A stretch of 64,000 nucleotides of DNA from Candidatus Melainabacteria bacterium (lineage in GTDB: Bacteria; Cyanobacteriota; Vampirovibrionia; 2-02-FULL-35-15). Below the pieces are notes generated by a model, which ran no database searches, had not been told where the DNA came from, and was given only the letters and a program-made list of their open reading frames with translations. The stretch is from positions 91,535 through 155,534 of the forward strand of contig JACPSL010000018.1 in the NCBI GenBank assembly GCA_016193285.1, read 5' to 3'. Shown one piece after another: positions 1 through 64,000 of the stretch. Numbering within the stretch: position 1 is the first letter of the stretch; each line of letters begins with the position of its first letter. A program made the translations under genes and the position numbers.

Positions 1-202
1 CATCTTCTCCCCTTTTGAATACCCAGGAATCCAAAAGTTCATATGCAGTACCACCTAGTAATGCTGCTCCTGCAACATGTCTTCTTTTTATATCTTCATA
101 CCAGCATCTTTTATCTTTTGGAGTGTAAGTAGTACCAAATAATTGCCTGTCCCAGAAACCAACTGTGGTTTTTATTTCTACTGTTTTCAAAGCATCAACC
201 AT
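1..202 (-). CDS. N-terminal part of a hypothetical protein (MVDALKTVEIKTTVGFWDRQLFGTTYTPKDKRCWYEDIKRR...). The gene runs off the window start.
   Basis: Open frame on the minus strand from an ATG at 202 to the window edge. No family recognised. Confidence 0.35.
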   Translation of the reverse strand, partial: MVDALKTVEIKTTVGFWDRQLFGTTYTPKDKRCWYEDIKRRHVAGAALLGGTAYELLDSWVFKRGED

Positions 203-327
203 TGATAAACCTTGTAAAATATTCTACTCTTTTAAATAAATTGTCTTCTCTGATATTACAAAACAAGCTTCTTAACCTGCAATAGTTAAGAGCTACAAAA
301 TCTTAAATAAAGATAAAAAATTATAAA

Positions 328-522
328 TTACTTACTTTTTTCATCTTCTTCAGTTAAGCCTGCTTTTATTTCAGTAGCAGTTGAAGTCAATGATTCTTTA
401 AAGTTTTTTAATCCTTTTCCTAAGTTACGCCCAAGCTCAGGTAATTTTTTTGGCCCAAATATAACTAATGCAATTCCTAAGATTACTATTACTTCTGGAA
501 ATCCAAGGTTAAAAGGAAGCAT
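328..522 (-). CDS. tatA: Twin-arginine translocase subunit TatA/E.
   Basis: 64 aa with an N-terminal TM helix, then [21 protein letters not shown] amphipathic helix. This is the classic TatA signature. Confidence 0.8.
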
Positions 523-527
523 AACAA

Positions 528-2828
528 CTAAATACTAGCACAATTATTTACAAATGCAAATGCCCAAATTGATCCTGGCCTCTGATAAAGAGATGCTCTA
601 AAGTTCCCATTTATATCCCACGCTTCAGGAGTTCTAAACCAGTATCCTTTTTCATTGTAGACAACATTATAAATACCAAACGCAGTTTGAAGTGATTCTT
701 TTTTTAATCCCCTTAATTCCATATGTGATGCTAAAGCTAATGTAACTCCTGACCATATTTCATTTGATTGAGTGTTTAGTTTCCAGATTTTACTTTCTGG
801 AAGTAAAGTGCCATCTGGATTTATACCATTTATTGCACCAATATTTCCATTACCTATTTTTTTTACATTGAACTCAAAGATTTTTCTTAAAACCTTTTCA
901 ACTCTGTCTTTTTGAAAAATATCTCCAAGCCCTAAAAGATCTGCATACCACTGACCACAAAGCTGGTCTGCCATTATGTTCTCTTTATGTGAGCTTTTTG
1001 TATCGTATAAGTAATATTCACCATTCCAAAGTTTTGACTCAAGATTTATTCTTCCAATTTCAAACCAACTTTTAAAAAGCTCGTGATCTTTATTTAATAA
1101 TTTTGCGATTTCAACTACTGCTAATAAAGATGCTAGCCAAAGGCCATTACAATAAGTGCTAGCTCCATGCATTGTCCAATTATCATATGTTTGATCAGGA
1201 ATATTATCATTTTCAATTAAGCAATCATTGTCTCTGTCAAATTGTTTTAAATATTTAATTGCTTCAATTATGGGAAGCCATGCTGATTTTAAAAACTCAA
1301 TATCTTTTTTACCTGTAAAATAAAAATCACGATAAATTAAAAGTATAAATTTTGAATTTAAATCTTTCCATAGATTTACGTTTATATGCGAGTAAGCATT
1401 AATTTTTAAAAAAGGATCCTCATAAGGTGCTCCTAAATCGTGTGGTGCTGCTCCTTTTACTTTTCTTTCAGCCTTTGTTCTGTCAAGTGGATGGTCAAAA
1501 AACTTTTGCTCTTTAATTTCAAAATCAATTGTTTTTAAGTAGTCTTTCATTATTAATATCTCAAGCTCAGGCCATAGTTTTAAAAGAGGAAACGAGCCGT
1601 AAAACCTTACATCGAGTGTTTCATAAAATGGATAGTCAAAACATTCAAGAGAGCCAAAATGTTCTTCTTGCCTAAAAAACAAGTTGCTCTCTCTTTGTTC
1701 TGATTTCGCCGATACGCCGATACGCCGATACGTTGATGCTTGTTCTCTCCCTGCTGTCCAGATTGTTCCTCCAGCTGCTAGAAAATATAGTTCATTAATC
1801 AAAAGTATCTTAAACCAGTCAGGTTTATCAGTTCGTAAAAATTCTTCCTGCCAATTTTTTATTTCACTTATCCATTTTTCATGATTATTAAATGCTTTGC
1901 GTGCAATTTTTACTACGTTCTTCCCATCTCTGCCAAAAAACTTTGTATAGTGCTTGTACCACTTAGTACCACAACCAGATTCCAATATTGGGAAATCCCA
2001 AGCAAGTACAAAAACAATTGTCTTTCTTTCATAAGGTTTTAGCTTTACTTTTGCACAGATTGCACCAGGAGAATCTTTTAAATTTGATGAAGAGCTAAGA
2101 GCTCCCACTTTTGAAAATGTTTTCCAAATCTCAGAGCCATCTCCATGCTCAGAGAAAGCATTTGCATAACTTACTTCTACATCTTCTCTTTGAACAAAAA
2201 TCCCCATTTGTCCATATTTGTAGTCTTTTTTCTGGCTTAAGTTATCAAAAATTAATCCATAAAAATTGTTTTCTTGATAAAAGAAATTTTCCTTGCTTCC
2301 AAATATACTTTGCCAGCTCCAAAGTAATGAAATCTCTCTTTCACTCTTAGTAGGATTTGAAATATGCCATCTAAAAATTGCAAGAGGATAACTAGTATCC
2401 TGATAATTGTGTGGAATGATTGGAGAAAATTGTTCTTGAATTAAATTTAATCCTTCATATTCAAAATAAGCTCTTGGATATAATGCATGATAAGTGCCAT
2501 TTTGTTTTTTCCAAACCCAAGAAGACAGAGAGTTATCATTTGGTTTATAATCATTTAGAATAAAAGCTGTTCCATTCTCATAGAAACCAAACTGACAGGG
2601 AAAAATTGTTTTATAAATATGCTTCCCAACTTCTAGATGCCATCTTGAAAAATCTCCTCTAAATGATTGAGAAAAAGTCCCTGCTCCAAAGCCACCTAAT
2701 GGGATGCCTTGAAAATATCCATCATCAAAATTAGGCAGTCCTCCTTCAGGACCAATTACTTTTACTACTCCAGGTGACTCATGTGGTTCACCAATTTTTC
2801 TTTTCCAGCTTATTTCTGGGATTATCAT
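528..2828 (-). CDS. GH116-family (GBA2-type) beta-glucosidase/glucosylceramidase-like glycoside hydrolase.
   Basis: 766 aa, the usual size and two-domain organisation of bacterial GH116 enzymes. The family assignment is from memory of conserved blocks, not a search. Confidence 0.55.
1707..1738. repeat. Tandem octamer repeat, CGCCGATA x3 plus one degenerate unit, inside the GH116 coding region.
   Basis: Direct reading of cgccgatacgccgatacgccgatacgttgatg. The 24 perfect bases encode YRRIGVSA on the minus strand. Confidence 0.8.
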
Positions 2829-2967
2829 AAGATATATGACAAGTATATAAGCCAGGAAGTTTCTAACTGTATTTCTAATTTAGGGTTAACGGGTCATATA
2901 AAAATTTTATATTCTTTTAATTTATTTTTAGTTTAAAAACTTTTCTTGCGAGGAAAGATATCTAAGC

Positions 2968-3138
2968 AATGAAGCACAAGAAAAAATTAAAGGATAAAAA
3001 AATGCTTGGAAGTTTTATAGGGAAACTTGATAAGGGAGTTTGCATTATTAGCTTAGTAATATTTTCATTACTTACAATGACAATTATTACATCTGACTTA
3101 TTTAGAGTATTTGATATAACTGGGGTGTTTAAGCAGTA
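2968..3138 (+). CDS. Possible small membrane peptide (56 aa, MKHKKKLKDKKMLGSFIGKLDKGVCIISLVIFSLLTMTIITSDLFRVFDITGVFKQ).
   Basis: Short ORF below the ORF-track cutoff. It has a Lys-rich N-terminus plus one hydrophobic helix. No other support. Confidence 0.2.
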
Positions 3139-3141
3139 GAT

Positions 3142-3213
3142 TGGGCACTATTGGAATCGAACCAATACTTTCTTCCGTGTGAAGGAAGCGTTTTGCCATT
3201 AAACTAAGCGCCC
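3142..3213 (-). tRNA. tRNA-Val (anticodon CAC). CCA is not encoded.
   Basis: Reverse complement GGGCGCTTAGTTTAATGGCAAAACGCTTCCTTCACACGGAAGAAAGTATTGGTTCGATTCCAATAGTGCCCA. It has a 7-bp acceptor stem with one G-U pair, a GTTCGATTC T-loop, and anticodon loop TTCACAC. Confidence 0.85.
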
Positions 3214-3348
3214 TTAAATACCTTGACTGTCCTATTATAAGACACGCTAGATTAAATAAATTTTATCTACTTAGCTATTGACTATAAGAACAAAATGAAA
3301 TAGATTATTTAAATATTATTATTTAAGCATCTTTTAAAAGGAGGAAAT

Positions 3349-3525
3349 ATGACATCTATAAAGATAGGACCTTTAGCTCTCTATAGCAAAATTAGACGAC
3401 CTCAAAAGAGTTTTTCTTCACGGGATAGAGAAGCAATATCTCGCTCTCAAGCTAGTACTCTTCCACCTGAGCATCAATCTAATTTCAGAAGACATATGAA
3501 ACGCCCTAATTTACACTTTGTTTAA
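3349..3525 (+). CDS. Small, highly basic hypothetical protein (58 aa, MTSIKIGPLALYSKIRRPQKSFSSRDREAISRSQ...).
   Basis: A strong Shine-Dalgarno (AAAGGAGGAAAT) sits 6 nt upstream of the ATG. The ORF is just below the track cutoff and is R/K-rich. Confidence 0.35.
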   Translation: MTSIKIGPLALYSKIRRPQKSFSSRDREAISRSQASTLPPEHQSNFRRHMKRPNLHFV

Positions 3526-3569
3526 AAATTTGTTCGTGGAGGTATATCTCAACTCGGGAGAATATTGTC

Positions 3570-3911
3570 ATGAAACAAATATTATTTTTATTAATTAGTT
3601 TAATTTTAATCTCAAGCGATCTTGCATTTGCTACGTGTGGTTATAGAGCACCAGAAATACAAACTCGTCAAAGAAGCTCATTAGTAATTCCTGAATCAAC
3701 AAATAACATAAAAAAACTTGCAGCAATTTCAAAAAAAGATGCAAAGAAATTTGCTACATCTCAATATCACGGTAAAGTTAAAAAAGCAGAACTTATAACA
3801 GAAGACGGCACACTTGTTTGGAAACTTGAAGTTAAAGGTGAACAAGGACAAAAGGAATTATTTATTGATCCAGCAAATGGTACGTTTTTAGGATACGGGT
3901 TAACTAAATAA
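3570..3911 (+). CDS. Secreted PepSY-domain protein.
   Basis: Signal peptide, then a C-terminal block (YHGKVKKAELITEDGTLVWKLEVKG...LFIDPANGTFLGY) that matches the PepSY fold pattern. Confidence 0.5.
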   Translation: MKQILFLLISLILISSDLAFATCGYRAPEIQTRQRSSLVIPESTNNIKKLAAISKKDAKKFATSQYHGKVKKAELITEDGTLVWKLEVKGEQGQKELFIDPANGTFLGYGLTK

Positions 3912-3943
3912 AGAAGCAGGTATGTTATTTTATTTAGTTAACC

Positions 3944-5317
3944 GTGAGAGAAATTCTTGAAAAAACAAAACTAAAATACAAAAAAAATATTCTTGAAACA
4001 ATAGGTTACACTCCGTTAATTCAACTTACAAAGATAACAAAAGGTTTAAAGCCACTAATTCTTATCAAAGCAGAGTTTTTTAATCCTGGCGGATCTGTTA
4101 AAGATCGTCCTGCAATAAAAATGATTGAAGAAGCAGAAAAAAAAGGATTATTAAAACCAGGAGGAACAATAATTGAACCTACTAGTGGAAACACTGGCGT
4201 AGGACTTGCTCAAGTTGCAGCTGTAAAAGGATATCGGTGTGTACTAGTAATGCCAGATAAAATGAGTGAAGAAAAGTTTGCACTTCTTAAAGCATATGGT
4301 GCTGAAGTAGTAAAAGTGCCTACTACTGCTACTTCAAGTCCAGAGAGTTATAACAATGTAGCTCAAAGACTAGCTACAGAAATTCCCGGAGCATTTTTAC
4401 CAAATCAGTTTCAAAATCCTGATAATCCAAAAGCTCACTATGAAACAACTGGACCAGAAATTTGGGAAGATACACATGGAAAAGTTACACATCTTGTTGC
4501 AGGAGTTGGAACAGGTGGAACAATTTCTGGAATTGCTAAATTTTTAAAAGAAAAAAATCCAAAAATTAAAATAATTGGTGTAGATCCTGAAGGATCAATT
4601 TACTCAGGTGATTATAGTAAGTCATATAAGATTGAAGGAATTGGAGAAGACTTTTTACCTCGCAATGTAAATCTGTCGTTAATTGATCAATTTGAAAGAG
4701 TTAATGATAAAGATGCTTTTGAAACAGCTAGAAAGCTAGCAAAAGAAGAAGGGATTTTAGCTGGTGGATCTGCTGGAGCTGCAGTTTGTGGAGCTATAAG
4801 AATTGCTAAAAACTTAAAAGAGAATGACATAGTAGTAGTAATTCTTCCTGACACTGGAAGAGCTTATCTAAGTAAGATTTACTCAGACAAATGGATGAAA
4901 GAAATGGGATTTCTTGCAGGCAGCCCATACAGGATAACATTAAAAGAATTGTTAACAAAAAAAGAATTTTCAGATAAGCTAATCTCTATAAATTACAGAG
5001 CTACTGTCAAAGAAGCAATTGAAGTAATGAGAAAAGACAGCATTTCACAATTACCTGTTGTAAAAGGAAATGGTTATGTTGGGAGCTTAAGTGAAATTGC
5101 ATTAATGCAGGGGATTTTTGATAGAACAATTCAGACTAATGATCCTATTGAAAAAATAATGGGCAAGCCTTTCCCAGAGCTTGATGAAAATACTGAAGCA
5201 GAAGAAGCATTTAAAGAATTTGCTCTTGGCGGTTCAGCAATTATTGTAAAAAGAAGTGACAAGCCAGTTGGACTTTTAACAAAGATAGATTTGCTTGATC
5301 AGTTTTTAAGTAAATAG
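3944..5317 (+). CDS. Cystathionine beta-synthase: PLP-dependent CysK/CBS-type catalytic domain plus a tandem CBS pair.
   Basis: GGSVKDRPA PLP-lysine motif, TSGNTG, a GxGTGGT glycine loop, and a C-terminal approximately 120-aa Bateman (CBS) module. Confidence 0.8.
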   Translation: MREILEKTKLKYKKNILETIGYTPLIQLTKITKGLKPLILIKAEFFNPGGSVKDRPAIKMIEEAEKKGLLKPGGTIIEPTSGNTGVGLAQVAAVKGYRCVLVMPDKMSEEKFALLKAYGAEVVKVPTTATSSPESYNNVAQRLATEIPGAFLPNQFQNPDNPKAHYETTGPEIWEDTHGKVTHLVAGVGTGGTISGIAKFLKEKNPKIKIIGVDPEGSIYSGDYSKSYKIEGIGEDFLPRNVNLSLIDQFERVNDKDAFETARKLAKEEGILAGGSAGAAVCGAIRIAKNLKENDIVVVILPDTGRAYLSKIYSDKWMKEMGFLAGSPYRITLKELLTKKEFSDKLISINYRATVKEAIEVMRKDSISQLPVVKGNGYVGSLSEIALMQGIFDRTIQTNDPIEKIMGKPFPELDENTEAEEAFKEFALGGSAIIVKRSDKPVGLLTKIDLLDQFLSK

Positions 5318-5388
5318 CTTTATATCTTAGGTTTAATCAGGGATTTGTTTCTAAGATTTATTAAGTGGGTATAATATCCCTGTAAAAA

Positions 5389-8300
5389 ATGAAAAAATTA
5401 ATTTGTTTAATCTTCGTATTGTCTATTAATCTTCCAACCCTTGCAGCACTAGGCATTAACTATGGAAATCTTTTTACTATTCCTCTTTTAGAAAATCATA
5501 AAGATAAAAGTACTATACTTCTTGCTCAGTCACAAACAAGTTTTTCAGGATCTACTAGTGGTAACAATGAAACACCATTTTCTGACACAGTTAAGATGTA
5601 CCTGTCCTCTACCCCTTCAAACTTACTTGGAGCTTATGAACATTACAAACCTCAATCAGCTCATCTAAACTTAACTGGTACATCTCAAACTACTCCAGCA
5701 TTTACTATTACAGCAAATGCTACTTTTACAAATCAAGCTTGGTCAATCACTGATGTTCAATTAAGTGGCACAGTTCCTACCAGCTATACTGTTCCTGAAC
5801 TTATAATCGATGATATTGTTGCTCAAATTGGAGGTCCTCAGTGTACTGGAACTAAATTTATTGCTGTAAAAACAATGGGTGGTCAAGATTATCTCATTAC
5901 TTGGATGATTGACGGCACCTCAACCAATGAAACTCGTCCTGTTTTACTTCCTAGACTTCAATTAACTCCATGGATAGGTGATAAGAGAGGCTGGCTTATT
6001 AAAATAAGAAACACAAACCCAGAAGGCGGGTTTGATCCTTATGCAGTTCCTTATGGACAAGACAATGTAAACCTAAAAAATTTAATCGATCCAATCATAA
6101 ATGTAATAAACAGATTGTCTAATAATCAAGTCAGGATGTTTTATGAAATAAAAGAAGCTTATTATAATGGACCTACAAATATAAGTTGCCAACTAAATCA
6201 AAACCCAATTATAAGTAATGTTCTTACTAATCTAGGAATCAATGAAACAAACTGGCGAAGCAGCTTTGACTTTTCAGTATACACAATGTACAAAATATTG
6301 CTTGATGCCTTCAAGCAGTATGAGAATTGTTATATACCACAAGGTACTGCCGCTTTTTGTGCTGCTGGTGCATGGTATCCAGATATTATTACTTCCTCTT
6401 TCAACGAAAGAACTTTTCAACATGAATTTGGACACACTATAAAATTTCCTCATCCATATTTAAATATCAATTGTGAAGGTGGCAATCCTCAAAACGTAAT
6501 AGCAAACCAGGTATTTGACAGCTGCAATGATTCACCAAGAAGCCCAACTTCAAATATGGGCCCAAACAATGGATTTTGGTGGAGTCCTATGGAAAGAGCT
6601 ATTCTTGGCTGGTTAAAAGGAGCTCAAGTAAAATCAATATCAAAGACTGGAATATATGACTTATACAGTGATAACGACGATCTTACTTCTGATCCTAGTA
6701 AACCTCTTATCCTTCAAGTACCAGTTAAAGTTAATAACATAACTGATTTTATTTATTTAACGCTACCAAATATAAGTGATGTAACTTACTGTTATAGTAG
6801 GACTGGTGAAACAGAGTTCATAGATCATTACAGTATGGGAGTTGAACTTAGTGCAGCGCACAATTTAAATCTTGATTTTACTGCATCAAGATTTGGTAGA
6901 AGTCTTTATTCAGTTGGATTAAAAGTATATAGTTACAACAATCAACCGTACAATGATGGTGACTGGCAAGCAGAAAGAAATGCTACATTCAAAAATACTA
7001 TACAACCTGATCAAGAAGTTCATCTAAATTGGCAAGGTACAGATGTCGTAATAAGAAATTTAGAACGCAGCGGTAATCATGCAAGAATTAGTATTCAATA
7101 CAACGAAGACATAACTTTATCTTCCTCATCAAGCTCATCAAGTAGTTCAAGTTCATCTTCATCATCAAGTTCGTCAAGTTCCTCTTCTAGTTCATCTTCT
7201 TCTAGCTCAGGTGGTTCATCATCATCATCATCTTCTTCTTCTAGTTCATCTTCCTCAAGTTCATCTTCTTCTAGCTCAGGTGGTTCATCATCATCTTCTT
7301 CTTCTAGTTCATCTTCCTCAAGTTCATCTTCTTCTAGCTCATCAAGTAGTTCAAGTTCATCTTCATCATCAAGTAGTAGTTCTTCCTCAGGTGGTTCATC
7401 ATCATCTTCTTCTAGTAGTTCATCATCTTCTTCTTCAAGTAGCTCTTCAGGTGGAGTAGATGGTAGCTCATCATCAAGTAGTAGTTCTTCTTCAGGTGGT
7501 TTCTCTACTTCAACAACCTCAAGTACTTCTACAGGTGGTACTTCTACCTCAACAACTTCAAGCACTACTTCATCTACAACCTCAAGTACTACAACTGGTG
7601 GTGCTCCAAGTTTAGGTGGTGGTGGTCTGTTTTTACCTTTAGAACCTCCTCCACAAACACCAGTACCTATTACATCTCCAACACCAAGTCCACAAGTACC
7701 TGAAGAGCCAATAACATCTCCTCCTCCAATTGCTACGGATCAAGGAAATGAAACAAAAAGTAATGAGAAGGAAATTGAACTTATTTTATCCTCTCAATTA
7801 CCTAATACTGCTTGGCAATCGCTTACACCAGATGAGTTGTCTAGTAATGTTAGTCTTGCATATAGTGATTCAAGCCTAACATTTGAAATTAAGCTTGCAA
7901 ACGATATTTCTAGTTCAGATATAGTTGCTCTTGATCTGGTAGATAGTAAGGGTACTGAATTTAAAAATATTCCGTTTACATTAACTTCAACTTCAAAAAA
8001 TTTAAATAATTTTATTTTAAGTTTTCAAATGCCTAGTAATATTGCTAAGGGCAAAATGACATTTAAACTAACATCAAATAAGGATACTACCTTTATTGGA
8101 TCAGTTAGAATTGTTAATTCTTTAAACATTGTAGCCATTACTTCTGGAAAAGAAAAAATCATTTCAAAACCAGTTATTAATAAGATTCAAGTAAAAAAGA
8201 AAAATAACAATGTTATCTTAGGTTTATTAGGCAATGGCTTTATAGATAAAAAACCACTTTTTACTAAAGATGGTAAGAAAACAGTCTTAAGAAGTAATAA

Positions 8301-8502
8301 AGGTAGTGAAAACACTATAGTTACAGTATTCCCAAGCAATCTAAATATAAACCAAAAGATAACTTCTATTTCAAAAAATGGCAGGAGCCTTACGATAAAG
8401 TTAGTTTTAAATAAAGAAGATCTTAAAGAACAAGTTCAAGGTATTGTTACTGTTGCTACCCCAAGAGGAATTACATCCAAGCAATTTGTAATCGATAAAT
8501 AA
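5389..8502 (+). CDS. Large secreted, probably cell-surface, protein. It has an N-terminal metzincin-like zinc-protease region (HEFGHTIKFPH), a poly-Ser/Gly/Thr stalk, a Pro-rich linker and a C-terminal beta-rich domain.
   Basis: Signal peptide. The HExxHxxxxxH spacing matches metzincins with Gly replaced by Lys. Roughly 150 residues are almost pure Ser. PLEPPPQTPVPITSPTPSPQVPEEP linker. Confidence 0.6.
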   Translation: MKKLICLIFVLSINLPTLAALGINYGNLFTIPLLENHKDKSTILLAQSQTSFSGSTSGNNETPFSDTVKMYLSSTPSNLLGAYEHYKPQSAHLNLTGTSQTTPAFTITANATFTNQAWSITDVQLSGTVPTSYTVPELIIDDIVAQIGGPQCTGTKFIAVKTMGGQDYLITWMIDGTSTNETRPVLLPRLQLTPWIGDKRGWLIKIRNTNPEGGFDPYAVPYGQDNVNLKNLIDPIINVINRLSNNQVRMFYEIKEAYYNGPTNISCQLNQNPIISNVLTNLGINETNWRSSFDFSVYTMYKILLDAFKQYENCYIPQGTAAFCAAGAWYPDIITSSFNERTFQHEFGHTIKFPHPYLNINCEGGNPQNVIANQVFDSCNDSPRSPTSNMGPNNGFWWSPMERAILGWLKGAQVKSISKTGIYDLYSDNDDLTSDPSKPLILQVPVKVNNITDFIYLTLPNISDVTYCYSRTGETEFIDHYSMGVELSAAHNLNLDFTASRFGRSLYSVGLKVYSYNNQPYNDGDWQAERNATFKNTIQPDQEVHLNWQGTDVVIRNLERSGNHARISIQYNEDITLSSSSSSSSSSSSSSSSSSSSSSSSSSSSSSGGSSSSSSSSSSSSSSSSSSSSSGGSSSSSSSSSSSSSSSSSSSSSSSSSSSSSSSSSSSGGSSSSSSSSSSSSSSSSSSGGVDGSSSSSSSSSSGGFSTSTTSSTSTGGTSTSTTSSTTSSTTSSTTTGGAPSLGGGGLFLPLEPPPQTPVPITSPTPSPQVPEEPITSPPPIATDQGNETKSNEKEIELILSSQLPNTAWQSLTPDELSSNVSLAYSDSSLTFEIKLANDISSSDIVALDLVDSKGTEFKNIPFTLTSTSKNLNNFILSFQMPSNIAKGKMTFKLTSNKDTTFIGSVRIVNSLNIVAITSGKEKIISKPVINKIQVKKKNNNVILGLLGNGFIDKKPLFTKDGKKTVLRSNKGSENTIVTVFPSNLNINQKITSISKNGRSLTIKLVLNKEDLKEQVQGIVTVATPRGITSKQFVIDK
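7120..7560. repeat. Highly repetitive poly-Ser-coding tract (TCA/TCT/AGT/AGC microsatellite-like) within the 1037-aa protein.
   Basis: Direct reading. The antisense ORFs 7095..7565 and 7211..7459 are artefacts of this low-complexity tract. Confidence 0.85.
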
Positions 8503-8531
8503 AACTCTACCACAAGTGATAAAATAAAAAT

Positions 8532-9680
8532 ATGCAATTTGAAACAAAAGCAATTCACATTGGTCAAGAACCAGATCCAACTACTGGTGCAACTATTACA
8601 CCTATTTATCAGACATCTACCTTTACACAAGATGCTCTAGGAAAACACAAAGGCTATGAATATTCAAGAACTGGAAACCCTACACGAGCAGCACTTGAAA
8701 CTGTTTTAGCTTCACTTGAAAATGGAAAATATGGGCTTTGTTTTGCTTCTGGATTAGCAGCTACAGTAAATGTTTTATGCTTGTTACAAGCTGGTGATGA
8801 GATTTTAGCTTGTGATGATCTTTATGGCGGTACAATTAGACTCTTTAACAGAGTATTTCCTAACTTCAATATTAAAACTACTTATGTAGATGGTACAAAT
8901 CAAAAAAACTTTGAAGATGGAATTACATCAAAAACTAAATTAATCTGGATTGAAACACCAACTAACCCTATGCTAAGACTTTGTGATATAAGTGCTATTA
9001 GTAAAGTCGCAAGACAAAGGGCGGATGGCCATCTGCCCCTACTGGCTGTTGATAATACATTTGCAAGCCCATTTTTTCAAAAGCCTCTTGATCTTGGTGC
9101 AGACATTGTAATCCATAGCACAACTAAATACTTAGGTGGGCACAGTGATGTAGTTGGTGGCACAGTAATTGTAAGTGATAAAAATATTTATGAAAAAATA
9201 AAGTTTTATCAAAATGCTCTTGGTGCAACACCAGGACCACTTGATTCATGGCTCATACTAAGAGGGGTTAAAACCTTGGCACTTAGAATGAAAAAACATG
9301 AAGAAAATGCAATCAAGGTAGCAGAGTTTCTAGAAAAACATCCAATAGTAAAAAAAGTAAATTACCCAGGCTTAAAATCTCACCCTCAGTATGAACTTGC
9401 AAAAAAACAAATGACTGGGTTTGGTGGAATGATATCTTTTGAAGTAAAAGGTGGAAGAGACATTGTTAAAAAAATAGTTGAATCAACTAAGCTCTTTGCA
9501 CTTGCTGAAAGTCTTGGGGGAGTTGAATCGCTGATTAATTTCCCGTTTACAATGACTCATGCAGGAGTTCCTGATAATCATAAAGCAAGGCTTGGTATTA
9601 CAGAAAGTTTAATTAGACTTTCAGTAGGAATTGAAAATACAAATGATTTAATAGATGATTTAAGACAAGCACTAAGTTGA
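8532..9680 (+). CDS. Cystathionine gamma-lyase / gamma-synthase family PLP enzyme (MetB/MetC/MccB type).
   Basis: 382 aa. It has the Cys/Met-metabolism PLP-enzyme blocks YSRTGNPT and TKYLGGHSDVVGG, where the lysine binds PLP. Confidence 0.8.
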   Translation: MQFETKAIHIGQEPDPTTGATITPIYQTSTFTQDALGKHKGYEYSRTGNPTRAALETVLASLENGKYGLCFASGLAATVNVLCLLQAGDEILACDDLYGGTIRLFNRVFPNFNIKTTYVDGTNQKNFEDGITSKTKLIWIETPTNPMLRLCDISAISKVARQRADGHLPLLAVDNTFASPFFQKPLDLGADIVIHSTTKYLGGHSDVVGGTVIVSDKNIYEKIKFYQNALGATPGPLDSWLILRGVKTLALRMKKHEENAIKVAEFLEKHPIVKKVNYPGLKSHPQYELAKKQMTGFGGMISFEVKGGRDIVKKIVESTKLFALAESLGGVESLINFPFTMTHAGVPDNHKARLGITESLIRLSVGIENTNDLIDDLRQALS

Positions 9681-9768
9681 AAACAAAGACATACAAATTT
9701 CATTCCTTGGCAATCTATGTTAAAAATAAAAGAAGTTATTCTTAGGATCCAAGAAAGGAAAAAGAAAG

Positions 9769-10476
9769 ATGAAAAGTACAAACTCTAGAAAGAATTTTCT
9801 TTATGCTATTTTATTTTTAGTTGCTATATTCTTTAATAGTCTTCCTCTTTATGCACAAACACTACAAGTACAAGCTTCCTTATATAACAGGCTTGGAGGA
9901 GTATTTGTGATTAGCGCTGTTGTAGATGATTTTACTGAAAGGTTAGTTTCTGATCCTATTATTACTGCAAATCCAAACATTGTAGCTGCAATCTCTGAAA
10001 TTAATAAGCCAGGACTAAAGTTCCTTATAACTGAGTTCCTTTGTGATAGAAGTGGTGGACCACAAAAATATACAGGGAAAAATATGAAAGAAGCTCACCA
10101 AAATTTAAAAATTACAGAAATTGAGTGGGGTACATCAGTAAAAATATTACTTGATGCTCTTGCAAAACAAAATGTCCCAGAAAAAGAAAAAAATGAACTA
10201 GTTGCACTTATATCAAGCATAAAGGGAGATATTGTTTCAGCTGAAATAAAAGTTCCTACACCACAAGTTCCTCCATTACAAGTCCCTGCTCCACTAGGAC
10301 AAGCTCCTTTTCCACAAGTTGCTCCTCTCCCACAAGCTGCTCCTGAAGTGCAAGTTGTGCCACCTCCTTTACAAGCTCCACAACCTGTAATCCCACCAGT
10401 ACAAGCTGCACCTGTAATAGAAGCAGTACCTCCTGATATCGAAAATATACTTCCTGATCTAGCACCACCTGAGTAG
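9769..10476 (+). CDS. Group-1 truncated hemoglobin (2/2 Hb) with an N-terminal signal peptide and a C-terminal Pro/Gln/Val-rich repeat tail.
   Basis: LYNRLGG...FTERLVSDP...FLITEFLCDRSGGPQKYTGKNMKEAHQNLKITEIEW matches trHbN conserved blocks. The signal-peptide-like N-terminus ends LYA-QT. The tail is about 70 residues of PxQ/VPP repeats. Confidence 0.6.
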   Translation: MKSTNSRKNFLYAILFLVAIFFNSLPLYAQTLQVQASLYNRLGGVFVISAVVDDFTERLVSDPIITANPNIVAAISEINKPGLKFLITEFLCDRSGGPQKYTGKNMKEAHQNLKITEIEWGTSVKILLDALAKQNVPEKEKNELVALISSIKGDIVSAEIKVPTPQVPPLQVPAPLGQAPFPQVAPLPQAAPEVQVVPPPLQAPQPVIPPVQAAPVIEAVPPDIENILPDLAPPE

Positions 10477-10659
10477 CTATTTAATACATAGCATTAAATC
10501 CATCAAGCATTTTTAAAAACCTTGGAGATTCTGCTTGCTTTAAGATTTCAAGAAGCATTCTTACATGATCTATTGCTGCTTAGTTGCTTTCACAAATGTC
10601 AATAATTTATCATTAGAAGACTTGATTGTATAGCACTACAATATAGCCATGTCTATTTT

Positions 10660-11889
10660 GTGGTATACTGCAAAGTAGCCATGATAGAAAGAGAGCTATA
10701 TAGTTTAATAGAAAAAGATAGCAATCTAAGACAAATGTCTTTTGTTGCAGGGCCAAGACAAATAGGGAAAACAACTCTTGCTAAAGAATTATTGCATAAG
10801 CATAATTGCTCAGAGTTTTATTTTAATTGGGATTTAGCTTCTACAAGATCAAATTATAGAGAAAATTCAAATTTTTATTCTAACAACATAGGGAACAGGA
10901 AGAAGGTCTGGATTTGTTTTGATGAAATCCACAAACTAAGAAAATGGAAAAATATATTAAAAGAGCATTTTGACAAAAATGAAGGCAGAATGAAAACAAT
11001 AATTACTGGAAGTGCAAGGTTAGATCTGTTTAGAAAATCTGGAGATAGTCTTGCAGGAAGATATTTTTTATATCATTTGTTACCTTTAACGCTAAGTGAA
11101 ATTTCAGCAAGGGGAAAAAATGTTGAAGAGAAGCTAGCATCAGCAATAGACTTTATTGAATTAAGAATAAGTAGGAAAGTTAAATCTAAAAACTCAATTG
11201 ATCAGCTACTAAGATTCAGTGGTTTTCCAGAGCCCTTTAAAATAGCTTCTGAAGATTTCCATACAAAGTGGAAAAAGTCTTATGTTGACAGGCTAATCTA
11301 TGAAGATTTGAGAGAGATATCACAGATTCAAGACCTGGAAAAAACTGCACTATTAATTGATTTACTGCCAGAAAGAATAGGAGCACTTTTATCAATTAAT
11401 TCACTAAGTGAAGATTTAGAAGTAAATTTCAGAACAGCTAAAAATTATCTTAAAGCATTAGAATTAACTTACATATTGTTTTTTATTAAACCCTATACAA
11501 AAAATATTTCAAGATCGGTAAGAAAAGAACAAAAAGTCTATTTCTATGACTGGACAAGAATTAACAATGAATCAAATAGATTTGAAAATTATGTTGCATG
11601 TGAACTTTTTATACTAGTTTCCTTCTGGAATGATTCTGGATATGGATATTATGACTTGAATTTTATTAGAACAAAAGATGGAAAAGAAACAGACTTTCTA
11701 ATTATAAAAGATAAGAAACCCTGGTTACTTATAGAGGTAAAGCTTGCGTCAAAGGAAATAAAGTCGCATCATATTACACAAGCAAAATACTTAGGTAATA
11801 TTCCGGTTATTCAGATAGTTTATGAAGGAAGTGTAATAAAAAGATTAGATAAGAATTTGTTTATAATTTCTGCTGAAAAGTTTTTTTAA
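10660..11889 (+). CDS. AAA-family ATPase with a DUF4143-type C-terminus.
   Basis: Walker A GPRQIGKTT, Walker B-like WICFDEIH, and the architecture typical of the ATPase-DUF4143 family. The true start may be the ATG at 10681. Confidence 0.55.
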   Translation: MVYCKVAMIERELYSLIEKDSNLRQMSFVAGPRQIGKTTLAKELLHKHNCSEFYFNWDLASTRSNYRENSNFYSNNIGNRKKVWICFDEIHKLRKWKNILKEHFDKNEGRMKTIITGSARLDLFRKSGDSLAGRYFLYHLLPLTLSEISARGKNVEEKLASAIDFIELRISRKVKSKNSIDQLLRFSGFPEPFKIASEDFHTKWKKSYVDRLIYEDLREISQIQDLEKTALLIDLLPERIGALLSINSLSEDLEVNFRTAKNYLKALELTYILFFIKPYTKNISRSVRKEQKVYFYDWTRINNESNRFENYVACELFILVSFWNDSGYGYYDLNFIRTKDGKETDFLIIKDKKPWLLIEVKLASKEIKSHHITQAKYLGNIPVIQIVYEGSVIKRLDKNLFIISAEKFF

Positions 11890-12203
11890 AGAGATCTTAG
11901 CTCCATTGTAGAAGAAGTCAGAACCAGAATTTGGGAGCGTGGGTATCTATTGTGCCTAAGAAAATAGTGTTACACCTTTTACAGAAATTTACCTATGAAA
12001 TCTCTCAGACTTTTTCAGTGAAGCCTACCTAGTAGTAAAAACCTTACCTCTTTTCTTTCAAGTGGCAATTTTCAATTTAGATTAGGGTTATCCTAAAGTT
12101 GATCGGGGTATCCTTAAAAATTTTTGTTATGTTCTGGTGATCACTGAGCTTTCACTGACAACCTTACTATACTTAGGGAAGAACATTAATGTAGGAGGTA
12201 CTT

Positions 12204-12398
12204 ATGAAAGAAATAATTTATAAGTTACTGGTTATAGCATTTCTTATTCCAACTTTACAACTTCCTGTTTTTGCAGAAGGTGATTGTATTCTTGATGAAG
12301 CAGGAGTTTGTCAGGAAGGGGAATGCAGACTGGAAGATGGAGAGATCGGTGTTTGCAGACAATCAGGTGATGATTGTGTATGCTCTCCAAATAACTAA
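12204..12398 (+). CDS. Small secreted, acidic, six-cysteine peptide (64 aa). It is the first gene of the tad operon.
   Basis: Strong RBS GGAGGT. Signal-peptide-like N-terminus, then EGDCILDEAGVCQEGECRLEDGEIGVCRQSGDDCVCSPNN. There is only a 2-nt gap to the downstream tadE. No Flp G/XXXXEY motif. Confidence 0.5.
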   Translation: MKEIIYKLLVIAFLIPTLQLPVFAEGDCILDEAGVCQEGECRLEDGEIGVCRQSGDDCVCSPNN

Positions 12399-12400
12399 CA

Positions 12401-12928
12401 ATGTTTAATTTTAGATCAGATAAGGGGAATGTGCTTCTTGAACTAGCTTTAGTTACTCCACTTTTAATAATGTTTATTGGAGTAATTTTTGAAGCTTCAC
12501 GAATGTATTATATCCAAAGTGCTTTAGAGTATGGAGCTAAAGAAGCTGCACGAATTGGTTCATCAGTTAAAGAAAGTGTTGATGCTAACTACATGAGTAA
12601 GAGTACTATTTCACGTTATGAAATTGAAAACTTAATAAAAAATAGTGTGAGAGTAATGGGTGTAATTGAAGAAGGAGCACAATTTATGATTAGATACTTA
12701 AATCCAGCTGGTAATGAAATTAGTGGTGTTCAGGATAATTTGCCATTTGACAGAAAAAATGATCCCGGTGCAATTGATTTTGTAGAAGTAGAAATTACAT
12801 ATCCTGGAAGTGGACCTGGAGTAAACAGTCCAATTCCTGTAGTAATAAATCCAGGAAATATTTTTAAAGACAGTATAACTTTAAGTTCAAAAGCAATATT
12901 TAAAATTGAAGGAAGGTTTGAAAGATGA
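12401..12928 (+). CDS. tadE: TadE-like pseudopilin.
   Basis: N-terminal LLELALVTPLLIMFIGVIFEASRMYY, the TadE/TadF signature TM segment. 175 aa. Confidence 0.7.
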   Translation: MFNFRSDKGNVLLELALVTPLLIMFIGVIFEASRMYYIQSALEYGAKEAARIGSSVKESVDANYMSKSTISRYEIENLIKNSVRVMGVIEEGAQFMIRYLNPAGNEISGVQDNLPFDRKNDPGAIDFVEVEITYPGSGPGVNSPIPVVINPGNIFKDSITLSSKAIFKIEGRFER

Positions 12929-13428
12929 AAAATATTTTAAGAAGAGATTTAGGAGCAATAATGGTAGAAGCTGCATTTGCAATACCAGTGTTTTTATTTT
13001 TAATTTTTGGTTTACTTGAACTTTCAAGAATAATGTACATTAAAAATGCATTAAATATCGCAGCTCAACAAGTAGCAAGTTCAATTTCAATACATGCAAA
13101 AAGGACAGCAACCTATGATGTTGCTTCTTTTTCAACTTATGCAGCCAGCATTCATTATCCAGGTGCTGTGTTTAGCTCAAGTCAGTTTTCTTTTAATGTT
13201 ACAAATGCTTCAAACAGTTCTACAGTTACAAATGGACAAGCTGATGGAATAGCAAGCACAAAAGTTGTAGTGAATGCTATTTTTCCACCACCAAATAGTG
13301 GTGTTAAAGTTCCAACTTTTGATCCAGGTAGATTATTTGGTGCACCAATTTTTGGGCGAAATGGTATACAGCTTTCAGCACAAGCAATTTGTTTTCTTGA
13401 ACGCTCAAGGAGACCTGTATTAAATTAG
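12925..13428 (+). CDS. Second TadE/TadF-like pseudopilin.
   Basis: AIMVEAAFAIPVFLFLIFGLLELSRIMYIKNAL. Its start overlaps the previous gene's stop by 4 bp. Confidence 0.7.
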   Translation: MKNILRRDLGAIMVEAAFAIPVFLFLIFGLLELSRIMYIKNALNIAAQQVASSISIHAKRTATYDVASFSTYAASIHYPGAVFSSSQFSFNVTNASNSSTVTNGQADGIASTKVVVNAIFPPPNSGVKVPTFDPGRLFGAPIFGRNGIQLSAQAICFLERSRRPVLN

Positions 13429-13439
13429 GAGAAGTAAAA

Positions 13440-15083
13440 GTGAGACATAAAGTAAGAAATAATCCTGGATCAATTATACCCATGGCAGCTCTTTTAATGA
13501 GCGTGATTATTTCTTTTTCAGCACTTGCAATAGATATGAGTTATAACGGTATTGTAAGAAGTTCACTTGAAAAAGCAACTGAGTCTGCAGCTGTAGCTGG
13601 AGCACAAGAATATTTTAGAAATGGTGCTGATGCAGGAAAAGCAGTAAATGAAACTATTCGGATCTTTAAAATGAATGTTTCTAATGACACAATGATTGGT
13701 AACTATTACTCTGCTACTGGTATGGGTAGTCCAACAACATTAACTTATTCAAAAACATTTACATCAGGTGATAACTTAAGAGCTTTATTTAAACAACAAC
13801 CAATTACTTTAACCATCATGACTGACTTAAATCGCGGTAAAGTAACAGTAACTTCAGCACATACTACAAAATCATACTTTGCAAAACTGTTTACAAGTAA
13901 TTCAATGATCTCAATAACAAGAGAAGCAGAATTACCACCATATGATGTTGTATTTGTAGTTGACTTATCGGGCTCAATGAGATTTGCTACAGTAAGTACT
14001 TATATTGGAACTGCATATGTACAAACACAAGGAATGTCAGGTTTAGGACCACTGACTACAGATGTGATTATTACTCAGTCCCAGTATCAGCCAGGCATAG
14101 GCACAATGATTACAGCAAACGGCCTTGTGACAACTCTTTCTAATATCACTGATGTAGTAATTAACACACCAGGAACTGATATTCCTGCAACTGCAACCTA
14201 TAGTAGTGGCAAAAGTATTTATATCAATGATCCTGACAGAGGATTTATAGTAAATCACGATATGGCTAGTGGGCTTAGAAGAATAGCTTTAACTGGTTAC
14301 AGAATTAATCAATTAGCAGCATTAAATGTATCTGGTGAAGATAAACAACTTGCACAAACTTTTAATGACAATAAAAGTACAAATCAAGCAGTTGTAGACA
14401 ATTATTTTACTAGAGCAGCTTCTTATATAGAACCAGTTGCAAGTGCAATAGATGGTGTTAGTGCTTTTATTGATACTGTAAAAATATATGGTTCAGCTGC
14501 TTTAAAGTTAGGTTTAGTAACTTTTGAAAGTAGTTCTTATACTGCTGATATGACATCTAACTGGTATTGTAGTGAACTAGAAGGAGGAAATGTTTCTAAA
14601 TATATGAAAAGAACATTACCTTACTTAAGCCTTGTAAATCCTGTTAACTTTGATACTGTTACTAATAAACTATCCATCATGGCAACAAGTGGTACTGGCT
14701 CCTTTACAAATCCAATTGTTACTTATAGTTATCCTAATGGTGGTACAAATATAAATGCTGGACTTACTAATGCAAAGTATGTATTTGACAAAAGCGACAG
14801 ACCAAATTCTGAAAAAGTAATTATTCTTTTTACTGATGGTGAACCAACAGCACATACTTTTAGTGCACTTGGGCAAAAAGTTAAATCACTAACTGATGCA
14901 AAAATTAAAATTTATTCAATAGTACTTACTTTAGCTATATCACAAACTACTATTAATAATTTTAAATATCAAGTTGAAACTATTGGAAAAGCAGAGCCTG
15001 TAATATTTATAAATGATCCTGCAAAACTAAAAAATGCATTTCTTCAAATTGCTGATGATTTGGGATTAAAGTTGGTTAATTAA
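13440..15083 (+). CDS. tadG: TadG-like pilus-assembly protein with a von Willebrand factor A domain.
   Basis: TadG N-terminal region (MAALLMSVIISFSALAIDMSYNGIVRSSLEKATESAAVAGA). vWA MIDAS motif DVVFVVDLSGSM, and later ILFTDGEPT. Confidence 0.7.
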   Translation: MRHKVRNNPGSIIPMAALLMSVIISFSALAIDMSYNGIVRSSLEKATESAAVAGAQEYFRNGADAGKAVNETIRIFKMNVSNDTMIGNYYSATGMGSPTTLTYSKTFTSGDNLRALFKQQPITLTIMTDLNRGKVTVTSAHTTKSYFAKLFTSNSMISITREAELPPYDVVFVVDLSGSMRFATVSTYIGTAYVQTQGMSGLGPLTTDVIITQSQYQPGIGTMITANGLVTTLSNITDVVINTPGTDIPATATYSSGKSIYINDPDRGFIVNHDMASGLRRIALTGYRINQLAALNVSGEDKQLAQTFNDNKSTNQAVVDNYFTRAASYIEPVASAIDGVSAFIDTVKIYGSAALKLGLVTFESSSYTADMTSNWYCSELEGGNVSKYMKRTLPYLSLVNPVNFDTVTNKLSIMATSGTGSFTNPIVTYSYPNGGTNINAGLTNAKYVFDKSDRPNSEKVIILFTDGEPTAHTFSALGQKVKSLTDAKIKIYSIVLTLAISQTTINNFKYQVETIGKAEPVIFINDPAKLKNAFLQIADDLGLKLVN

Positions 15084-17149
15084 TACGAGGAAATCTTATT
15101 TTCTCTTGCAAGTCTCATAGCTTCCTGAGCTTGTGCATAACGTGCAGTTTCAATTCTCCATGCTGCATTTAGTAATTGTTGTTGTCTTTTAAGTTTATCC
15201 TCATTTTTTTTAAAATTATTTAGTTTTCTAAGTTCACTATATTCATTGTTTAAAGAAATGTTGTTATCTACTTTCTTATTTGTAGACTCATTATATTTCC
15301 CTGCATCTAAAGGCTCTTTCATATCAGGACCTTTTTCATCATCTTTCTTTATGTAAGGTTTAAATGGTGCTAGCTCATCAAAATCATGATATGGAATTTC
15401 TGGTTTAGCAAGCTTGGATATTTTAGCCACCGAAGTTGGTCTTACAATTTGTGGTGAAACAACAACAAGTAATTCTGTTTCACCTTGTCTAAATGACTTG
15501 CTTCTAAATAAAGTCCCTAAGATTGGGATGTCACCAATGCCTGGTACTTTACGGAGGTTTCTTGTATTGTCTTCTCTTAAAAGTCCACTTATAGCAAATG
15601 CTTGTCCTGTTTCAAGTTCAACCTGTGTTTGTGTTCTTCTTGTCCTAAATGCAGGTGGTCTTACTGATGTTGAACCTACTGGTACAACAAGGTTTGAAAG
15701 ATTAGTATCAATATCTCTTATTTCAGGACTAAGTTGTAAATAAATTTTATTTTCACCAGTTACTGTTGGTAGTATTACAAACCTTATTCCAAAAGGTTCA
15801 TAAGTAATATCTTGGCTTGCACCACCAGCTGTAAAAACTGATCTTACAATTGGTACTTCTCCACCAGCTAAAAATGAAGCTGGCTCTCCGTTTGCAACTA
15901 CAAGATTCGGTTCAGCAAGTGTTTTAATTTCTCCTCTTTCTTGAAGAGCCTGAAGAACAACTCCAATACCATTATCTGGATTAAAGATTGCTCCAGTTAC
16001 ACCATCTCCAATTGTTTGTGCAACAACTGATCCACCTGCAACTGAACCATGACCAAAACCAAATTCAGGAGCTGAACCTCCACTTGCAGCTTTAAATTCA
16101 GTTAAATTTGCTATTGAACCAATTTGTCCTAAAAGCTGCCCGATTCCACTCCCACCAATAAATGTTCCACCTTGAATTGTGCTGCCGCCAAACGTTGTAT
16201 TAAAACCTAAATTTCTTGCAACACTTCTTGAGACTTCAAAAAACCTTATAGCAACTGATACTTGTGGAGGATCTTTTACTGTTAAAAAACTAATTACTGA
16301 TCCATTTTGTGTAGTTGCAATTACACCACGACTAAGATTTGCATATCTATTTGAGGTAAATTTTATTGGGTCACGTGCACCAAAAGATACAGCTGAACCT
16401 TGGGTTTGAGTTTGCCCTTGAGAATCTGAATTTGCAGATATGTCATATCTTCCTGCCAACCCATCAACAATTTGTCCACCAGGTTGACTTATAATTTTTA
16501 TTCCTTGATCCCCTACATACACACCTGCAATTTGAAGAGCTCTGGCAATTATCTCTGCATTTGAAACTTCTCCTTTTAAAATTATTTTTCCACTAGTTGC
16601 TGCTGTAGATGATGACGTAGTAGAGCTGGAACTACCTGCAGTTGGAGAAGGAGTAGAAGAAGATGCTGCTGCTTGTGATAATGAACTAGTAGCAACTGAT
16701 GTTTGTTCGCTTGAAGTTTTTGATGTAGAACTTATATTAGAACTTGGTGGAATGTATTCTACTGTAATATTTTTATCTAGGTCTTGTAGTTGCTTAGTTA
16801 AATAATCAATATCAGGCCAAACTGAGATATCAAATCTTGCTGGATGTGAAGTTTCTTTTTCCCACATAATTATTGTACTTATACCTAATTTTTTAGCTCT
16901 AACAAAAACCTCTTTTTCATTTAGCACCTGAAGATCTACAATTGCTGGATCACTTACTGCAACTCTTAAAATTGTTTTATCACTTGATATGATTTCACCT
17001 TTTCCAAGGTTTAATTTTTTTATTTGAGTTTTATCTTGATAGTAATCTGCTTCAAGAAAGAAAACTTTTGAACTTACAGGGATTATTGTTTGAATACAAA
17101 AAGCACTAATTAAAGTTAATAAAAATAAAGTCTTAATGAATGGCTTCAC
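15080..17149 (-). CDS. cpaC: Tad secretin CpaC/RcpA. It carries a Ser/Thr-rich linker and an unusual Lys/Gln-rich coiled-coil C-terminal extension.
   Basis: Secretin C-domain blocks GGEVPIV...LAEPNLVVANGEPASFLAGGEVP...IPILGTLFRS...ELLVVVSPQIV. Its 3' end overlaps the tadG 3' end (convergent TTAATTAA). Confidence 0.8.
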   Translation of the reverse strand: MKPFIKTLFLLTLISAFCIQTIIPVSSKVFFLEADYYQDKTQIKKLNLGKGEIISSDKTILRVAVSDPAIVDLQVLNEKEVFVRAKKLGISTIIMWEKETSHPARFDISVWPDIDYLTKQLQDLDKNITVEYIPPSSNISSTSKTSSEQTSVATSSLSQAAASSSTPSPTAGSSSSTTSSSTAATSGKIILKGEVSNAEIIARALQIAGVYVGDQGIKIISQPGGQIVDGLAGRYDISANSDSQGQTQTQGSAVSFGARDPIKFTSNRYANLSRGVIATTQNGSVISFLTVKDPPQVSVAIRFFEVSRSVARNLGFNTTFGGSTIQGGTFIGGSGIGQLLGQIGSIANLTEFKAASGGSAPEFGFGHGSVAGGSVVAQTIGDGVTGAIFNPDNGIGVVLQALQERGEIKTLAEPNLVVANGEPASFLAGGEVPIVRSVFTAGGASQDITYEPFGIRFVILPTVTGENKIYLQLSPEIRDIDTNLSNLVVPVGSTSVRPPAFRTRRTQTQVELETGQAFAISGLLREDNTRNLRKVPGIGDIPILGTLFRSKSFRQGETELLVVVSPQIVRPTSVAKISKLAKPEIPYHDFDELAPFKPYIKKDDEKGPDMKEPLDAGKYNESTNKKVDNNISLNNEYSELRKLNNFKKNEDKLKRQQQLLNAAWRIETARYAQAQEAMRLARENKISSY

Positions 17150-17221
17150 AGTACTCTTATCAGAACAATAAGCAATAGTAAATGTTCCTTTTTTAGGAAT
17201 TTTTTATCTTGCTCAAGATAA

Positions 17222-18202
17222 TTATTGTGGCAGACCACTCCCAAGTGTTGAAATTAATTGAAGTACAGGAGGTCCTACACTTACTGCTAAAACACATGGA
17301 AAAATAAACAGTGCCATTGGAAGCATCATTTTAATTGTCATTTGTGCTGCTGTTTCTTCTGCTTTTTGTCTTCGTCTAACCCTTAAAAAATTTGCCTGGC
17401 TTCTAAGCACACCTCCAATACTAGAACCAACTTTTTCTGACTGAATTATAATCCTTGCAAGACTTTTTAATTCTTCTGAACTTGTTCTTGTTCCTAAGTT
17501 TAACCAACAAGTAGTCCTGTCTTGTCCTAAATTCATTTCTCTGTTTGTAAGAATAATTTCTTCAGCTAGATCTTTTCCTTTATTCCCAATATTTGAAGCA
17601 ACTCTTAGTAATGACTGATCAATTCCCATACCAGCCTCAGTACATATGACTAAAAGATCTAAGGCATCTGGCAAGATGCGATCAATGCTTTGTTGTCTTT
17701 TTGCTACTAGTTTATCTAAAAAAATATTTGGAAATATAAATCCAACAGCACCTACAATAAAAGCAAGAAACATTCCAGTTTGTAAATTTTTTCCTATTAC
17801 TGAAAGAATAAAAAATGGAATTACTGCAAGTACAATAGCTAAGGTTATTTTAATTGTATATAAAAACTGAAGTGCTTTTTTATCCCTGAAGCCAGCTTTA
17901 ATTAAAAGCTTTCTTGCAGCTGACTGTTTACTGTAAGGCACCTTCTCGCTAAACCAGCTCCCTACTTGTTCTCCAAGAGGAATTAAAACTCTTTTTGCAA
18001 AACTTTCATCTTTATCTTCTTTATCTTGAGTGTCGGGGGTGTACTTTGCAGATTCGCTTTTTTCAGATAACCAAAATTGTAATCTTTTACTTATTTCACT
18101 TGATTCAGCAGATATTGCTCTTGTCCTGTAGATTACTATGCAAATTAAAAATATTGCACCAAATGCACATACACTACTTAGAATAATCATTAGGTTTGTC
18201 AT
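17222..18202 (-). CDS. tadC: TadC (GspF-like inner-membrane platform protein).
   Basis: T2SS-F domain pattern, 326 aa with three TM regions. It sits in a tadB-tadC pair downstream of cpaF. Confidence 0.7.
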   Translation of the reverse strand: MTNLMIILSSVCAFGAIFLICIVIYRTRAISAESSEISKRLQFWLSEKSESAKYTPDTQDKEDKDESFAKRVLIPLGEQVGSWFSEKVPYSKQSAARKLLIKAGFRDKKALQFLYTIKITLAIVLAVIPFFILSVIGKNLQTGMFLAFIVGAVGFIFPNIFLDKLVAKRQQSIDRILPDALDLLVICTEAGMGIDQSLLRVASNIGNKGKDLAEEIILTNREMNLGQDRTTCWLNLGTRTSSEELKSLARIIIQSEKVGSSIGGVLRSQANFLRVRRRQKAEETAAQMTIKMMLPMALFIFPCVLAVSVGPPVLQLISTLGSGLPQ

Positions 18203-18212
18203 TTGTCTTTTC

Positions 18213-19208
18213 CTACACCTCCAACTTAGTAATTTTATTTATCATTAAATAACCAATAGTCATAGAAATAACACACCCAATTAAAATATTTTTTCCCATT
18301 GGATCTTTTACAAAGGTACTGTAAGTTTCAGGAGCAATTAAGTTCAACATTATATAAATGCCAATAGGTAAAGAAAGCAGAAGATAAGCAGACATCTGGC
18401 TTTCGGCAGTAAGAGCTTTAACCATTCCTTTTAATCTAAATCTTTCTCTTACGGTTTCACCGATACTTCCAATTAATTCTGAAAGATTACCACCAAGTTC
18501 TCTATTTATTATTATTCCAGTACATAAAATTTGTACATCCATTGCATTAACTCTTGCAGAAAGATTTTGTAGTGCTTCATTTAAAGATAGTCCTAAATTA
18601 ACTTCAATAATTACTTTTCCAAATTCTTCACCAAGTGGAGAAGGAAACTCTTCTGCTAAGTGTTTTAATCCTGTCTGAACATCAAGCCCTGCTCTTAAAT
18701 CAGAACCAAGCATGTCAAGTGCCTGGGGTAATTGTTTAACAAAATCATCTATCCTTTTAGCTTTTAAAAAATTTAATAACCCAAAAGGGAGAATTGCAAA
18801 GACTAGTCCTATTAAAGGAATATGGAAAAATAAATCAACTAACATTCCACCAATTAATCCAACAAGTCCTATAAACAATAAAAATTCTCCAACTTTAATT
18901 TTTAATCCGCTTTGCTCAATTAAAGTTAAAAGAAAATCAGATCTGTTTTTTAACAATCTTTGAAGTAAATCATTTAACCAAGGAATTGTACTAACCCGTA
19001 AATCCCTTCTTAGTGTTTGTTCTTGATTTTCAGTAACTGAACTTTGGGATACTTCACTGTATCCAAGGGTTTGTATATTAATTACTTGTTCAACTCTTTG
19101 ACTTTGATATTTTAAATTTTCTTTTCTTTGCCAAAAATAATAAATGGATAAGCAGATTAATATCACTACAAAAAATACAAAGACTGAAAAAATTATTGGA
19201 GCTAGCAT
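18213..19208 (-). CDS. tadB: TadB (GspF-like platform protein).
   Basis: 331 aa T2SS-F family. It overlaps the cpaF stop. Confidence 0.7.
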   Translation of the reverse strand: MLAPIIFSVFVFFVVILICLSIYYFWQRKENLKYQSQRVEQVINIQTLGYSEVSQSSVTENQEQTLRRDLRVSTIPWLNDLLQRLLKNRSDFLLTLIEQSGLKIKVGEFLLFIGLVGLIGGMLVDLFFHIPLIGLVFAILPFGLLNFLKAKRIDDFVKQLPQALDMLGSDLRAGLDVQTGLKHLAEEFPSPLGEEFGKVIIEVNLGLSLNEALQNLSARVNAMDVQILCTGIIINRELGGNLSELIGSIGETVRERFRLKGMVKALTAESQMSAYLLLSLPIGIYIMLNLIAPETYSTFVKDPMGKNILIGCVISMTIGYLMINKITKLEV

Positions 19209-20599
19209 AGATTAAACATATTTGGAGGGAGCTTATACCCCATTGCCTCAATTCTTTTTGAAAACACTGGTCTAATACCTGATGGTTTAAATATACCCTT
19301 TACTTTACTGTTTTCATCAACTCCTTTTTGCTCAAATGTAAAAATGTCTTGGGTTGTGATAACACCATTTTCCATGCCTGTTACTTCTGATATCTGGGTA
19401 ACCCTTCTTGAGCCGTCAGAAAATCTGTTTAACTGACAAATTAAATTTACTGCTGAAGCAATTTGTTCTCGGATTGCTCTTTGTGGCAATTCAATCCCAG
19501 ACATTAAACACATTGTTTCTAATCTGCTAAATGCATCACGGCTTGTGTTTGCATGTAATGTTCCCATACTGCCATCATGACCTGTATTCATTGCTTGTAA
19601 AAGATCAAGTGCTTCACCAGATCTAATTTCTCCTAAGATTATTCTTTCTGGTCTCATTCTAAGTGCATTTTTAACTAAGTCTCTTTGTGTAATTTCACCT
19701 TTTCCTTCTAAATTTGGTGGTCTTGTTTCAAGTCTAACTACATGATCTCTTTGAAGTTGTAATTCTGCAGCATCTTCAATAGTTACAACTCTTTCGTGAT
19801 TAGGTATGTATCTTGAAAGTGCATTTAAAAATGTTGTTTTCCCAGAACCAGTACCACCAGAAACAATAATATTTAACCTGCAAAGCACGCAAAGTTTTAA
19901 CATCTCACACATGTTTTCAGTCATTGCTCCAAACTTTATTAAATCTTCAAGCATGAATTTTTTCTCTGAGAATTTTCTAATTGATAAAGCTGCCCCATCT
20001 ATGGAAAGGGGCAGAACAATAGCATTAACTCTTGAACCATCTTTTAGCCTTGCATCTACCATTGGTGAGGATTCATCTACTCTCCTACCAACACCACTTA
20101 CAATGCGGCTTATAACTTTCATAAGATGAAACTCATCGTCAAATACAATATCTGTTTTTTCCAGCACTCCTTTTCTTTCTACATAAACTTTTTCAGGACC
20201 ATTTACTAAAATATCGTTTACAGTTGGATCTTTAAGCAGTGGTTCAATAGGACCTAGTCCTAAAATGTCATCTATTAATTCATCAATTAATTTTTTCCTG
20301 TCACTTAAACCTAAAGGAGTTCCTTCTTCCTGGAGTAAAGTATCAATTAAACTAATAATATTTTGTTTTGTAGATTCATCATTTAAGTTTGAATTTAATT
20401 TGCTTGTGTCTAACTCGTCGAGTAATTTACTATGTAATTTCTTTTTTAATTCCTTATAGCCACCTAAAAATTTAGAAGGAGTGGCAGAGGGCTTTTTTTG
20501 TGCTTGAGGACAAGCTTGTTCAGTGCCTGCATTTTCCTTTAAAGGTTCTTCTTTTTTTGAAAATATACTTTTTGAAAATTGTTGTCCTGGATTATTCAT
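19202..20599 (-). CDS. cpaF: CpaF/TadA secretion ATPase.
   Basis: Walker A GGTGSGKTT, followed by Asp box, Walker B and His box; TGHDGSMGTLHANTSRDAFSRLETM. Confidence 0.85.
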   Translation of the reverse strand: MNNPGQQFSKSIFSKKEEPLKENAGTEQACPQAQKKPSATPSKFLGGYKELKKKLHSKLLDELDTSKLNSNLNDESTKQNIISLIDTLLQEEGTPLGLSDRKKLIDELIDDILGLGPIEPLLKDPTVNDILVNGPEKVYVERKGVLEKTDIVFDDEFHLMKVISRIVSGVGRRVDESSPMVDARLKDGSRVNAIVLPLSIDGAALSIRKFSEKKFMLEDLIKFGAMTENMCEMLKLCVLCRLNIIVSGGTGSGKTTFLNALSRYIPNHERVVTIEDAAELQLQRDHVVRLETRPPNLEGKGEITQRDLVKNALRMRPERIILGEIRSGEALDLLQAMNTGHDGSMGTLHANTSRDAFSRLETMCLMSGIELPQRAIREQIASAVNLICQLNRFSDGSRRVTQISEVTGMENGVITTQDIFTFEQKGVDENSKVKGIFKPSGIRPVFSKRIEAMGYKLPPNMFNLC

Positions 20600-20602
20600 T
20601 TT

Positions 20603-21802
20603 TTAAAACCAATTTAAAATTCCTTTCTTTTTAATACTTTTTTCTTCAGTGCTTGAAATATGTTTGCTTGGAGCTTCAGAATCTCCTTCTGGTATTTCTG
20701 ATTTTGAAATTTTTCCTGCTAGAATTTTATAAGATGTTGCAAGCGGGGAATTAGGAGAAAATTCTAAAATAGGTCTTCCATAATTTGATGCTTCAACACA
20801 TAACTGCCAGTCATTTGGCAAGGCATGGTAAATGCTGTGATCAAGTTGCTTCTGAACTAAGGCAGGTTCTAAACTTCCAATGTACCAATCCTGCCTATTA
20901 ATTACAGGTTTAATTTTATTGTCAAAGGTGCCAAGCTCTTTTAAAATCTGAATAAAAATTCTATTGTCTCTAATAGCTAAAAGATCAAATGTCGTAAGTA
21001 AGAGCAAGTCATTAGATTTTTGAATAAAAAACATGGATATTTCATCAAGCATTCGTGCAGAAGTATCAATTAAAATAAAGTCATAAGTTTCAGAAGCAAT
21101 TTCTATTAAATGTTCTAAGCCAGAAGCAGTTATTTCGTTGTAATCACTGGTTTTAATCAGGCCACCTATAAGTGCTAGGTTTTTCCCAATAGTGCTTACA
21201 GCATTTGTAAGATAATGTTCATCCAGGCTTTTATCTTGTTTACAAATATCAACAAGTGTACACTTTGGAATTGTGTTTAATAAAACGGTTACATGATTAG
21301 AAAATCCTGCAGCATCAATGATTAATGTTTTTTTCTGGTAAGTGTTTGCAAGTGCATAACTAAGATTTACTGTTGTAGTACTTACACCTGTACCACCTTT
21401 GTAACTAAGTAAAGTAATAACCTTGGCTGTCTTTCTTGTAGGCATATGACCTTTAGGTGCTGTATTTAAACGATCTAAACAAGAAATGAGTTCAAATCTT
21501 TTAAATGGTTTAACTAAAAATCCAACTGCACCAAGTTTAATTGCTTCAATTGCTAAATCTGCATCTTTAAAATCTGAGACTATTAAGAAATGCTTCCCGA
21601 CTAAATTTGATGAATAGTCAGCAAGAATATTGTGAGCATTTGTTTGGTTTCCTGAAAAATCTAAAATTATTAAGTTACAACCTGGCAGTTCTTGATAATC
21701 CTTGACTAAGGATATCTCTAATTGGCCTTCCCATACATTGGATATGGTTTCTTCCCAATATTTTTGTTCGTTTTGTTGTGTTATAACTAGTATTTTAAGC
21801 AT
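20603..21802 (-). CDS. cpaE: CpaE/TadZ-like protein: N-terminal receiver-like domain plus a MinD/ParA-type ATPase.
   Basis: Deviant Walker A LSYKGGTGVSTTTVNLSYALA. Confidence 0.7.
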   Translation of the reverse strand: MLKILVITQQNEQKYWEETISNVWEGQLEISLVKDYQELPGCNLIILDFSGNQTNAHNILADYSSNLVGKHFLIVSDFKDADLAIEAIKLGAVGFLVKPFKRFELISCLDRLNTAPKGHMPTRKTAKVITLLSYKGGTGVSTTTVNLSYALANTYQKKTLIIDAAGFSNHVTVLLNTIPKCTLVDICKQDKSLDEHYLTNAVSTIGKNLALIGGLIKTSDYNEITASGLEHLIEIASETYDFILIDTSARMLDEISMFFIQKSNDLLLLTTFDLLAIRDNRIFIQILKELGTFDNKIKPVINRQDWYIGSLEPALVQKQLDHSIYHALPNDWQLCVEASNYGRPILEFSPNSPLATSYKILAGKISKSEIPEGDSEAPSKHISSTEEKSIKKKGILNWF

Positions 21803-21892
21803 ATATTAATTAGTGGGCAATATATAGTAATGTGCCCTCTAAAGTTCAACTGCTAACAACCAAGGGAAATAGTGGGTTAACCCTACGTCATA

Positions 21893-22960
21893 ATGACTAT
21901 GTTAAAAATTTTCTTTACTTTATCTTTAATTTTTCTACTTCAGTTAACTTGTTTTGCAAATACTTCTTCTCCTCTATTTAGAGGATATATTGTAAACAAA
22001 ACATTAATTCCAATGAAACTTAAGATATATGAAATTGATAAGGATTCATATTATTTAGCAGAGAGAAATTTTGATGACAATTCAATTGTACCGGTTTTAA
22101 ATTTAAAAGTTACTGTTGAAAACAAGGAGGATTATAACTTAGCTTTTGAAGATTATAAAATATTTATTCCAGAGTCAACAAAACTTATTGGACATATAAG
22201 TGAAATTATTCCTCCTAAAAGCTTTGACAGAAAAGGTTTTTACAAAGTTACTTTTAATAAAGCAATTTGTCCTAGTGGACAGACAATTTATCTGATGTCA
22301 GATATAGTTTCTGGCGAATTAACAAAAACATATAATCCTTTACATCATTTAGGAAAAAGTACTTTAAGTTTACTTGGTGGTTCACTTGCAGGAGCATTAT
22401 TTTCATACCAGCTTGGTGGATTAGGTTTAATAGTAGCAACTCATGGTTATTCACTTGCAGCAGGTGCAGGAATCGGTGGGTTGTTTGCTACAGTTGGTGG
22501 TTTTACAAGTAGCGGAAAAAGTGCAACTATAGAACCTGGTAATGAACTAACATTAACTCCTCTTGATGAAGTAAGTTTAGAACAATTAAAACAAGTTACA
22601 TGTCTAAAAGATCAAGTTTCCCAAACAGCTGACAAGTCTGAACTTAGTCTTGAGATTTTAAAAGTCAAACAAAAAAAAGATATTATGGGAGATAAGATTC
22701 TTAAAATAACTGTTAAAGTTATAAATAATTCAGATGAGAAATATAGACTAAGTAATTTTTACTTAAAGGACTCACAAGGGAAAGAATATTCACCTACGTT
22801 TGTTGATTTAAATGATGATATGTTTATTGACTTTCCTCCAAAACTAACTAAAATAGCTAAACTTAATTTTTTTGTAGATTATCCTAAGGCTACACACTGG
22901 CTTGTTTTAAAAAATGGGACTTTTAGTAAGGAGCTTGGTTCTTGGAAAGTAATTGACTGA
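21893..22960 (+). CDS. Secreted protein with a central glycine-zipper segment. It is a paralog of 45063..46148.
   Basis: Signal peptide. GGSLAGALFSYQLGGLGLIVATHGYSLAAGAGIGGLFATVGG compares with ATHGISVLAGGGIGASAGIVGS in the paralog. Both share the IIPP...F.RKG N-domain. Confidence 0.45.
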   Translation: MTMLKIFFTLSLIFLLQLTCFANTSSPLFRGYIVNKTLIPMKLKIYEIDKDSYYLAERNFDDNSIVPVLNLKVTVENKEDYNLAFEDYKIFIPESTKLIGHISEIIPPKSFDRKGFYKVTFNKAICPSGQTIYLMSDIVSGELTKTYNPLHHLGKSTLSLLGGSLAGALFSYQLGGLGLIVATHGYSLAAGAGIGGLFATVGGFTSSGKSATIEPGNELTLTPLDEVSLEQLKQVTCLKDQVSQTADKSELSLEILKVKQKKDIMGDKILKITVKVINNSDEKYRLSNFYLKDSQGKEYSPTFVDLNDDMFIDFPPKLTKIAKLNFFVDYPKATHWLVLKNGTFSKELGSWKVID

Positions 22961-23881
22961 AGTTGCTAAGTACCATTCATATGTTTTTTTTAGTCCAGTT
23001 TTTAAGTTAGTTTTTGCTTTCCATCCTAGTTTGTTTAGTTTTGTGGTGTCTAAAAGTTTTCTTGGAGTTCCATCTGGCATGGATATGTCAAATTGTAAGT
23101 CTCCTTTATAATCAATCACTTCACATATTAGTTTAGCTAGTTGTTTAATTGAATATTCTTCACTAGAACCAATATTTATAATTTCATTTTCTGAATAATT
23201 TCTTATAATAAATATACATGCATTTGCTAAGTCATCCACGTATAAAAATTCTCTGAGTGGCTTACCACTACCCCAAATAGTTACCTCATTAGAGTTTAAT
23301 ACTTTTGCTTTATGGATCCTTTCAATTAAAGCAGGAATTACATGATTGTTTTTACTATCATATTTATCACCAATGCCGTATAGATTTGCTGGCATTACTG
23401 AAACAAAATTTGTTTTATATTGCTTGTTATAACTTTGACACATAATTATCCCTGCGATTTTTGCAATTGCATAAGATTCATTTGTAGATTCTAATTTACT
23501 TGTTAATAAATATTCTTCTTTTATTGGCTGAGGACAATCTCTTGGATAAATACAAGAAGAACCTAAGAATAAAAGTTTTTTAACTTTATTTAAATATGAA
23601 TTGTGGATTATATTATTTTGGATTTGTAGGTTTTCATAAATAAACTCTGCTGGATAAGTACTGTTTGCATATATTCCACCAACCTTTGCAGCAGCTAATA
23701 TTACATATTCAGGTTTTTCATCCTTAAAGAAAGAAAATACTTTTTTGTAATCTAAAAGTTCTAATTCTTCATGAGTTTTTGTTATTAAATTTTTATATCC
23801 TTGGTTTTTTAATTCCCTTATAATTGCAGAACCTACTAAACCAGTATGTCCAGCTACATAAATTTTTGATTTTCTTTCCAT
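22907..23881 (-). CDS. fcl: GDP-L-fucose synthase (GDP-4-keto-6-deoxymannose 3,5-epimerase/4-reductase).
   Basis: SDR fold, glycine-rich VAGHTGLVGSAI NAD(P)-binding motif and YxxxK. It lies directly downstream of gmd. Confidence 0.8.
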   Translation of the reverse strand: MERKSKIYVAGHTGLVGSAIIRELKNQGYKNLITKTHEELELLDYKKVFSFFKDEKPEYVILAAAKVGGIYANSTYPAEFIYENLQIQNNIIHNSYLNKVKKLLFLGSSCIYPRDCPQPIKEEYLLTSKLESTNESYAIAKIAGIIMCQSYNKQYKTNFVSVMPANLYGIGDKYDSKNNHVIPALIERIHKAKVLNSNEVTIWGSGKPLREFLYVDDLANACIFIIRNYSENEIINIGSSEEYSIKQLAKLICEVIDYKGDLQFDISMPDGTPRKLLDTTKLNKLGWKAKTNLKTGLKKTYEWYLATSVNYFPRTKLLTKSPIF

Positions 23882-25011
23882 TAGTTACTGTATATGGGTT
23901 CTTTAAAGCTGCCTTCTTTTAAGTAAATTGATTGTTTGGCTTGTTCTAAATCATGTTTAACCATTTCCTTTATTAATGAATTAAGATCATATTCTCTTTT
24001 CCAGCCTAATTCTTTTTCTGCAAGTATAGAATCTCCCTTTAAGATATCTGTCTCAGTAGGTCTAAAATATCTTGAATCAACTTCAATAAGTACATCTCCC
24101 TTTTTATATCTTGATAATATAGGAAGAAGTGTTACATTAGTAAAGTCTTTTATCTTTCCTTTTGTTTCAAGTCCTTTTCCTGTCCATTCAATAATTATTC
24201 CAACTTCCTTAAATGCTAACTCAACAAATTCTCTAACTGATGTTGTAGTTCCTGTAGCTAGTACATAGTCTCTGGGCTCCTTTTGCTGAAGCATTAACCA
24301 CATGCCATATACATAATCTTTAGTATGTCCCCAGTCACGCTTGGCATCTAAGTTTCCAAGATAAATTTTATCTTCAATACCTAATGCGATTTTGCTTACT
24401 CCCCTTGTAATTTTTCTACTTACAAATGTTTCACCTCTAAGTGGTGATTCATGATTAAAAAGAATTCCATTACAAGCAAAAATATCATAAGCTTCCCTGT
24501 AATTGACTGTAATCCAGTAAGCAAAAACTTTTGAAGCAGCATACGGGGATCTTGGATAAAAAGGAGTATTTTCATTCTGAGGAATTTCCTGAGCTAAGCC
24601 AAACATCTCGGAAGAAGAAGCCTGGTAAAACTTAATTTTTTTTTCTAACTTTAAGGTTCTAATTGCTTCTAAAATTCTTAAAGTACCAAGTGCATCAACA
24701 TTTGCAGTGTATTCTGGATTTTCAAATGAAACCTGTACGTGGCTTTGAGCTCCTAGATTATAAATTTCATCTGGTTCAATTTTTTGGACAAGATGAACAA
24801 TGCTTGTTGAATCGGTAAGATCGCCATAATGTAAAAAAAAACGACAATCTGGTATGTGTGGGTCTTGATACAAGTGATCAATTCTACTTGTATTAAATGT
24901 AGATGCTCTTCGTTTAATACCATGTACTATATAACCTTTTTTTAAAAGTAGTTCTGATAAGTAAGTTCCATCTTGTCCGGTAATTCCAGTAATCAAAGCT
25001 TTTTTTGACAT
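23881..25011 (-). CDS. gmd: GDP-mannose 4,6-dehydratase.
   Basis: [43 protein letters not shown] is near-canonical Gmd. Confidence 0.85.
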
Positions 25012-25050
25012 ATCTTTTCCATTATATTACATAAGTAAAATCTTTATTAA

Positions 25051-26679
25051 TTGACTTTACCTTTAAGTAATATTGTAAAATCATTTTTGCAAATGCCAAA
25101 AGTATTAGTCACAGATAAATTAAACGAAGCAGGTCTGGAAATTTTGAAACAAGTTTCTGAAGTTGTATATAAGCCAGGAATTTCAGTTCTTGAATTAAAA
25201 CAAATAATTAAAGATTACAATGCTCTTTTAGTTCGTAGTCAGACAACAGTTACTAAAGAAATTATTGATTCTTGTTCTTCTAGTATGCAAATAATTGGAA
25301 GAGCAGGAGTTGGTGTTGACAATATTGATTTAGATGCAGCAACAAAAAAAGGAATTATTGTAGTAAATTCTCCTGAGGGTAATACTACAAGTGCAGCAGA
25401 ACACACAATTGCAATGATGATGTCCTTAGCTAGATTAATTCCACCTGCAGATGCCTCAATGAAAAAAAATGAATGGAAGAGAACAAGTTTTTTAGGATTT
25501 GAAATATTTAACAAGGTTCTTGGTGTTGTAGGTCTTGGAAAAATTGGAGCTAGAGTAGCAAAAATTGCACAGTCAATGGGAATGAAAATAATTGCTTATG
25601 ATCCATATGTAAGTCAAGAATTTGCATCACAACATAGGTTTGAACTTGTTAGCATTAATGATATTTGGGAAAGAGCAGACATTATTACTTTCCATGTTCC
25701 AAAAACTCAAGAGACAACAAATCTTCTTAATAAGGAAACACTAAAAAAATGTAAAAAAGGTGTGAGGATAATTAATTGTGCCCGTGGGGGTATTGTAAAT
25801 GAAGAAGCAATAACTGAGGCAATTCAATCAGGGCATGTAGCTGGTGCTGCTTTTGATGTGTTTAATGAAGAACCTGTTAAAAATAGTCCTCTTCTTTCAC
25901 TTGGTGACAAAATTGTTTTAACACCACATCTTGGTGCAAGTACTGAAGAAGCTCAATTAAATGTTGCATTAGATGTTGCAGAACAAATTAGGGATGTTTT
26001 AACAGGTGGCTATGCAAGAAGTGCTGTTAATTTACCTGCAATGAAACCTGAAATAATTGCTGAAGTTAAGCCATTTATGAAGTTGGCTAATTGGTTAGGA
26101 ACAATTGCAGCACAACTTATAGATGGTAAAGTTCAGGAAATTCAAATTGAGGCTAGAGGTGAACTTGCTAAGAAAAATATAGACCCATTAAATATTTCAA
26201 TTATAAAAGGTGTTTTAGCTTGTAGCATTGAAGGGGTAAATTTTGTAAATGCTCCATTAATTGCTAAAGCAAGAGGAGTAAAAATTACTGAATCAAAATC
26301 ATTTGACTCAAGAGATTATGTAGAAGAGTTAAAAGTTACTTTAAAAACAGAAAAGAGAGTTAAAGTTGTCTCTGGAACACTCTTGGCACAAGGTGTTCCT
26401 GCAATTGTACAGATTGATAATTATTCAATGAATGCAACACCTGCAGAACATATGCTTTTAACACAGCACCAAGATAAGCCTGGAATGATTGCTCAAGTTT
26501 CAACTATTCTTTGGCAAGGAAACATAAATATAAGTTCAATGCATGTAGGTAGAAAAGGCCCAAGAGAAATGTCAGTAATGATATTAAACTTAGACGATCC
26601 ACTTCCAGAAGAACTTGTAAAAAAAGTGGGGAAGATAGAAGGAGTCTTGGAAGCTAGATACATTAAACTGATTACTTAG
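25051..26679 (+). CDS. serA: D-3-phosphoglycerate dehydrogenase (long form with ASB and ACT domains).
   Basis: 2-hydroxyacid dehydrogenase blocks GVVGLGKIGARVA, CARGG and HLGAST. C-terminal ACT domain. 542 aa. Confidence 0.8.
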   Translation: MTLPLSNIVKSFLQMPKVLVTDKLNEAGLEILKQVSEVVYKPGISVLELKQIIKDYNALLVRSQTTVTKEIIDSCSSSMQIIGRAGVGVDNIDLDAATKKGIIVVNSPEGNTTSAAEHTIAMMMSLARLIPPADASMKKNEWKRTSFLGFEIFNKVLGVVGLGKIGARVAKIAQSMGMKIIAYDPYVSQEFASQHRFELVSINDIWERADIITFHVPKTQETTNLLNKETLKKCKKGVRIINCARGGIVNEEAITEAIQSGHVAGAAFDVFNEEPVKNSPLLSLGDKIVLTPHLGASTEEAQLNVALDVAEQIRDVLTGGYARSAVNLPAMKPEIIAEVKPFMKLANWLGTIAAQLIDGKVQEIQIEARGELAKKNIDPLNISIIKGVLACSIEGVNFVNAPLIAKARGVKITESKSFDSRDYVEELKVTLKTEKRVKVVSGTLLAQGVPAIVQIDNYSMNATPAEHMLLTQHQDKPGMIAQVSTILWQGNINISSMHVGRKGPREMSVMILNLDDPLPEELVKKVGKIEGVLEARYIKLIT

Positions 26680-26725
26680 CATTAATACATAATATTTCAT
26701 TTTTGGATGCTAAAATAAAAAAACT

Positions 26726-27190
26726 ATGTCAAATATAAAACTCTTACTTAAAGAAAAAGTAGATAAACTTGGGGACATTGGAGAAATTGTTTCAGTTAAA
26801 CCTGGTTATGCGAGGAATTTCTTGCTGCCTAATGGTTTAGCAGCTATTCCAACACTTGGTGAAATAAAAGCAATGCAAAGAAAGAAAGAATTACTAGAAA
26901 AGCAATATAAAGAAGAAAAATTAACAGCAGAAGAGTTAGCTAAAAAGATTAGTGAATATCCGTCGCTTAGTATAGTTGCATCTAGTGGTGCAGCTGGAAA
27001 ACTTTTCGGGAGGATTACACCGAAAGACATTGCAGAAAAATTGACCAGTCTTATTGGGGAAAATATAGACAGAAAACAAGTACTCTTAAAAAGATCAATC
27101 AGTGAACTTGGTGAATATGAAATTAAATTAAAACTTCATGGTGAAGTTATAACTCAGATTAAACTTATAGTTAAAAAAGAAGATGTCTAA
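26726..27190 (+). CDS. rplI: 50S ribosomal protein L9.
   Basis: KLLLKEKVDKLGDIGEIVSVKPGYARNFLLP N-terminal signature. Confidence 0.85.
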   Translation: MSNIKLLLKEKVDKLGDIGEIVSVKPGYARNFLLPNGLAAIPTLGEIKAMQRKKELLEKQYKEEKLTAEELAKKISEYPSLSIVASSGAAGKLFGRITPKDIAEKLTSLIGENIDRKQVLLKRSISELGEYEIKLKLHGEVITQIKLIVKKEDV

Positions 27191-27515
27191 AAAGCTCTCA
27201 ATTTTAAAAAAAATGTTTTTATTGATACTTCTCTTGAATTTATTAATTGGTCTGGCCAAGGGAGCAAGTGCTGAAAATAGTCTAAAAGGCGAAAGATTGT
27301 TTAAGGCTAATTGTAGTGGTTGTCATTTAAATGGGCAAAATCTAATAAGACCAGAAAAACCTATAATAGGTTCTTTAAAGCTTCAATCAAAAAAGACGTT
27401 TAAAGCTTTTATAGAAAATCCACCACCACCAATGCCAAAGTTTAAAAACATTGCAGATAAACCTGTACAATTAGATGCTTTATACAAATATGTAACTTCA
27501 CTTAAAGGCCAATAA
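27183..27515 (+). CDS. Class I c-type cytochrome (c6/c553-like), secreted.
   Basis: Signal peptide. Single CSGCH heme-binding motif. Approximately 85-aa mature protein with a Met-containing distal region (PPPPMPKF). Confidence 0.6.
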   Translation: MSKKLSILKKMFLLILLLNLLIGLAKGASAENSLKGERLFKANCSGCHLNGQNLIRPEKPIIGSLKLQSKKTFKAFIENPPPPMPKFKNIADKPVQLDALYKYVTSLKGQ

Positions 27516-27517
27516 AG

Positions 27518-28129
27518 ATGTCATTTGTTACTTTTGAAGGAATTGATTGTTCTGGCAAAACCACTCAGATAAATCTTTTAAAAAAATATTTTCAAAATAA
27601 TCAAGATGTAATTTTTACATCTAACCCGGGTGAAACCCAACTTGGAAAAGAGCTAAGGAAGATTCTTTTACACAGATCAGATCTTAAACTTTCTGAAATA
27701 AATGAAATGTTTTTATTTTTTTCTGGTATTCAGGATAATTATGAAAAAATAATTTTACCTGCCTTGTCAAAAAATCAAACTGTATTTTGTGACAGATATT
27801 ATGATTCAACAATTGCATATCAAGGTTTTGGAAGGCGTCTTGATATGAATAAAATCATAAAATTAGTTGAAGTAACTGCTCTTCCTGAACCCAACTTAAC
27901 TTTTTTATTTAGAATTGATTTTGATATTTTTTTAAAGCGATCAGAAAACAAGTCTTCAAAAGATAAAATGGAAAATTCTAAAAATCAATTTTATAAGAAT
28001 GTAATTAATGGTTATGATGAATTATCAAAAATATATAAGAACAGATATGTAGTGTTAGATGGCTCAAAAGCTGTAGAAATATTGCATGGTGAGATAAAAG
28101 AAGTACTAAAAGAAAGATTAGGTGTTTGA
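27518..28129 (+). CDS. tmk: Thymidylate kinase.
   Basis: FVTFEGIDCSGKTTQ P-loop and DRY motif. Confidence 0.8.
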   Translation: MSFVTFEGIDCSGKTTQINLLKKYFQNNQDVIFTSNPGETQLGKELRKILLHRSDLKLSEINEMFLFFSGIQDNYEKIILPALSKNQTVFCDRYYDSTIAYQGFGRRLDMNKIIKLVEVTALPEPNLTFLFRIDFDIFLKRSENKSSKDKMENSKNQFYKNVINGYDELSKIYKNRYVVLDGSKAVEILHGEIKEVLKERLGV

Positions 28130-28145
28130 TAGAATGCTATGGAAT

Positions 28146-28217
28146 GCCGAAGTAGCTCAATGGCAGAGCAACGGTTTTGTAAACCGTAGGTTGTCAGTTC
28201 GAATCTGATCTTCGGCT
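28146..28217 (+). tRNA. tRNA-Thr (anticodon TGT).
   Basis: GCCGAAGTAGCTCAATGGCAGAGCAACGGTTTTGTAAACCGTAGGTTGTCAGTTCGAATCTGATCTTCGGCT. Anticodon stem ACGGT/ACCGT with loop TTTGTAA. Confidence 0.85.
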
Positions 28218-28273
28218 TGGTACAAAGCAAAGGCTTGTCCGAGAGTATGACTCAATAAGAAAGGAGAAAGAAT

Positions 28274-28834
28274 TTGAGATTTGAAAGATTTGAAAGAAGA
28301 CCTTATAGAGAGCTGCCAATGATTAATGAAAGGATTAGAGCAAGAGAGGTTCGCTTAATATCTGAAACAGGTGAGATGTTAGGCATAATGCCAACAATGC
28401 AAGCAGTAAAAATTGCAAAAGAAAGAGGTTACGATCTTGTATTAGTTAGCGGGCAAGAGGGTCAAACGCCAGTTGCAAAAATAGTAGACTATGGGAAATT
28501 TAAATTTGAAGCTGAAAAAAAAGCACGTGAGGCAAGAAAAAAACAACACATTGTTGATGTGAAAGAAATTAAAATGAGTTACAAGATAGAAAAACATGAC
28601 TACCTGGTAAATGTAAGAAAGGCAGAAAGATTTTTAACTCATAACAAAGATAAGGTAAAAGTTACTGTTACATTACGTGGCAGAGAAATGGAACATAAGA
28701 ATCTAGCTATTGATTTATTAAATAGATTTGTTACAGATATCTCTGTTTGGGGTGCTCCTGAAAAACCTGTAAAAATGGAAGGTAGAACAGCGCTAGTAAT
28801 CATAACTCCAGTACAACATACACACAAAAAATAA
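28274..28834 (+). CDS. infC: Translation initiation factor IF-3, probably with a non-ATG (TTG) start.
   Basis: INERIRAREVRLISETGEMLGIM and the C-domain are conserved. AAGGAG lies 7 nt upstream of the TTG at 28274. The first in-frame ATG is at 28319. Confidence 0.85.
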   Translation: MRFERFERRPYRELPMINERIRAREVRLISETGEMLGIMPTMQAVKIAKERGYDLVLVSGQEGQTPVAKIVDYGKFKFEAEKKAREARKKQHIVDVKEIKMSYKIEKHDYLVNVRKAERFLTHNKDKVKVTVTLRGREMEHKNLAIDLLNRFVTDISVWGAPEKPVKMEGRTALVIITPVQHTHKK

Positions 28835-29770
28835 CTAAACTATAGCAGGTCTTTTAAGATGGTTCATTTCAGGAAGTTTAAAGTTTATATTTTCTTCTTT
28901 TAATTGTAAGGTTTCTACTGGGGCAGCAAGTTTGTTTAGTAAAGTCTCTACAAGAATTTCCGGTGCAGATGCTCCTGAACTTACACCTACAGTTTTTCCA
29001 TATAATTTCTTAGACACTTCATATGTATATGGGTCAGGTACTAGTTCAGCTTCTGTACCTGCAAGCTTTGCAACTTCTACAAGGCGGCACGAGTTTGAAG
29101 AATTTCTGGATCCGATAATTAAAATATAATCAGTTAGTTTTGCTAATTCTTTAACTGCATCTTGCCTGTTTTGAGTAGCATAACAAATATCTTGTGCACA
29201 AGGAAGAGAAATTTCTTTGTATTTTTTCTTGAGAGCTTCAATAATTTCTTTTGTATCGTCTACTGATAAAGTTGTTTGTGTAGCAATAAAAACTTTTCCA
29301 ATATTATTTGCTAGAGATTTAACATCTAAAACTGAACCAACTAAAAAACAAGAATCTTTTGGTAAATGACTCATTGCACCAATTACCTCCTGATGTCCTT
29401 TATGTCCTATGTAAACAACTTTGCAATCTTTCTTCCAGGCATCAATCATCTCAAGATGAACTTTAATTACAAGTGGACATGTTGCATCAATAACTGTTAG
29501 ATTCCTGCTTTTTGCTTCTTCGAAAACTCTTACTTCAGAGCCATGAGCTGATAAAATCACACAGTTTCCATCTGGCACTTCATTAAGTTCGTCTACAAAA
29601 ATTACTCCACGTGACTCAAAATCTTTCTTTATATGCTCGTTGTGAACTATCTCGTGTCTAACATAAATAGGTGGACCTAAACTTTTAAGTGCTAAATTAA
29701 CAATGTCAATTGCCCTTATAACACCTGCACAAAATCCTCTAAGTGATGCTAAAACTACTTTTTTAACCAT
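28835..29770 (-). CDS. ispH: 4-hydroxy-3-methylbut-2-enyl diphosphate reductase.
   Basis: LASLRGFCAGVIRAIDIV...VRHEIVHN and three conserved Cys regions. 311 aa. Confidence 0.85.
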   Translation of the reverse strand: MVKKVVLASLRGFCAGVIRAIDIVNLALKSLGPPIYVRHEIVHNEHIKKDFESRGVIFVDELNEVPDGNCVILSAHGSEVRVFEEAKSRNLTVIDATCPLVIKVHLEMIDAWKKDCKVVYIGHKGHQEVIGAMSHLPKDSCFLVGSVLDVKSLANNIGKVFIATQTTLSVDDTKEIIEALKKKYKEISLPCAQDICYATQNRQDAVKELAKLTDYILIIGSRNSSNSCRLVEVAKLAGTEAELVPDPYTYEVSKKLYGKTVGVSSGASAPEILVETLLNKLAAPVETLQLKEENINFKLPEMNHLKRPAIV

Positions 29771-29976
29771 AGCACTGGTATTTTACCATCCAAAAAAAGT
29801 TCCCAATTGTTATGCTCCTTTATACTATACTTGTTTTAATTTTTGTGATGATATACTACTTCCTTGTAGAAAAGCTCGTTTAAATTTTCAGGAACCAGGC
29901 TTAAATGGTTTTTGAAGGGGTCTAATAAGAAGGCAATTTTTAAAAGGTTGCTTCATTGTAATTAAGGAGTGGTAAT

Positions 29977-30381
29977 ATGAAAAAAAACTTGTTTTTACTT
30001 TTACTTCTAGTTAGCATTGTGTTTCCAATGAGCACAATAAAAGCTAATGCTGCGGTAGAAGATATTGTTAAACAAACTACTGGAGTAGTCCTAGGAGTTG
30101 GTGCTGGACCAGTAGTTGGTGGCTTGCGTGGTTTCCTAAAAGGGTTGCTATGGGGAAAAGACGCAACTGCTGAAGCATTAGGGGACAAAGACGGTGTAGC
30201 TCAACAAGCAGTTGGTTATGCAACTGGTGGTGTAGTTGGTGCAGCTGCAGGTGGAGTTTCTGGAGTACTCATGGGTGCTTATGACGGCATTAAATATGGC
30301 TGGGATAAACCATGGTCACATGAAAACTTTAGCTGTGGTGGAAAAGGCTTAACTGATTATGATCCATTTAAGTGGGAATAA
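29977..30381 (+). CDS. Small secreted glycine-zipper protein, paralog of 46375..46845.
   Basis: Signal peptide. GVVLGVGAGPVVGGLRGFLKGLLWG...ATGGVVGAAAGGVSGVLMGAYDG, and a shared C-terminal KPFSC / ENFSCG motif with the paralog. Confidence 0.45.
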   Translation: MKKNLFLLLLLVSIVFPMSTIKANAAVEDIVKQTTGVVLGVGAGPVVGGLRGFLKGLLWGKDATAEALGDKDGVAQQAVGYATGGVVGAAAGGVSGVLMGAYDGIKYGWDKPWSHENFSCGGKGLTDYDPFKWE

Positions 30382-30415
30382 TTAGTTAGACTGAAGTAGT
30401 AAAAAATATTAAAAA

Positions 30416-30448
30416 AAGAGGCTTACAAATAAGTCTCTTTTTTTTTCA
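30416..30448 (+). terminator. Rho-independent terminator.
   Basis: 10-bp stem AAGAGGCTTA/TAAGTCTCTT (one G-U pair), CAAA loop, then T9. Confidence 0.6.
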
Positions 30449-30572
30449 TGCTTTTAGTCTAGGAAACATTTACCACATTTTATCCAGCACTAAACTTATT
30501 AGTCGATTTAACTTTTATGTAAAAGTGCGAATAATTACTTTATAACAGTAATCATTGCAAGCGAGGAAAAAT

Positions 30573-31166
30573 ATGTTTAAGCATTTAACAAGTTTAATTT
30601 TAGCCTTGATTTTTAGTATACAGTTTATTTGTACAAAGACATTTGCAGAAGTTATAGTTCCTTTAAATGTTACTGTTAATGGATCGTTTGTTATAACTGA
30701 TGCTGCAAATGACAGTATGTCAGGTACAAATCCAACTATAAATGTAAACCTAAATGTTACACCAGATATTGGTGCAGGTACAGTTAATGGTCAAGCTAAT
30801 TTTAGAATAAGAACAAATCGAACTACATGGAGATTAACTACACAAAAAACAGCTACAAATACAGGAGGTACAGGACTTGCAGATACTGATGTTTCTCTTA
30901 TAGTTTCAAAGTCAGCTGGATCTACTGGAAATGCAAATGCTGGTAATCTTGTTGCACCATTTAATGCTCCAACTACAATAGCTTCAATACCAACTGCTAC
31001 AGCTATAGATGTAATTAGTGGTACAGCAAAAACATCAGGTGCAAAAGATGGTACAAATACAAATAACTATTTTCAGGTAAACACAACTTATGGTGTGCAG
31101 CCGGATTTCTTTTATTCACCCGGGACATTTAGTACAACAATTACATACAATTTAGTAAGTCCATAA
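30573..31166 (+). CDS. Fimbrial subunit-like secreted protein, family member 1 (SCPU/Csu-pilin-like). It is the probable major subunit.
   Basis: Signal peptide, then an alternating-hydrophobic strand VPLNVTVNGSFVITDA. NFRIRTNRTTWRLT motif. C-terminal DFFYSPGTFSTTITYNLVSP. GAGG RBS before the ATG at 30573; the ORF track used a TTG at 30555. Confidence 0.5.
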   Translation: MFKHLTSLILALIFSIQFICTKTFAEVIVPLNVTVNGSFVITDAANDSMSGTNPTINVNLNVTPDIGAGTVNGQANFRIRTNRTTWRLTTQKTATNTGGTGLADTDVSLIVSKSAGSTGNANAGNLVAPFNAPTTIASIPTATAIDVISGTAKTSGAKDGTNTNNYFQVNTTYGVQPDFFYSPGTFSTTITYNLVSP

Positions 31167-31175
31167 CGTTTTTAT

Positions 31176-31250
31176 AGAAACAAGGTCACCTTGTCTCTTT
31201 AGTACAAATATCCTTTTATTTAAGTAGAGGCAAGGTAACCTCGTCTCTAC
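31176..31250 (+). promoter_or_regulatory. Two tandem related hairpins between the major subunit gene and the usher-like gene. This is a likely attenuator, and the hairpins are degenerate copies of the GTAGAGACG palindrome family.
   Basis: agaaacaagg-tcac-cttgtctct at 31176-31199 and gtagaggcaagg-taa-cctcgtctctac at 31224-31250. Confidence 0.5.
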
Positions 31251-31280
31251 TTTGAACATTTGTGGAATGAACATCTGTAG

Positions 31281-33947
31281 ATGAGATATTTATTAAAAAA
31301 AATATTCTTGTTAATATTGCTTTTACTTGTGTGTAATATTTGTTTTACTTTTAAGCCTTTATGTGCTCAGTTAATGACACCAGCTAATCAGTTAGAACCA
31401 CCAGAAGTAATATTAAACAACCAAAAAATAATTTTTACCAGGAAACCTATTCTTGACAATGAAGGCTGGCTTTTTCCACTGGAAGAAGTAGCAGTAAAAC
31501 TTCAAGACAAAGTTAGTGTAGATATTGTAGGTGGCACAATTACAATTCAAAGATATAGAGATAAATCAATTGTTGAGCTAAACGTAAGAAATGGAACTGT
31601 AACGGTAAACAACAGCCCGTTTAAAACTCTTTTTGGCTATAACAGAATTATTTTAGGACAAGATGTACAAATGGTTCCTACAAGTGCATTAGTAATTTTA
31701 CTTGGATTAGCTGTTAAAGATAATGATGAAGGAAAGTTAATTTTAAATAATACAATTGGAACAGATTCTACTTATCTTGGAACTATACAGCCACTCTCTC
31801 GAAAAGGCGTTAAAGATCTTTTAGTAGATTACTTAACAGTAACTAATTCATTTAACTGGTTAAAAACTCAGGAGCAATACCAAAGAAGAACAGAGATAAA
31901 CAGTGGGTTTCATAATGATGACTATACTCTTACATCTGATTTTTTAGTAAAAGCAGGTACAGATGCACCACTTGTAAATTTTGATACTGCTAATGTTTCA
32001 CTTTATAAAAATGCATCGCCATTTCAGTTTCACCTTGGTGATAGGCCTCTTAGCTTAGTTAAATCTCCTTTGCTTGGTGGCATTACACTCCGTGGTATAC
32101 AAATTCAAACAGATGGGAAACTAAAAGATAGTAAGTTTGTTTTTGGTGCAGGTGTTTTACCAAGTGATGGTAAAGTATTAGGCAAAGGACTTTCTTTTGT
32201 AAGGTATGGAAGAATTGCTGAGATAGCTGAATGGTCTACCTCTCCAAATAAAGACTGGCAGTTTTCTATAGGTGAAGCTACATACAATGACTTAATACCA
32301 AATCAGTTAATAATGTCAAGGCAAACAGGAGCACTTCTTGCAGCAAGTATTACAAAAACAGGAAAATATATTGAAGGAGATTCTAATTTTGCATTTGGAA
32401 CTTCAAGTGACATTCTAACTAAAGAAAATTTCTCAGGACCTGGTACTGATTTATTAATAAGGCTTAAGCCAAAAAAATATTTTAGTTTGTTTACTAAAGG
32501 AGCATATTATTCTCCTGGATTTTATCCACTTTCAGGTAACCCTTACTTTCATGACAGGAATGAAGCTACTGTTGGTTTTAATTTAACTCCATCAAGATCA
32601 AATATAGGATTTAGTCACTCTGTAGGAAAATACAATTTTAATGCTAATAGACCAAATACCTATAGTGTTAGCAATCTTTTTGCTTCTACAACGCCTTTTA
32701 AAAAAGGACCAACACTCCTTGCAAGTTATTCCCAAAACAAGTCACAAATTAGCTCAACAAGAGCAGTTGATAATCTTTTGTTTCCAATAAATAAAACAAA
32801 TATTTCATCTATTGATCTTGATACCTTAATAGAACGTAGAACTAATTCTTTTTTTAGAGCAAGTTTACTTAAGAGCTGGGCAACAGCAAATGTAAGTTCA
32901 AGTATTAATTATTTTACATTTGCAAATAACAATCCTTTAAAAGCTTCAATCTTACAGAATCAACCTCTGACAAAACTTGTAACTTATGATTTTAATTTCA
33001 ATAAGTATTTAAATAAAGTTTTTGGGTTACAGACTTATTTTCAAGGTAGTGAATTATATAAGCAAATTAAATTAGGTTTTAATTTAGGTCCAGTATTTAA
33101 CAATAAACTAAATCTCCAGTTTTTAACTGGTGCATTAATGCAAACAAAAAAAGAACTAAGCCCAATCTATACAGTTCGTTTAAATTATCAAGTAAACAGT
33201 ATGAATCAGTATAATTTAGACCTTGATAAAACTCCTTATTTTACACAAGTATCTGCTCTTTGGCAGTATAATTTACGCCCTAAAAGAGCAGGAACATTAC
33301 CACAAGTTGGTGAGGCTCAATCGGTTGGAAGAATAAAAGGCAGGGTTATTGTACTTGAAGAATCAAATAAAGAGCAAGCTATTAGTAATAGAATTGTTTT
33401 ACCTTCTACACATGAGAGAGGATTAGCTAATGTAAGGATTCACTTGGGAAATTACACTATTATGACTGATGAAAAAGGTTATTTTGAATTCCCAAGTCTT
33501 ACAAATGGTATACATACTGTCCGAGTTGAATATTCTGATCTCCCATCATATTTAACTTCTATTACTCCTGAAAAAGTTGATATTAAAGTAGAATCTGGAA
33601 AAGAAACAAACTTTAATTTTGTTCTAGCTTATTTTGGTGAAGTAAAAGGAAAAATTAAATTAGCAAATGAACCACTAGTGAAACCTGAAGAAGAGCCAGA
33701 GTTACAAGACATTAGGGTTTATCTTGAAGGTACTGATGTTGAGACACTTACTAATATAGATGGTTCATTTGTATTAGGAGATGTTAAACCAGGAAAATAT
33801 AAATTAAAAGTTGATCCAGATTTTCTTCCAGATATATTAGAAGCTTCTCAAGAATTAGAATTAGAAGTTCATGGAAAACAAAAAATTGAAAATATTCAGT
33901 TGCCTATTAGATTTAAATCAAAACAAACTGAAATAAAAGAATTTTAG
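31281..33947 (+). CDS. Large outer-membrane usher-like protein (888 aa) with two C-terminal carboxypeptidase-regulatory/transthyretin-like beta-sandwich domains.
   Basis: Signal peptide, a long beta-rich middle with many aromatic-X-aromatic stretches, and a terminal F. Two GxVxxxxxxxPLxxVRIxLxGTDxxTxTxxDGSF-type domains at the C-terminus fit usher CTD1/CTD2. Confidence 0.4.
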   Translation: MRYLLKKIFLLILLLLVCNICFTFKPLCAQLMTPANQLEPPEVILNNQKIIFTRKPILDNEGWLFPLEEVAVKLQDKVSVDIVGGTITIQRYRDKSIVELNVRNGTVTVNNSPFKTLFGYNRIILGQDVQMVPTSALVILLGLAVKDNDEGKLILNNTIGTDSTYLGTIQPLSRKGVKDLLVDYLTVTNSFNWLKTQEQYQRRTEINSGFHNDDYTLTSDFLVKAGTDAPLVNFDTANVSLYKNASPFQFHLGDRPLSLVKSPLLGGITLRGIQIQTDGKLKDSKFVFGAGVLPSDGKVLGKGLSFVRYGRIAEIAEWSTSPNKDWQFSIGEATYNDLIPNQLIMSRQTGALLAASITKTGKYIEGDSNFAFGTSSDILTKENFSGPGTDLLIRLKPKKYFSLFTKGAYYSPGFYPLSGNPYFHDRNEATVGFNLTPSRSNIGFSHSVGKYNFNANRPNTYSVSNLFASTTPFKKGPTLLASYSQNKSQISSTRAVDNLLFPINKTNISSIDLDTLIERRTNSFFRASLLKSWATANVSSSINYFTFANNNPLKASILQNQPLTKLVTYDFNFNKYLNKVFGLQTYFQGSELYKQIKLGFNLGPVFNNKLNLQFLTGALMQTKKELSPIYTVRLNYQVNSMNQYNLDLDKTPYFTQVSALWQYNLRPKRAGTLPQVGEAQSVGRIKGRVIVLEESNKEQAISNRIVLPSTHERGLANVRIHLGNYTIMTDEKGYFEFPSLTNGIHTVRVEYSDLPSYLTSITPEKVDIKVESGKETNFNFVLAYFGEVKGKIKLANEPLVKPEEEPELQDIRVYLEGTDVETLTNIDGSFVLGDVKPGKYKLKVDPDFLPDILEASQELELEVHGKQKIENIQLPIRFKSKQTEIKEF

Positions 33948-34139
33948 GTTTTTATTTCTAGAGTAATAGTATAAAGAGCCCTAACTTTTAAATATTAGTA
34001 ACTTCGTACCGATAACAAACTCGGGAGAGAAATAATTACGAGAAAGACTTGGACTTAAGTCTAAAACAGATTGTTTTTCTTATGGCTGGGAAAAATTTTC
34101 TTTTGTAATTTTAAATCTGCTTCCAGAAAGGAGCAAACT

Positions 34140-34742
34140 ATGTTTAAAGAAATCATGAGACTATTAGCAGTAATAGCTATTCTCTGTTCTGCAAACATTG
34201 TTTGTGTAGATAGTGCATTTGCAGCAGGTACTGTACCATTATCAATTACTGTTAATGGTTCACTTGTAATCTCAGATGCTGATAATGACACTATGGCAGG
34301 AAAAGATCCTACAAAGAATGTTAGTTTAACAATTACACCTGATCTTGGCCACACTTTACAAAGTGGTAGTGCTAATTTTAGGCTAAGAACTAACCGTTCA
34401 ACGTGGAGGTTAACTGCTCAGCGTACAGCAACAAATGCTGGTGGTACTGCAATTGCAGATAGTGATGTCAAGGTTGACATTAGTAAATCTGCAGGTTCAA
34501 CAGCAAGTGCTGCCGCAGGTTCTTTAGTTGCTCCGTTTACTGCACAAACTGACCTGACTTCTATTACTACAGCTAGTCCAGTTGATGTTATTAGTGGAAC
34601 AGCTAAAACATCTACAGCGCTAGATGCAAGTAATACAAACAACTGGTTTCAAGTTAATACTACGTATAGCTTGCAACCAGACTTTTTCTACGCACCAGGT
34701 ACGTTTAGTACAACCATAACGTACAATTTTGTGTCACCGTAG
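34140..34742 (+). CDS. Fimbrial subunit-like protein, family member 2.
   Basis: RBS AGGAG then ATG at 34140. TVPLSITVNGSLVISDA...NFRLRTNRSTWRLTAQRTATN...DFFYAPGTFSTTITYNFVSP. About 60% identical to member 1. Confidence 0.55.
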   Translation: MFKEIMRLLAVIAILCSANIVCVDSAFAAGTVPLSITVNGSLVISDADNDTMAGKDPTKNVSLTITPDLGHTLQSGSANFRLRTNRSTWRLTAQRTATNAGGTAIADSDVKVDISKSAGSTASAAAGSLVAPFTAQTDLTSITTASPVDVISGTAKTSTALDASNTNNWFQVNTTYSLQPDFFYAPGTFSTTITYNFVSP

Positions 34743-34749
34743 GAGAAAT

Positions 34750-34821
34750 AGCAATCAGCAGTCAGCAGTCAGCAATCAGCAAAATAAAAGAGCTGATAGC
34801 TGAATGCTGATAGCTGATAGC
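34750..34821. repeat. Long imperfect hairpin built from heptamer repeats, (AGCARTC)n facing (GCTGAWW)n. STRR-like; probably a terminator.
   Basis: agcaatcagcagtcagcagtcagcaatcagc aaaataaaagag gctgatagctgaatgctgatagctgatagct. Confidence 0.6.
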
Positions 34822-34936
34822 TTGTTAATCCTAGACTTATCAAATGATTTTTATTTTTTCAGTACTAAATTACTAAGACTTTTTAATTTGATAAAAATAA
34901 TTTTGGGCATGTTATTCTTGCAACAAAAAAACACAT

Positions 34937-35542
34937 ATGAAATTCAATTTTCAGATCATTTATTTGTTCCTAGTGGTATTAATAGTTTTATCATTGATAC
35001 CAATAAAATCTTTTTCTCAATCTGCAACAGTACCAGTCAATATAACTGTAAACGGGACTTTTACAATTTCAGATGCTGCAAATGATTCAAACTCTGGAAA
35101 AAATCCCACCATAAATGTAAATTTATCTGTCACTCCTGATCTTGGAGCTGCACCTGCAACTGGAGATGCTAATTTTAGAATTCGTACAAATAGATCTACA
35201 TGGAGACTTACTGCACAAAGAACATTAGAGATTGATATAGGACCTACAAATATTACTTCAAAAGATATTGGACTACTTGTTACTACTCAAGCAGGAATTA
35301 ATGCAAATGCTGCAGCAGGAACATTAGTACCACCATTTAACAGTCAAACAAATTTAAATGCAATATTAACTTCTTCCCCAGTAGATGTCATAAGTGGCAC
35401 AGCAAAAACATCTACTGCCAGAGATACTACAAATACCAATAACTATTTTCAGGTTAATACTCGCTATAGTATTCTTCCTGACTTTTTTTACCAACCTGGT
35501 ATTTGGAGAACAACCATTACTTATAATCTTGTAAGCCCGTAA
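34937..35542 (+). CDS. Fimbrial subunit-like protein, family member 3.
   Basis: TVPVNITVNGTFTISDAANDS...NFRIRTNRSTWRLTAQRT...DFFYQPGIWRTTITYNLVSP. Confidence 0.55.
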   Translation: MKFNFQIIYLFLVVLIVLSLIPIKSFSQSATVPVNITVNGTFTISDAANDSNSGKNPTINVNLSVTPDLGAAPATGDANFRIRTNRSTWRLTAQRTLEIDIGPTNITSKDIGLLVTTQAGINANAAAGTLVPPFNSQTNLNAILTSSPVDVISGTAKTSTARDTTNTNNYFQVNTRYSILPDFFYQPGIWRTTITYNLVSP

Positions 35543-35676
35543 GCCTCTTTAATAGTAATAACCCTAAGTACTATCGCTTTTTATTTAGGTTCTTTTAACA
35601 TATTTATCCGATAGTATTTGTATACTAGAACCAAAGGACTAAATTCTAGTTCCAGCCATAAGAAAAACAATCGCTC

Positions 35677-36288
35677 ATGACCTTGAAAAATTACATAGCA
35701 AGGATATTAATTCTTTTTACTGCTAGCGCATGCATTTTTATTTCTTCAAGTAATTTAAATGTGAAGTCAAGCCAAGCAACAATACCTTTAAATATTGTTG
35801 TCCTTGGAAAGCTGGTTATAACTGATGCAATTAATGACAATAGTCTTAGTAAAGACCCTACTATAAATGTCTTGCTGAGGCTGACACCCGATTTAAGTAA
35901 CTCAGTAGTTTCAGGAAGTGCTGCAATAAGAATAAGAACAAATTTAAACAAGTGGAAACTTACTGCTCAAAGAACAAATATTACTAATTCTCTTCAAATA
36001 GATCCAAGTGATATATCAATAACTTATACAACTCAAACAGGCTCAAAAGGAAACCCAAATGCTGCTAGTTTGAATCCTCCTTTTGATATGGCAACAAACT
36101 TAAGTCAGATTTTAACTAGCTTTCCTACTGAAGTCTTAATTGGTAACAGTAAAACATCACTTGATAAGGAGCCTGATAATAAAAACAACTGGTTTCAATT
36201 AACTTCAAATTATAGTATCCTGCCTGACTTTTTCTATGACATAGGGGAATTAAATACTACGATTAGTTATAGTTTAGTAAGTCCATAA
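35677..36288 (+). CDS. Fimbrial subunit-like protein, family member 4 (more divergent).
   Basis: TIPLNIVVLGKLVITDAINDN...IRIRTNLNKWKLTAQRT...DFFYDIGELNTTISYSLVSP. Confidence 0.5.
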   Translation: MTLKNYIARILILFTASACIFISSSNLNVKSSQATIPLNIVVLGKLVITDAINDNSLSKDPTINVLLRLTPDLSNSVVSGSAAIRIRTNLNKWKLTAQRTNITNSLQIDPSDISITYTTQTGSKGNPNAASLNPPFDMATNLSQILTSFPTEVLIGNSKTSLDKEPDNKNNWFQLTSNYSILPDFFYDIGELNTTISYSLVSP

Positions 36289-36317
36289 ATAAGAACATAT
36301 AATAATATTGATTGTAG

Positions 36318-36869
36318 ATGCCCAAAGCTTTTTATATATTTTTCTTTGCTTTAATATTTTTCATTGCCTTTTCAGGTTGTGCTTTAGCCTGTCTGTCATT
36401 TACTGATGACTATAATTTTCCAAATCCTGTATTAAATGCAAACTTTAATATTTTGCCAGATGTTAGTCCTTTTACTGAATGTTGGACTGGTGTTTTTAGA
36501 ATAAGAAGTAAACAAAATGGCTGGCGTCTAATTGCAAGTAGAGAAGGTCCAATGCCATTACAAGCTAGTGGTGCTCCAGCTGATAATGTTAAAGCTAGTG
36601 ATGTAACGCTTGATTTTTCAATAAAAAGCTTTGGGCAAGCTCCACCGAACGGTGCTGTTTTAGTTTCTCCATTTTCTTCAATAACAAATCTGTCTTCAAT
36701 TCAGTCAGGGACTTTTATTGTTTCAGGTATAGCAAAATCCAGTAATAGTTGTTCATCTAACAATCCAAGTTTTTATAGACTTACAAAAAACCTTTGTTTG
36801 TTTCATGATTTTGTATTTAATCCAGGGGAATATAATGGACAAGTGTCATATATTTTAGTGGCACCGTAG
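36318..36869 (+). CDS. Divergent, Cys-containing member of the same family. Possibly a tip/minor subunit or adhesin.
   Basis: FRIRSKQNGWRLIASREG...YILVAP. Unlike the other members it has Cys residues (C21, C25, CW, CSSNN...C). Confidence 0.4.
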   Translation: MPKAFYIFFFALIFFIAFSGCALACLSFTDDYNFPNPVLNANFNILPDVSPFTECWTGVFRIRSKQNGWRLIASREGPMPLQASGAPADNVKASDVTLDFSIKSFGQAPPNGAVLVSPFSSITNLSSIQSGTFIVSGIAKSSNSCSSNNPSFYRLTKNLCLFHDFVFNPGEYNGQVSYILVAP

Positions 36870-36877
36870 GAGAAGGT

Positions 36878-37741
36878 ATGGGAGTATCGGCGCATCAACG
36901 TGTTTTAATTTTCCTGATTTTGTTAGGAGTATTATTTTCTCAAAATACAAAAGCTTTGGCCTGGACTGTTTCACCAGTTAGGTTTGAAGTTAAAGCTGAA
37001 AAAGGGAAAGAATATACATTAACCTTTTCAGTATTAAATGAAAGTCAGCTTTATCAAAAAAGATTTGAAATCCAAACAGATGATTGGGTAATAGATAAAG
37101 AAAATAATTTTCTAAGGAAAGCTTTTAATAAAAATTTAGAAATAAAATATTCAGCAACATCATGGATTAGAGTTTCACCACAACAGTTTGTGCTTCCGCC
37201 AGGACAGTCAAAAAGTGTTAGATTTACCATTGCTGTTCCAAGTAATCTTGATGGAGATGGAGAATATAAAACAGGTATTTTTGTAGGTGAAAAAAATATT
37301 GAAAAGCCTCCAAAAGGAGAAAAAATTGTTCATATAAAACAAGATACTTATATTGGTGTAATTGTTTATGTAAAAATTGGAGAAGAAAAACCAGAAATTA
37401 TTTTAAAAGATTTTAAAGTAAGTACAAAACCACAAGAAAAAAACTTACATAAGGTAACAATTTATCCTGTTTATGAAAGCCATGGGAATGTTCATTCAAG
37501 AGGACAAATCTCAGTAAAGATGGAACCACTCTCAGCTATTGGCCCTAACCTCCCAGCTCCTGATGCTTTTAATGCTGGCGAGTTAGTTGTTTTAAGAGGA
37601 ACAGAAGTTGCATATCCAATTGATATTCCTGTTTTACTTCCAGCAAATAGTGAATGGAAGTTTGTTGTAACTAGTGATTTCGGTAATAAGACACCTAATC
37701 TTGTTGGGACTAAGAAATATAAGATACCTTTACACCCATAA
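36878..37741 (+). CDS. PapD-like periplasmic pilus chaperone candidate.
   Basis: Signal peptide. N-domain AWTVSPVRFEVKAEKGKEYTLTFSVLNES...WIRVSPQQFVLPPGQSKSVRFTIAVP resembles the chaperone N-domain pattern. RBS AGGAGAAGG. 287 aa. Confidence 0.45.
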   Translation: MGVSAHQRVLIFLILLGVLFSQNTKALAWTVSPVRFEVKAEKGKEYTLTFSVLNESQLYQKRFEIQTDDWVIDKENNFLRKAFNKNLEIKYSATSWIRVSPQQFVLPPGQSKSVRFTIAVPSNLDGDGEYKTGIFVGEKNIEKPPKGEKIVHIKQDTYIGVIVYVKIGEEKPEIILKDFKVSTKPQEKNLHKVTIYPVYESHGNVHSRGQISVKMEPLSAIGPNLPAPDAFNAGELVVLRGTEVAYPIDIPVLLPANSEWKFVVTSDFGNKTPNLVGTKKYKIPLHP

Positions 37742-38206
37742 GTTTCCTAAGTATTCTAAATTTTTAAATCCTTCTTTGTAAGCTTTAATTATTTTATCTG
37801 CTACAGGTGGATATAGCGTGATTCTATTAAGCTCAAGAATTGGCTTGTAGTCTACATCAGCAAGCATTGGTTCATTACCTATTTTTAATTCCCCGCCTAG
37901 TACTTCTCCTGTTGCATAAATATTTATTATGTGTCTGCTTCGATCTGGTGCAATTGCTTCAGATAAAAAAACCACTTTACCAAATTTTATGTCAAGATTT
38001 GTTTCTTCTTTTAACTCTCTTACTGCACAGTCTTGAAATGATTCCCCGTACTCTATTCGCCCACCTGGCAAAACCCAATAATATCTACTTGCTTTTTTAT
38101 GTTGGACAAGCAGTATTTCTTCTTTTTCATTTACGACAATTATTGAAACCCTGAAATTAGGTCTTTGTATGAAATTTCTTCTGTCCCTATATCTAGGATT
38201 TGGCAT
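37730..38206 (-). CDS. NUDIX hydrolase.
   Basis: Nudix box GGRIEYGESFQDCAVRELKEETNL. Confidence 0.7.
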   Translation of the reverse strand: MPNPRYRDRRNFIQRPNFRVSIIVVNEKEEILLVQHKKASRYYWVLPGGRIEYGESFQDCAVRELKEETNLDIKFGKVVFLSEAIAPDRSRHIINIYATGEVLGGELKIGNEPMLADVDYKPILELNRITLYPPVADKIIKAYKEGFKNLEYLGNLWV

Positions 38207-38316
38207 GATTTAAGTTTTTTTAGTATGCACAACTCTTGATGCACAAATAAACTGTATATATTGTACACGATTAAAGAATAAATTAAACTCGTGAGTTAAG
38301 ATTCTTATGTCAGACT

Positions 38317-39657
38317 ATGTCAGTATCATTTTTAAACCTACTGGATAAATTCAGGCCTCATAAAGTTTATATGCCTTCACCTTTAGTAGGCATTGCACGA
38401 TTTATTGCATTAGCTATATTTTGGTTTCTAATTATTTATGGTACAACTTCAATTAGTGTAATTTTGTTTGCAAAATTTATTCCAGAGTTATTGTTTAGCT
38501 TAAAATTTTTTAAATTAGCGAGGTTCGTTTATTATCTTGCTCCTTTAGTTTGTGTAGTAGTTTTAATTGCAGTAAATGCAATTTTTTTAGTTTTAAATGA
38601 AAGAAAAATTCTTGCTTTACTTACAGTAAGAGTGGGTCCAAACAGAGTTGGTCCAAATGGTTTTTTTCAAACAGTAGCAGATGCTATTAAGCTCTTGTTT
38701 AAAGAAGACATCATTCCAAAAGGTGCTGACAGACTACTTTTTAATGTAGCTCCTATAATATTTTTTGCACCTACTACAATTGCATTTATACCTATTCTTT
38801 CAACTGCAACTAATAATAGTGGACCGTTTTTGTCTTGTGATCTTTCAATTGGAATCTTATTTATTATGGCCATTTCTTCAATCCCAGTGATAGGCTTAGT
38901 TTTAGGTGGTTGGGCTAGCAGCAATAAATACTCACTCATTGGCGGACTGCGTAGCGCAGCACAGTCAATTAGCTATGAGATCCCAATGATACTTACTGTA
39001 ATTAGCATAATTGTTCTAACTGGCTCACTTAATTTAAAAGAAATTGTAGACAGTCAAATAGGTGGAATTTTAAATTGGAATATTTTTGCTTTTGGGAAGT
39101 TACCACTTGTACTAAATCTTTTTCCACTTGGTAAAAATACATTCATTGGCCTTTATGCATTAGCTTTTTTAGCTGTAACATTTGTTTTGTTTTTAATATA
39201 TTTAACTTCTGCATTTGCTGAAGTAAACAGAATTCCTTTTGACTTGCCTGAAGCAGAAAGTGAGCTTGTCTCTGGTTATAATACAGAGTTTACTGGTATA
39301 AAATTTGCCTTATTTTTTTTAGGAGAATATACAGCACTTTTTATAATATGTTGTTTAGCTTCAATGCTTTTCTTAGGTGGAGGACATCTTGGAGTTTCAA
39401 TAGAGACTGAAAGATCTATTATTCAATCATTAGCTACTTTACAAATTGGCGATCAATTTTTTGATTTGTCCTGGCTTTTGCCATCTGTTGTTTTAATGCT
39501 AAAAGCTTATGTGCTGATTTTTTGTTCTGTGTGGGTAAGAGCTACTTTGCCAAGATTACGATATGATCAACTTATGAGCTTTGGCTGGAAGTATTTAATT
39601 CCACTTTCGCTTATAAATATTTTTGTAGTTGCAATCTTAGTAAGTGTAAGATTTTAA
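38317..39657 (+). CDS. ndhA: NADH-quinone oxidoreductase subunit H (NdhA/NuoH) with an approximately 60-80-aa N-terminal extension.
   Basis: LNERKILALLTVRVGPNRVGPNGFFQTVADAIKLLFKED is canonical NuoH but starts near residue 80. Total 446 aa versus roughly 330-370 typical. Confidence 0.8.
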   Translation: MSVSFLNLLDKFRPHKVYMPSPLVGIARFIALAIFWFLIIYGTTSISVILFAKFIPELLFSLKFFKLARFVYYLAPLVCVVVLIAVNAIFLVLNERKILALLTVRVGPNRVGPNGFFQTVADAIKLLFKEDIIPKGADRLLFNVAPIIFFAPTTIAFIPILSTATNNSGPFLSCDLSIGILFIMAISSIPVIGLVLGGWASSNKYSLIGGLRSAAQSISYEIPMILTVISIIVLTGSLNLKEIVDSQIGGILNWNIFAFGKLPLVLNLFPLGKNTFIGLYALAFLAVTFVLFLIYLTSAFAEVNRIPFDLPEAESELVSGYNTEFTGIKFALFFLGEYTALFIICCLASMLFLGGGHLGVSIETERSIIQSLATLQIGDQFFDLSWLLPSVVLMLKAYVLIFCSVWVRATLPRLRYDQLMSFGWKYLIPLSLINIFVVAILVSVRF

Positions 39658-39659
39658 AA

Positions 39660-40154
39660 GTGTTGAACGTATTTGCAAAAACAATTGATGGTCTCTACAA
39701 CATACTAAAAGGTATGTTTACTGTAATTAAGCATACTGGTAGAAATCCGATTACATCTAGTTATCCTGATGTAATACCTGAGCTTTATCCAACAAGCCGT
39801 CATAGACTTGCATTAACAGTAAATCCTGATACTGGTGAACATCTTTGTATTGCATGTAAACAATGTGAAAGAATTTGCCCTGATACATGTATAACTGTAA
39901 TCCCGGATCCCGAGAAGAAAGGTGTGATAAAAGAATTTTATTTAGATCATGGACTTTGTATGTTTTGCGGGCTTTGTACTGAGGTTTGTCCTACTAACTG
40001 TATTATAAATACTGTTGATTTTGAAATGAGTGAGTATAAAAGAGAAGATTTAATTTATGATATAAAAAGACTTACTCTTACTCAGGAACAATCAAGATTT
40101 TATTTTGATTTTAAAGAAATGCCGAAACCAAAACCAAAGCCAGTAAAGGCTTGA
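39660..40154 (+). CDS. ndhI: NADH-quinone oxidoreductase subunit I (NdhI/NuoI), 2x[4Fe-4S].
   Basis: CIACKQCERICP and CMFCGLCTEVCP ferredoxin motifs. Confidence 0.8.
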   Translation: MLNVFAKTIDGLYNILKGMFTVIKHTGRNPITSSYPDVIPELYPTSRHRLALTVNPDTGEHLCIACKQCERICPDTCITVIPDPEKKGVIKEFYLDHGLCMFCGLCTEVCPTNCIINTVDFEMSEYKREDLIYDIKRLTLTQEQSRFYFDFKEMPKPKPKPVKA

Positions 40155-40666
40155 AAGGAAACATCATAATGGACCTAGCTTATTTTGCTTTCAGTGTTTT
40201 AGCTGTAGCTGGTGCAATAGGTGTCGTATTAGAAAAAAACATTATTAGAGCAGGCTTTGCACTTGTAGTTTGTTTTGGAGCAGTTGCAGGGACTTATTTT
40301 ACTCTTTCTGCTCCATTTGTAGGTGCTTCGCAAATTTTAATTTATGCTGTTGGAATTACATTAGTAGTTGTTTTTGCACTTATGTTAACAAGTTCAAAAT
40401 CAAATCTAGAGTCAATAAAAGGTGAGACAGGAAAAAATTTCTTAAGTGCAATAATAGCTCTTGGAATATTTTTTACATTTGCTTTTGCTTTAGTAAGTAA
40501 TAAATGGCCAAGTAACTTACATGCTATTTGTCCTAGAAATACAGAGGTTATTGGTTTAAAACTTTTAAGTTTATATGTTCTTCCATTTGAATTAATTTCT
40601 GTACTTTTATTAGTAGCATTAATAGGAGCAGTCTTAATTGCTAAGAAGGATAAAAAACAGGAGTAA
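40151..40666 (+). CDS. ndhG: NADH-quinone oxidoreductase subunit J (NdhG/NuoJ).
   Basis: 171-aa multi-TM protein positioned between nuoI and nuoK. Its start overlaps the nuoI stop. Confidence 0.7.
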   Translation: MKGNIIMDLAYFAFSVLAVAGAIGVVLEKNIIRAGFALVVCFGAVAGTYFTLSAPFVGASQILIYAVGITLVVVFALMLTSSKSNLESIKGETGKNFLSAIIALGIFFTFAFALVSNKWPSNLHAICPRNTEVIGLKLLSLYVLPFELISVLLLVALIGAVLIAKKDKKQE

Positions 40667-40688
40667 ACAGGAGTAAACAGAAGTAAAG
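40657..40688 (+). repeat. Tandem 10-bp repeat CAGGAGTAAA x2 plus CAGAAGTAAA. It spans the ndhG stop and the ndhE ribosome-binding site.
   Basis: Direct reading: caggagtaaacaggagtaaacagaagtaaag ATG. Confidence 0.8.
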
Positions 40689-41069
40689 ATGTCTAATTTT
40701 TTAAAACTTTTTATTAGTGCTCTTTTATTAGCATGTTTTTTATTTATGGCTATTAGATTAGACTCTTCACTTGAAAGGTATATCTTGCTTTCAACAGCAA
40801 TATTTAGTTTAGGAATATATGGTTTAACAGCATCAAGAAACGCAATTAGGGTACTAATGTCTATTGAACTTTTACTTAATGCAGTTAACATTAATCTTGT
40901 AGCATTTTCAAGTTTTATGGATCCACTTGAAATCAAAGGACAAATCTTTGCAATTTTTGTTATGGCAGTTGCAGCAGCAGAAGCAGCAATTGCACTTTCT
41001 ATAATTCTAGCTATCTATCGCAACATGTCATCTGTAGACATGGAGGACTTTGTAAATTTAAAGTGGTAG
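40689..41069 (+). CDS. ndhE: NADH-quinone oxidoreductase subunit K (NdhE/NuoK).
   Basis: Three TM helices and a conserved E in the second helix. 126 aa. Confidence 0.75.
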
Positions 41070-41371
41070 AGGTTTGAATAAAGGCAGACAATATTGTTTC
41101 CTTAATTTAAATTAACTCTGTAAATACTTTAGAATTGGTGTCTTAAATTTGGGGTACCTGCCAAAAGAAAAAAGAAGTGTTGGCTTCACTTGGTTTGAAC
41201 TTTACTTTAAAAGACAAGAAACTACGCTTAGAACCTATTTTCTGGCTAGAACCAATTATTGAAAACAAAGAAAAACTTGATGATGTAAATGCAAGGTTTG
41301 AACTGGCTGAATGTTCAAAAGATTTAGGAGATAAAGGGAATGAAGAAGTTTTAGCTTCAGTCATTCCCATC

Positions 41372-41449
41372 TGGGGCAGCTGACGGGATTCGAACCCGCG
41401 TATACCGGGACCACAACCCGGGGCCTTGGGCCACTTGGCGACAGCTGCC
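41372..41449 (-). tRNA. tRNA-His (anticodon GTG) with genomically encoded G-1 and 3' CCA.
   Basis: Reverse complement GGCAGCTGTCGCCAAGTGGCCCAAGGCCCCGGGTTGTGGTCCCGGTATACGCGGGTTCGAATCCCGTCAGCTGCCCCA. It has an 8-bp acceptor stem including the G-1:C73 pair. Anticodon loop TTGTGGT. Confidence 0.85.
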
Positions 41450-41527
41450 GTGTCCTAGAAATTAGAAAATCAGAAATCAGAGGATCAGAATGAGAAAAAC
41501 AAATTTAATTATAGCCTACCCTATGTA

Positions 41528-43225
41528 TTAGCTGACCAAAGTTGCTTCGAGTAATTTGTGATTAGTAATAGCCCCGTCCCTTGCACTGCCCACTAGCTTC
41601 GCATACTTAGCTAAAGCTCCAGAAGTATAATTTGGTTTTGGTGGTTGCCATTTATTTTTTCTTTGCTTTAATTCTTGTTCACTTAACTCGACATTGATCA
41701 TTCCTTTTCCAGCATCAATTTCAATCATGTCTCCATCTTGAATAAGTGCAATTGGTCCGCCAATAAATGCTTCAGGTGCTACGTGTCCTATCATGAGTCC
41801 TCTTGTACCACCACTAAATCTCCCGTCTGTAATTAATGCACATTCAGTTCCTAAACCTTGACCATAAAGTGCTGCAGTAACTGAAAGCATTTCTCTCATG
41901 CCAGGCCCTCCTTTTGGACCTTCATAACGAATTACAACAACATCACCAGCTTTAATTTTTTTGTTTGTAATTGCTTCAAAACATTTTTGCTCACTGTTAA
42001 AAACTCTAGCTGGACCATGATGAAATAATTTTTTTGTACCTGCTACTTTTACAACTGCTCCATCTGGTGCAAGATTCCCTTTTAAAATTTTTAAACCACC
42101 AGTTGAGCTTAGTGGTTTGTCAATTGGATAAATTACATCTTGATCTTTTGGGAATCTTATATTCTTTAAATTTTCAGCTTGTGTTTTACCTGTAACAGTT
42201 AAGCAGTCTCCATTTAACAAACTTGCATCCAACAGATTTTTTAAAACAACTGAGACACCACCTACTTTATGTAAATCATAAGCTACATACTTACCACCTG
42301 GTTTTAAATCTACAAAATATGGTGTTTCATGAAATATTTTTTCAATTTCTTCAATTGAAAATTTAATTCCAGCTTCATGTGCCATTGCTGGGAGATGTAA
42401 GACTGCATTTGTTGAACCACCTGTAGCAGCTACAACTCTACTAGCATTTTCAAATGCTTTCTTAGTCATAATGTCCAGAGGTTTAATGTCTTCTTTTAAA
42501 AGATTAATTACTGCTTCACCACAAGCTTTATGGATTTTCTTTCTTTCAGGATCAATTGCTGGATATGAACTGCTCCCTGGAAGTGCAATTCCAATTGCTT
42601 CAGAAACACATGCCATTGTATTTGCTGTAAATTGACCACCACAAGAACCTGCTCCAGGACAAGCATTGCATTCTATTTCATATAATTCTTTATTAGAAAT
42701 TTTTCCTACATTATAAGCACCAACTGCTTCATATACATCTACAATAGTCAAATCTTTTCCTTTATAATTACCGGGCATTATTGTTCCACCATAAAGAAAA
42801 ACAGCAGGTAAATTCAAGCGGAGCATTGCCATCATTATTCCAGGTAATCCTTTGTCACAACCAGCTATTCCAATCCATCCGTCATAGCAATGAGCATGCA
42901 TCATTAGTTCAATTGAGTCTGCAATTATTTCACGACTAACAAGTGAAGCTTTCATCCCTTCATGTCCCATTGCAATTGCATCACTAACTGAAATAGTTAT
43001 AAATTCACGTGGTGTTCCACCATTTGCAACAATTGATTTTTTAATTGCTTCTGCTTGATCATGAAGAGTTAAATTACAAGGAGTTACTTCATTCCATGTA
43101 CTAGCAACTCCAATAAAAGGCTGGTTTAATTCTTTATCAGTTAGACCCATTGCACGGTACATTGATCGATGAGGTGCTCTTTCAGGTCCGATTGTTACTG
43201 TTTTGCTTTGTTGTTTTAAATCCAT
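41528..43225 (-). CDS. ilvD: Dihydroxy-acid dehydratase.
   Basis: 565 aa. CDKGLPG and SGGTRG signature regions. Confidence 0.9.
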
Positions 43226-43231
43226 GAATTT

Positions 43232-43296
43232 AGACCATAGACCATAGACTAGAGACTATAGACCTTTTTGTGGTCTACGGTCTATGGTCTATAGTC
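43232..43296. repeat. Hairpin composed of heptamer repeats (AGACCAT/AGACTAG/AGACTAT units and their complements). It starts 7 bp upstream of the ilvD start codon.
   Basis: agaccatagaccatagactagagactatagacc tttttgt ggtctacggtctatggtctatagtct. Confidence 0.7.
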
Positions 43297-43402
43297 TTTT
43301 GTCCCAACGTGGTTTTTGATTTCATCTAAGCTATAATCTAACATATAAATTTGAAGAATAACAGTATAAGCATATTTATTTAAATAAAGAAAAAAATATA
43401 AG

Positions 43403-44062
43403 ATGACCAAAACAGAACTTAACATAGAGAAAATATATGAGGAAAATCTTAAGTTCTGGGATAAGGCGTGGCAAAGAGTTACTAAACCTCATAAAGAATT
43501 ACCAAAGCTTCCATACATACATGAAATTACACGCAAATTAAAAAAATACCAAGTTAAAAAAGTTCTTGATCTTGGTTGTGGTTCAGGTTGGTTATCAGTT
43601 TTTATTTCAAAATATGGTTTTGATGTAACTGGAATTGATATTGCAAAACCAGCTATTGAACTTGGCAAGGTATGGGCAAAGGAAGACAATGTAAACGTAA
43701 ATTTTTTAGTAGGAGACATTTTAAATTTACCTTTTAAAGAAAAGTCATTTGATGCAATTATTTGTAATTCTGTTCTTGAGCACTTTAGAATGGATCAAGC
43801 AAAAATCATTTTTGATAAAGTTTATAAAATATTAATAGATAAAGGATTTTTCTTTGGATGCTTTGACGAAGTTGGTTCTGGAAAAGGTGAATATTTTGAA
43901 CTAGTAGATTCCACGCATATTTACACTGACGAGGCGCGCCATGGCATGATGCTAAGAAATTATTCGGATCAAGAATTAAAAGAACTTCTAGCTAACTTTG
44001 ATATCTTATCTTTTGATAAGAATAATTATGGAAGTAGATTAGTCTGGGCGAGGAAGAAATAG
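43403..44062 (+). CDS. Class I SAM-dependent methyltransferase.
   Basis: Motif I VLDLGCGSGWLS and motif II FDAIICNSVLEH. Confidence 0.6.
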   Translation: MTKTELNIEKIYEENLKFWDKAWQRVTKPHKELPKLPYIHEITRKLKKYQVKKVLDLGCGSGWLSVFISKYGFDVTGIDIAKPAIELGKVWAKEDNVNVNFLVGDILNLPFKEKSFDAIICNSVLEHFRMDQAKIIFDKVYKILIDKGFFFGCFDEVGSGKGEYFELVDSTHIYTDEARHGMMLRNYSDQELKELLANFDILSFDKNNYGSRLVWARKK

Positions 44063-44066
44063 ATCT

Positions 44067-45044
44067 TTAAAACACTGCCGTACACCACTCTTTGTACAAA
44101 TGATTTCGTCCTCTGACTACATTAAAATAAATATCTTGTAATTTTTTACTAATGGGTCCAGGTTTTCCATCTCCAATTGGTCTATGATCAATCATTGTTA
44201 TTGGGCTGACTTGAGCTCCAGTTCCACAAAAAAATGCTTCATCTGAAATATACAACTCTGTCCTGTCAATTTTTCTTATTTCTGTTTCCAAATCAAGTTC
44301 ATTTTTTGCAAGCTCGATAATGGTAGTTCTAGTAATGCCTTCTAAGATATTGTCTGAAACTAAAGTAGTAATTAACTTTCCATCTCTGACTATAAAAACA
44401 TTCATTGCACTTCCTTCAGAGACATGTCCGTCTTGAGATAAGACAATTGCATCATCAAAGCCAGATAAAATTGCATCAGTTTTTGCAAGAGCAGTGTTTA
44501 CATAACTACCTTGAATTTTTCCTCTTGCAGGTATTGCATTGTCTTCTACTCTTGTCCAGCTGCTAACACAAACATGAAGCCCTTTTGAAATATCTACATA
44601 GTCTCCCATTGGCATTGTACAAATTGAAAGTCCTGTAGGATTTAATCCGCCTTTATTTAACAAAGAAGGCCCAACTATAATTCCTGACTTGTATACATTA
44701 GGACGAATGTACATGTCACAACTTGGATTATTTTTTTGCATTAACTCTAAAGTAATTTTACAAAGCTCATCAGGAGTTTTATCTAATTCCAGATTTAAAA
44801 GATTACAGTTACTAGCTAATCTTTGATAATGTTCTTTCATCCTGAAAATATACATTCGTTTTTCTTCATTGTTCCAATAACCACGAATACCTTCAAAGAT
44901 CCCAGTACCGTACTGAAAAGCATGGGTCATTATATTTATATTTGCTTCTCTAAGTGGAACAAATTTCCCGTTAAAGTAAGCAATTGAATTTAAATCTATC
45001 CCCTCTTTATTTGCCATTGTTTTCTCCAAAGTTTGTTTTGTCAT
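44067..45044 (-). CDS. ilvE: Branched-chain amino acid aminotransferase (fold-type IV PLP enzyme).
   Basis: 325 aa. Class IV aminotransferase blocks FEGIRGY and ...TGTFEG-like. Adjacent to ilvD. Confidence 0.75.
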   Translation of the reverse strand: MTKQTLEKTMANKEGIDLNSIAYFNGKFVPLREANINIMTHAFQYGTGIFEGIRGYWNNEEKRMYIFRMKEHYQRLASNCNLLNLELDKTPDELCKITLELMQKNNPSCDMYIRPNVYKSGIIVGPSLLNKGGLNPTGLSICTMPMGDYVDISKGLHVCVSSWTRVEDNAIPARGKIQGSYVNTALAKTDAILSGFDDAIVLSQDGHVSEGSAMNVFIVRDGKLITTLVSDNILEGITRTTIIELAKNELDLETEIRKIDRTELYISDEAFFCGTGAQVSPITMIDHRPIGDGKPGPISKKLQDIYFNVVRGRNHLYKEWCTAVF

Positions 45045-45062
45045 AATTAGACATTATATCAA

Positions 45063-46148
45063 TTATTTTTCTTTCAATGGTACTCTTAGAATTTCTTCAT
45101 TATCAAGTGGATCAACTAATGCTAATGAATAATTTCCAACTTTATCCATAATTAAAAATGCAAGAGAAATAGTTGCCTCGTTAAATGGTTTTATTGTTTT
45201 AAGTGCTTCTTGTCCTGATAGAAATAAATCTGGATGCAATGGCTCAACTTCAGAATTGTTTACTAAAACAATGTCAGATAAACTAATTGGGTTTTGTGAA
45301 TTATTTTTTAGTTCAAAATTTAAAATAATGTAATCTCCATATTTTTTACTGTGCATCTTATTTATATTTTTTATTGTTATATTAATTTCATCTTTATTTG
45401 TTTTTGGAAAAAATCTAAATCCTTTGTAGCTCTCTGCTTCTCTGTTTCTTTGTTTCTCTGCTTCTTGTACCGGAAGCTCTCCTAAAATATATAAATTACT
45501 TTTTAAGACAACTTTTGTATTAATTCCAGTCAAGAGTGTTGGGATTTTACCTTTCCTTCGCATTGAGCCTACAATTCCTGCACTTGCTCCGATTCCACCA
45601 CCAGCAAGGACACTAATTCCATGCGTAGCAAATGCAAGCGGTAAACCACCATATTGAAGTCCTGCAATTAAACCATGGAAAGTTCCATAGGTAGTTAATG
45701 CAGCATCATAAGTTAAAGTATCTGCAAGTTTTTTTGTAATGGGTAAAGTGTTTGTACTTACAGAAGCAAAAATTGGAATTCTTATATTACCTGGAGTAAT
45801 AATTTCATTAAATTCAATTTCAAATGCGCCGTCTTGTCCAAAGTATCTTGGACTTTTTATTTCAGTTATAATTCCATCAAGTCTGCTTCCTTTTGGTATG
45901 TAAAAATCTTTCCCAATTAAAATATCATCCTTTAAAATCGCACTTATTTTATCTCCTTGTTGACTAAAGTAAAAATTTATTGGTGTGTTTAAACTAATAT
46001 CAATGATTTGTCCTTTGTCAATGACTGTTGAAATCCCACCCTTTAGTAAGGTCTTGGAGGTTGCTTCAAGTCCACAGTAACTACTTACAAGAAGAAAAGA
46101 AAGAACTAGTAGAAAATTTACAAACCTAAGTAATATCATATGCATCAA
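45063..46148 (-). CDS. Secreted glycine-zipper protein, paralog of 21893..22960.
   Basis: Same three-part architecture and the shared ATHG-S-AGGGIG motif. Confidence 0.45.
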   Translation of the reverse strand: MMHMILLRFVNFLLVLSFLLVSSYCGLEATSKTLLKGGISTVIDKGQIIDISLNTPINFYFSQQGDKISAILKDDILIGKDFYIPKGSRLDGIITEIKSPRYFGQDGAFEIEFNEIITPGNIRIPIFASVSTNTLPITKKLADTLTYDAALTTYGTFHGLIAGLQYGGLPLAFATHGISVLAGGGIGASAGIVGSMRRKGKIPTLLTGINTKVVLKSNLYILGELPVQEAEKQRNREAESYKGFRFFPKTNKDEINITIKNINKMHSKKYGDYIILNFELKNNSQNPISLSDIVLVNNSEVEPLHPDLFLSGQEALKTIKPFNEATISLAFLIMDKVGNYSLALVDPLDNEEILRVPLKEK

Positions 46149-46374
46149 ATCTCAATCCCAATTTTTTAATTTTCCAATTAGCTAAGAATTACCAGAGAAT
46201 TCCTTAATTTTCAATTCTCAAACCTTAGTTGTCAATTACAAATATGTAATGCTACTAGTTAATCATGCCAAACATTTTGTAAAAAATACATGTTTTCAGG
46301 TATGCTACATCAGAACAACTTGGTTTAATTAACATCTTAGGGATAGGTAATTTAATAAGAAGGAGCAAAAAAGG

Positions 46375-46845
46375 ATGTTAAAAAAATCAAAACTAGTTGC
46401 ACTTACGTTAGTGATATCAATGCTACTACCACTAGCAGCATTGGCTGATGAAGCAAGTTCAGGTTGTAAGAAACCGAATCTGCTAACTGAGTGGACAATT
46501 GGATTGCCGTTTAAATTAGTTGGTGCAACTTTAAGTAGTGCAACAGGATTACTTGTTGGAACAACAACAGGAATAGTTAGAGGTGCAATTAAAGGTACTA
46601 AAGCAGTTGCAGGTGCTCTTGGTGATGAAGATGGAGCAGTTGAAACATTAGCTGGTTTAGCAGTAGGTGCAGCACCCGGTGCAGCAGTGCATGGACTTCT
46701 TGGTGGAACTCTTTGGACAGCAAAAGGATTTCAATCTGGATTTGAAAAACCTTTTTCATGCCAATCATTACATTCTGCATTTGAAGGCATACCTGATTCT
46801 GTTGAGTGGACTGCTGAAGGTGCTTCAAAAGCATTTTCAAGCTGA
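46375..46845 (+). CDS. Small secreted glycine-zipper protein, paralog of 29977..30381.
   Basis: Shared GxxxG-rich core and an ALGDEDG / ALGDKDG motif. Confidence 0.45.
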   Translation: MLKKSKLVALTLVISMLLPLAALADEASSGCKKPNLLTEWTIGLPFKLVGATLSSATGLLVGTTTGIVRGAIKGTKAVAGALGDEDGAVETLAGLAVGAAPGAAVHGLLGGTLWTAKGFQSGFEKPFSCQSLHSAFEGIPDSVEWTAEGASKAFSS

Positions 46846-46888
46846 AAATTAAAGTTCGATTTGTTTAAACATTAAATGGTAGAATACG

Positions 46889-46929
46889 AAAGCCAGTACT
46901 AGCTTAAGCTGCTGGCTTTTAAATTTTTA
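46889..46929 (+). terminator. Stem-loop (8-bp stem AAAGCCAG/CTGGCTTT with a palindromic 15-nt loop) followed by a T-rich run.
   Basis: aaagccag tactagcttaagctg ctggcttt taaattttt. Confidence 0.45.
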
Positions 46930-46931
46930 TT

Positions 46932-49100
46932 ATGAGCCGATATGTTTTAGTTTTAACTTTTATCTTTGGTTTAGTACTCGGAAGTTATATAGCTCTTTCT
47001 TCAGTAAATAAGTTTTTAGGTCTTCCAAATGTTAGTAACATAACTGAATATGAACCGATAAGCTCAATTGAACTGTATGACTATAGAAATAAATTTGTTG
47101 GCTTTTTACAAGGCACTGAAGACAGGCAAGTTGTTCCTTTAAGTGAGATTTCTCCTTATTTAAAACGAGCTGTTCTAGCTATTGAAGATAAAAGTTTTTA
47201 TGAACATGGAGGTGTAGATCTTGTAGCAATAGTTAGGGCATTTTTTGCAAACCTTCAAGCTGGAAAAATAGTTGAAGGTGGCAGCACAATTACTCAGCAG
47301 CTTGTTAAAAATCTTTTAATCCCTGAAAAAGAAAGAGGCAGAACTTTCACAAGAAAAATAAAAGAGATTTTACTTGCACTTGAACTAGAAAGAAAAGTCA
47401 ATAAAGATAAAATACTAGAACTTTATTTAAATCAGGTTTATTGGGGAAATCGTGCTTATGGAATACAAAGAGCTGCACAAAGATACTTTAATAAAAGCTC
47501 AACAAATCTAACACTAGGTGAATCAGCATATCTTGCAGGACTTCTTCAAGCACCAAGTCAGTTATCATCCGATCTTAAATTAGCAAAAGAAAGAAAAAAT
47601 CTTGTTCTTTTAAAAATGTTAGAGTTTGGCTATATAAATAAAAAGCAATATAACTTGGCTCTGAAAGAAAAACTTAATTTTAGTTCTTCACCAGGACAAT
47701 TTGAACTTTATCCATATTATTTTTCATATGTCCTGGAAGAATTAAAAAAAAGATTTAACATAGAGGAGTTAAGAGAAAAAGGATATAAAGTTTACACAGG
47801 TTTAGATCCAGAAGCACAAACTAAAGCAGAAAAAATTTTAAATGAAGAAATTAAAAATGCCCCATATGGAGTAAATCAATATGCACTTGCTGCAATAGAT
47901 GTAAAAAGTGGACAGGTAAGAGCTCTTGTTGGAGGAGTTGGAGATTTCTGGAAAAACCAATGGAACAGAGCAACAAACCCTCATACAATTGGTTCAGCAT
48001 TTAAACCATTTACTTATTTAACTGCATTTGAACTTGGTTTAGTAGATCTAGATACTAAAATTAAAGATTCAAAGATTGAAATAGAAGATGGAGTAGATAT
48101 GATCTGGGCCCCAAAAAACTTTGATGAAAAATACTGGGGCACTATAACGGTAAGAGAAGCAATAACTTTTTCTAGAAACCTTCCAGCAGTTAAAGTTGCA
48201 AAACAAATTGGAATTGAAAGAATTATTGAAACAGCTAAAGCATGTGGAATTGAATCAACTTTAGAACCACACTTATCATTATCACTTGGCAGTGATGCAA
48301 TTACACCTTTAGAAGCTGCCAGTAGTTATGCTACTTTTGCAAGAGGTGGAGTTTATATAAAACCAATCTTAATTAGAAGCATAGAAGATCCTAAGAAAAG
48401 AATTATTGAAAAAAATGTGCCAGTGCCTCAAAGAGCAGTATCAGCTGACGCAACAGCAATATTAGTTAGCGTTTTAGAAGATGTAGTAAAAAGAGGGACA
48501 GGTACTTTAGCTCGTCTTAGTGACAGGCCTGTTGCTGGTAAAACAGGCACATCAGACAAGTCAAGAGATGTTTGGTTTATTGGCTTTACACCTGATCTTT
48601 CAGTAGCAATATGGGGCGGCAATGATTTAAATAAAGAAATTCATGGCAAAGGAGTAACAGGAGGAGCAATTGTTGCAAGAGTATGGAAAAGATTTTGTGA
48701 GGGATATTATGCAGATAAAGATATTTCACCAGGAAAGTTTCCTCATGAACCTAGAATGAAAGAATTACTTGTTGATCCACTAACAGGACTTTTAGCTACT
48801 CCATATACATTTCATCCAATTAAAAAACGCTTTTTCCCTGGAACTGAACCAAACGAATATGCTCCTGTTCCACTTGGTGCAAAAAGGTTTAGGCCTTTTG
48901 CTAGACTTTTTTATAATCAAATTTTTAATAATAAAAATAAATTTGTCGAAGATAAGGAAACAATTCTAAATAATGGAGACGAAGAAAACGAAGAAAACGA
49001 AGAAAAAGGAGAAATAATTGATGAGACTAAACAAGAAGTTGAACCACCTGTTCCACAAGAAGAAATAAAAGATAATGAAGAAGAAGAAAAAGGGCCATAA
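46932..49100 (+). CDS. Class A penicillin-binding protein (GT51 transglycosylase plus transpeptidase) with an acidic C-terminal tail.
   Basis: GT51 motifs EDKSFYEHGGVD and GGSTITQQ. Transpeptidase SAFKPF (SxxK), SRN and KTGTS. The tail contains ENEENEEK repeats. Confidence 0.8.
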   Translation: MSRYVLVLTFIFGLVLGSYIALSSVNKFLGLPNVSNITEYEPISSIELYDYRNKFVGFLQGTEDRQVVPLSEISPYLKRAVLAIEDKSFYEHGGVDLVAIVRAFFANLQAGKIVEGGSTITQQLVKNLLIPEKERGRTFTRKIKEILLALELERKVNKDKILELYLNQVYWGNRAYGIQRAAQRYFNKSSTNLTLGESAYLAGLLQAPSQLSSDLKLAKERKNLVLLKMLEFGYINKKQYNLALKEKLNFSSSPGQFELYPYYFSYVLEELKKRFNIEELREKGYKVYTGLDPEAQTKAEKILNEEIKNAPYGVNQYALAAIDVKSGQVRALVGGVGDFWKNQWNRATNPHTIGSAFKPFTYLTAFELGLVDLDTKIKDSKIEIEDGVDMIWAPKNFDEKYWGTITVREAITFSRNLPAVKVAKQIGIERIIETAKACGIESTLEPHLSLSLGSDAITPLEAASSYATFARGGVYIKPILIRSIEDPKKRIIEKNVPVPQRAVSADATAILVSVLEDVVKRGTGTLARLSDRPVAGKTGTSDKSRDVWFIGFTPDLSVAIWGGNDLNKEIHGKGVTGGAIVARVWKRFCEGYYADKDISPGKFPHEPRMKELLVDPLTGLLATPYTFHPIKKRFFPGTEPNEYAPVPLGAKRFRPFARLFYNQIFNNKNKFVEDKETILNNGDEENEENEEKGEIIDETKQEVEPPVPQEEIKDNEEEEKGP

Positions 49101-49877
49101 ATGTTACATGAATTTGAAAAAGAATTAGTTTATGGCAGAAAGCCTGTTCTAGAAATGCTCCAGCAAAGCGCCTCTACACAAATAAATAAAATTTGGCTAA
49201 GCAATGGTTTTCAGGATAAAAAATTTAAACAATTAATTATTTCTTTTGCAAAAGATAAAAAAATTCCTATTAATTTTGTTCCAGAATCTAGATTAAACAA
49301 TTTAACAATTAACCAAAATCATCAAGGGATTGTTCTAAGCATTTCTCCAATTAATTATTTGTCTGTAGAGACGCTCCACCGGAGCGTCTCTACACCAAAA
49401 ATAATTTTAATTGCTCATGAAATTGAAGATCCTCATAATTTAGGTGCAATGATTAGAACTTTTGTAGCTGGTGGTGGGAAAGGAATAATACTTACAGGCA
49501 GAAAAAGTGTTGGTATAAGTTCGACAGTTATTAAGACAAGTGCAGGTGTTTTGTTTCAAGCAAATTTTGCAAGGGCTACAAATTGTATAAATGTTATTAA
49601 AGAGCTAAAAGAAAAAGGATTTTGGATAGTAGGAACAGATGTTACAAAAAATGCTGAATCAATTTATAAAGTAGACCTGCCAGATCAAATCGCCATCTTA
49701 GTTGGCAATGAGCATGAAGGCTTAAGTAATTTAATAAAAAAGAACTGTGATTTTCTTATAAGAGTCCCTACAAGTAATAAAGTTGATTCATTAAATGTGT
49801 CTGTAGCTTTTGGAATATTACTTTTTGAGTTTCTAAGGCAGAAAAACCTTTTAACAGTAATCAATCCTATATCCTAG
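49101..49877 (+). CDS. SpoU/TrmH-family RNA 2'-O-methyltransferase (RlmB-like).
   Basis: N-terminal substrate-binding domain plus SPOUT motifs LVGNEHEGLS and SLNVSVA. Confidence 0.7.
   Translation: MLHEFEKELVYGRKPVLEMLQQSASTQINKIWLSNGFQDKKFKQLIISFAKDKKIPINFVPESRLNNLTINQNHQGIVLSISPINYLSVETLHRSVSTPKIILIAHEIEDPHNLGAMIRTFVAGGGKGIILTGRKSVGISSTVIKTSAGVLFQANFARATNCINVIKELKEKGFWIVGTDVTKNAESIYKVDLPDQIAILVGNEHEGLSNLIKKNCDFLIRVPTSNKVDSLNVSVAFGILLFEFLRQKNLLTVINPIS
49365..49393. repeat. Perfect 13-bp-arm palindrome GTAGAGACGCTCC-ACC-GGAGCGTCTCTAC inserted in frame in the methyltransferase (encodes VETLHRSVST).
   Basis: Direct reading. The offset from the CDS start is 264, which is divisible by 3. Confidence 0.85.
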
Positions 49878-50792
49878 CTCTTTCATCATTGGTTCAATTA
49901 CTGGATAAGTATTTTTTATAAGATCTATATTTTTTTTCCATTTATCTTTATCTGGCTTTGAGTTTGCATTTACTATTGGAGGAGTCTTGGACAGATCTCT
50001 TAGTCTTTTTGTAAATGGAATATCAATAAAGTCACAAACTTTTTTAACTATCTCATAAGTGTTACAAGAAAGTTCTTCATAAGAAATAAAATATTTTCTT
50101 TGATTTTCAATGGCTTGTAAACCCTCAAGGGCAGCTTTGTTTGAGCTTATCCATTGAAATGCACAAACTTCTTCTAAAGGTTTGTTTGTATAATTTTTCC
50201 AGCCTGGAGGTAGAACAAACTTCCAGACAGTGTCATTGTAACCTTTTATGTTTAATGATACTTGAAGATTTTCTGTCCTTAGATACTTGTTTGGGATTTT
50301 CCATCCTTCAATTAAAGAACTTATGTTTGACCTGCCATCACGTTTAAGAAAAATGAATAAGCAATCTTTAAATAACTTATTTACAAATGGTATCCGATAA
50401 CAATTCTTAGGTGTCTTTTCAACTAGTCTGTATTTTCTTAGAAGAAGATTTTTGTATAAAAGATTTGAAGGAATTATAAGCTTGCTTAATCCTCTAAAGA
50501 AATTATTTTTTAGTATAAATTCCCTGTTAAAATATCCAAGATAATAATTATTTAAAGATTTTTTATGAAACTCATTTAAAATAAAATTCTTGGACTTGTT
50601 ATTTAAGTCGTTTTCACTTAAGATATCATCTTGCAATTCTTTCTTTGTAAGTTGAAAATATAAATCCCAAATCTCATTACTTTCTCTATATAAAGACCAT
50701 AATTCACTACTAGTACTTAATATCCTAAAAAGTAAGCTAGTACCAGATCTTGGGCATCCAACTATTATTACTGGCTTTCTAATCTCTAGCAT
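49851..50792 (-). CDS. Sulfotransferase-family protein.
   Basis: N-terminal PAPS 5'-phosphosulfate-binding loop VGCPRSGTSLL and a downstream RD...S region. It overlaps the 3' end of the previous gene convergently. Confidence 0.55.
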   Translation of the reverse strand: MLEIRKPVIIVGCPRSGTSLLFRILSTSSELWSLYRESNEIWDLYFQLTKKELQDDILSENDLNNKSKNFILNEFHKKSLNNYYLGYFNREFILKNNFFRGLSKLIIPSNLLYKNLLLRKYRLVEKTPKNCYRIPFVNKLFKDCLFIFLKRDGRSNISSLIEGWKIPNKYLRTENLQVSLNIKGYNDTVWKFVLPPGWKNYTNKPLEEVCAFQWISSNKAALEGLQAIENQRKYFISYEELSCNTYEIVKKVCDFIDIPFTKRLRDLSKTPPIVNANSKPDKDKWKKNIDLIKNTYPVIEPMMKELGYRIDYC

Positions 50793-50874
50793 TTTACCTA
50801 TTTTACGCTACTTTTTAGCACTCAGTATAAATTTACTGTCAAAAGATTATTAAGCCTTGCTTTTTATTATTGAT

Positions 50875-51213
50875 ATGGAAAATGACTTACAGCTAGATCA
50901 AAATGAATTAAAAATTGATTCATTTGAAATTTTAAGTAGGTTTATAGATTTATGTAAAAACCATTCTAGAAATAGTCCCTTTAAAATATCACTTTCATGC
51001 TCAGCTGATATTACAGCTGCTGTATATTACTATCGTAAATACCCAAAGGTTGATAATTTTATTTCTGAATGCTTGAACGGTAACTGTGACTATCTACAGT
51101 TAAAGTGGCTAAGATCGACATGGAATGCATTTAGCAAGATGAATGATTTTGAATTGTCTGAACTTGTTATAAATCAAATTACTTTGGTTGCTAATTTAGA
51201 AGAAGAACAATAA
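50875..51213 (+). CDS. Hypothetical protein.
   Basis: ORF only. The track calls a TTG start at 50857. Confidence 0.3.
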   Translation: MENDLQLDQNELKIDSFEILSRFIDLCKNHSRNSPFKISLSCSADITAAVYYYRKYPKVDNFISECLNGNCDYLQLKWLRSTWNAFSKMNDFELSELVINQITLVANLEEEQ

Positions 51214-51223
51214 TATAGGAAGC

Positions 51224-52672
51224 GTGAAAAAGGAACCTCTCTCCAAAAAGCTTACTTTTGGTATCTTTTATTTGCTTTCAAGTTCTTTTGCTACACTTGG
51301 TTTAAATGTAATAACTGTTGGTTTTATCGCAAGAACACTAGGCGTTGAGCAGTTTGGACTTTATTCAGCAATTTTTTCCTTTGTAGGACTTTTTCAATTT
51401 TTCAGTGATTTTGGAATTAACAAAACCTTACTTAAGTTTGGTTCTACAGAAATTAAAAATGCTCAAGCTAGTTTTGGGAATGCACTTTTTGTTAAAAGCA
51501 TTTTAATAGTACCAACAATTTTTTTAGTTATAATTTTTGGACTTATTGCTGGTTATAGAAATAATGAAATAATTATAGTTACTTTTTTTATTATTAGTTT
51601 GATTTTTGATAGCTATGGAACTTTGTTTAGTAGCATTAGAAGAATTTTAGGAAGTTTTAAATTAATCTCGTTTTTTAGAGTGTTGAGAACTTGTTTGAAT
51701 TTAATAATCATTATATGTGCTTTATCAATTAAAAGCTCAGTTTTTTCTCTTGCATTAGCAATTATGATTTTCAGCCTTGTTACTTTTCTTATTTCTTTAA
51801 TTAATACTGTAATGCTACTGAAACCAAAGTTACAGTTAAATCTATTAAATGAATTTTTTAAAGACTCAGTAATATTTAGTTTTAGTGATTTTTTTCTAGG
51901 CATTTATGCAAAAATCAGCACAGTATTATTGTCGTTTTTTAGTGATTTACATTCAGTTGGGATTTATGGTGCTGCAATAAGATTTACAAGAATTGCAAAT
52001 CTTTTACCAAATCAAGTTAAGTTTGCTCTACTACCAACAATGTACAGGTTATTAGGTAACAATAACAATGATACTTACTCTTCAAATGTAAGAGTTTTTA
52101 AGATCTTGTTTAAATACATGACAATTTTTGCAACTCCTCTTGTTATATCAATTTATTTTTTTTCTGATTCAATTATTCATCTTATTTTTGGCAAGAAATA
52201 CGATCTTGCAATTCCACTTGTTAAGTTGTTTAGTTTATTTATTTATTTACGTTTTGTAGAAACACCTTTTAACTTATTTTATATTGCCATGAACAAGCAT
52301 AAAAAGATGGTTTATTTTCAAGGCATTACAAGTGGATTAAGTGTAATTTTGAATTTAATTTTAATTCCTAAGTTTTTTATGTATGGAGCAGCTGCAGCAA
52401 CAATCATAAGCGAAATAGTTTTCGCCTTAATGCTTGTGTTTTCTGGCATTAAATATTCAATATGGGATTTGCAAAATATTTTTGTTTTGTTCTTAAAGCC
52501 TTTAACTTCTGGTTTATTGGCTTTGTTTCTTACATTGTTTTTCCTTAGTAAAATTAATATATTTGTTCAAATCATATTTTTATATGTTAGTTATCTGTTG
52601 TTTCTTTTTGTTACAAGATTATTTAATAAAGAAGATAAAGATCTTTTCATGAAAATCATTGCTAGAGAGTGA
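51224..52672 (+). CDS. Wzx-type oligosaccharide/polysaccharide flippase (MOP superfamily).
   Basis: 482 aa with about 12-14 TM helices and a Wzx-like N-terminus. GTG start with an upstream AGGAAG. Confidence 0.6.
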   Translation: MKKEPLSKKLTFGIFYLLSSSFATLGLNVITVGFIARTLGVEQFGLYSAIFSFVGLFQFFSDFGINKTLLKFGSTEIKNAQASFGNALFVKSILIVPTIFLVIIFGLIAGYRNNEIIIVTFFIISLIFDSYGTLFSSIRRILGSFKLISFFRVLRTCLNLIIIICALSIKSSVFSLALAIMIFSLVTFLISLINTVMLLKPKLQLNLLNEFFKDSVIFSFSDFFLGIYAKISTVLLSFFSDLHSVGIYGAAIRFTRIANLLPNQVKFALLPTMYRLLGNNNNDTYSSNVRVFKILFKYMTIFATPLVISIYFFSDSIIHLIFGKKYDLAIPLVKLFSLFIYLRFVETPFNLFYIAMNKHKKMVYFQGITSGLSVILNLILIPKFFMYGAAAATIISEIVFALMLVFSGIKYSIWDLQNIFVLFLKPLTSGLLALFLTLFFLSKINIFVQIIFLYVSYLLFLFVTRLFNKEDKDLFMKIIARE

Positions 52673-52686
52673 TATGATTATTAAAA

Positions 52687-53565
52687 ATGTCAATTGGTAC
52701 GAAAATAAAAAAATCATCCCGCCTTCCCGAATGGCTCCAGAAGAATGTTTTATTAAGTGAAGAGTCAAGAAAAGTTCATGCTTTAATTCAGGAATTTAAC
52801 TTAAATACAGTTTGTCAAAGCGCTCGTTGTCCAAATAAAAATGAATGTTTTTCAAGCGGTACAGCAACTTTTATGATTAATGGAAATATTTGTACAAGAG
52901 GTTGTACTTTTTGTAGTGTTTTAAAAGGCAAACCTACCATGTTGCCTAATGAAGATGAACCCAAAAATATTGCACTATTAGCTAAAGTGCTTGACTTAAA
53001 ACACATTGTTATAACTTCAGTAAATAGAGATGATTTACCTGATCAAGGTTCCAGTCAATTTGCAAAAACTATTTATGCAATTCGCGGGATAATCCCTAAA
53101 GTAGTAATTGAAGTTTTAACTCCAGACTTTAGAGGTAGCAAAGAATGTATTAAAAGGGTAGTAGACGCTTCTCCAGATATTTATAATCATAATTTAGAAA
53201 CAGTGCCAAGATTGTATCGGATAGTTAGGCCTGGTGCAATTTATAAAAGATCTCTAGAGTTAATAAACTATGTAAAAGATCTAAATCCAAACATAACTAC
53301 AAAGTCTGGAATGATGCTTGGTTTAAGTGAAGAAATAAAAGAAGTTATACAAGTAATTGAGGATTTATTTTTATATAAATGTGATTATCTTACTCTTGGA
53401 CAATATATGCAACCAACACAAGATAGTTGTCCTGTTTTTAGATATCTTAAACCAAGTGAGTTTGAAAACCTAAAAGATATAGCTTTAAAAATTGGTTTTA
53501 AAAAAGTATTTAGCGGACCATTAGTTAGAAGTTCTTATCATGCTGAAAAGTTGCATCAACAGTGA
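52687..53565 (+). CDS. lipA: Lipoyl synthase.
   Basis: CPNKNEC auxiliary cluster motif and CTRGCTFC radical-SAM motif. Confidence 0.85.
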   Translation: MSIGTKIKKSSRLPEWLQKNVLLSEESRKVHALIQEFNLNTVCQSARCPNKNECFSSGTATFMINGNICTRGCTFCSVLKGKPTMLPNEDEPKNIALLAKVLDLKHIVITSVNRDDLPDQGSSQFAKTIYAIRGIIPKVVIEVLTPDFRGSKECIKRVVDASPDIYNHNLETVPRLYRIVRPGAIYKRSLELINYVKDLNPNITTKSGMMLGLSEEIKEVIQVIEDLFLYKCDYLTLGQYMQPTQDSCPVFRYLKPSEFENLKDIALKIGFKKVFSGPLVRSSYHAEKLHQQ

Positions 53566-54743
53566 TGGAAAAGAAACCAAAATATTTGTTAGTTCTTCTC
53601 ATCATGCTTATTTCTTTTTTAAGCCTGGGGATTTCTGTAAGCAAGTTATCTTTAGATAAAGAAGAGCCAAAAATAAAAGAAGAAGAATCTAAAAATATTA
53701 GCGAATCATATTGCACTGCTAAAGTAATAAAAATAATTTCAGACAATGAAGAAGAACTTCCTGGCGGAAACAAACAAAGAGTACAACAATTACTTCTTAA
53801 AATTGTTTCAGGAGTTGATAAAAATAAAAAAAGAGTTACAACTAACATCATCCCTGACAATCCTGCTTTCTCAATTTTTGGTGAGGTTGGAAGAAAATAT
53901 TTAATTACAAAAGTAGAAAACTTAGAAACAGGCAGTGAAGATTATTTCATTATTGATTACTATCGGGAGCATTTTGTCTGGTATTTGTTTAGTGCTTTTT
54001 TAGTTGTGCTTATAGTGGTCGGTGGTGTTAAAGGAATTAGAACAATATTTTCGTTAGCTGCAACAATTTTACTTATTGCATTCTTTTTAATCCCTTGTGT
54101 AATAAAAGGAATTAATCCTCTTTTAATTGCAGTAATAGTTTCATTTCTTGCAACTGCAGTTACAATGATGCTTGTAGCAGGCATTAATGTAAAATCTTTA
54201 GCAAGTACTCTAGGTACTGTTATTGGAGTTAGTTTTAGCGGGTTAATTGCTACAGTTGTAATTAAAACTGCACCACTCTCAGGACTTGCAAGTACTGAAG
54301 CAATGATACTTTGGGGAAACCAACTGTATGAAATAAATTTTAAAGGTTTACTTGCTAGTGGCATGATTATCTCATGTCTTGGAGCAATTATGGATGTAGC
54401 AATTTCAATTTCAAGTTCTATTTATGAAATTAAAACAGCAAATCCAAATTACACTGTTAAAAAATTATTTACATCAGGTATGAATATTGGAAAAGATATC
54501 ATGGGAACTATGACTAATACATTGGTCTTGGCATATACAGGAATGGCATTGCCATTGCTTTTGCTAATTAGCTATGAAAAAAACCCTACTAAGTTTTTAA
54601 ACTTAGAGCTTGTAGTCTCAGAAATAACTGCAGCTATTGCTGGAAGTATTGGACTTGTAATTTCAGTGCCAGTTACTGCTTTAATAATGAGTTTTTTAGC
54701 AGCACGAGCTAGCGAACCGGCGAAGGGACGAACCGGCGATTAG
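53562..54743 (+). CDS. YibE/F-family membrane protein.
   Basis: 393 aa. N-terminal TM, an extracytoplasmic region, then about 8 TM helices; the Gly-rich helices fit YibE/F. The C-terminal codons include a duplicated GAACCGGCGA. Confidence 0.5.
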   Translation: MMEKKPKYLLVLLIMLISFLSLGISVSKLSLDKEEPKIKEEESKNISESYCTAKVIKIISDNEEELPGGNKQRVQQLLLKIVSGVDKNKKRVTTNIIPDNPAFSIFGEVGRKYLITKVENLETGSEDYFIIDYYREHFVWYLFSAFLVVLIVVGGVKGIRTIFSLAATILLIAFFLIPCVIKGINPLLIAVIVSFLATAVTMMLVAGINVKSLASTLGTVIGVSFSGLIATVVIKTAPLSGLASTEAMILWGNQLYEINFKGLLASGMIISCLGAIMDVAISISSSIYEIKTANPNYTVKKLFTSGMNIGKDIMGTMTNTLVLAYTGMALPLLLLISYEKNPTKFLNLELVVSEITAAIAGSIGLVISVPVTALIMSFLAARASEPAKGRTGD

Positions 54744-54750
54744 AAAAAAT

Positions 54751-55404
54751 ATGGATATCCTTGATTACAAAGAATGTGTAACGAAAATATACTTTGTTCG
54801 TCATGGGGAGACAAAAGCAAATAAACTTAGATTATTGTTTGGCCAGTTAGACTTGGATTTAAACAAGCAAGGTTTAAAAGATGCAAGAAGAGTTGCAAGC
54901 AAGTTATTAAAAATTGCAAAGAAAGAAAAAATAAGTTTTATTATTTCAAGCCCTTTAAAGAGAGCAAAACATACAGCAAATATAATCTCACAAGAGCTTG
55001 TAAGGGCAGGCCTTGCGCCTGCCTCTAGAATCATCATAGATAAAAACTTAATGGAAAAATCAGAAGGCACGTGGGATGGGAAAAGTTTTTGGGATGTTAG
55101 ACAAAAAGACCCTAAAAATTATTATTCTTGGGTAAAAGATCCTTTTAAGAACAGGACTCCAAAAGGTGAATCAGTACTTGATTTAAATAAAAGAGTAAAA
55201 AAATTTTATAAGACTGTATTAAAAAAGTATTTAGGTAAAAATATTATTGTAACGACTCACTCAGGACCAATTAGACTTTTTGTCTTAAATTTATTAGGCA
55301 CAAAAATAAATAAGTTTTGGTACTTAAAAACTGAATGTGGCTCTATTACAGAAGTTCATATAAGCAAAAAACATGCAATGATATGGAGTTTAAATGTTAA
55401 TTAA
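54751..55404 (+). CDS. Histidine phosphatase superfamily (phosphoglycerate-mutase-like) protein.
   Basis: IYFVRHGETKAN catalytic RHG motif. Confidence 0.65.
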   Translation: MDILDYKECVTKIYFVRHGETKANKLRLLFGQLDLDLNKQGLKDARRVASKLLKIAKKEKISFIISSPLKRAKHTANIISQELVRAGLAPASRIIIDKNLMEKSEGTWDGKSFWDVRQKDPKNYYSWVKDPFKNRTPKGESVLDLNKRVKKFYKTVLKKYLGKNIIVTTHSGPIRLFVLNLLGTKINKFWYLKTECGSITEVHISKKHAMIWSLNVN

Positions 55405-55418
55405 ATTAATTAAACTTC

Positions 55419-56558
55419 TTACCTTAAGTAATTAAGCGGGTTTTGTGGTCTGCCGTTTTTTCTAACTTCAAAATGTAAGTGTGGTCCAGTTGAATAACCG
55501 GTTTGACCTTCATATCCAACTATATCTCCTTTTGTTATTGTTTTTCCTTTAGAAACATTGTCTCTGCTTAAGTGAGCATAAAGTGTTGAAAAACTCATAC
55601 CATGATCTACAATAACAACTTTTCCATAACCACCGTACCAACCGTTAAAAATTACTCTTCCACTATCTGATGCCATTATTGGTGTTCCAAAAGGTGCAGC
55701 TAGATCTACACCACTGTGAAAACTAACCACTCTAAAAATAGGATGTCTTCTTAAACCAAATGGTGAAGTTAGTCTGCCCATAATTGGATAAGAAAATGCA
55801 CCACTGCCACCTATAAATGAACCTGAAAAATCACTTTCCCCAATAAGTTGGTTTATTTCACTAATAAGCTGCTGAGATTCTCTTTCCAATTGTCTTTCTG
55901 CTTGTTCATAAGCAGCTCTTTCTGTCCGAAGCTTGCTTACTATGTTTGATTGAGCCTTATGTTCTTTAGAAATAAGTTTTTTTTGTTCTTCAATTTCAGT
56001 TACAATATTTGTAAACTTAATTTTTTGTACCGCAAGACGATCTTTATAATTTCCAATTTCCTTGGACTGTTGTTCAAGTCTTTCTAGAAGGTTTTTGTCT
56101 TGTACTACAAGTAATTTTTGATAGTACAGGTAATCTAAAAAATCTGTAAGATTAGGTGTCTTTAACAGAGTTTCTAAAACTCTCAATCTTTGACCTTGGT
56201 AAATTTGTTTAATTCTAGCTGCAGCATCAGTTCTTAAACCTGAATAATCTGTCTTTAGTTCTGAGAGCTTTTCCTCAGTGGATTCAAGATCATTTTGTGT
56301 ACTAGAAAGCTGAAGCTTGTTCCTTTTTAGTTTTTCTTGAGTAGAGTAAAGTTTCTTTTGTATTTCTGTAAGCCTGCCAACTGCAACTTTTTCTTTTTCC
56401 TTAGTTTCTTCTATTTTTTTTCTTAAGTATTCTCCTTTTTGTTCTAAGTCCTTAAGTACCCTTGATTTACTTGAACTCTTCGAATAGGTTGGAAGATTTG
56501 AAAATATAATCAGTAGCAATAAAACTATAGTTAAAAAGATTTGATTTGTTTTCTTCAT
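55419..56558 (-). CDS. M23-family peptidase with a long N-terminal coiled coil (EnvC-like murein hydrolase activator).
   Basis: Signal peptide, about 230 aa of heptad-rich sequence, then a LytM domain HSGVD...GPHLHFE. Confidence 0.75.
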   Translation of the reverse strand: MKKTNQIFLTIVLLLLIIFSNLPTYSKSSSKSRVLKDLEQKGEYLRKKIEETKEKEKVAVGRLTEIQKKLYSTQEKLKRNKLQLSSTQNDLESTEEKLSELKTDYSGLRTDAAARIKQIYQGQRLRVLETLLKTPNLTDFLDYLYYQKLLVVQDKNLLERLEQQSKEIGNYKDRLAVQKIKFTNIVTEIEEQKKLISKEHKAQSNIVSKLRTERAAYEQAERQLERESQQLISEINQLIGESDFSGSFIGGSGAFSYPIMGRLTSPFGLRRHPIFRVVSFHSGVDLAAPFGTPIMASDSGRVIFNGWYGGYGKVVIVDHGMSFSTLYAHLSRDNVSKGKTITKGDIVGYEGQTGYSTGPHLHFEVRKNGRPQNPLNYLR

Positions 56559-56696
56559 GGAATTAAAAATTATTGTTTATTATAAGCAAAAATAAAGAGT
56601 ACTGGAACTACAGAAACCACTAGAAACGATATTAACATAATGAGTACTATGATTCGTGAGTGCTTTCTAAAAAAATCCATCATAAGAGGTATTTTA

Positions 56697-58721
56697 TCAC
56701 GTTTTTGTTTTTGATAATTCTTTTAAAGTGTGCAACTCGTCGCGTAACTTTGCTGCTCTTTCAAAGTCTAATAATAGCGCTGCGTTTTTCATTTGTTGTT
56801 CTACTTTTTTTAATACTCTTGGAAGTTCTTTAAGATCAAGCTTTTCATATGCAAGTTCATCAGCTACTATTTCTTCTATATCTTTGTTTGTGCGCAATGA
56901 TTCAAGTAGTGGATTTGCATGACTTTTAACAATTGTTTTTGGTGTAATATTATGTTCTTTATTAAACTCTGTTTGTAATTTTCTTCTTCGTTCTGTTTCA
57001 TCAATTGCTTTTTTCATTGAGTCTGTAGTTTTATCAGCATAAAAAATTACTTTTCCTGCTGCATTCCTTGCAGCTCTTCCAATCATTTGAATAAGTGCTC
57101 TCTCTGCCCTAAGAAATCCTTCTTTATCAGCATCCATAATACATACAAGAGAAACTTCAGGTAAGTCTAAACCTTCCCGTAAAAGATTTACACCAACCAA
57201 CACATCAAATTCACCTAACCTTAAGTCTCTTAGAATTTCTATTCTGTCTAAAGCAACAATCTCACTATGTAGCCACCGGACTTTTAAATTTGAGCCAGCA
57301 AGATATGCTGTTAAATCTTCAGCCATTCTTTTTGTAAGAGTTGAAATTAGTATTCTTTCTTTTTTTAAAGTCCTGATTTTTATTTCATGAATTAAATCAT
57401 CAATTTGTCCATTAGTTGGTCTTATTTCAATTTCTGGATCAACTAATCCAGTTGGTCTGATAATTTGTTCAACTATTTGCTCACTTATTTTTAATTCATA
57501 ATCTCCTGGTGTTGCACTGACAAAAATTGTTTGTGGAATCCTTGACCAGAATTCATCAGGCTTTAATGGCCTGTTATCCTTTGCACAAGGCAATCTAAAA
57601 CCATATTCAACTAATGTATTTTTCCTGGAAGCATCACCATGATACATTCCTCCAATTTGAGGTATTGTTACATGTGATTCATCAATAAAACATAACCAGC
57701 CATCTTTTCCATATCTTCTATTAAAATAATCAACTAACACTGTTGGCGGCTGACCTGGTTCTCGTCCTTCTAAAATCCTTGAGTAATTTTCTATCCCTGT
57801 GCAGTAACCAACTTCTTTTAACATTTCAAGATCAAACTTTGTTCTTTGCCAGAGTCTTGCTGCTTCGAGATCCTTTCCTTGAGATTTCAAATCTTCATAT
57901 CTTTCTTTTAATTCTTCATTAATTTGCTTGCAAGCTGATTCAATACTTTCTTCATCTGCCACATAGTGTTTTGCTGGATAAATTTTAATTTCAGGAATTG
58001 TTGATTTTACTTCTCCAGAAACTGGATCAATCATCGATAGATTTTCTATCTCATCTCCAAAGAAATCTATTCTTAGAATTTCTTCTTCATATATTGGGAA
58101 AATATCAAGTATTTCTCCACGTACTTTAAATTTTCCACGTGTGAATTCTATATCATTTCTTTCATAGTAAATATTTACTAAACCACGAACCAATTTCTCG
58201 CGATTAATTTCTTGTCCTTTTTTAATTTCTATAGCTGAATCATAATACAGCTCTGGGGTTCCAAGCCCATATATGCAGCTAACGGATGCAACTGTTATCA
58301 TGTCATCTCTTTCAAATATTGAGCGTGTTGTGGAGTGGCGAAGTCTGTCAATCTCATCATTTACACTTGCAACTTTTTCTATATAAGTATCTGTTTGAGG
58401 GATATATGACTCAGGCTGATAATAGTCATAGTAACTTATAAAATACTCAACTGCATTATTAGGAAGAAATTCTCTAAACTCGTTACAAAGTTGTGCTGCA
58501 AGAGTTTTATTGTGAGCAATTACAAGTGCAGGCTTTTGAACTTTTGCAATTATATTTGCAACTGTAAAAGTTTTTCCAGAGCCAGTTACACCAAGTAATG
58601 TTTGATACTTACAACCTTTTTTAATTCCTTCTTCTAGTTCTTTAATGGCCTTTGGTTGATCACCAGCTGGCTTAAAAGGAGCCACGATCTCAAATCTTGA
58701 AGTCTTAGTTGTCATAATCAA
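56697..58721 (-). CDS. uvrB: Excinuclease ABC subunit B.
   Basis: GVTGSGKTFT Walker A, helicase motifs, and a C-terminal UVR domain. Confidence 0.9.
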   Translation of the reverse strand: MIMTTKTSRFEIVAPFKPAGDQPKAIKELEEGIKKGCKYQTLLGVTGSGKTFTVANIIAKVQKPALVIAHNKTLAAQLCNEFREFLPNNAVEYFISYYDYYQPESYIPQTDTYIEKVASVNDEIDRLRHSTTRSIFERDDMITVASVSCIYGLGTPELYYDSAIEIKKGQEINREKLVRGLVNIYYERNDIEFTRGKFKVRGEILDIFPIYEEEILRIDFFGDEIENLSMIDPVSGEVKSTIPEIKIYPAKHYVADEESIESACKQINEELKERYEDLKSQGKDLEAARLWQRTKFDLEMLKEVGYCTGIENYSRILEGREPGQPPTVLVDYFNRRYGKDGWLCFIDESHVTIPQIGGMYHGDASRKNTLVEYGFRLPCAKDNRPLKPDEFWSRIPQTIFVSATPGDYELKISEQIVEQIIRPTGLVDPEIEIRPTNGQIDDLIHEIKIRTLKKERILISTLTKRMAEDLTAYLAGSNLKVRWLHSEIVALDRIEILRDLRLGEFDVLVGVNLLREGLDLPEVSLVCIMDADKEGFLRAERALIQMIGRAARNAAGKVIFYADKTTDSMKKAIDETERRRKLQTEFNKEHNITPKTIVKSHANPLLESLRTNKDIEEIVADELAYEKLDLKELPRVLKKVEQQMKNAALLLDFERAAKLRDELHTLKELSKTKT

Positions 58722-58776
58722 TATAATATTACCCTGAGAAAAGATGAGGGATGAGTGATAAGGTAATATATTACAT

Positions 58777-59700
58777 ATGCCAATTGAAACAAAACCATTA
58801 TCTGAAGCTACATGTAGAGAAGATCTTAAAAAGGTTTGTAACTTGGCCTACAAAAGAGGTTTAGTTTCTGGAATGGAAGGTAATTTTTCTTTAAAAATTA
58901 ACAATGAATTAATTTTAGTTACTCCAAGAAATACTCATAAAGGACTTATTGAAGTATCTGATTTTGTAGTTGTTGACATGAATGGAAACATTATTTCCAA
59001 TGGTAGTAGAGAACTAACTAGTGAACTATCTTTACATCTTGAAGCATATAAGAAGAGAACAGATATCAAAGCAGTTGTTCATGCTCATCCACCTGCTACA
59101 GTTTCTTTTTCAGTTGCTGGTATAGATTTTAATCAACCAGTCATTCCAGAAACAATTGTCCTTCTTGGAGAAATACCTACTGTTCCTTATAGAGAGCCTG
59201 GAACAAATAAGCTGGGAGAACTAGTTGGAGTTTATATTGAAAAACATGATGCAGTTATTTTAGAAAGGCACGGAGTAGTTACAGTTGGAAAAGATATTTT
59301 TAATGCTTATTGTAAGCTAGAGTCTTTAGAACATGCTGCAAAAATAATGTACTTTGCACATACACTTGGCGATATTAAAACTTTAGATGAAGTAGATGTT
59401 AATGAGCTTATAAAACAAAGACATGAAACTTATGGAAAAGAATTAGAAGACAGGGAAGGTAAAAAACTTTTTCAATCTTCATTACAAACATTTAAACTTA
59501 AAAATCTCTTAAAGAAACTTACAGATGGAAATTCTCCCCTTTTCCAAAGGCTTTTAAATCTATCTAATGAATTAATGCTAGCTACTTTACAACGTACAAA
59601 TTATTCCCAAAAACTAACAAGTGATGAAAAAGAACAGCTTGCAAGAGAACTAACAGCATCCTCCTTAAGTATGATATTAGGACGATTTACAAAGACATGA
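58777..59700 (+). CDS. Class II aldolase/adducin-family protein (fuculose-phosphate-aldolase-like) with an approximately 90-aa C-terminal extension.
   Basis: Metal-binding His pattern AVVHAHPP...HG and the class II aldolase fold pattern. Confidence 0.55.
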   Translation: MPIETKPLSEATCREDLKKVCNLAYKRGLVSGMEGNFSLKINNELILVTPRNTHKGLIEVSDFVVVDMNGNIISNGSRELTSELSLHLEAYKKRTDIKAVVHAHPPATVSFSVAGIDFNQPVIPETIVLLGEIPTVPYREPGTNKLGELVGVYIEKHDAVILERHGVVTVGKDIFNAYCKLESLEHAAKIMYFAHTLGDIKTLDEVDVNELIKQRHETYGKELEDREGKKLFQSSLQTFKLKNLLKKLTDGNSPLFQRLLNLSNELMLATLQRTNYSQKLTSDEKEQLARELTASSLSMILGRFTKT

Positions 59701-59723
59701 CATGATAAAATCAAAGTTGAATT

Positions 59724-61031
59724 ATGCTTCTTACAAAAGAATTTCAAGATTTAACTCTTAAAAAGAAAAAGATTGAAAACCCAGCTTTAAAAGATCTTTA
59801 TTTATTTACTGTAAGTCACAAAACAGCTCCAATTCCAATTCGAGAAAAATTTGCTATACCAGAATGTTCCTTAAAAGAAACTTATCAAAATCCTAAAAAA
59901 TATAAATCATTAAAAGCTTTTTTAATTCTTAGTACCTGTAGCAGAACCGAGATTTATTTTGTCTCTGACAATTTAGAACAATCCATTAATGAAATCTACA
60001 TTTTTTTAAATGCTAGTTTAAATATTGAACAAAGGGTTGCTAAGGAATACAGCTCTGTAATTTCTAATATTGAAGTAATTAATCATGCATTTAAGCTAGC
60101 AAGTGGTTTAGATAGTTTAGTAATAGGTGAAAAGCAAATTTTATCTCAAGTAAAAGAAGCTTATTTTTATGCTCAAAAAGAAAAGACATTAAATAAAACA
60201 CTTGAACTTTTATTCCAGAAAATTATTCAGACTGCAAAGGAAGTTCACAAAAATACAAACATTTCAAAAAGTTCACAGTCAATTAGCTCTGCTGCAGTTG
60301 AATTAGCAAATAAGATAGCTGGGCCGCTTAAAACAAAACAAGTGATGGTTTTAGGTGCAGGACGCATGGCAAAACTAGTACTTGAACACATCCTAAAAAT
60401 CAGTGGTTCAAAAGAAACAGTTGTATTGAATAAATCACCTCACAGGATTATAGAATTTCCCTATAAGTATAAAATCGACAGATCAGTCCCTTTTGAAAAT
60501 GTTTATGAAACCATGAATGATGTAGACATTGTAATTGCAGCAACAGGTGCACCTCATTTTATAATTTTTGCAGAGCAGTTTAACAAGGTAAGAAAAAATC
60601 AAAATAAAGAACTTTTTATTTTTGATATATCAATGCCGAGAAATATTGATTCTGAATTTGGGAAACTACCAAATGTTCATCTCTATGATATTGATAGCTT
60701 GCAAACTATTTACAATCAAACAACTACTATAAATATTAAGGATTTAAGTAAGACAGAAGAGATGATCCAAGAAGGAAAAAATAAATTTATTGAGCAGATT
60801 TCAAATCAAAGTGTTCAATTATTAATTAAAGAGCTAAAAGAAAAAGTTGAGAAAATAAGAACAGAAAAACTTATGAAATTTAATAGCAGCAAGTCTACTT
60901 TTACTGCCAAGGAAGTGGAATATATTACAAGGAATATTATTAACAGTATATTCCATACACCAATTACAAATTTAAAAGATTCAACAGGTTCAATAGAGTT
61001 AAAAATAGTAAAAAAATTATTTGATATTTAG
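59724..61031 (+). CDS. hemA: Glutamyl-tRNA reductase.
   Basis: STCSRTEIY active-site Cys motif and the NADPH-binding VLGAGRMAKLV. Confidence 0.8.
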   Translation: MLLTKEFQDLTLKKKKIENPALKDLYLFTVSHKTAPIPIREKFAIPECSLKETYQNPKKYKSLKAFLILSTCSRTEIYFVSDNLEQSINEIYIFLNASLNIEQRVAKEYSSVISNIEVINHAFKLASGLDSLVIGEKQILSQVKEAYFYAQKEKTLNKTLELLFQKIIQTAKEVHKNTNISKSSQSISSAAVELANKIAGPLKTKQVMVLGAGRMAKLVLEHILKISGSKETVVLNKSPHRIIEFPYKYKIDRSVPFENVYETMNDVDIVIAATGAPHFIIFAEQFNKVRKNQNKELFIFDISMPRNIDSEFGKLPNVHLYDIDSLQTIYNQTTTINIKDLSKTEEMIQEGKNKFIEQISNQSVQLLIKELKEKVEKIRTEKLMKFNSSKSTFTAKEVEYITRNIINSIFHTPITNLKDSTGSIELKIVKKLFDI

Positions 61032-61050
61032 TGTTTCTACCTAGAGACTC

Positions 61051-62013
61051 GTGACTGTAAAATCAAAATTAATAATTGGTACCCGCTCTAGCAAGCTTGC
61101 TTGTTGGCAAGCAAATTATGTAAAAGACAAGCTATTAAGATTTTATCCAGAGCTTGAAATTAATTTAAAAGAAATAAAAACAAAAGGTGATCATATTACT
61201 GATGTTGCTCTTTCAAAAGTTGGTGGGAAAGGATTTTTTACAAAAGAAATTGAAGATGCACTTCTTAAAAAAGAAATTGATTTAGCAGTGCATAGCTTAA
61301 AAGATCTGCCAACAAAATTACCAAGCGGACTAAAAATAGGAGCCGTATTAAAAAGAGAGAGTCCACATGATGTATTGATTACAAGGGGTCTGACCCCATT
61401 AAGGGGTCTGCCCCCTTGGGCAAAAATAGGTACTTCAAGCCTTCGTAGAATTGCTCAACTAAAGGCGTTGCGACCTGATTTGGAGTACATTGACCTTCGT
61501 GGAAATCTCGATACAAGGATTAGAAAGCTTGAAGAAGGAAAACATGATGGAATAGTCCTAGCTTACAGCGGGGTAAAACGATTAGGTTTTGAAAACAAGA
61601 TTACTGAACATTTTAACCCAAAAGAAATTTTGCCTGCTATTGGACAAGGAGCACTAGCAATTGAAATCAGAGAAGAAAGAGTAGTAGAAGAACTAATTTC
61701 TAAACTCAATGATCAAGAAACATATTTAAGTTCAATTGTAGAGCGAGCATTTTTAGAAACCTTGCAAGGTGGTTGTCAAGTACCGATTGGCGCTTATTCA
61801 GAAATTGCAAATAATAAAATTACTTTATATGGAATGATTGCAAGTCTGGATGGAAAAAAAATAGTCAAAGACCATAGACTAGAGACCATAGACTATAGAC
61901 TAGAACTAAGAGAACAAAATATAGAGGGTTGTTATAGACTTGGGAAAGAATTAGCAGAAAGGTTACTGCAATTAGGTGGAAAAGAAATTCTTCAAGAGAT
62001 TGTAAGGGTGTGA
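61051..62013 (+). CDS. hemC: Porphobilinogen deaminase (hydroxymethylbilane synthase).
   Basis: IGTRSSKLACWQA, GGKGFFTKEIE, and the cofactor-binding Cys region GGCQVPIG. Confidence 0.85.
   Translation: MTVKSKLIIGTRSSKLACWQANYVKDKLLRFYPELEINLKEIKTKGDHITDVALSKVGGKGFFTKEIEDALLKKEIDLAVHSLKDLPTKLPSGLKIGAVLKRESPHDVLITRGLTPLRGLPPWAKIGTSSLRRIAQLKALRPDLEYIDLRGNLDTRIRKLEEGKHDGIVLAYSGVKRLGFENKITEHFNPKEILPAIGQGALAIEIREERVVEELISKLNDQETYLSSIVERAFLETLQGGCQVPIGAYSEIANNKITLYGMIASLDGKKIVKDHRLETIDYRLELREQNIEGCYRLGKELAERLLQLGGKEILQEIVRV
61869..61910. repeat. Six tandem heptamers (AGACCAT AGACTAG AGACCAT AGACTAT AGACTAG AACTAAG) inserted in frame in hemC (encodes approximately [14 protein letters not shown]).
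   Basis: Direct reading. The units are the same as in the hairpin at 43232-43296. 42 bp equals 14 codons. Confidence 0.85.
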
Positions 62014-62025
62014 TATTGTAGTTAT

Positions 62026-63588
62026 ATGGAACATGGAAAACAAAACAATTCTATTGTATACATTACAGGTGCAGGTCCCGGGGATCCTGGCTTACTAACA
62101 TTAAAGGCTAAAGAAATTATTGAAAGAGCAGATGTTATTGCTTATGATAACTTAGTTTCAAAAGAAATCTTAGAACTTGCCTTGTTTTTAAATAAGGGTG
62201 TAAAAATTGTTTACGTAGGCAAGGTTGGTTATAAGCAAGAAGAGTCAGTTAATCAAGAAAAAATAAATAATCTTTTACTTGAGCTATCTAAGGATTACAA
62301 AATTATTTGCCGTTTAAAAGGTGGCGATCCAAACGTTTTTGGTCGTGGTGGCGAAGAAGCATTGTTCTTAAAGAAAAACAATATAAATTTTGAATTTATT
62401 CCAGGAGTGTCTAGTATTTCTGCTGTTCCTGCTTATAGTGGAATACCTTTAACTCATAGGGATTGTAGTAGCTCTTTTACTGTCATATCTGCTCATGAAG
62501 ATCCATTTGATTTAAATAATTCAATTAACTGGAAAGACTTTGAAGTTGTTAACAATACTCTTGTACTTTTAATGGGGGTTAAGAATCTGCCTAAGATAGC
62601 TGAAAAACTAGTTTCTTTAGGACGTTCTAAAGATACTCCTGTTGCAATAATTTATTGGGGTACGACAAATAAGCAAAAATCAGTTCTTACTACTTTGCAA
62701 GATGTTTCTTATAACATAAAAAGGTATGAGGTTAAAGCCCCTTCAGTGATTATAATTGGTAAGGTAGTTAATTATAAAAGTATATTAGACTGGTTTGAGA
62801 CAAAAACATTGTTTGGGAAAAAGATTTTAATTACAAGATCAAAAGAGCAATCTTTTTCTTTTGTTTCCAAACTACTTGATATGGGCACAAAGCCAATTAA
62901 TTGTCCTATTGTTAGTTATGAAATTGTTGAGAAAGAAATTTACAACAAAAATATTATAAATAATTTGTCAAAGTTTAATTGGATATTTTTTACAAGTCAA
63001 AATGCAGTAAGGTATTTTTTTGAAATTTTAAATAAGAATTATTTTGATTCTAGAGTTCTTGCAAATAATGAAATAGCTGCTGTTGGTTATAAAACAAAAT
63101 TAGAATTAGAGAAACATAATATTAAGCCAGACTTTGTACCAAAGAGGTTTTCATTTGATGATTTAATTAATGAATTATCAGAAAGAATAAATTTAAAAGA
63201 TAAAAAGATTTTACATCCAACGCAGGTAGAGACGTTGCGTGCAACGTCTCTACAGATAACCCATTGGCCAATTTACGAGGCAAATTTTGTAAATGAGTTA
63301 GACCAAGAAATAATAAATCAAATTAAAGAAGGGATAGACGTTATTACTTTTTTTAGTTCAAGTACAGCAAGACATTTTGCAAAATTAATTGAAAAATATG
63401 ATGTAGAGATACGATTAATCGCGTCTCTAACAGCAACAATTGGGGATAAAACCTCAGATACAGTCAAACAATTATTTGGTAAAGTTGATATTATTGCAGA
63501 TCCTTTTACAGAAGATGGTTTAATTAATTCAATGGAAAAATATTATGCAAGATCAAATTCTAAAATCAAGACCAAGACGACTGCGTAA
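62026..63588 (+). CDS. Bifunctional uroporphyrinogen-III C-methyltransferase / uroporphyrinogen-III synthase (CobA-HemD fusion).
   Basis: N-terminal half has IVYITGAGPGDPGLLTLKA (SUMT motif). C-terminal half has the HemD-like fold. 520 aa. Confidence 0.8.
   Translation: MEHGKQNNSIVYITGAGPGDPGLLTLKAKEIIERADVIAYDNLVSKEILELALFLNKGVKIVYVGKVGYKQEESVNQEKINNLLLELSKDYKIICRLKGGDPNVFGRGGEEALFLKKNNINFEFIPGVSSISAVPAYSGIPLTHRDCSSSFTVISAHEDPFDLNNSINWKDFEVVNNTLVLLMGVKNLPKIAEKLVSLGRSKDTPVAIIYWGTTNKQKSVLTTLQDVSYNIKRYEVKAPSVIIIGKVVNYKSILDWFETKTLFGKKILITRSKEQSFSFVSKLLDMGTKPINCPIVSYEIVEKEIYNKNIINNLSKFNWIFFTSQNAVRYFFEILNKNYFDSRVLANNEIAAVGYKTKLELEKHNIKPDFVPKRFSFDDLINELSERINLKDKKILHPTQVETLRATSLQITHWPIYEANFVNELDQEIINQIKEGIDVITFFSSSTARHFAKLIEKYDVEIRLIASLTATIGDKTSDTVKQLFGKVDIIADPFTEDGLINSMEKYYARSNSKIKTKTTA
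63226..63253. repeat. Palindrome GTAGAGACGTTGC-GT-GCAACGTCTCTAC in frame in cobA/hemD (encodes VETLRATSLQ).
   Basis: Direct reading. The offset is 1200 from the CDS start. Confidence 0.85.
63403..63431. repeat. Degenerate copy GTAGAGATACG-ATTAAT-CGCGTCTCTAAC of the same palindrome family, in frame in cobA/hemD (encodes VEIRLIASLT).
   Basis: Direct reading. The offset is 1377 from the CDS start. Confidence 0.7.
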
Positions 63589-64000
63589 AAGTGAGGTAAT
63601 TAGAAACCTTGTTCAGGAGACAATTTTATCTCCAGTACAATTCATAGCCCCAGTCTTTATTCATGAAGGCAATGAGCCTGAAATTAAAATAAATTCTATG
63701 CCGGGGATTTATCAATTTTCTGTAGACAGAACCTTGAAATATGTAGAAGAACTTTTAGAAAATAAAATTAAATCAATAATTATTTTTGGCATACCAAGAA
63801 ATAAAGATAACCAAGCTTCATCTGCTTGGAATGAAAATGGAGTAGTCCAAAAGGCAAATAAAAAAATTAAAGAACACTTTCCAGAAATCTTACTTGTAAA
63901 TGATACTTGTCTTTGTGAATATATGGAGCATGGACATTGTGGAGTTGTAGAGACGCGGTTAACCACGTCTCTACAGAATATAACAATTTCAAATGATCTT
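63545..64000 (+). CDS. hemB: Porphobilinogen synthase (delta-aminolevulinate dehydratase), N-terminal part. The gene continues past the window end.
   Basis: Manual translation MQDQILKSRPRRLRKSEVIRNLVQETILSPVQFIAPVFIHEG...NDTCLCEYMEHGHCG with the Zn-binding CxCx7C region. It overlaps the cobA/hemD 3' end. It is not in the ORF track because there is no stop in the window. Confidence 0.8.
   Translation, partial: MQDQILKSRPRRLRKSEVIRNLVQETILSPVQFIAPVFIHEGNEPEIKINSMPGIYQFSVDRTLKYVEELLENKIKSIIIFGIPRNKDNQASSAWNENGVVQKANKKIKEHFPEILLVNDTCLCEYMEHGHCGVVETRLTTSLQNITISNDL
63947..63974. repeat. Palindrome GTAGAGACGCGG-TTAA-CCACGTCTCTAC in frame in hemB, immediately after the HGHCG active-site motif (encodes VETRLTTSLQ).
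   Basis: Direct reading. The offset is 402 from the hemB ATG. Confidence 0.85.

Follow-up and report, generated by a model that had tools for sequence, protein, structure and literature searches.

The window analysed here, 64,000 nucleotides of a Candidatus Melainabacteria contig, contains a plus-strand open reading frame at 5389..8502 that encodes 1037 amino acids. An earlier note made from the letters alone had taken this interval as a coding sequence, and the reading frame is indeed real, open through every domain junction. The gene lies between two genes of sulfur amino acid metabolism, and the features of the locus are as follows.

3944..5317, plus strand: cystathionine beta-synthase (CBS) gene, the upstream flank (Pfam PALP 5e-84, CBS domains; TIGR01137)
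5318..5388, plus strand: intergenic left boundary of the inserted segment, 71 nt, missing from the L003 and L005 junctions
5389..5448, plus strand: aa 1-20, candidate Sec-type signal peptide, MKK followed by LICLIFVLSINLPTLAA, read from the sequence
5560..5943, plus strand: aa 58-185, N-terminal beta-sandwich domain of the head, eight strands at pLDDT ~95, conserved in the family
5956..6618, plus strand: about aa 190-410, predicted metzincin-type catalytic domain (model, Foldseek, PDB profile search, hhalign)
6421..6453, plus strand: aa 345-355, predicted zinc-binding motif HEFGHTIKFPH (family conservation)
6556..6558, plus strand: M390, candidate Met-turn methionine (column conservation and alignments)
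6619..7113, plus strand: aa 411-575, C-terminal beta-rich domain of the head, pLDDT >90, conserved in the family
7095..7565, minus strand: antisense ORF, 156 aa with much Glu, Leu and Asp, a mirror of the polyserine tract and not a gene
7120..7494, plus strand: aa 578-702, polyserine tract (composition, codon usage, internal repeats)
7495..7599, plus strand: aa 703-737, Ser/Thr-rich segment with a 39-nt period (composition, repeats)
7600..7728, plus strand: aa 738-780, Gly/Pro-rich linker, 15 Pro in 43 aa
7729..8499, plus strand: aa 781-1037, C-terminal module (homologs; basic, Cys-free, TPRGI end)
8532..9680, plus strand: Cys/Met-metabolism PLP enzyme gene, the downstream flank (Pfam Cys_Met_Meta_PP 1e-157)

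The upstream protein scored 540 bits against TIGR01137 (cutoff 510). The downstream gene starts 29 nt beyond the target stop codon, and the only NCBIfam model that its product matched above cutoff was PRK07811, cystathionine gamma-synthase (530 against 513); the bifunctional lyase model reached 514, below its cutoff of 594. The partner enzyme is thus a member of the cystathionine gamma-lyase or gamma-synthase family. The earlier placement of the target gene between CBS and a gamma-lyase gene was correct in position, although the gamma-lyase label came from context. Two of the three nearest genomes (L003 and L005) have the partner gene right next to CBS, as do about 20 further Melainabacteria/Obscuribacterales-type genomes, and the adjacency also occurs in outgroup phyla; relatives have only 9-32 nt between the two genes. 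In the third of the nearest genomes, a PIN toxin-antitoxin pair occupies the same junction. The suggestion that a later insertion split the pair therefore survived comparison with relatives, in which CBS and its partner are not generally separated. Judged from these gene orders, the target gene is a derived insertion into an ancestral CBS-partner pair in one groundwater Melainabacteria lineage; our searches turned up no ortholog of the target gene itself. Between 3300 and 10700 the plus strand has no predicted terminator, and the target gene is probably co-transcribed with the CBS-partner pair or read through from it. A TATAAT hexamer can be read at 5370-5375, a position that the promoter scan did not report as a site.

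The head of the protein (aa 58-575) matched nothing among Pfam, NCBIfam and PDB sequences, and searches of the curated Pfam and NCBIfam families with the full protein and with the N-terminal domain likewise gave no match. No Pfam or NCBIfam peptidase model reached threshold on the head, which belongs to a family without a characterised member. An exhaustive HMMER search of 1.84 billion proteins recovered a very sparse but coherent family of about 24 representative clusters, aligned over ~525 aa. In all 25 family members inspected, no peptidase model covered the catalytic domain at E <= 0.01; the sole peptidase match among them was Peptidase_C25, in one member. Weak outliers of the same search carry M11, reprolysin or M10 domains.

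Profile comparisons pointed to the metzincin clan. A PDB profile search with the head returned 42 hits, nearly all of them metzincins (best sequence E = 0.003), and the astacin alignment covered the zinc motif through the Met-turn. Alignment by hhalign to P0031, a protein annotated as M11/Reprolysin_5, gave a probability of 97.4% (E = 1.5e-11, 203 columns), and the region after its catalytic domain matched the C-terminal beta domain of the head, a domain that is conserved in all full-length members of the family. When the catalytic segment was scanned permissively against Pfam, mostly metzincin models came back, with only two weak hits outside the clan. The best scores were all below threshold: M43 at 14.5-17 bits (cutoff 23), Reprolysin_5 at 17.7 bits (cutoff 27) and M10 at 14.1 bits (cutoff 24).

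The AlphaFold (AF2) model of the head had a pLDDT of 86.5 and a pTM of 0.86. Its elements comprise strand 197-207, helix 224-243, strands 248-258 and 295-300, a short strand 318-319, strand 326-329, helix 340-350 and helix 400-405. They succeed one another in the metzincin order of sheet strands, backing helix, active-site helix and C-terminal helix; these elements, with a sheet of five strands, make up the metzincin catalytic fold (PMC9848320), and the predicted head has this arrangement. Foldseek matched adamalysin II, snake-venom metalloproteinases, acutolysin-C, ADAMTS-4/5 and profragilysin, with probabilities of up to 1.0 (0.96-1.0 for the adamalysin, snake-venom metalloproteinase and ADAMTS catalytic domains), TM scores of up to 0.53 normalised to the target and a best E value of 1.6e-3. 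Taken one by one, the PDB sequence hits and the fold matches score only marginally, a consequence of the multidomain query. Structure prediction, proposed earlier as a check on the protease fold, thus found a metzincin-type core matching adamalysins, ADAMTS proteins and fragilysin, and the earlier description of the head as metzincin-like was upheld by profile, profile-profile and fold comparisons alike. On the strength of these alignments and of the model, the head represents a rare metzincin branch that has not been catalogued. It has in common with adamalysin/reprolysin-type enzymes (MEROPS M12B) and gametolysin (M11) the HExxH helix, the third His, the downstream Met and the C-terminal helix. 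In contrast to both, its catalytic domain is flanked by a conserved beta-sandwich on the N-terminal side and by a beta domain on the C-terminal side, the Gly position in the extended motif varies in its family and holds Lys in the target, and no member reaches the Pfam threshold for a peptidase model over this domain.

The motif HEFGHTIKFPH has the metzincin histidine spacing at aa 345-355 (nt 6421-6453), just as first reported, with the third His, H355, six residues after the second, H349. HEFGH sits on helix 340-350 of the model. Within the family H345 is conserved in 25 of 25 members, E346 and H349 each in 23 of 25, the third His in about 20 of 25 and a Met at the M390 column in about 19 of 25; in the PDB profile search this column falls on the Met of SIMHY in astacin, and in the hhalign comparison on the Met of P0031. 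From this conservation we infer that H345, H349 and H355 would bind zinc, that E346 would act as the general base and that M390 would form the Met-turn below the metal. Pro commonly stands directly after the third His in the head family. Such a Pro is the family-specific residue of serralysin-type enzymes, and adamalysins have Asp there.

The Gly of HExxHxxGxxH is replaced by K352 in the target. In metzincins this Gly, three residues after the second His, permits a sharp turn into the C-terminal subdomain (PMC9848320). One could thus suppose that Lys in place of the turn-forming Gly ended activity and that the head is now a binding surface held out on a stalk, as in an inactive adhesin or pseudo-protease. 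The degenerate HExxH motifs of the family members P0017 and P0020 fit such a history, since they indicate that the family tolerates loss of the active site. However, H345, E346, H349, H355 and M390 are all kept in the target, the model is confident around the motif (pLDDT ~91-92 for aa 341-360), and Gly is not required in the family: it is present in about 14 of 25 members, and about 11 of 25 otherwise intact members have Thr, Gln, Asn, Tyr, Ser or other residues instead. We therefore regard an inactive head as improbable, and an adhesin reading in general as less likely because all of the catalytic residues are intact. The looseness of the Gly position lowers strict membership in the motif and does not contradict the fold assignment. 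The change from Gly to Lys that the earlier note had emphasised is real, but it does not set the target apart from its family.

The protein begins with MKK and a hydrophobic stretch, modelled as helix 2-20 and followed by residues 22-57 at low confidence. This signal-peptide-like N-terminus agrees with the original description of a secreted protein. The head contains seven Cys residues, of which C362 is almost invariant across the family, and is acidic (pI 5.1); family members also carry Big_9, fn3, PKD, CARDB, cadherin-like and dockerin domains. The signal-like N-terminus, the Cys residues of the head and the secreted-type domains of its family point to an extracytoplasmic location. Since an outer-membrane secretin is encoded at 15080-17149 of the window, the host is a diderm; we identified no route by which the target protein would cross the outer membrane.

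A low-complexity spacer of about 200 aa (aa 578-780) follows the head. Its first part had been described as about 150 consecutive Ser residues encoded by a near-perfect TCx/AGy microsatellite reaching 7560. Instead, the tract is 125 residues long, with 114 Ser, 9 Gly, 1 Val and 1 Asp (91% Ser), and stops at 7494; position 7560 falls inside the Ser/Thr-rich segment. The succession reported beyond it, linkers and then a C-terminal domain, was accurate: the Ser/Thr-rich and Gly/Pro-rich segments precede a domain of 257 aa. All six Ser codons are mixed in the tract (TCA 46, TCT 34, AGT 22, AGC 6, TCC 5, TCG 1), 78 of the 124 steps from one codon to the next bring a different codon, and no pure trinucleotide run exceeds five units. 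The tract also contains three direct repeats, all exact and in frame: one of 57 nt at a spacing of 63 nt, one of 39 nt at 204 nt and one of 38 nt at 69 nt. The mixed codons and these repeats make the tract minisatellite-like rather than a near-perfect microsatellite, and slippage is plausible, to judge from the nucleotide pattern, only via the 38-57-nt in-frame repeats.

Such repeats raise the question of a contingency locus, in which frequent slipped-strand changes would vary the length or frame of the stalk and so turn the protein on or off, or adjust it, among the cells of a population. Besides the repeats themselves, whose 63- and 69-nt spacings indicate recent segmental duplications, the head-to-C-module linker of a paralogous M10-type gene differs in length between genomes (213 aa in L004, 258 aa in L086). 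These length differences are nonetheless between species-level genomes and not within a population, the codon mixture and short pure runs oppose classical microsatellite slippage, and the repeat spacings are all multiples of three, which would change length without on/off switching. We consider a contingency locus unlikely.

Near-pure Ser runs of this kind have precedents. In Saccharophagus degradans, Teredinibacter turnerae and Cellvibrio japonicus, secreted enzymes have polyserine linkers between the catalytic domain and a C-terminal accessory or binding module (PMC2386152, PMC2699552). The linkers average 39-44 residues and 80-83% Ser (PMC2699552), so that the target tract is about three times longer. 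Like those enzymes, the target is a predicted secreted protein of a Gram-negative type in which a run of more than about 80% Ser separates a folded catalytic domain from a C-terminal module. Unlike them, it continues from the tract into further Ser/Thr and Pro linkers, its head is metzincin-like and not carbohydrate-active, its C-terminal module has no carbohydrate-binding module (CBM) match, and its host belongs to a Melainabacteria lineage and not to the marine gammaproteobacteria.

The C-terminal module (C-module) is basic (pI 9.7) and Cys-free and ends in an invariant TPRGI motif; it probably comprises two beta domains. No family in Pfam, NCBIfam or PDB matched it above threshold, and a profile built from 14 members found nothing among PDB sequences. 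CBM, T9SS C-terminal domain, PEP-CTERM and other sorting or anchoring models of Pfam and NCBIfam gave no match above threshold, and a weak match to the IPT/TIG Ig-like model PF20144 TIG_SUH over the last ~100 aa (E = 0.014, at 16 bits where the cutoff is 24) was seen in only one of the 14 members. The protein ends in ...TPRGITSKQFVIDK, with no LPXTG motif and no hydrophobic tail, and has no lipobox.

Homology searches with the C-module led to an 804-aa protein of the sister genome nzgw192 (L004:15465-17879), to whose C-terminus it is 31% identical by tblastn and about 35% identical over aligned columns, and to thirteen further homologs. The 804-aa protein, like the target, has a signal peptide, a metzincin head, more than 100 aa of polyserine, a Pro linker and a TPRGI-terminated C-module, and the layout is shared by its orthologs in L083, L084 and L086-L088. 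Its head, however, carries the canonical motif HEVGHAVGLDH where the target has HEFGHTIKFPH, matches Peptidase_M10 at 24.4 bits (cutoff 24), includes a CarboxypepD_reg domain and is unrelated to the target head beyond about 33 columns around HExxH. Its gene sits upstream of OGG and globin genes, not between CBS and its partner. The C-modules of these M10-type proteins are 57-78% identical among themselves and 35-38% identical to that of the target. Elsewhere the C-module stands behind Cys-rich heads, or with a signal peptide and short Ser/Gly linker alone (P0046, P0050-P0052). The stalk and C-module have thus been reused with another metzincin head. In the related genomes, contigs end within polyserine tracts and antisense ORFs are called across them; minus-strand ORFs are likewise called upstream of the C-module in related loci, cutting short the real gene.

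An artefact of assembly or annotation, in which unrelated head and C-module genes were fused through a collapsed or chimeric repeat, would find some footing in the way that polyserine tracts break short-read assemblies and gene calls in relatives. It is nevertheless highly improbable here: the frame is open for 1037 codons over all junctions, the same order of metzincin head, polyserine, Pro linker and C-module was assembled independently in L004 and L086, and the flanks join cleanly to CBS and the partner gene where relatives have only the short spacer described above.

What the C-module does must be judged from architecture and charge, because it matches no known binding or anchoring domain. 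The missing LPXTG, T9SS, PEP-CTERM and lipobox signals, and the existence of proteins that consist of little besides a signal peptide and the module, would suit a freely released soluble enzyme whose C-module serves secretion, folding or oligomerisation and whose Ser/Thr/Pro region is a protease-resistant spacer. Against this, the module always forms the very C-terminus, preceded by a long spacer and by heads unrelated to one another, in the position typical of binding and anchoring modules; its basic charge is set against an acidic head; and a 200-aa spacer is hard to account for if reach is not needed. A freely released enzyme seems unlikely to us.

We lean, with some reserve, toward a Sec-exported modular zinc metalloendopeptidase with a head, a long spacer and a docking C-module, encoded by an inserted gene. 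After export via Sec, the head would operate as a three-part unit of N-terminal beta-sandwich, ~220-aa catalytic domain and C-terminal beta domain, with aa 578-780 acting as a long flexible linker. The C-module would be a binding or docking module that holds the enzyme on a surface, either its own cell envelope or a polymeric target, and the spacer would add to the reach of the protease. Secreted enzymes of polysaccharide-degrading Gram-negative bacteria are built on the same plan, with a polyserine linker set between the catalytic domain and the binding module. The serine-rich repeat adhesins of Gram-positive bacteria also project a functional domain on a long Ser-rich stalk, which in their case is O-glycosylated. 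In the target, by contrast, the tract is homopolymeric Ser and not Ser-X dipeptide repeats, LPXTG and a hydrophobic tail are absent, the head is N-terminal to the stalk, a folded module is C-terminal to it, and the host is a diderm. The original protease reading is therefore largely right: the metzincin head and the insertion were upheld, and the length and type of the Ser tract and the weight placed on the Gly-to-Lys change were not.

The target is a novel combination of familiar themes, namely a metzincin head, a polyserine spacer and a C-terminal module. A broader and more tentative reading, possible though doubtful at present, is that the head founds an undescribed three-domain metzincin family of ~520 aa, with a patchy spread over uncultured bacteria and at least one archaeal genome, and that groundwater Melainabacteria have a lineage-specific display cassette. 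In this cassette a very long stalk of polyserine would be joined by a Pro linker to the basic C-module with its TPRGI end, and unrelated heads, proteases or Cys-rich, would have been shuffled onto it. The biological stakes are moderate, function is inferred, and current understanding is not overturned. Very long polyserine linkers, known until now chiefly from a few marine gammaproteobacteria and their carbohydrate-active enzymes, extend here to proteases of Melainabacteria, where a previously undescribed C-terminal module stands behind polyserine and is shared by different heads. Because polyserine genes are systematically broken by short-read assembly and by antisense ORF calls, surface or secreted proteins of this type are under-represented in databases. 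The head defines a metzincin-clan family outside Pfam and NCBIfam whose candidate catalytic residues and confident model allow direct testing. Should the cassette tether hydrolases to the cell surface or to the surfaces of prey or hosts, the non-photosynthetic sister lineage of the Cyanobacteria would have a new surface-display system, possibly tied to an attached or predatory lifestyle.

The open reading frame for the stalked protein lies within a run of genes on one strand.
3570-3911, plus strand: small secreted PepSY-domain protein, directly upstream of the cystathionine beta-synthase (CBS) gene
5389..8502, plus strand: target open reading frame, 1037 codons

The target begins 71 nt 3′ of the CBS gene and ends 29 nt 5′ of a PLP enzyme gene, its downstream partner. 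The upstream flank has PALP and CBS domains and matched TIGR01137 (540 bits versus a cutoff of 510). The earlier note had named the partner cystathionine gamma-lyase; it is a Cys/Met-metabolism PLP enzyme, but the sole NCBIfam model over its cutoff was cystathionine gamma-synthase PRK07811 (530 versus 513), so the gamma-lyase label is contextual. No plus-strand terminator was predicted between the CBS and partner genes, and it is therefore plausible that the target is co-transcribed with both.

The earlier note also proposed that the target was a later insertion, and named beforehand the synteny of the CBS–partner pair in relatives as the test. A genome scan with the CBS protein placed the window in Candidatus Melainabacteria (Vampirovibrionia), with the groundwater MAGs nzgw190 (L003), nzgw192 (L004) and RIFCSPHIGHO2_02_FULL_34_12 (L005) as the nearest genomes (CBS identity 82-86%). 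The window proteins were then mapped onto 80 loci. The pair was not separated but directly adjacent in L003 and L005, with gaps of 32 and 9 nt, and was spaced by 60-150 nt in ~20 other Melainabacteria/Obscuribacterales-type genomes. The same adjacency occurs in several outgroup phyla and is therefore the ancestral state, which makes the 3.2-kb segment at 5318-8531 a derived insertion, as had been proposed. In L004 the same junction holds other cargo.
L004:11996-12715: 98-aa ORF with a weak ribbon-helix-helix match, then a 140-aa PIN-domain protein (PF01850, 2e-14)

These two genes constitute a VapBC-like toxin–antitoxin pair. With at least 2 hits, the junction appears to be a repeated target of insertion in this clade. 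Neither a target-site duplication nor terminal (inverted) repeats were found at the insertion borders in the window; mobile-element signatures were rejected there because the short matches were no better than chance. Recent foreign origin by base composition was likewise rejected, as the GC content of the head (0.33-0.37) matches that of the flanks. A functional link between the PepSY protein and the protease was rejected because the PepSY-then-CBS arrangement is conserved in L003-L005, all of which lack the target gene; the PepSY protein is thus not specifically tied to the protease. Further upstream lies a GH116 beta-glucosidase-like protein (DUF608 + Glyco_hydr_116N; window 528-2828, minus strand), and L005 carries a homolog of it, at 72% identity, upstream of its own CBS gene.

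The head spans aa 58-575, and direct searches of it against Pfam, NCBIfam and PDB sequences gave 0 matches. A word-indexed search of 5.8 billion proteins found just two homologs, P0001 (40% identical, with the canonical motif HEFGHTIGLSH) and P0002 (29% identical, motif HELGHAIGQRE), and a third word-indexed search returned just 6 head-family members. When 1.84 billion cluster representatives were searched exhaustively with HMMER, 24 full-length relatives (E 1e-50 to 1e-268), which match over the entire 525-aa unit, were recovered, plus fragments. Nine weak HMMER matches were restricted to the active-site region, and several of these carry Pfam gametolysin M11, Reprolysin_3/4/5 or matrixin M10 domains. 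The zinc motif of the target, HEFGHTIKFPH, occupies aa 345-355 (nt 6421-6453), and the head-family alignment gave the following conservation around it.
H345: 25/25
E346: 23/25
H349: 23/25
Canonical Gly position: Gly in ~14/25; Lys in the target; Thr, Gln, Asn, Tyr or Ser elsewhere
Third His: ~20/25
M390: ~19/25

The Gly-to-Lys change previously pointed out in HExxHxxGxxH is present in the target, but with Gly in only that share of the family, Lys lies within its normal variation.

The head-family profile matched 42 PDB sequences at E <= 10, nearly all of them metzincins. Among these were trimerelysin II (E = 0.0027) and astacin (0.0045), along with further snake-venom metalloproteinases, ADAMTS-5, MMPs and BMP1; alignment with astacin ran from the zinc motif through the SIMHY Met-turn. 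When the trimmed family alignment was compared by hhalign with P0031, a protein annotated as M11/Reprolysin_5, the probability was 97.4% (E = 1.5e-11, 203 columns), and the match spanned the HExxH helix, the Met, the RA.LGWL helix and then a beta domain. A permissive Pfam scan with the catalytic segment of four members yielded mostly metzincin models (M43, M10, reprolysin-like, DUF4953 ‘Met-zincin’) and two weak matches outside the clan, every match falling below its own threshold.

Structure prediction from a 3-sequence alignment was useless (pLDDT 35), whereas a 25-sequence alignment gave a model of the head with pLDDT 86.5 and pTM 0.86. This model contains the following elements.
aa 62-184: N-terminal sandwich of eight strands
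aa 197-207, 248-258, 295-300, 318-319 and 326-329: strands of the catalytic core
aa 224-243, 340-350 (with H345, E346 and H349) and 400-405: helices of the catalytic core
aa 414-575: beta-rich C-terminal domain of the head

The order of elements in the predicted head matches the described metzincin fold (PMC9848320), in which a sheet of five strands and its backing helix are combined with an active-site helix, a Met-turn and a C-terminal helix. The N-terminal domain is thus predicted to have a protease fold with a metzincin-type core. With profile, hhalign, Pfam and fold comparisons all reaching metzincins, the earlier view of the head as metzincin-like was largely borne out, and we place the head in the metzincin clan, outside every curated family. 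The best-supported reading is that the target would be a Sec-exported metzincin endopeptidase; one rival is an inactive adhesin, in which the same head would lack catalysis. A lipoprotein was rejected, as there is no lipobox.

The head family is sparse and patchy, and two metagenome scans contained no orthologs of the target head. Domains of kinds typical for secreted or surface proteins occur in family members: Big_9, fn3, PKD, CARDB, cadherin-like, He_PIG and dockerin. One member, P0009, which has a faint dockerin match, is encoded on a groundwater-metagenome contig (L091:6001-8580 / L092:3322-5901) among archaeal genes for ribosomal L21e, RNA polymerase Rpb4 and TrmB, suggesting that the protease family was transferred between domains. 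Another, P0053, is on a bacterial contig beside a trypsin-like protease.

The spacer and C-terminal region follow the head.
aa 578-702 (nt 7120-7494): Ser tract of 125 residues (114 Ser, 9 Gly, 1 Val, 1 Asp)
aa 703-737: Ser/Thr-rich segment
aa 738-780: Gly/Pro-rich segment, followed by the 257-aa C-terminal domain (C-module) at aa 781-1037
7095..7565, minus strand: ORF that is an antisense shadow of the Ser tract
Exact in-frame direct repeats in the Ser tract: 57 nt (spacing 63 nt), 39 nt (spacing 204 nt) and 38 nt (spacing 69 nt)

The Thr-rich and Pro-rich linkers and the C-terminal domain are thus as first described. In contrast, the composition of the tract shows that ‘~150 consecutive Ser’ was an overstatement, as was ‘near-perfect microsatellite’: six Ser codons are mixed, 78 of 124 steps switch codon, and no pure trinucleotide run exceeds 5 units. 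A minisatellite-like array from recent segmental duplications describes the tract better. A rival proposal treats it as a contingency locus, in which changes in tract length would alter the protein. As the earlier note suggested, the tract may be O-glycosylated and may vary in length, and the protein may be displayed at the surface.

In the target, the C-module is basic (pI 9.7) and the head acidic (pI 5.1). A C-module profile found 13 proteins, some with Cys-rich heads and others in which a short Ser/Gly linker and a signal peptide are all that precedes the module, and in all of them an invariant TPRGI motif forms the C-terminal end. Searches of Pfam, NCBIfam and PDB, including profiles against PDB and Pfam, gave nothing usable for the C-module beyond a weak TIG hint. 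The sister genome encodes a second stalked protein.
L004:15465-17879: 804-aa protein with signal peptide, M10-like head, Ser/Gly tract, Pro-rich linker and C-module

This protein has a canonical HEVGHAVGLDH motif (Peptidase_M10, 24.4 bits versus a cutoff of 24), a CarboxypepD_reg-like domain and a 115-aa Ser/Gly tract. Its head is unrelated to the window head beyond ~33 columns around HExxH, and the two C-modules are about 31-35% identical. Orthologs in L083, L084 and L086-L088 share this layout; contig ends or antisense ORF calls cut them off at the Ser tract. The head-to-C-module linker differs in length between L004 (213 aa) and L086 (258 aa). An assembly artefact is a rival explanation for the target; the common order of parts, assembled independently in L004 and L086, counts against it. 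Identity between the window C-module and the L004 type is 35-38%, compared with 57-78% among L004-type members. We therefore rejected the window stalk and C-module as a plain L004-type ortholog with a swapped head; the C-module is a divergent paralog.

Stalked M10-like metzincins with poly-Ser >100 aa and a C-module of this family were seen at L004:15465-17879, L083:1-1338, L084:1-1064 and L086:1-1894. Public gene calls cut this protein down to the C-module alone (P0040-P0043), because the contig ends in the Ser tract or an antisense ORF call precedes the C-module (L084:2-289 and L086:400-1176, both on the minus strand, are examples). Exactly where L004 has …NIIAKLASSSS as the Ser tract begins, L083 has an in-frame stop (…NIVAK*ASSSS), no more than ~30 nt into its contig; this could be a pseudogene or a sequencing error. 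In L005 the partner gene is followed directly by a 145-aa ORF (L005:12638-13075) with a signal peptide, a segment rich in Cys and a Pro/Ser-rich tail. This ORF is similar to the Cys-rich heads before the C-module in P0044, P0045 and P0047, and it may be what is left, as a remnant or a fragment, of a stalked protein.

Other genes lie elsewhere in the window.
12401-21802: complete Tad/Flp pilus cluster

The cluster encodes two TadE-like proteins, a TadG-like VWA protein, a secretin, two T2SSF (TadB/C-like) proteins, a T2SSE ATPase and a ParA/CpaE-like ATPase; with its secretin, it shows that the organism is diderm and piliated. A Bac_globin (truncated-haemoglobin) protein is encoded downstream of the locus across the clade (window 9769-10476, plus strand; L004:18795-19784; L005:15503-16189). 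It has a signal-peptide-like N-terminus, and a Pro/Gln/Ala-rich C-terminal tail whose length varies; such apparent export is unusual for a globin. An 888-aa protein (window 31281-33947, plus strand) with a copper amine oxidase N-terminal-like domain and CarboxypepD_reg-like domains is probably another large secreted or surface protein.

As a Sec-exported endopeptidase, the target would keep its catalytic head apart from the C-module by a flexible spacer of ~200 aa, and the C-module would serve as a binding or docking module at the C-terminus; another rival is a freely soluble enzyme, whose C-module would have no anchoring role. The closest described logic is that of the polyserine linkers (PSLs) of Saccharophagus, Teredinibacter and Cellvibrio, which join catalytic domains to binding modules (PMC2386152, PMC2699552) and average 39-44 residues with 80-83% Ser (PMC2699552). 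Unlike these, the target tract belongs to a protease from another phylum, and it is ~3x longer. Our literature search found no paper linking Melainabacteria with polyserine proteins. The target brings together an uncatalogued metzincin-clan family, a polyserine linker of unusual length and a reusable C-module not described before.

Follow-up and report, generated by a model that had tools for sequence, protein, structure and literature searches.

A secreted six-cysteine peptide encoded ahead of tadE in a Tad pilus locus of Candidatus Melainabacteria

Can a Tad pilus machine dispense with its pilin, and might a small cysteine-rich peptide take the pilin's place? These questions are raised by a locus in a 64-kb stretch of DNA (the window) from a MAG of an uncultured Candidatus Melainabacteria bacterium (locus tags HYY52). 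A first-pass annotation of the window described a Tad/Cpa system lacking both a pilin and a prepilin peptidase, headed by a gene for a small secreted peptide that was suggested to be a cargo or a fibre component, with the pilin encoded elsewhere. Here, we examine where the missing components are, what the peptide is, and what it may do for the pilus.

A pilus cluster divided between two contigs

The pilus genes of the window form two convergent series. On the plus strand, the gene for a 64-amino-acid secreted, acidic, cysteine-rich peptide (12204..12398) is followed by genes for a TadE-like pseudopilin (12401..12928; Pfam TadE, 1.7e-10) with the prepilin-type N-terminus ...DKG/NVLLE, a second, TadE/TadF-like pseudopilin (12925..13428; TadE, 7.8e-11) with the N-terminus ...RDLG/AIMVE, and a TadG-like large minor pilin (13440..15083) that combines an N-terminal Pfam Tad domain with a VWA domain whose MIDAS is intact. 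On the minus strand lie TadZ/CpaE (20603..21802; AAA_31, 1.1e-12), a ParA/MinD-like ATPase whose receiver domain is degenerate (Response_reg, 26.7 bits, under the Pfam cut-off), the CpaF/TadA secretion ATPase (19202..20599; T2SSE, 1.2e-63), the TadB-like (18213..19208) and TadC-like (17222..18202) platform proteins (T2SSF, 1.7e-17 for each), and a secretin of the RcpA/CpaC type (15080..17149; Secretin, 7.9e-39; T2SS-T3SS_pil_N, 5.7e-15). The secretin gene is the last of its operon and overlaps the tadG stop by 4 nt. These ORFs and domains agree with the genes named in the first-pass annotation (tadE, a tadE-like gene, tadG(vWA), cpaE, cpaF, tadB, tadC and a terminal secretin).

Directly 5' of the plus-strand operon is a gene for an ATPase with AAA_14 and DUF4143 domains (10660..11889, plus strand; 8.9e-27 and 5.1e-24). 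The intergenic leader between them (11890..12203, plus strand) contains a ribosome-binding site, GGAGG, and two copies of GGKTATCCTWAA in direct repeat, at ~12086-12098 and ~12106-12118; neither a sigma-70 consensus promoter nor a terminator was found in it. Beyond tadZ, a divergent gene on the plus strand (21893..22960) encodes a protein, either secreted or membrane-bound, that has a DUF4352 domain (1.7e-07) and a glycine-zipper stretch. Its orthologs occupy the same position in two related loci (L004 and L005, 49-51% identity), and it probably belongs to loci of this type as an additional component. By Pfam, the remaining large ORFs of the window are housekeeping genes only.

When the Flp, TadV and RcpC proteins of relatives were searched against all 64 kb with tblastn, none of the three genes was detected (best E=0.14), which bears out the earlier statement that cpaB/rcpC and tadV are absent from the window. 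The reported absence of tadD also stands, as a TPR lipoprotein gene of the TadD/CpaD type was found neither in the window locus nor in L004, L005, L015 and L017. The TadD/CpaD pilotin is not universal among Tad systems.

The components missing from the window are found on another contig of the same MAG, known from Logan contigs no longer than 17 kb, in the order flp, flp, tadV, rcpC, tadE and a tadG-like gene. In the Logan contig L017, the two pilins (9031-9195 and 9291-9458; Pfam Flp_Fap) carry the G/XXXXEY motif, as in FIRDEEG/ASMAEYALLLG, and are followed by a TadV-type Peptidase_A24 of 165 amino acids (9513-10010) with the motif GMGAGDVKLL. The block continues with RcpC/CpaB (P0072, MBI2995131.1; Pfam SAF and RcpC), a small TadE of 128 amino acids and a 330-amino-acid TadG-like protein with a Tad domain, and L017 ends in a 102-amino-acid C-terminal fragment of a DUF4143 protein. 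Both contigs were placed in one genome by accession numbering and MAG binning. The RcpC accession precedes that of the peptide (MBI2995878.1) by 747 numbers, while the locus tag of the peptide, HYY52_04150, places it at about feature 830 of the assembly; because the spacing fits this position, we assign both proteins to one assembly. In addition, sequencing run SRR12113426 yields the flp-tadV-rcpC block as well as the window locus. The genome thus very probably carries flp, tadV and rcpC outside the window. Across the two contigs, the components of a Tad/Flp (type IVc) pilus are present: Flp, TadV, CpaF/TadA, TadB, TadC, TadZ/CpaE, secretin, RcpC, TadE/TadF and TadG. The search for flp and tadV homologs proposed earlier therefore overturns the description of a Tad system without pilin or prepilin peptidase and vindicates the accompanying guess that the pilin is encoded elsewhere. 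Moreover, the two TadE-like proteins of the window would need the TadV of the other contig, since both carry G/xxxxE prepilin sites.

Comparison with related loci suggests how this arrangement arose. In five relatives (L004, L005, L007/L012, L009 and L015), the flp-tadV-rcpC block lies directly 5' of the tadE-tadE-tadG(VWA) operon. Because the block is contiguous with the locus in these genomes, we interpret the unusual composition of the window as a rearrangement and not as a new type of machine. The ATPase gene at 10660..11889 marks the breakpoint, as it sits where relatives have flp-tadV-rcpC, and both breakpoints adjoin ATPase genes of the DUF4143 family (the window ATPase and the L017 fragment). 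The left flank of L017 (Wzz, Poly_export and NTP_transf_5) is ancestral and the same as in L015, and the window retains the ancestral right flank, the DUF4352 gene. The ancestral cluster would have comprised two or three flp genes, tadV, rcpC, an optional small tadE with a gene for a 330-amino-acid TadG-like protein, an optional cysteine-rich peptide gene, and tadE-tadE-tadG(VWA), with this plus-strand series converging on the secretin, tadC, tadB, cpaF and tadZ genes. A rearrangement in the present lineage would then have moved the two flp genes, tadV, rcpC, tadE and the tadG-like gene apart from the rest.

An argument can be made that the split was created by assembly or binning, and that on the real chromosome the block from flp to the tadG-like gene lies directly 5' of the peptide gene, as in L007. 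Independent assemblies do break between 11998 and 12022: the Logan contig L020 ends at 12022, and the three Logan contigs that bear the peptide gene (L001-L003) all begin at the same base, 11998. Across the junction between ATPase and peptide, no independent short-read assembly forms a bridge, and the Logan contigs overlap by 25 nt only. Likewise, L017 and L018 both stop 60 nt past the DUF4143 fragment, and these shared ends point to branch points of the assembly graph at both junctions. Against an artefact, the depositors' contig crosses the junction, the independent L020 runs from a Cys/Met enzyme gene through a globin gene and the ATPase gene to 12022 and shares 25 identical bases with L001, and the ends of L017-L019 have no sequence in common with the window. 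We regard an artefact as improbable; in both cases, the genome has flp and tadV.

A small family of acidic six-cysteine peptides

The peptide ORF is preceded at 6 nt by its GGAGG site and stops 2 nt before the tadE ATG, so that the two genes are probably translationally coupled. Its product consists of a signal peptide (approx. 12204-12275) and a mature part of 40 amino acids (12276-12395) with a net charge of -9 and the cysteine pattern C-x7-C-x4-C-x9-C-x6-C-x-C, much as first described. The window peptide has neither the G/XXXXEY motif nor a Pfam match and does not class as a Flp pilin. HMMER, run in full against 1.84 billion proteins, recovered a family of only about 11 sequences, made up of 8 cluster representatives and the members within loci. 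The cysteines are invariant in the framework C-x7-8-C-x4-5-C-x9-C-x6-7-C-x-C, along with two Gly, one Glu and one Leu, and net charges range from -7 to -9. The N-terminus is of the Sec type in 11/11 members, with a K-containing n-region, a hydrophobic core of 15-17 residues and VFA|E. No conserved lipobox was found in the family; a cysteine lies near the cleavage site in the L004 sequence only. Judging from these features, the peptide would be exported by Sec and then cleaved by signal peptidase I.

The position of the gene is also conserved. It lies directly 5' of tadE in four sequenced loci, with spacers of 2 nt (window), 10 nt (L006), 28 nt (L015) and 61 nt (L004); five contexts have readable DNA, and four of them show this arrangement. 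Since six-cysteine homologs occupy the same position in L004, L006 and L015, the ORF is not a chance one, and we have little doubt that the gene is genuine and its product conserved and secreted, with a link to tadE as the first-pass annotation had supposed. In L006, the peptide gene accompanies tadE-tadE-tadG alone, apart from the rest of the machine. Elsewhere, the gene downstream of P0045 is 14 nt away, P0053 and the RcpC protein P0086 are probably on the same contig because both lie on a contig of 4.2 kb, and the homolog P0046 (L016) has a secreted TSP_3 protein as its neighbour and no tad genes around it. Conservation among relatives is not complete: L005/L010, L007/L012 and L009 keep the tadE-tadE-tadG(VWA) module but have no peptide gene. 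Because these relatives have the orthologous module without it, the peptide is dispensable and not needed for assembly. In another relative (L011), a different cysteine-rich secreted ORF closes the tad operon.

The proposed structure prediction was carried out, and AlphaFold2 modelled the mature peptide as a mini-fold of three beta strands (pLDDT 85.6). It would thus form a small, very acidic three-stranded beta domain with three disulfides. Pfam Defensin_beta (PF00711) does not match the window peptide but matches 3/11 family members, best P0046 at 19.4 bits vs a cut-off of 21, and an hhalign comparison of the family with beta-defensins gave P=7e-4, exceeding 200/200 column shuffles. The spacing from C1 to C5 (C-x6-8-C-x4-C-x9-C-x6-C) is common to both groups, as are G-x-C at C2 and I-G-x-C at C4, and the first four spacings of the peptide family (7-8, 4-5, 9 and 6-7) fit the beta-defensin framework C-x4-8-C-x3-5-C-x9-13-C-x4-7-C-C. 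Beta-defensins have a three-stranded antiparallel sheet with C3, C4 and C5/C6 on strands and disulfides C1-C5, C2-C4 and C3-C6, and a three-stranded sheet with the same cysteines on strands is predicted for the peptide. Yet beta-defensins end in C-C where 11/11 members of the peptide family have C-x-C, and they are cationic while every member of the family carries -7 to -9; furthermore, the family is bacterial, and none of its members reaches the Pfam cut-off. Convergence is the more likely explanation.

The peptide and the pilus tip

Our reading as a whole (probability about 0.6) is that the window carries the assembly-machine half of a canonical Tad/Flp (type IVc) pilus together with one of its tip modules; within it, a role as accessory or cargo of the tip is the likeliest for the peptide but is held with less confidence. 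Compared with the flp-tadV-rcpCAB-tadZABCDEFG cluster of Aggregatibacter and pilA-cpaA-F of Caulobacter, the same secretin, TadZ/CpaE, CpaF/TadA, TadB, TadC, TadE, TadF and TadG are present, and Flp (G/XXXXEY), TadV and RcpC/CpaB are here on the other contig. The Melainabacteria locus differs in having two convergent operons with the secretin gene last, an order common to all relatives, and in having neither TadD nor CpaD; the cluster of this MAG further differs in its two genomic sites and in the small cysteine-rich secreted gene before tadE.

Homologs of TadE, TadF and TadG form tip complexes, with several modules per genome, as in the Kil system of Myxococcus xanthus, whose "Tip" modules KilL/M/N correspond to TadE/F/G (Herrou et al. 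2025, PMC12075869). Similarly, the present genome has two such modules, the tadE (128 aa) with the 330-aa TadG-like gene on L017 and tadE-tadE-tadG(VWA) in the window. As in Myxococcus, modules can sit apart from the main cluster (L006), and the large TadG has a variable exposed domain. In contrast, kilO, the small tip-cluster gene of Myxococcus, encodes a Flp-like adapter pilin, whereas the small gene here encodes a Sec-exported disulfide mini-protein, and the variable domain of TadG here is a VWA.

The TadG of the window offers a candidate docking point. Its MIDAS residues D175, S177, S179, T436 and D466 are invariant in 27 orthologs, and its AlphaFold2 model (pLDDT 87.5; N-terminal helix 8-60) was matched by Foldseek to BatB, TEM8/CMG2, integrin I domains, RrgA and GBS104; the VWA fold is like that of adhesins and receptors. 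The metal site of VWA domains binds carboxylate ligands, and the very acidic peptide may dock there. The peptide would work together with the tip complex, whether it stays bound as an accessory or is a small cargo that the pilus presents or releases while extending through the secretin. A precedent by analogy for a tip that carries or exports a small partner is provided by TcpF of V. cholerae and CofJ of ETEC, secreted colonisation factors of type IVb pili that dock on the tip minor pilin; both are soluble, Sec-exported and encoded in a pilus operon beside minor pilin genes, with TcpB docking secreted TcpF (PMC9565799, PMC10120004, PMC6048534). The same combination of Sec signal and pilus-operon gene is found in the window, L004, L006 and L015, where the peptide gene is the first of the tadE-tadE-tadG operon. 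TcpF and CofJ are proteins of about 36 kDa with unrelated sequence, while the peptide is about 4 kDa, and its docking is proposed by analogy. We favour a role at the tip because, in four independent genomes, a TadE-TadF-TadG tip operon begins with this gene, which is probably coupled to tadE, but we hold this assignment only tentatively. To our knowledge, Tad pili have not been found to secrete cargo.

Other roles have to be weighed against this one. The peptide could be a secreted factor in its own right that shares a transcript with the minor pilins and never contacts the pilus; a defensin-like toxin, an inhibitor, a metal-binding peptide and a signal are examples. Several orthologous tad loci without the peptide are consistent with this, as are the weak beta-defensin-like signals, the different cysteine-rich ORF at the end of the L011 tad operon, and the homolog outside tad loci, whose TSP_3 neighbour has a weak match to a papain-fold toxin. 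However, four of five readable contexts put the gene immediately 5' of tadE at distances down to 2 nt, in L006 only tadE-tadE-tadG moved with it, and its charge is the opposite of that of membrane-active defensins, leaving such a factor rather unlikely. A periplasmic assembly factor for minor pilins or secretin, acting as a chaperone or as a pilotin substitute for the missing TadD, would fit an apparently exported product co-expressed with pseudopilins in loci that, in the window and its relatives, have no TadD or pilotin gene. The peptide shows no likeness to the TPR-type TadD and no conserved lipobox, and relatives have the same secretin and minor pilins without it; this role is quite improbable.

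We give hardly any credence to a Tad-like machine that has neither Flp nor TadV and in which the peptide, in place of a pilin, is exported or polymerised. Its one line of support is that flp, tadV and rcpC do not occur in the 64-kb window, but all three are in the same assembly, the TadE-like G/xxxxE sites require TadV, and the signal of the peptide is of the Sec type and not of the prepilin type. L004 and L015 have the peptide alongside three canonical flp genes, and because of this coexistence the peptide is no substitute for the pilin in the fibre.

Implications for Tad pili in Melainabacteria

The claim of a Tad machine without pilin or peptidase comes down to an ordinary split cluster and gives no ground for pursuing a new type of secretion. 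What is left is a peptide family of small size (about 11 sequences), restricted to one lineage, whose members are acidic, disulfide-rich and secreted; in Melainabacteria, its gene leads the TadE/TadF/TadG tip operon in four sequenced loci. The phylum of this organism includes predators of algae, and in a more specific version of the tip role the peptide would be an acidic beta-defensin-like (trans-defensin) mini-protein, loaded on the tip via the TadG VWA MIDAS and either displayed to a target cell or surface or delivered there. We consider this a long shot; if true, the tip operon would be a four-part module with a small effector. A fold that is truly beta-defensin-like would bear on the origin of the beta-defensin fold. 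More generally, should the peptide prove to bind the tip, no small subunit or cargo other than a pilin would have been described for a Tad pilus before it, and the recent notion that Tad tips are customised would be broadened.

The missing half of the Tad cluster

The gene calls made at the Tad locus in the first-pass annotation were all upheld by Pfam. On the plus strand, two TadE-like genes (12401-12928 and 12925-13428) are followed by a gene for a 547-aa protein that combines a Tad N-terminus with a VWA domain (TadG; 13440-15083). On the minus strand, in order of transcription, lie tadZ/cpaE (20603-21802), cpaF (19202-20599), two T2SSF platform genes (18213-19208 and 17222-18202), and the secretin gene that ends the operon (15080-17149). 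Within this AT-rich stretch (GC of ~32%) of a metagenome-assembled genome annotated as Candidatus Melainabacteria, flp, tadV, and rcpC are indeed missing: tblastn across the 64 kb with the Flp, TadV, and RcpC of close relatives gave a best E value of 0.14, and the remaining large ORFs have housekeeping functions.

Several features of the window deserve mention in their own right. The tadG and secretin genes converge, and their stop codons share 4 nt (15080-15083), with no terminator-like structure between the two genes; the overlap is 8 nt in the related loci L005 and L015, and a sulfotransferase gene is inserted there in L004. In the secretin, the N-terminal pilus domain is followed by a low-complexity linker rich in Ser, Thr, and Ala (residues ~135-200), and the protein ends in a Lys/Glu-rich extension (residues ~600-689) that is very variable in length among relatives (proteins of 683-830 aa). 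Divergent from tadZ/cpaE is a gene (21893-22960, plus strand) whose 355-aa product has a signal peptide and a DUF4352 domain as well as a glycine-zipper-like stretch. Orthologs with 49-51% identity occur at the corresponding site in L004 and L005, and L015 has a similar-sized gene there; the protein is possibly an as yet undescribed part of Tad loci of this type. Finally, a 1037-aa ORF (5389-8502, plus strand) had no Pfam match at E<=1e-5; Logan assemblies break inside it, where contig L008 ends (7161) and contig L020 starts (7345).

Related loci were reached through orthologs of the VWA-bearing TadG (42 proteins, 48-70% identity). In L004, L005/L010, L007/L012 (the latter two from the same species), L009, and L015, two to three canonical flp genes, a Peptidase_A24 gene, and an rcpC gene directly precede tadE-tadE-tadG(VWA), and the whole flp-to-tadG series converges on a secretin-tadC-tadB-cpaF-tadZ operon. 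Flp in these relatives typically reads MNKLVGFLKDEEG/ASMAEYALLLGL. The terminal position of the secretin gene, noted in the first-pass annotation, is part of a convergent two-operon order that these Melainabacteria share and is not peculiar to the window.

A profile search with the concatenated Flp, TadV, and RcpC of these relatives recovered an RcpC homolog, MBI2995131.1 (P0072). Since the profile matched RcpC only, the Flp and TadV of the source genome were located through the context of the rcpC gene; a scan of the genome collection with an RcpC alignment returned four loci, none from the source genome. P0072 stands 747 accession numbers ahead of the peptide (MBI2995878.1, HYY52_04150), which is about the 830th feature of its assembly and lies on a 163,886-bp contig, so that both belong to one deposited genome. 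On the Logan contigs that carry P0072 (L017-L019), a left flank of Wzz and Poly_export genes on the minus strand, as in L015, is followed by two flp genes (FIRDEEG/ASMAEYALLLG), tadV (165 aa, with a GMGAGDVKLL motif), rcpC itself, a 128-aa TadE, a 330-aa protein with a Tad N-terminal domain, and a 102-aa C-terminal fragment of a DUF4143 protein, beyond which the contigs stop. Run SRR12113426 yielded both one of these contigs (L019) and one from the window locus (L002), and in L007 the same gene series is contiguous with tadE-tadE-tadG(VWA). Judged from this gene content, the source genome has a pilin, a prepilin peptidase, and CpaB. The proposal of a Tad machine devoid of pilin and peptidase thus falls, and its companion suggestion, that the pilin is encoded elsewhere, is borne out.

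Rearrangement or assembly artefact

The Tad cluster is split between its first and second minor-pilin modules. The window retains the ancestral right flank, marked by the divergent DUF4352 gene. Where relatives have flp-tadV-rcpC, a full-length AAA_14/DUF4143 ATPase gene is found instead (10660-11889), with genes for a globin and for Cys/Met metabolism upstream. Housekeeping genes make up at least another 20 kb to the left of these, and beyond the left edge of the window they alone continue for 10 kb. Together with the DUF4143 fragment on L017, this ATPase gene means that both breakpoints adjoin genes of the DUF4143 family; the two are only ~25% identical, and of the one on the other contig, which is 71 kb long, just 102 codons are left. 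At the nucleotide level, L017-L019 and the window have no sequence in common, so the halves do not simply abut each other.

A true rearrangement is very likely, and an artefact of assembly improbable. The independent Logan contigs L001-L003 all start at 11998, and L017 and L018 both stop 60 nt past the DUF4143 fragment. The stretch from 7345 to 12022, ATPase gene included, is covered by L020, which has 25 identical bases in common with L001, an overlap that is consistent with the depositors' contig but too short to bridge the junction by itself. On either side of the split, assemblies from several runs break at identical bases (11998-12022, and the ends of L017 and L018). Because short-read assemblies share these positions, a strain variant or repeat is suggested to create assembly-graph branch points at both junctions. 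Under rearrangement and artefact alike, the genome is not pilin-less, and the apparent lack of pilin and peptidase is the view from one half of a rearranged, otherwise canonical cluster.

A restricted family of six-cysteine secreted peptides

The peptide gene (12204-12398, plus strand) has a GGAGG site 6 nt ahead of its ATG, and its product, 64 aa long with residues 25-64 as the predicted mature part, has no Pfam match. The first reading of the gene was accurate in its details: a stop codon 2 nt short of tadE, cysteines spaced C-x7-C-x4-C-x9-C-x6-C-x-C, and no Flp motif. A scan of the upstream region for promoters and terminators returned nothing, including no sigma-70 consensus promoter. The leader contains a direct repeat, GGKTATCCTWAA, at ~12086-12098 and ~12106-12118 (spacing of 20 nt), a candidate regulator binding site.

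A word-index search with the peptide matched itself alone, and only eight representatives emerged when all 1.84 billion representative proteins were searched with HMMER. With the members from L004 and L006, the family comprises 11 sequences of 62-81 aa, one of which is named and likewise from Melainabacteria. Every member has a Sec-type signal peptide, a C-x7-8-C-x4-5-C-x9-C-x6-7-C-x-C framework, and a mature net charge of -7 to -9. Invariant positions are the six cysteines, G34, E40, L43, and G49, while G39 is almost invariant. With synonymous sites saturated, dN/dS is no guide to selection on the peptide core. A metagenome scan with the motif G[IV]CQEGEC produced high-GC false positives (L013 and L014).

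The peptide is conserved upstream of tadE in some relatives. The gene occupies this position in L006, L015, and L004, where the spacer to tadE is 10, 28, and 61 nt, respectively; L005/L010, L007/L012, and L009 keep the orthologous tadE-tadE-tadG module but have no peptide gene. Its place in L004 and L015 is between rcpC and tadE, alongside three flp genes, and in L006 it accompanies tadE-tadE-tadG alone, apart from the rest of the machine. In this region of L006 (GCA_964602915.1, 7050-14202), the module is bracketed by two copies of a gene pair for AhpC/Redoxin and polyprenyl synthase (7050-8566 and 12563-14202), as if it had been inserted with a duplication or had caused one. Downstream of the homolog P0045, on a 621-nt contig, the next gene begins after 14 nt. 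P0053 and the RcpC homolog P0086 are each on a contig of 4,242 nt and hence probably on the same one. In the TadG identity matrix, the window, L004, and L015 group together and the peptide-bearing L006 is most divergent, a pattern that suggests an old gene lost repeatedly.

Cysteine-rich secreted mini-proteins recur in these tad loci. In L011, a relative without the tadE-tadE-tadG(VWA) module, the plus-strand tad operon ends in a different secreted ORF of 78 aa with 10 cysteines (12571-12807, plus strand; …CITVGKPVGAECHFEDCECATDVCLNGLCVECADDTDCQDSKQCVANKCE) and no Pfam match.

AlphaFold2, given nine mature sequences, predicted three strands (residues 16-18, 24-30, and 33-38; pLDDT of 85.6) that bear C3, C4, and C5/C6. 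Foldseek found no match to this model in the PDB. Sequence profiles pointed faintly to beta-defensins: spheniscin-2 in the PDB matched at E=0.3, and 3 of the 11 members matched Pfam Defensin_beta, the best at 19.4 bits where the cut-off is 21 (E=0.0011). When the family was compared by hhalign with an alignment of eight beta-defensin sequences, C2-C5 were in register (P=7e-4, probability of 26%), and the score of 18.4 exceeded all 200 column-shuffled controls (mean of 8.3, SD of 1.8, maximum of 14.2). Yet the family does not reach the Pfam threshold, the window's own peptide has no match at all, beta-defensins end in C-C rather than C-x-C, and their charge is opposite. The weak resemblance in framework is probably convergence. 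EGF, knottin, and cis-defensin patterns gained no support from any tool match, and a lipoprotein or pilotin was ruled out because there is no conserved lipobox.

A VWA-type tip module and a possible role for the peptide

Both TadE proteins have prepilin sites (DKG/NVLLE in the first, DLG/AIMVE in the second) and so need processing by TadV. The AlphaFold model of TadG (pLDDT of 87.5) shows a VWA domain together with a long pilin helix at the N-terminus; the MIDAS residues of the domain, D175, S177, S179, T436, and D466, are invariant among 27 orthologs. By Foldseek, the fold matches BatB, integrin I domains, the VWA domains of anthrax-toxin receptors, and the Gram-positive tip adhesins RrgA and GBS104. 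TadE/F/G homologs form heterotrimeric tip complexes, and AlphaFold models suggest similar tips in Tad pili generally (Herrou et al. 2025, PMC12075869). A genome can hold several interchangeable tip modules apart from the main cluster, and small Flp-like adapter pilins may be attached to a tip cluster (PMC12075869). As PMC12075869 also recounts, secreted TcpF is docked by the tip pilin TcpB (see also PMC9565799 and PMC10120004). We found no literature on Tad/Flp pili in Melainabacteria.

Viewed in the light of that work, the source genome has two tip modules, and the peptide gene is the fourth, non-pilin gene of the VWA-type one. Its signal peptide would direct Sec export, after which oxidative folding would produce the predicted three-disulfide beta mini-domain. 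The peptide would then join the TadE/TadF/TadG tip, possibly with a conserved carboxylate at the MIDAS site, and would be shown or released there as the pilus extends through the secretin. Taken whole, this sequence is the favoured reading but tentative, with a probability of roughly 0.35 to 0.4. Alternatively, the peptide may be an unrelated secreted factor that is merely co-transcribed. The homolog P0046 (L016, 3104-3292) precedes a gene for a secreted 542-aa TSP_3 protein (3462-5090), and the 10-kb contig around it holds no tad genes; in the window, L004, L006, and L015, the gene adjoins tadE. We consider such a factor unlikely, and an assembly factor, for a gene that some relatives lack while keeping the module, highly improbable. 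Thrombospondin type 3 repeats are present in the 542-aa protein itself, along with a match below threshold to a papain-fold toxin domain (Gln_amidase).

The peptide gene is real, and relatives can do without it; it is lineage-restricted and goes with the tip module. The family has not been described before and has no Pfam entry, and its putative role is read from genomic association. The Tad cluster itself is ordinary, and its two convergent operons with the secretin gene last are a conserved trait of these Melainabacteria; the peptide family is the new part.

What the first reader, a model, noticed from the sequence alone, without database searches (positions are those of the whole stretch)
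30555..37741. Csu/sigma-type (SCPU-like) chaperone-usher fimbrial locus with atypical organisation: five paralogous subunits, usher-like OMP, PapD-like chaperone.
Five tandem paralogs encode about 200-aa secreted proteins. They share a post-signal alternating-hydrophobic strand (VPLNVTVNGSFVITDA, compatible with a donor strand), an NFRIRTNRSTWRLTAQRT block and a DFFYxPGxxxTTITYNLVSP C-terminus. They sit with an 888-aa outer-membrane protein that has two C-terminal beta-sandwich (carboxypeptidase-regulatory-like) domains, and with a 287-aa periplasmic protein whose N-domain resembles pilus chaperones. The gene order (major subunit, hairpin attenuator, usher, four minor subunits including a Cys-containing one, then chaperone) differs from csuA/B-A-B-C-D-E and from fim/pap. 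The subunits are longer than typical SCPU pilins. If the host really belongs to the cyanobacterial sister lineage, a chaperone-usher system there would itself be unusual. It may instead be a new surface-fibre family that only superficially resembles chaperone-usher systems.
Basis: partly seen in the sequence, partly recalled or inferred. Interest (0 to 1): 0.8.

Follow-up and report, generated by a model that had tools for sequence, protein, structure and literature searches.

The report
Divergent chaperone-usher-like pilus locus
A Melainabacteria chromosome carries a conserved gene cluster that looks, by predicted structure, like a chaperone-usher pilus machine, yet it matches no known pilus family by sequence, and its "chaperone" is instead related to the WxL-interacting surface proteins of Gram-positive bacteria.

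Summary
Five paralogous ~200-aa secreted proteins, an 888-aa outer-membrane protein and a 287-aa periplasmic protein lie on the + strand at 30555-37741.

The label "Csu/sigma-type SCPU chaperone-usher locus" fails every sequence test. There is no Usher, PapD or SCPU hit even at E<=1, and profile-profile comparison with E. coli ushers, chaperones and pilins is non-significant.

At the fold level the chaperone-usher idea holds:
- The 888-aa model's top 11 Foldseek hits are all full-length FimD/PapC ushers (E 2e-15 to 8e-9; next is BtuB at 2e-6).
- The confident subunit model best matches donor-strand-exchange fibre subunits (TLP-1, FimG, cannulae, TasA, PapA, CsuA/B).
- Four paralogues carry an alternating-hydrophobic N-terminal extension. 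The fifth, Cys-stapled class lacks it, as a tip subunit would.

The 287-aa protein is a homologue of the Firmicute WxL-interacting protein (DUF916+DUF3324; hhalign 95%, E 4e-8, 221 columns) without its membrane anchor.

The same three components recur in unrelated high-GC contigs in the classical order subunit-chaperone-usher.

I read this as a sequence-orphan chaperone-usher-like class with a DUF916-type chaperone. The mechanism is inferred, not demonstrated.

The parts
30573..31166 (+). Subunit class W1 (197 aa from ATG 30573; the ORF is open from TTG 30555). Candidate major fibre subunit. It has a signal peptide followed by the N-terminal extension VIVPLNVTVNG.
31176..31250 (+). Stem-loop between the W1 gene and the usher-like gene. 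Candidate partial terminator or mRNA stabiliser that would set the major-to-minor stoichiometry.
   Evidence: RNA fold MFE -31.1 kcal/mol, z -2.94; intergenic z -3.9, and strong hairpins at the same position in L021 and L022 but not L024, with no sequence conservation; terminator-like site 31180-31194.
31281..33947 (+). Usher-like outer-membrane protein (888 aa): signal peptide, Cu_amine_oxidN1-type N-terminal domain (45-151), a conserved but poorly modelled linker (160-236), about 22-24 long beta-strands (238-663), and two CarboxypepD_reg-type beta-sandwich C-terminal domains.
34069..34086 (+). 18-bp motif GATTGTTTTTCTTATGGC upstream of the W2 gene. An exact inverted copy lies at 35655-35672. 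Possible regulatory site, function unknown.
   Evidence: Two exact copies against 0.01 expected by chance; related motif in the W1-usher intergenic region of L021 and L022.
34140..34742 (+). Subunit class W2 (200 aa), with N-terminal extension TVPLSITVNG.
34743..34830 (+). Long CAGC/GCTG-rich hairpin immediately after the W2 stop codon.
   Evidence: The W2-W3 intergenic region has MFE -52 kcal/mol, z -5.6.
34937..35542 (+). Subunit class W3 (201 aa), with N-terminal extension TVPVNITVNG.
35655..35672 (-). Inverted exact copy of the 18-bp motif, just upstream of the W4 start codon.
35677..36288 (+). Subunit class W4 (203 aa), more divergent (41% to W1), with N-terminal extension TIPLNIVVLG.
36318..36869 (+). 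Subunit class W5 (183 aa). It lacks the N-terminal extension, its mature N-terminus starts at a conserved Cys, and it has four conserved Cys. Candidate tip (acceptor-only) subunit.
   Evidence: Gap over the extension in alignments; four Cys conserved in orthologues of L019-L024; always the last subunit gene, directly before the chaperone-like gene, and the pair stays together in the split locus L020.
36878..37741 (+). Chaperone-like periplasmic protein (287 aa): signal peptide, DUF916-like Ig domain and a second beta domain, with no membrane anchor. WxLIP homologue.
   Evidence: Pfam WxLIP_PGBD E 4e-4 over 36-134 and in 28 of 33 family members; hhalign against WxLIP 88-93% with signal peptides trimmed and 95.0%, E 3.7e-8, 221 columns spanning both domains; against PapD-like chaperones 8-29%.

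Best explanation
The locus encodes a very divergent chaperone-usher-like machine that builds a heteropolymeric surface fibre on a diderm Melainabacteria cell.

Proposed pathway. Steps marked (inferred) are not shown by any result here.
1. All seven proteins are exported by Sec (signal peptides read from the sequence).
2. In the periplasm the 287-aa DUF916/DUF3324 protein, a soluble relative of Firmicute WxLIP, binds each newly folded subunit. It completes the subunit's beta-sandwich with one of its own strands, probably from the conserved hairpin GIFVGEKNIEKPPKGEKIVHIKQDTYIGVIVYV (inferred).
3. The chaperone-subunit complexes dock on the periplasmic domains of the 888-aa usher-like barrel (inferred).
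4. At the usher, the alternating-hydrophobic N-terminal extension of the incoming subunit replaces the chaperone strand, which is donor-strand exchange, and the fibre is threaded out through the barrel (inferred).
5. W5 has no extension and a disulfide-stapled N-terminus, so it would enter first and form the tip. W4, W3 and W2 would be adaptors or minor subunits. W1 is encoded alone in front of a stem-loop and would be the abundant shaft subunit (inferred).

For: Chaperone-like protein: homologous to WxLIP. For WxLIP, AlphaFold2 predicts insertion of a strand into a gap of the WxL beta-sandwich (PMC10599100).

Genetic coherence: there are five positional orthologue classes in fixed order. All three components are homologous in four compositionally distinct lineages (L010, L027, L028, L009; GC 50-67%) when tested with Melainabacteria-only HMMs (subunits E 2e-11 to 4e-5, chaperone-like 7e-27 to 9e-14, usher-like 2e-23 to 4e-13). 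There the order is subunit-subunit-chaperone-like-usher(-subunit), as in fim and cupE.

Stem-loops follow the first subunit gene in 3 of 4 loci.
Confidence: 0.6

Rival explanations
1. A bona fide archaic (sigma/Csu/CupE-type, SCPU) chaperone-usher system, that is simply too diverged for a quick look.
Against: No SCPU (PF05229), Usher (PF00577) or PapD_N/C hit at E<=1 or E<=10 in any of 38 subunit-family, 33 chaperone-like or 21 usher-like members. Pfam's CU models cover the archaic class (established knowledge). The partner protein is DUF916/DUF3324, not PapD-like. The usher's N- and C-terminal domains belong to other families, Cu_amine_oxidN1 and CarboxypepD_reg. Csu and CupE are not the best structural matches.
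Confidence: 0.04
2. A diderm version of the WxL cell-surface complex. The small proteins would be non-polymerising surface proteins, held and presented by the DUF916 protein as proposed for WxL/WxLIP in Firmicutes, and the 888-aa barrel would merely export or anchor them.
For: The 287-aa protein is homologous to WxLIP over both domains (95%, E 3.7e-8). WxL clusters likewise have several tandem ~175-280-aa secreted paralogues directly followed by the WxLIP gene. The subunits share two collinear WxL-like motifs with almost the same spacing: R at W-6, W-x-L, then T-[WY]-x-L-x-[DS]-(x)-P at the C-terminus, 105-109 residues apart against mostly 104-106 in small WxL. One family member hits Pfam WxL at E 8e-4. 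The decoy test gives a weak positive signal.
Against: hhalign of subunits against WxL is about 1%, and only 1 of 38 members hits Pfam WxL. There is no LPXTG partner, no membrane anchor on the DUF916 protein, and the host is diderm. The OMP is specifically usher-like rather than a generic porin. An N-terminal extension present in four classes and missing in one is hard to explain without polymerisation. This rival and the best explanation are not mutually exclusive, because WxL clusters may themselves use strand complementation.
Confidence: 0.17
3. A chaperone-free donor-strand fibre of the TasA, TLP-1 or archaeal-cannula type. Subunits would self-assemble outside the cell, the 287-aa protein would be an accessory or nucleator (TapA-like) or an anchor, and the barrel would be only a secretion pore.
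Against: The subunits are strictly co-inherited with an usher-like OMP and the DUF916 protein in every lineage examined. The usher-type architecture, with periplasmic N- and C-terminal domains, implies assembly at the pore.
Confidence: 0.12
4. An outer-membrane uptake or transport complex (TonB-dependent or SusC-like barrel with accessory surface-binding proteins), not a fibre.
Against: Ushers beat TonB-dependent receptors by 3 to 9 orders of magnitude in Foldseek E-value. The CarboxypepD_reg domains are C-terminal, not N-terminal. There is no TonB-dependent receptor or plug Pfam hit. The small proteins are not lipoproteins, and their fold matches fibre subunits.
Confidence: 0.03

Closest known systems
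Chaperone-usher pili (classical Fim/Pap; archaic Csu/CupE)
   Same: The components are three: several small secreted subunits, one periplasmic two-domain partner and one large outer-membrane barrel. The 888-aa model superposes best on full-length FimD/PapC and has an N-terminal periplasmic domain plus two C-terminal beta-sandwiches. The subunit fold resembles pilins. Most subunits have an alternating-hydrophobic N-terminal extension, and the presumed tip subunit lacks it. The major subunit gene comes first and is followed by a stem-loop. In distant relatives the order is subunit-chaperone-usher-subunit.
   Different: No detectable sequence homology to any CU component. The usher's N-terminal domain is Cu_amine_oxidN1-type and its C-terminal domains are CarboxypepD_reg-type. 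No plug-sized insertion is evident. The partner protein belongs to the DUF916/DUF3324 (WxLIP) family, not the PapD family. Subunits are about 170 aa when mature, larger than Csu/CupE pilins. In Melainabacteria the chaperone-like gene is last and the usher gene second.
WxL / WxLIP (DUF916-DUF3324) cell-surface clusters of Bacilli (csc clusters of L. plantarum; Enterococcus, Listeria, Bacillus)
   Same: The 287-aa protein aligns with WxLIP over both domains (95%, E 3.7e-8, 221 columns; Pfam WxLIP_PGBD in 28 of 33 members). In both systems, tandem small secreted beta-sandwich paralogues lie directly upstream of the DUF916 gene. The two motifs and their spacing resemble those of small WxL domains (PMC9772566). 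AlphaFold2 predicts that a WxLIP strand completes the WxL sandwich (PMC10599100), which is the same principle as chaperone donor-strand complementation.
   Different: The host is diderm. There is an usher-like OMP. There is no C-terminal transmembrane helix on the DUF916 protein, no LPXTG protein and no large multi-domain WxL adhesin. Homology between the subunits and WxL is not statistically supported (hhalign about 1%). The second motif has Y in place of W.
Usher-independent donor-strand fibres: TLP-1 pond fibrils (PDB 9IKK), TasA, archaeal cannulae and bundling pili
   Different: There is no sequence similarity. Those systems have no usher-like OMP or DUF916 partner, so far as described. 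TLP-1's nearest predicted relative is a Flavobacteriales protein of unknown context (PMC11494351).

Membership tests
Fimbrial usher (Pfam PF00577 Usher, with PapC_N / PapC_C) | Significant match to the usher sequence profiles | tested here: not met
   No hit at E<=1 in Pfam or NCBIfam, and none in the precomputed Pfam of 28 homologues. hhalign against 6 E. coli ushers gives 0.4-2.5% probability. No PDB sequence hit.
Fimbrial usher (Pfam PF00577 Usher, with PapC_N / PapC_C) | Large (24-strand) translocation barrel flanked by a periplasmic N-terminal domain and two C-terminal beta-sandwich domains | tested here: met
Fimbrial usher (Pfam PF00577 Usher, with PapC_N / PapC_C) | Plug domain of about 80 residues inserted between barrel strands 6 and 7 | tested here: inconclusive
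   The DSSP string shows no inter-strand insertion longer than about 35 residues (487-520, helical). However, the model is of moderate confidence, and the conserved segment 160-236 is unmodelled and could gate the pore.
PapD-like periplasmic chaperone (PF00345 / PF02753) | Match to the PapD_N and PapD_C profiles | tested here: not met
   No hit at E<=1 for the window protein or at E<=0.01 in 33 family members. hhalign against 7 E. coli chaperones gives 6-29%, N-domain only, non-significant.
PapD-like periplasmic chaperone (PF00345 / PF02753) | Two Ig-like domains with a basic cleft (Arg8/Lys112) that binds the subunit C-terminus, and a G1 donor strand | not testable with these tools
Sequence shows a conserved basic residue in the first strand (R35; K in L010) and invariant R62, R115, H206 and R208, but their positions in 3D are unknown.
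SCPU / Csu-type archaic pilins (PF05229) | Match to the SCPU profile | tested here: not met
Donor-strand-exchange fibre subunits (general) | Beta-sandwich fold like that of known DSE subunits, with an N-terminal donor strand | tested here: met
WxLIP (DUF916 PF06030 + DUF3324 PF11797 + transmembrane helix) | DUF916 (PGBD) domain | tested here: met
   Pfam WxLIP_PGBD covers 36-134 against profile positions 19-117 of 121, at E 4e-4 (20.8 bits, below the 27.3-bit gathering cut-off). 28 of 33 members hit it, best E 1.5e-6. hhalign gives 87-91% for the N-domain alone. This shows homology at superfamily level, not Pfam-threshold membership.
WxLIP (DUF916 PF06030 + DUF3324 PF11797 + transmembrane helix) | DUF3324 (HBD) second domain in the same order | tested here: inconclusive
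   The C-domain alone is not significant (1-1.5%), and there is one weak Pfam hit in L010 (E 0.15). The full-length comparison, however, extends collinearly through both domains (221 columns, 95%).
WxLIP (DUF916 PF06030 + DUF3324 PF11797 + transmembrane helix) | C-terminal transmembrane helix anchoring the protein in the cytoplasmic membrane | tested here: not met
   The window protein ends 'KKYKIPLHP'. Homologues end in short or long Pro/Lys/Ala-rich tails without a hydrophobic helix.
WxL domain proteins (PF13731) | Two W-x-L motifs in the conserved context, with a match to the WxL profile | tested here: inconclusive
   Motif 1 (R at W-6, W-x-L) and the spacing match (105-109 against mostly 104-106 residues), and motif 2 has Y in place of W. 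Only P0244 hits Pfam WxL (E 8e-4). hhalign gives about 1%. In the decoy test the subunit HMM scores WxL proteins +3.6 bits against -0.9 +/- 2.7, and the WxL HMM scores P0244 12.0 bits, above all 920 decoys.

The most novel reading that the evidence does not exclude
This locus represents a fourth, sequence-orphan class of chaperone-usher pathway, in which the chaperone belongs to the DUF916/DUF3324 (WxLIP) family rather than the PapD family. By extension, the enigmatic WxL clusters of Gram-positive bacteria would be the monoderm, usher-less descendants or relatives of the same ancient donor-strand system. WxLIP would then be a membrane-tethered chaperone or assembly platform, and WxL proteins would be pilin-like, strand-deficient subunits. 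That would give WxL proteins a mechanism and extend usher-type fibre assembly to Melainabacteria and other uncultured diderm lineages.
Probability: 0.35. Interest if true: 0.85.

Novelty: new variant of a known kind. Interest (0 to 1): 0.72.

Why it matters
[quoted passage not shown] All three are recognisable by the same usher and PapD profiles. A system with an usher-like pore and pilin-like subunits but a DUF916-type partner would show that usher-mediated fibre assembly is older and more diverse than sequence searches reveal.

It would also give the first mechanistic handle on two orphan topics. One is the WxL/WxLIP surface clusters of enterococci, listeriae and lactobacilli, which are linked to virulence and adhesion but have no known mechanism. 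The other is environmental donor-strand fibres such as TLP-1, whose assembly machinery is unknown.

Finally, it identifies a conserved, chromosomally fixed surface organelle in non-photosynthetic relatives of cyanobacteria, organisms that have hardly been cultured. The hypothesis is directly testable by multimer structure prediction and by heterologous expression.

Tried and rejected
- Pfam and NCBIfam scans of all seven proteins and of family members for usher, PapD, SCPU and fimbrial families found nothing.
- Sequence and profile searches of all three families against PDB sequences gave only noise: vinculin, a designed Ig protein and EMC7.
- hhalign against home-made E. coli K-12 reference profiles (7 chaperones, 6 ushers, 15 pilins) was non-significant, both before and after adding divergent members and trimming signal peptides.
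- The exhaustive profile search of the subunit family over 1.84 billion representatives found only 37 hits and no link to an annotated family, apart from one weak WxL hit.
- hhalign of subunits against WxL, local and global, was not significant. The first decoy script returned nothing because of an invalid E-value option and was rerun.
- The afdb50 fold library was unavailable, so WxL and WxLIP AlphaFold models could not be compared structurally.
- Rfam found no RNA family in the locus.
- The GTDB genome scan relied on a single peptide pattern and recovered only eight Melainabacteria-type loci, so it says little about distribution elsewhere.
- Exact-sequence cluster look-ups gave no organism names for the divergent loci.
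- A lipoprotein reading of W5 ('FSGC') was rejected, because orthologues have A-x-A/Q-C contexts that do not fit a lipobox.
- The TonB-dependent or SusC transporter reading was rejected (see rivals).
- Recent horizontal transfer was rejected: the composition equals that of the flanks, and the locus keeps strict synteny, with NUDIX and nuoH downstream in nine related genomes and ispH upstream in six.
Full report
**1. What is there**

The region 30555-37741 contains seven co-oriented ORFs:
- a ~200-aa protein (W1, most likely starting at ATG 30573);
- an 888-aa protein;
- four further ~200-aa proteins (W2 34140-34742, W3 34937-35542, W4 35677-36288, W5 36318-36869);
- a 287-aa protein (36878-37741).

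All begin with signal-peptide-like N-termini. The five small proteins are genuine paralogues, 62, 57, 41 and 28% identical to W1.

The host is a Candidatus Melainabacteria MAG (locus tags HYY52_04250 to 04280). The locus has the same base composition as its flanks. In related genomes it keeps the same chromosomal position. NUDIX and nuoH lie downstream in nine of them. ispH lies upstream in six, and one to three copies of a secreted glycine-zipper protein lie upstream in seven. It is therefore an ancestral chromosomal locus, not a mobile island.

**2. Sequence tests of the chaperone-usher label**

None of the proteins hits the usher (PF00577), PapD_N/C (PF00345, PF02753), SCPU (PF05229) or any fimbrial family, even at E<=1, in Pfam or NCBIfam. 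The same holds for:
- 33 members of the 287-aa family at E<=0.01;
- 38 members of the subunit family at E<=10;
- the precomputed Pfam of 28 homologues of the 888-aa protein.

None of the three families matches any PDB sequence, either as single sequences or as profiles.

I also built reference profiles of 7 chaperones, 6 ushers and 15 pilins from six E. coli K-12 operons. Profile-profile comparison gives:
- <3% probability for the usher;
- 6-29% for the chaperone (N-domain only);
- 30% or less, over 15 columns or fewer, for the pilins.

Adding divergent members and trimming signal peptides did not change this. So the locus is not a member of the Csu/sigma or any other recognised CU class by sequence.

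**3. Structure tests**

*The 888-aa protein.* The AlphaFold2 model was built from 21 homologues and is of moderate confidence (pLDDT 67.6). It shows:
- an N-terminal domain (43-157; Pfam Cu_amine_oxidN1);
- a conserved but unmodelled segment (160-236);
- about 22-24 long antiparallel strands (238-663);
- two C-terminal beta-sandwiches (Pfam CarboxypepD_reg).

Foldseek is much more discriminating. The top 11 hits are all full-length FimD or PapC (E 2e-15 to 8e-9, 735-1009 alignment columns). The first non-usher, BtuB, is at 2e-6.

No plug-sized insertion is visible between strands. The largest insert is a ~35-residue helical segment at 487-520.

- FimG (6.9), archaeal cannulae CanX (6.6), TasA (6.3), PapA (6.2), CsuA/B (6.2);
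- CfaB, the Sulfolobus 0406 and Pyrobaculum bundling pilins, and CupE.

**4. Anatomy that fits donor-strand exchange**

- W1-W4 start, after the signal peptide, with an alternating-hydrophobic strand ending in G (T-V-P-L-N-I-T-V-N-G).
- Distant homologues keep the pattern but not the sequence (T-V-D-F-S-V-A-V-P; T-I-T-V-S-G-S-V-P).
- The W5 class lacks this segment altogether. Its mature N-terminus begins at a conserved Cys, and it carries four conserved Cys in the close orthologues. An acceptor-only subunit is what the tip of a donor-strand fibre requires.
- W1-W5 are five positional orthologue classes, kept in the same order in L019 and L021-L024. This argues for a defined heteropolymer.
- Nearly all family members end exactly at the conserved ...Y-x-L-V-S-P. 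This is reminiscent of the way CU chaperones grip the subunit C-terminus, but that is an inference.
- A stable stem-loop follows the W1 gene. Equivalent but unrelated hairpins occur in L021 and L022 and not in L024, consistent with differential expression of a major subunit.

**5. The 287-aa protein is a WxLIP homologue**

Its N-domain weakly hits Pfam WxLIP_PGBD (DUF916) over almost the whole profile. 28 of 33 family members do so (best E 1.5e-6), next to partial hits to fn3_5 and to ASH/Cep192-type Ig domains.

I used tryptic peptides of EfmWxLIP3, printed in a supplement of PMC10599100, as a seed. With them I retrieved seven annotated WxL clusters from Enterococcus, Melissococcus, Listeria and Bacillus plasmids and built WxL and WxLIP profiles. 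With signal peptides trimmed, the chaperone-like family matches WxLIP at:
- 88-93% probability (E 3e-6 to 4e-7, 136 columns = the whole DUF916 domain);
- 95.0% (E 3.7e-8, 221 columns running collinearly through both domains) with a more diverse alignment in the built-in tool.

Cross-controls gave:
- 0-30% for WxLIP against PapD-type chaperones, for WxL against pilins and for subunits against WxLIP, the higher values resting on alignments of fewer than 50 columns before signal-peptide trimming;
- 8-29% for the chaperone-like family against PapD-type chaperones.

Unlike WxLIP, the Melainabacteria protein has no C-terminal transmembrane helix.

This matters mechanistically. Hassan et al. report that AlphaFold2 confidently predicts a WxLIP hairpin strand inserting into a gap of the WxL beta-sandwich (PMC10599100). 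That is the principle of chaperone donor-strand complementation.

**6. Are the subunits WxL-like?**

Small WxL proteins are single ~180-aa domains. They have about 110 residues before motif 1 and about 106 between motifs, and motif 2 lies at the C-terminus (PMC9772566). The window subunits show:
- R at W-6, W-x-L and a following Q-containing strand in motif 1;
- F-x-T-T-I-T-Y-x-L-V-S-P-end against Y-x-T-x-L-T-W-x-L-x-D-x-P in motif 2;
- a spacing of 105-109 residues, against 104-106 in most of the WxL proteins I collected.

One family member (P0244, of the W5 class) hits Pfam WxL at E 8e-4 across both motifs. But only 1 of 38 members does so, and hhalign gives about 1%.

In a decoy test:
- the subunit HMM scores real WxL proteins +3.6 bits on average, against -0.9 +/- 2.7 for shuffles;
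- the WxL HMM scores P0244 at 12.0 bits, above all 920 decoys;
- the E. coli pilin controls show nothing.

I regard the link between the subunits and WxL as suggestive but unproven.

**7. Distribution**

The subunit family is tiny: 37 representatives at E<=1e-3 among 1.84 billion. The weakest of those hits, however, led to contigs of quite different composition:
- L010 (50% GC): subunit, subunit, 344-aa, 893-aa, subunit-like;
- L027 (50% GC): subunit, subunit, 366-aa, 878-aa, subunit-like;
- L028 (59% GC): subunit, subunit, 291-aa, 1005-aa;
- L009 (67% GC): subunit, 294-aa.

So this is a conserved three-component system spread over several uncultured lineages. Outside Melainabacteria it uses the classical CU gene order. 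Within Melainabacteria-type MAGs the order is (W1)-usher-W2-W3-W4-W5-chaperone-like.

The GTDB scan found eight such loci. It was limited to one peptide pattern and so cannot bound the distribution. I found no paper linking WxL or DUF916 to chaperone-usher systems, or describing CU systems in Melainabacteria, in the searchable library.

**8. Verdict**

The most economical reading is a chaperone-usher-like fibre assembly system that is a sequence orphan relative to the three recognised CU classes, and whose chaperone slot is filled by a soluble WxLIP-family protein.

Shown by results here:
- the gene set and its conservation;
- the usher-like fold;
- the DSE-type subunit fold;
- the homology to WxLIP;
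- the pattern of presence and absence of the N-terminal extension.

Inferred:
- strand donation by the 287-aa protein;
- donor-strand exchange at the usher;
- W5 as the tip and W1 as the shaft;
- the existence of a fibre at all.

I rate it a new variant of a known kind. There is a roughly one-in-three chance that it also reveals the evolutionary and mechanistic origin of Gram-positive WxL clusters.

Noticed in passing
window 34069-34086 (+) and 35655-35672 (-): There are two exact 18-bp copies of GATTGTTTTTCTTATGGC in inverted orientation, each just upstream of a subunit gene (W2 and W4). A related motif (GATGRTTGTTTTTCTWATGGCTAGGAAA) lies between the W1-class gene and the usher gene in L021 and L022. 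It could be a regulator-binding site or a small RNA hairpin.
   Followed up: partly
window 34743-34830: A long, nearly perfect hairpin built from CAGC/GCTG-type repeats lies directly after the W2 stop codon (intergenic MFE -52 kcal/mol, z -5.6).
   Followed up: no
window 29977-30381 (and about 30418-30450): A 134-aa secreted glycine-zipper protein, followed by a terminator-like hairpin and T-run, is a conserved upstream neighbour of the locus. It is present in 1-3 tandem copies in L001, L019, L021, L022 and L024-L026, and absent from the divergent L010, L027 and L028 loci. This is probably synteny rather than a core component.
   Followed up: partly
L025 (CAZRTB010000001.1): The record is titled 'uncultured Gammaproteobacteria bacterium'. 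Yet it carries the same locus in the same synteny, with NuoH, NUDIX and IspH 72-79% identical to the window's. It is most likely a mislabelled Melainabacteria-type MAG.
   Followed up: partly
L020 (MFRN01000041.1) 9360-10891: In this MAG only the W5-class subunit and the chaperone-like gene sit next to NUDIX and nuoH. No usher, ispH or glycine-zipper gene lies within 10 kb upstream, and the other subunit genes carry distant locus tags (A3I68_04015 and A3I68_04025, against A3I68_01475). The locus seems to be split, with W5 and the chaperone-like gene staying together.
   Followed up: no
L010 3203-4788 and 183-2795; L027 527-1105: In the divergent high-GC loci, ECF sigma-factor genes (and in L010 a Ser/Thr kinase with TPR repeats) lie directly upstream of the subunit genes. 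They are candidate regulators and are absent from the Melainabacteria version.
   Followed up: no
L010 10802-11308; L027 7513-8169: Downstream of the usher-like gene in the divergent loci lies a further, very divergent subunit-like protein (C-terminal ...AAQYYNANTASNLKLVLTIKQIG in L027). It has a different N-terminus and may be the tip subunit or adhesin of those systems.
   Followed up: no
L001 1687-2580 and 2875-6375; L025, L026: In the more distant Melainabacteria-type loci the usher-like protein is about 1000-1170 aa, with about 200 extra N-terminal residues (Cu_amine_oxidN1 at 263-367 in L001). In L001 a 297-aa protein of unknown family replaces the W1-class gene in front of it.
   Followed up: no
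P0244, P0242 (W5-class homologues): The weak similarity to the Pfam and home-made WxL profiles is strongest in the W5 class, the one with conserved Cys and no N-terminal extension (12.0 and 7.1 bits, against a decoy maximum of 8.6).
   Followed up: partly
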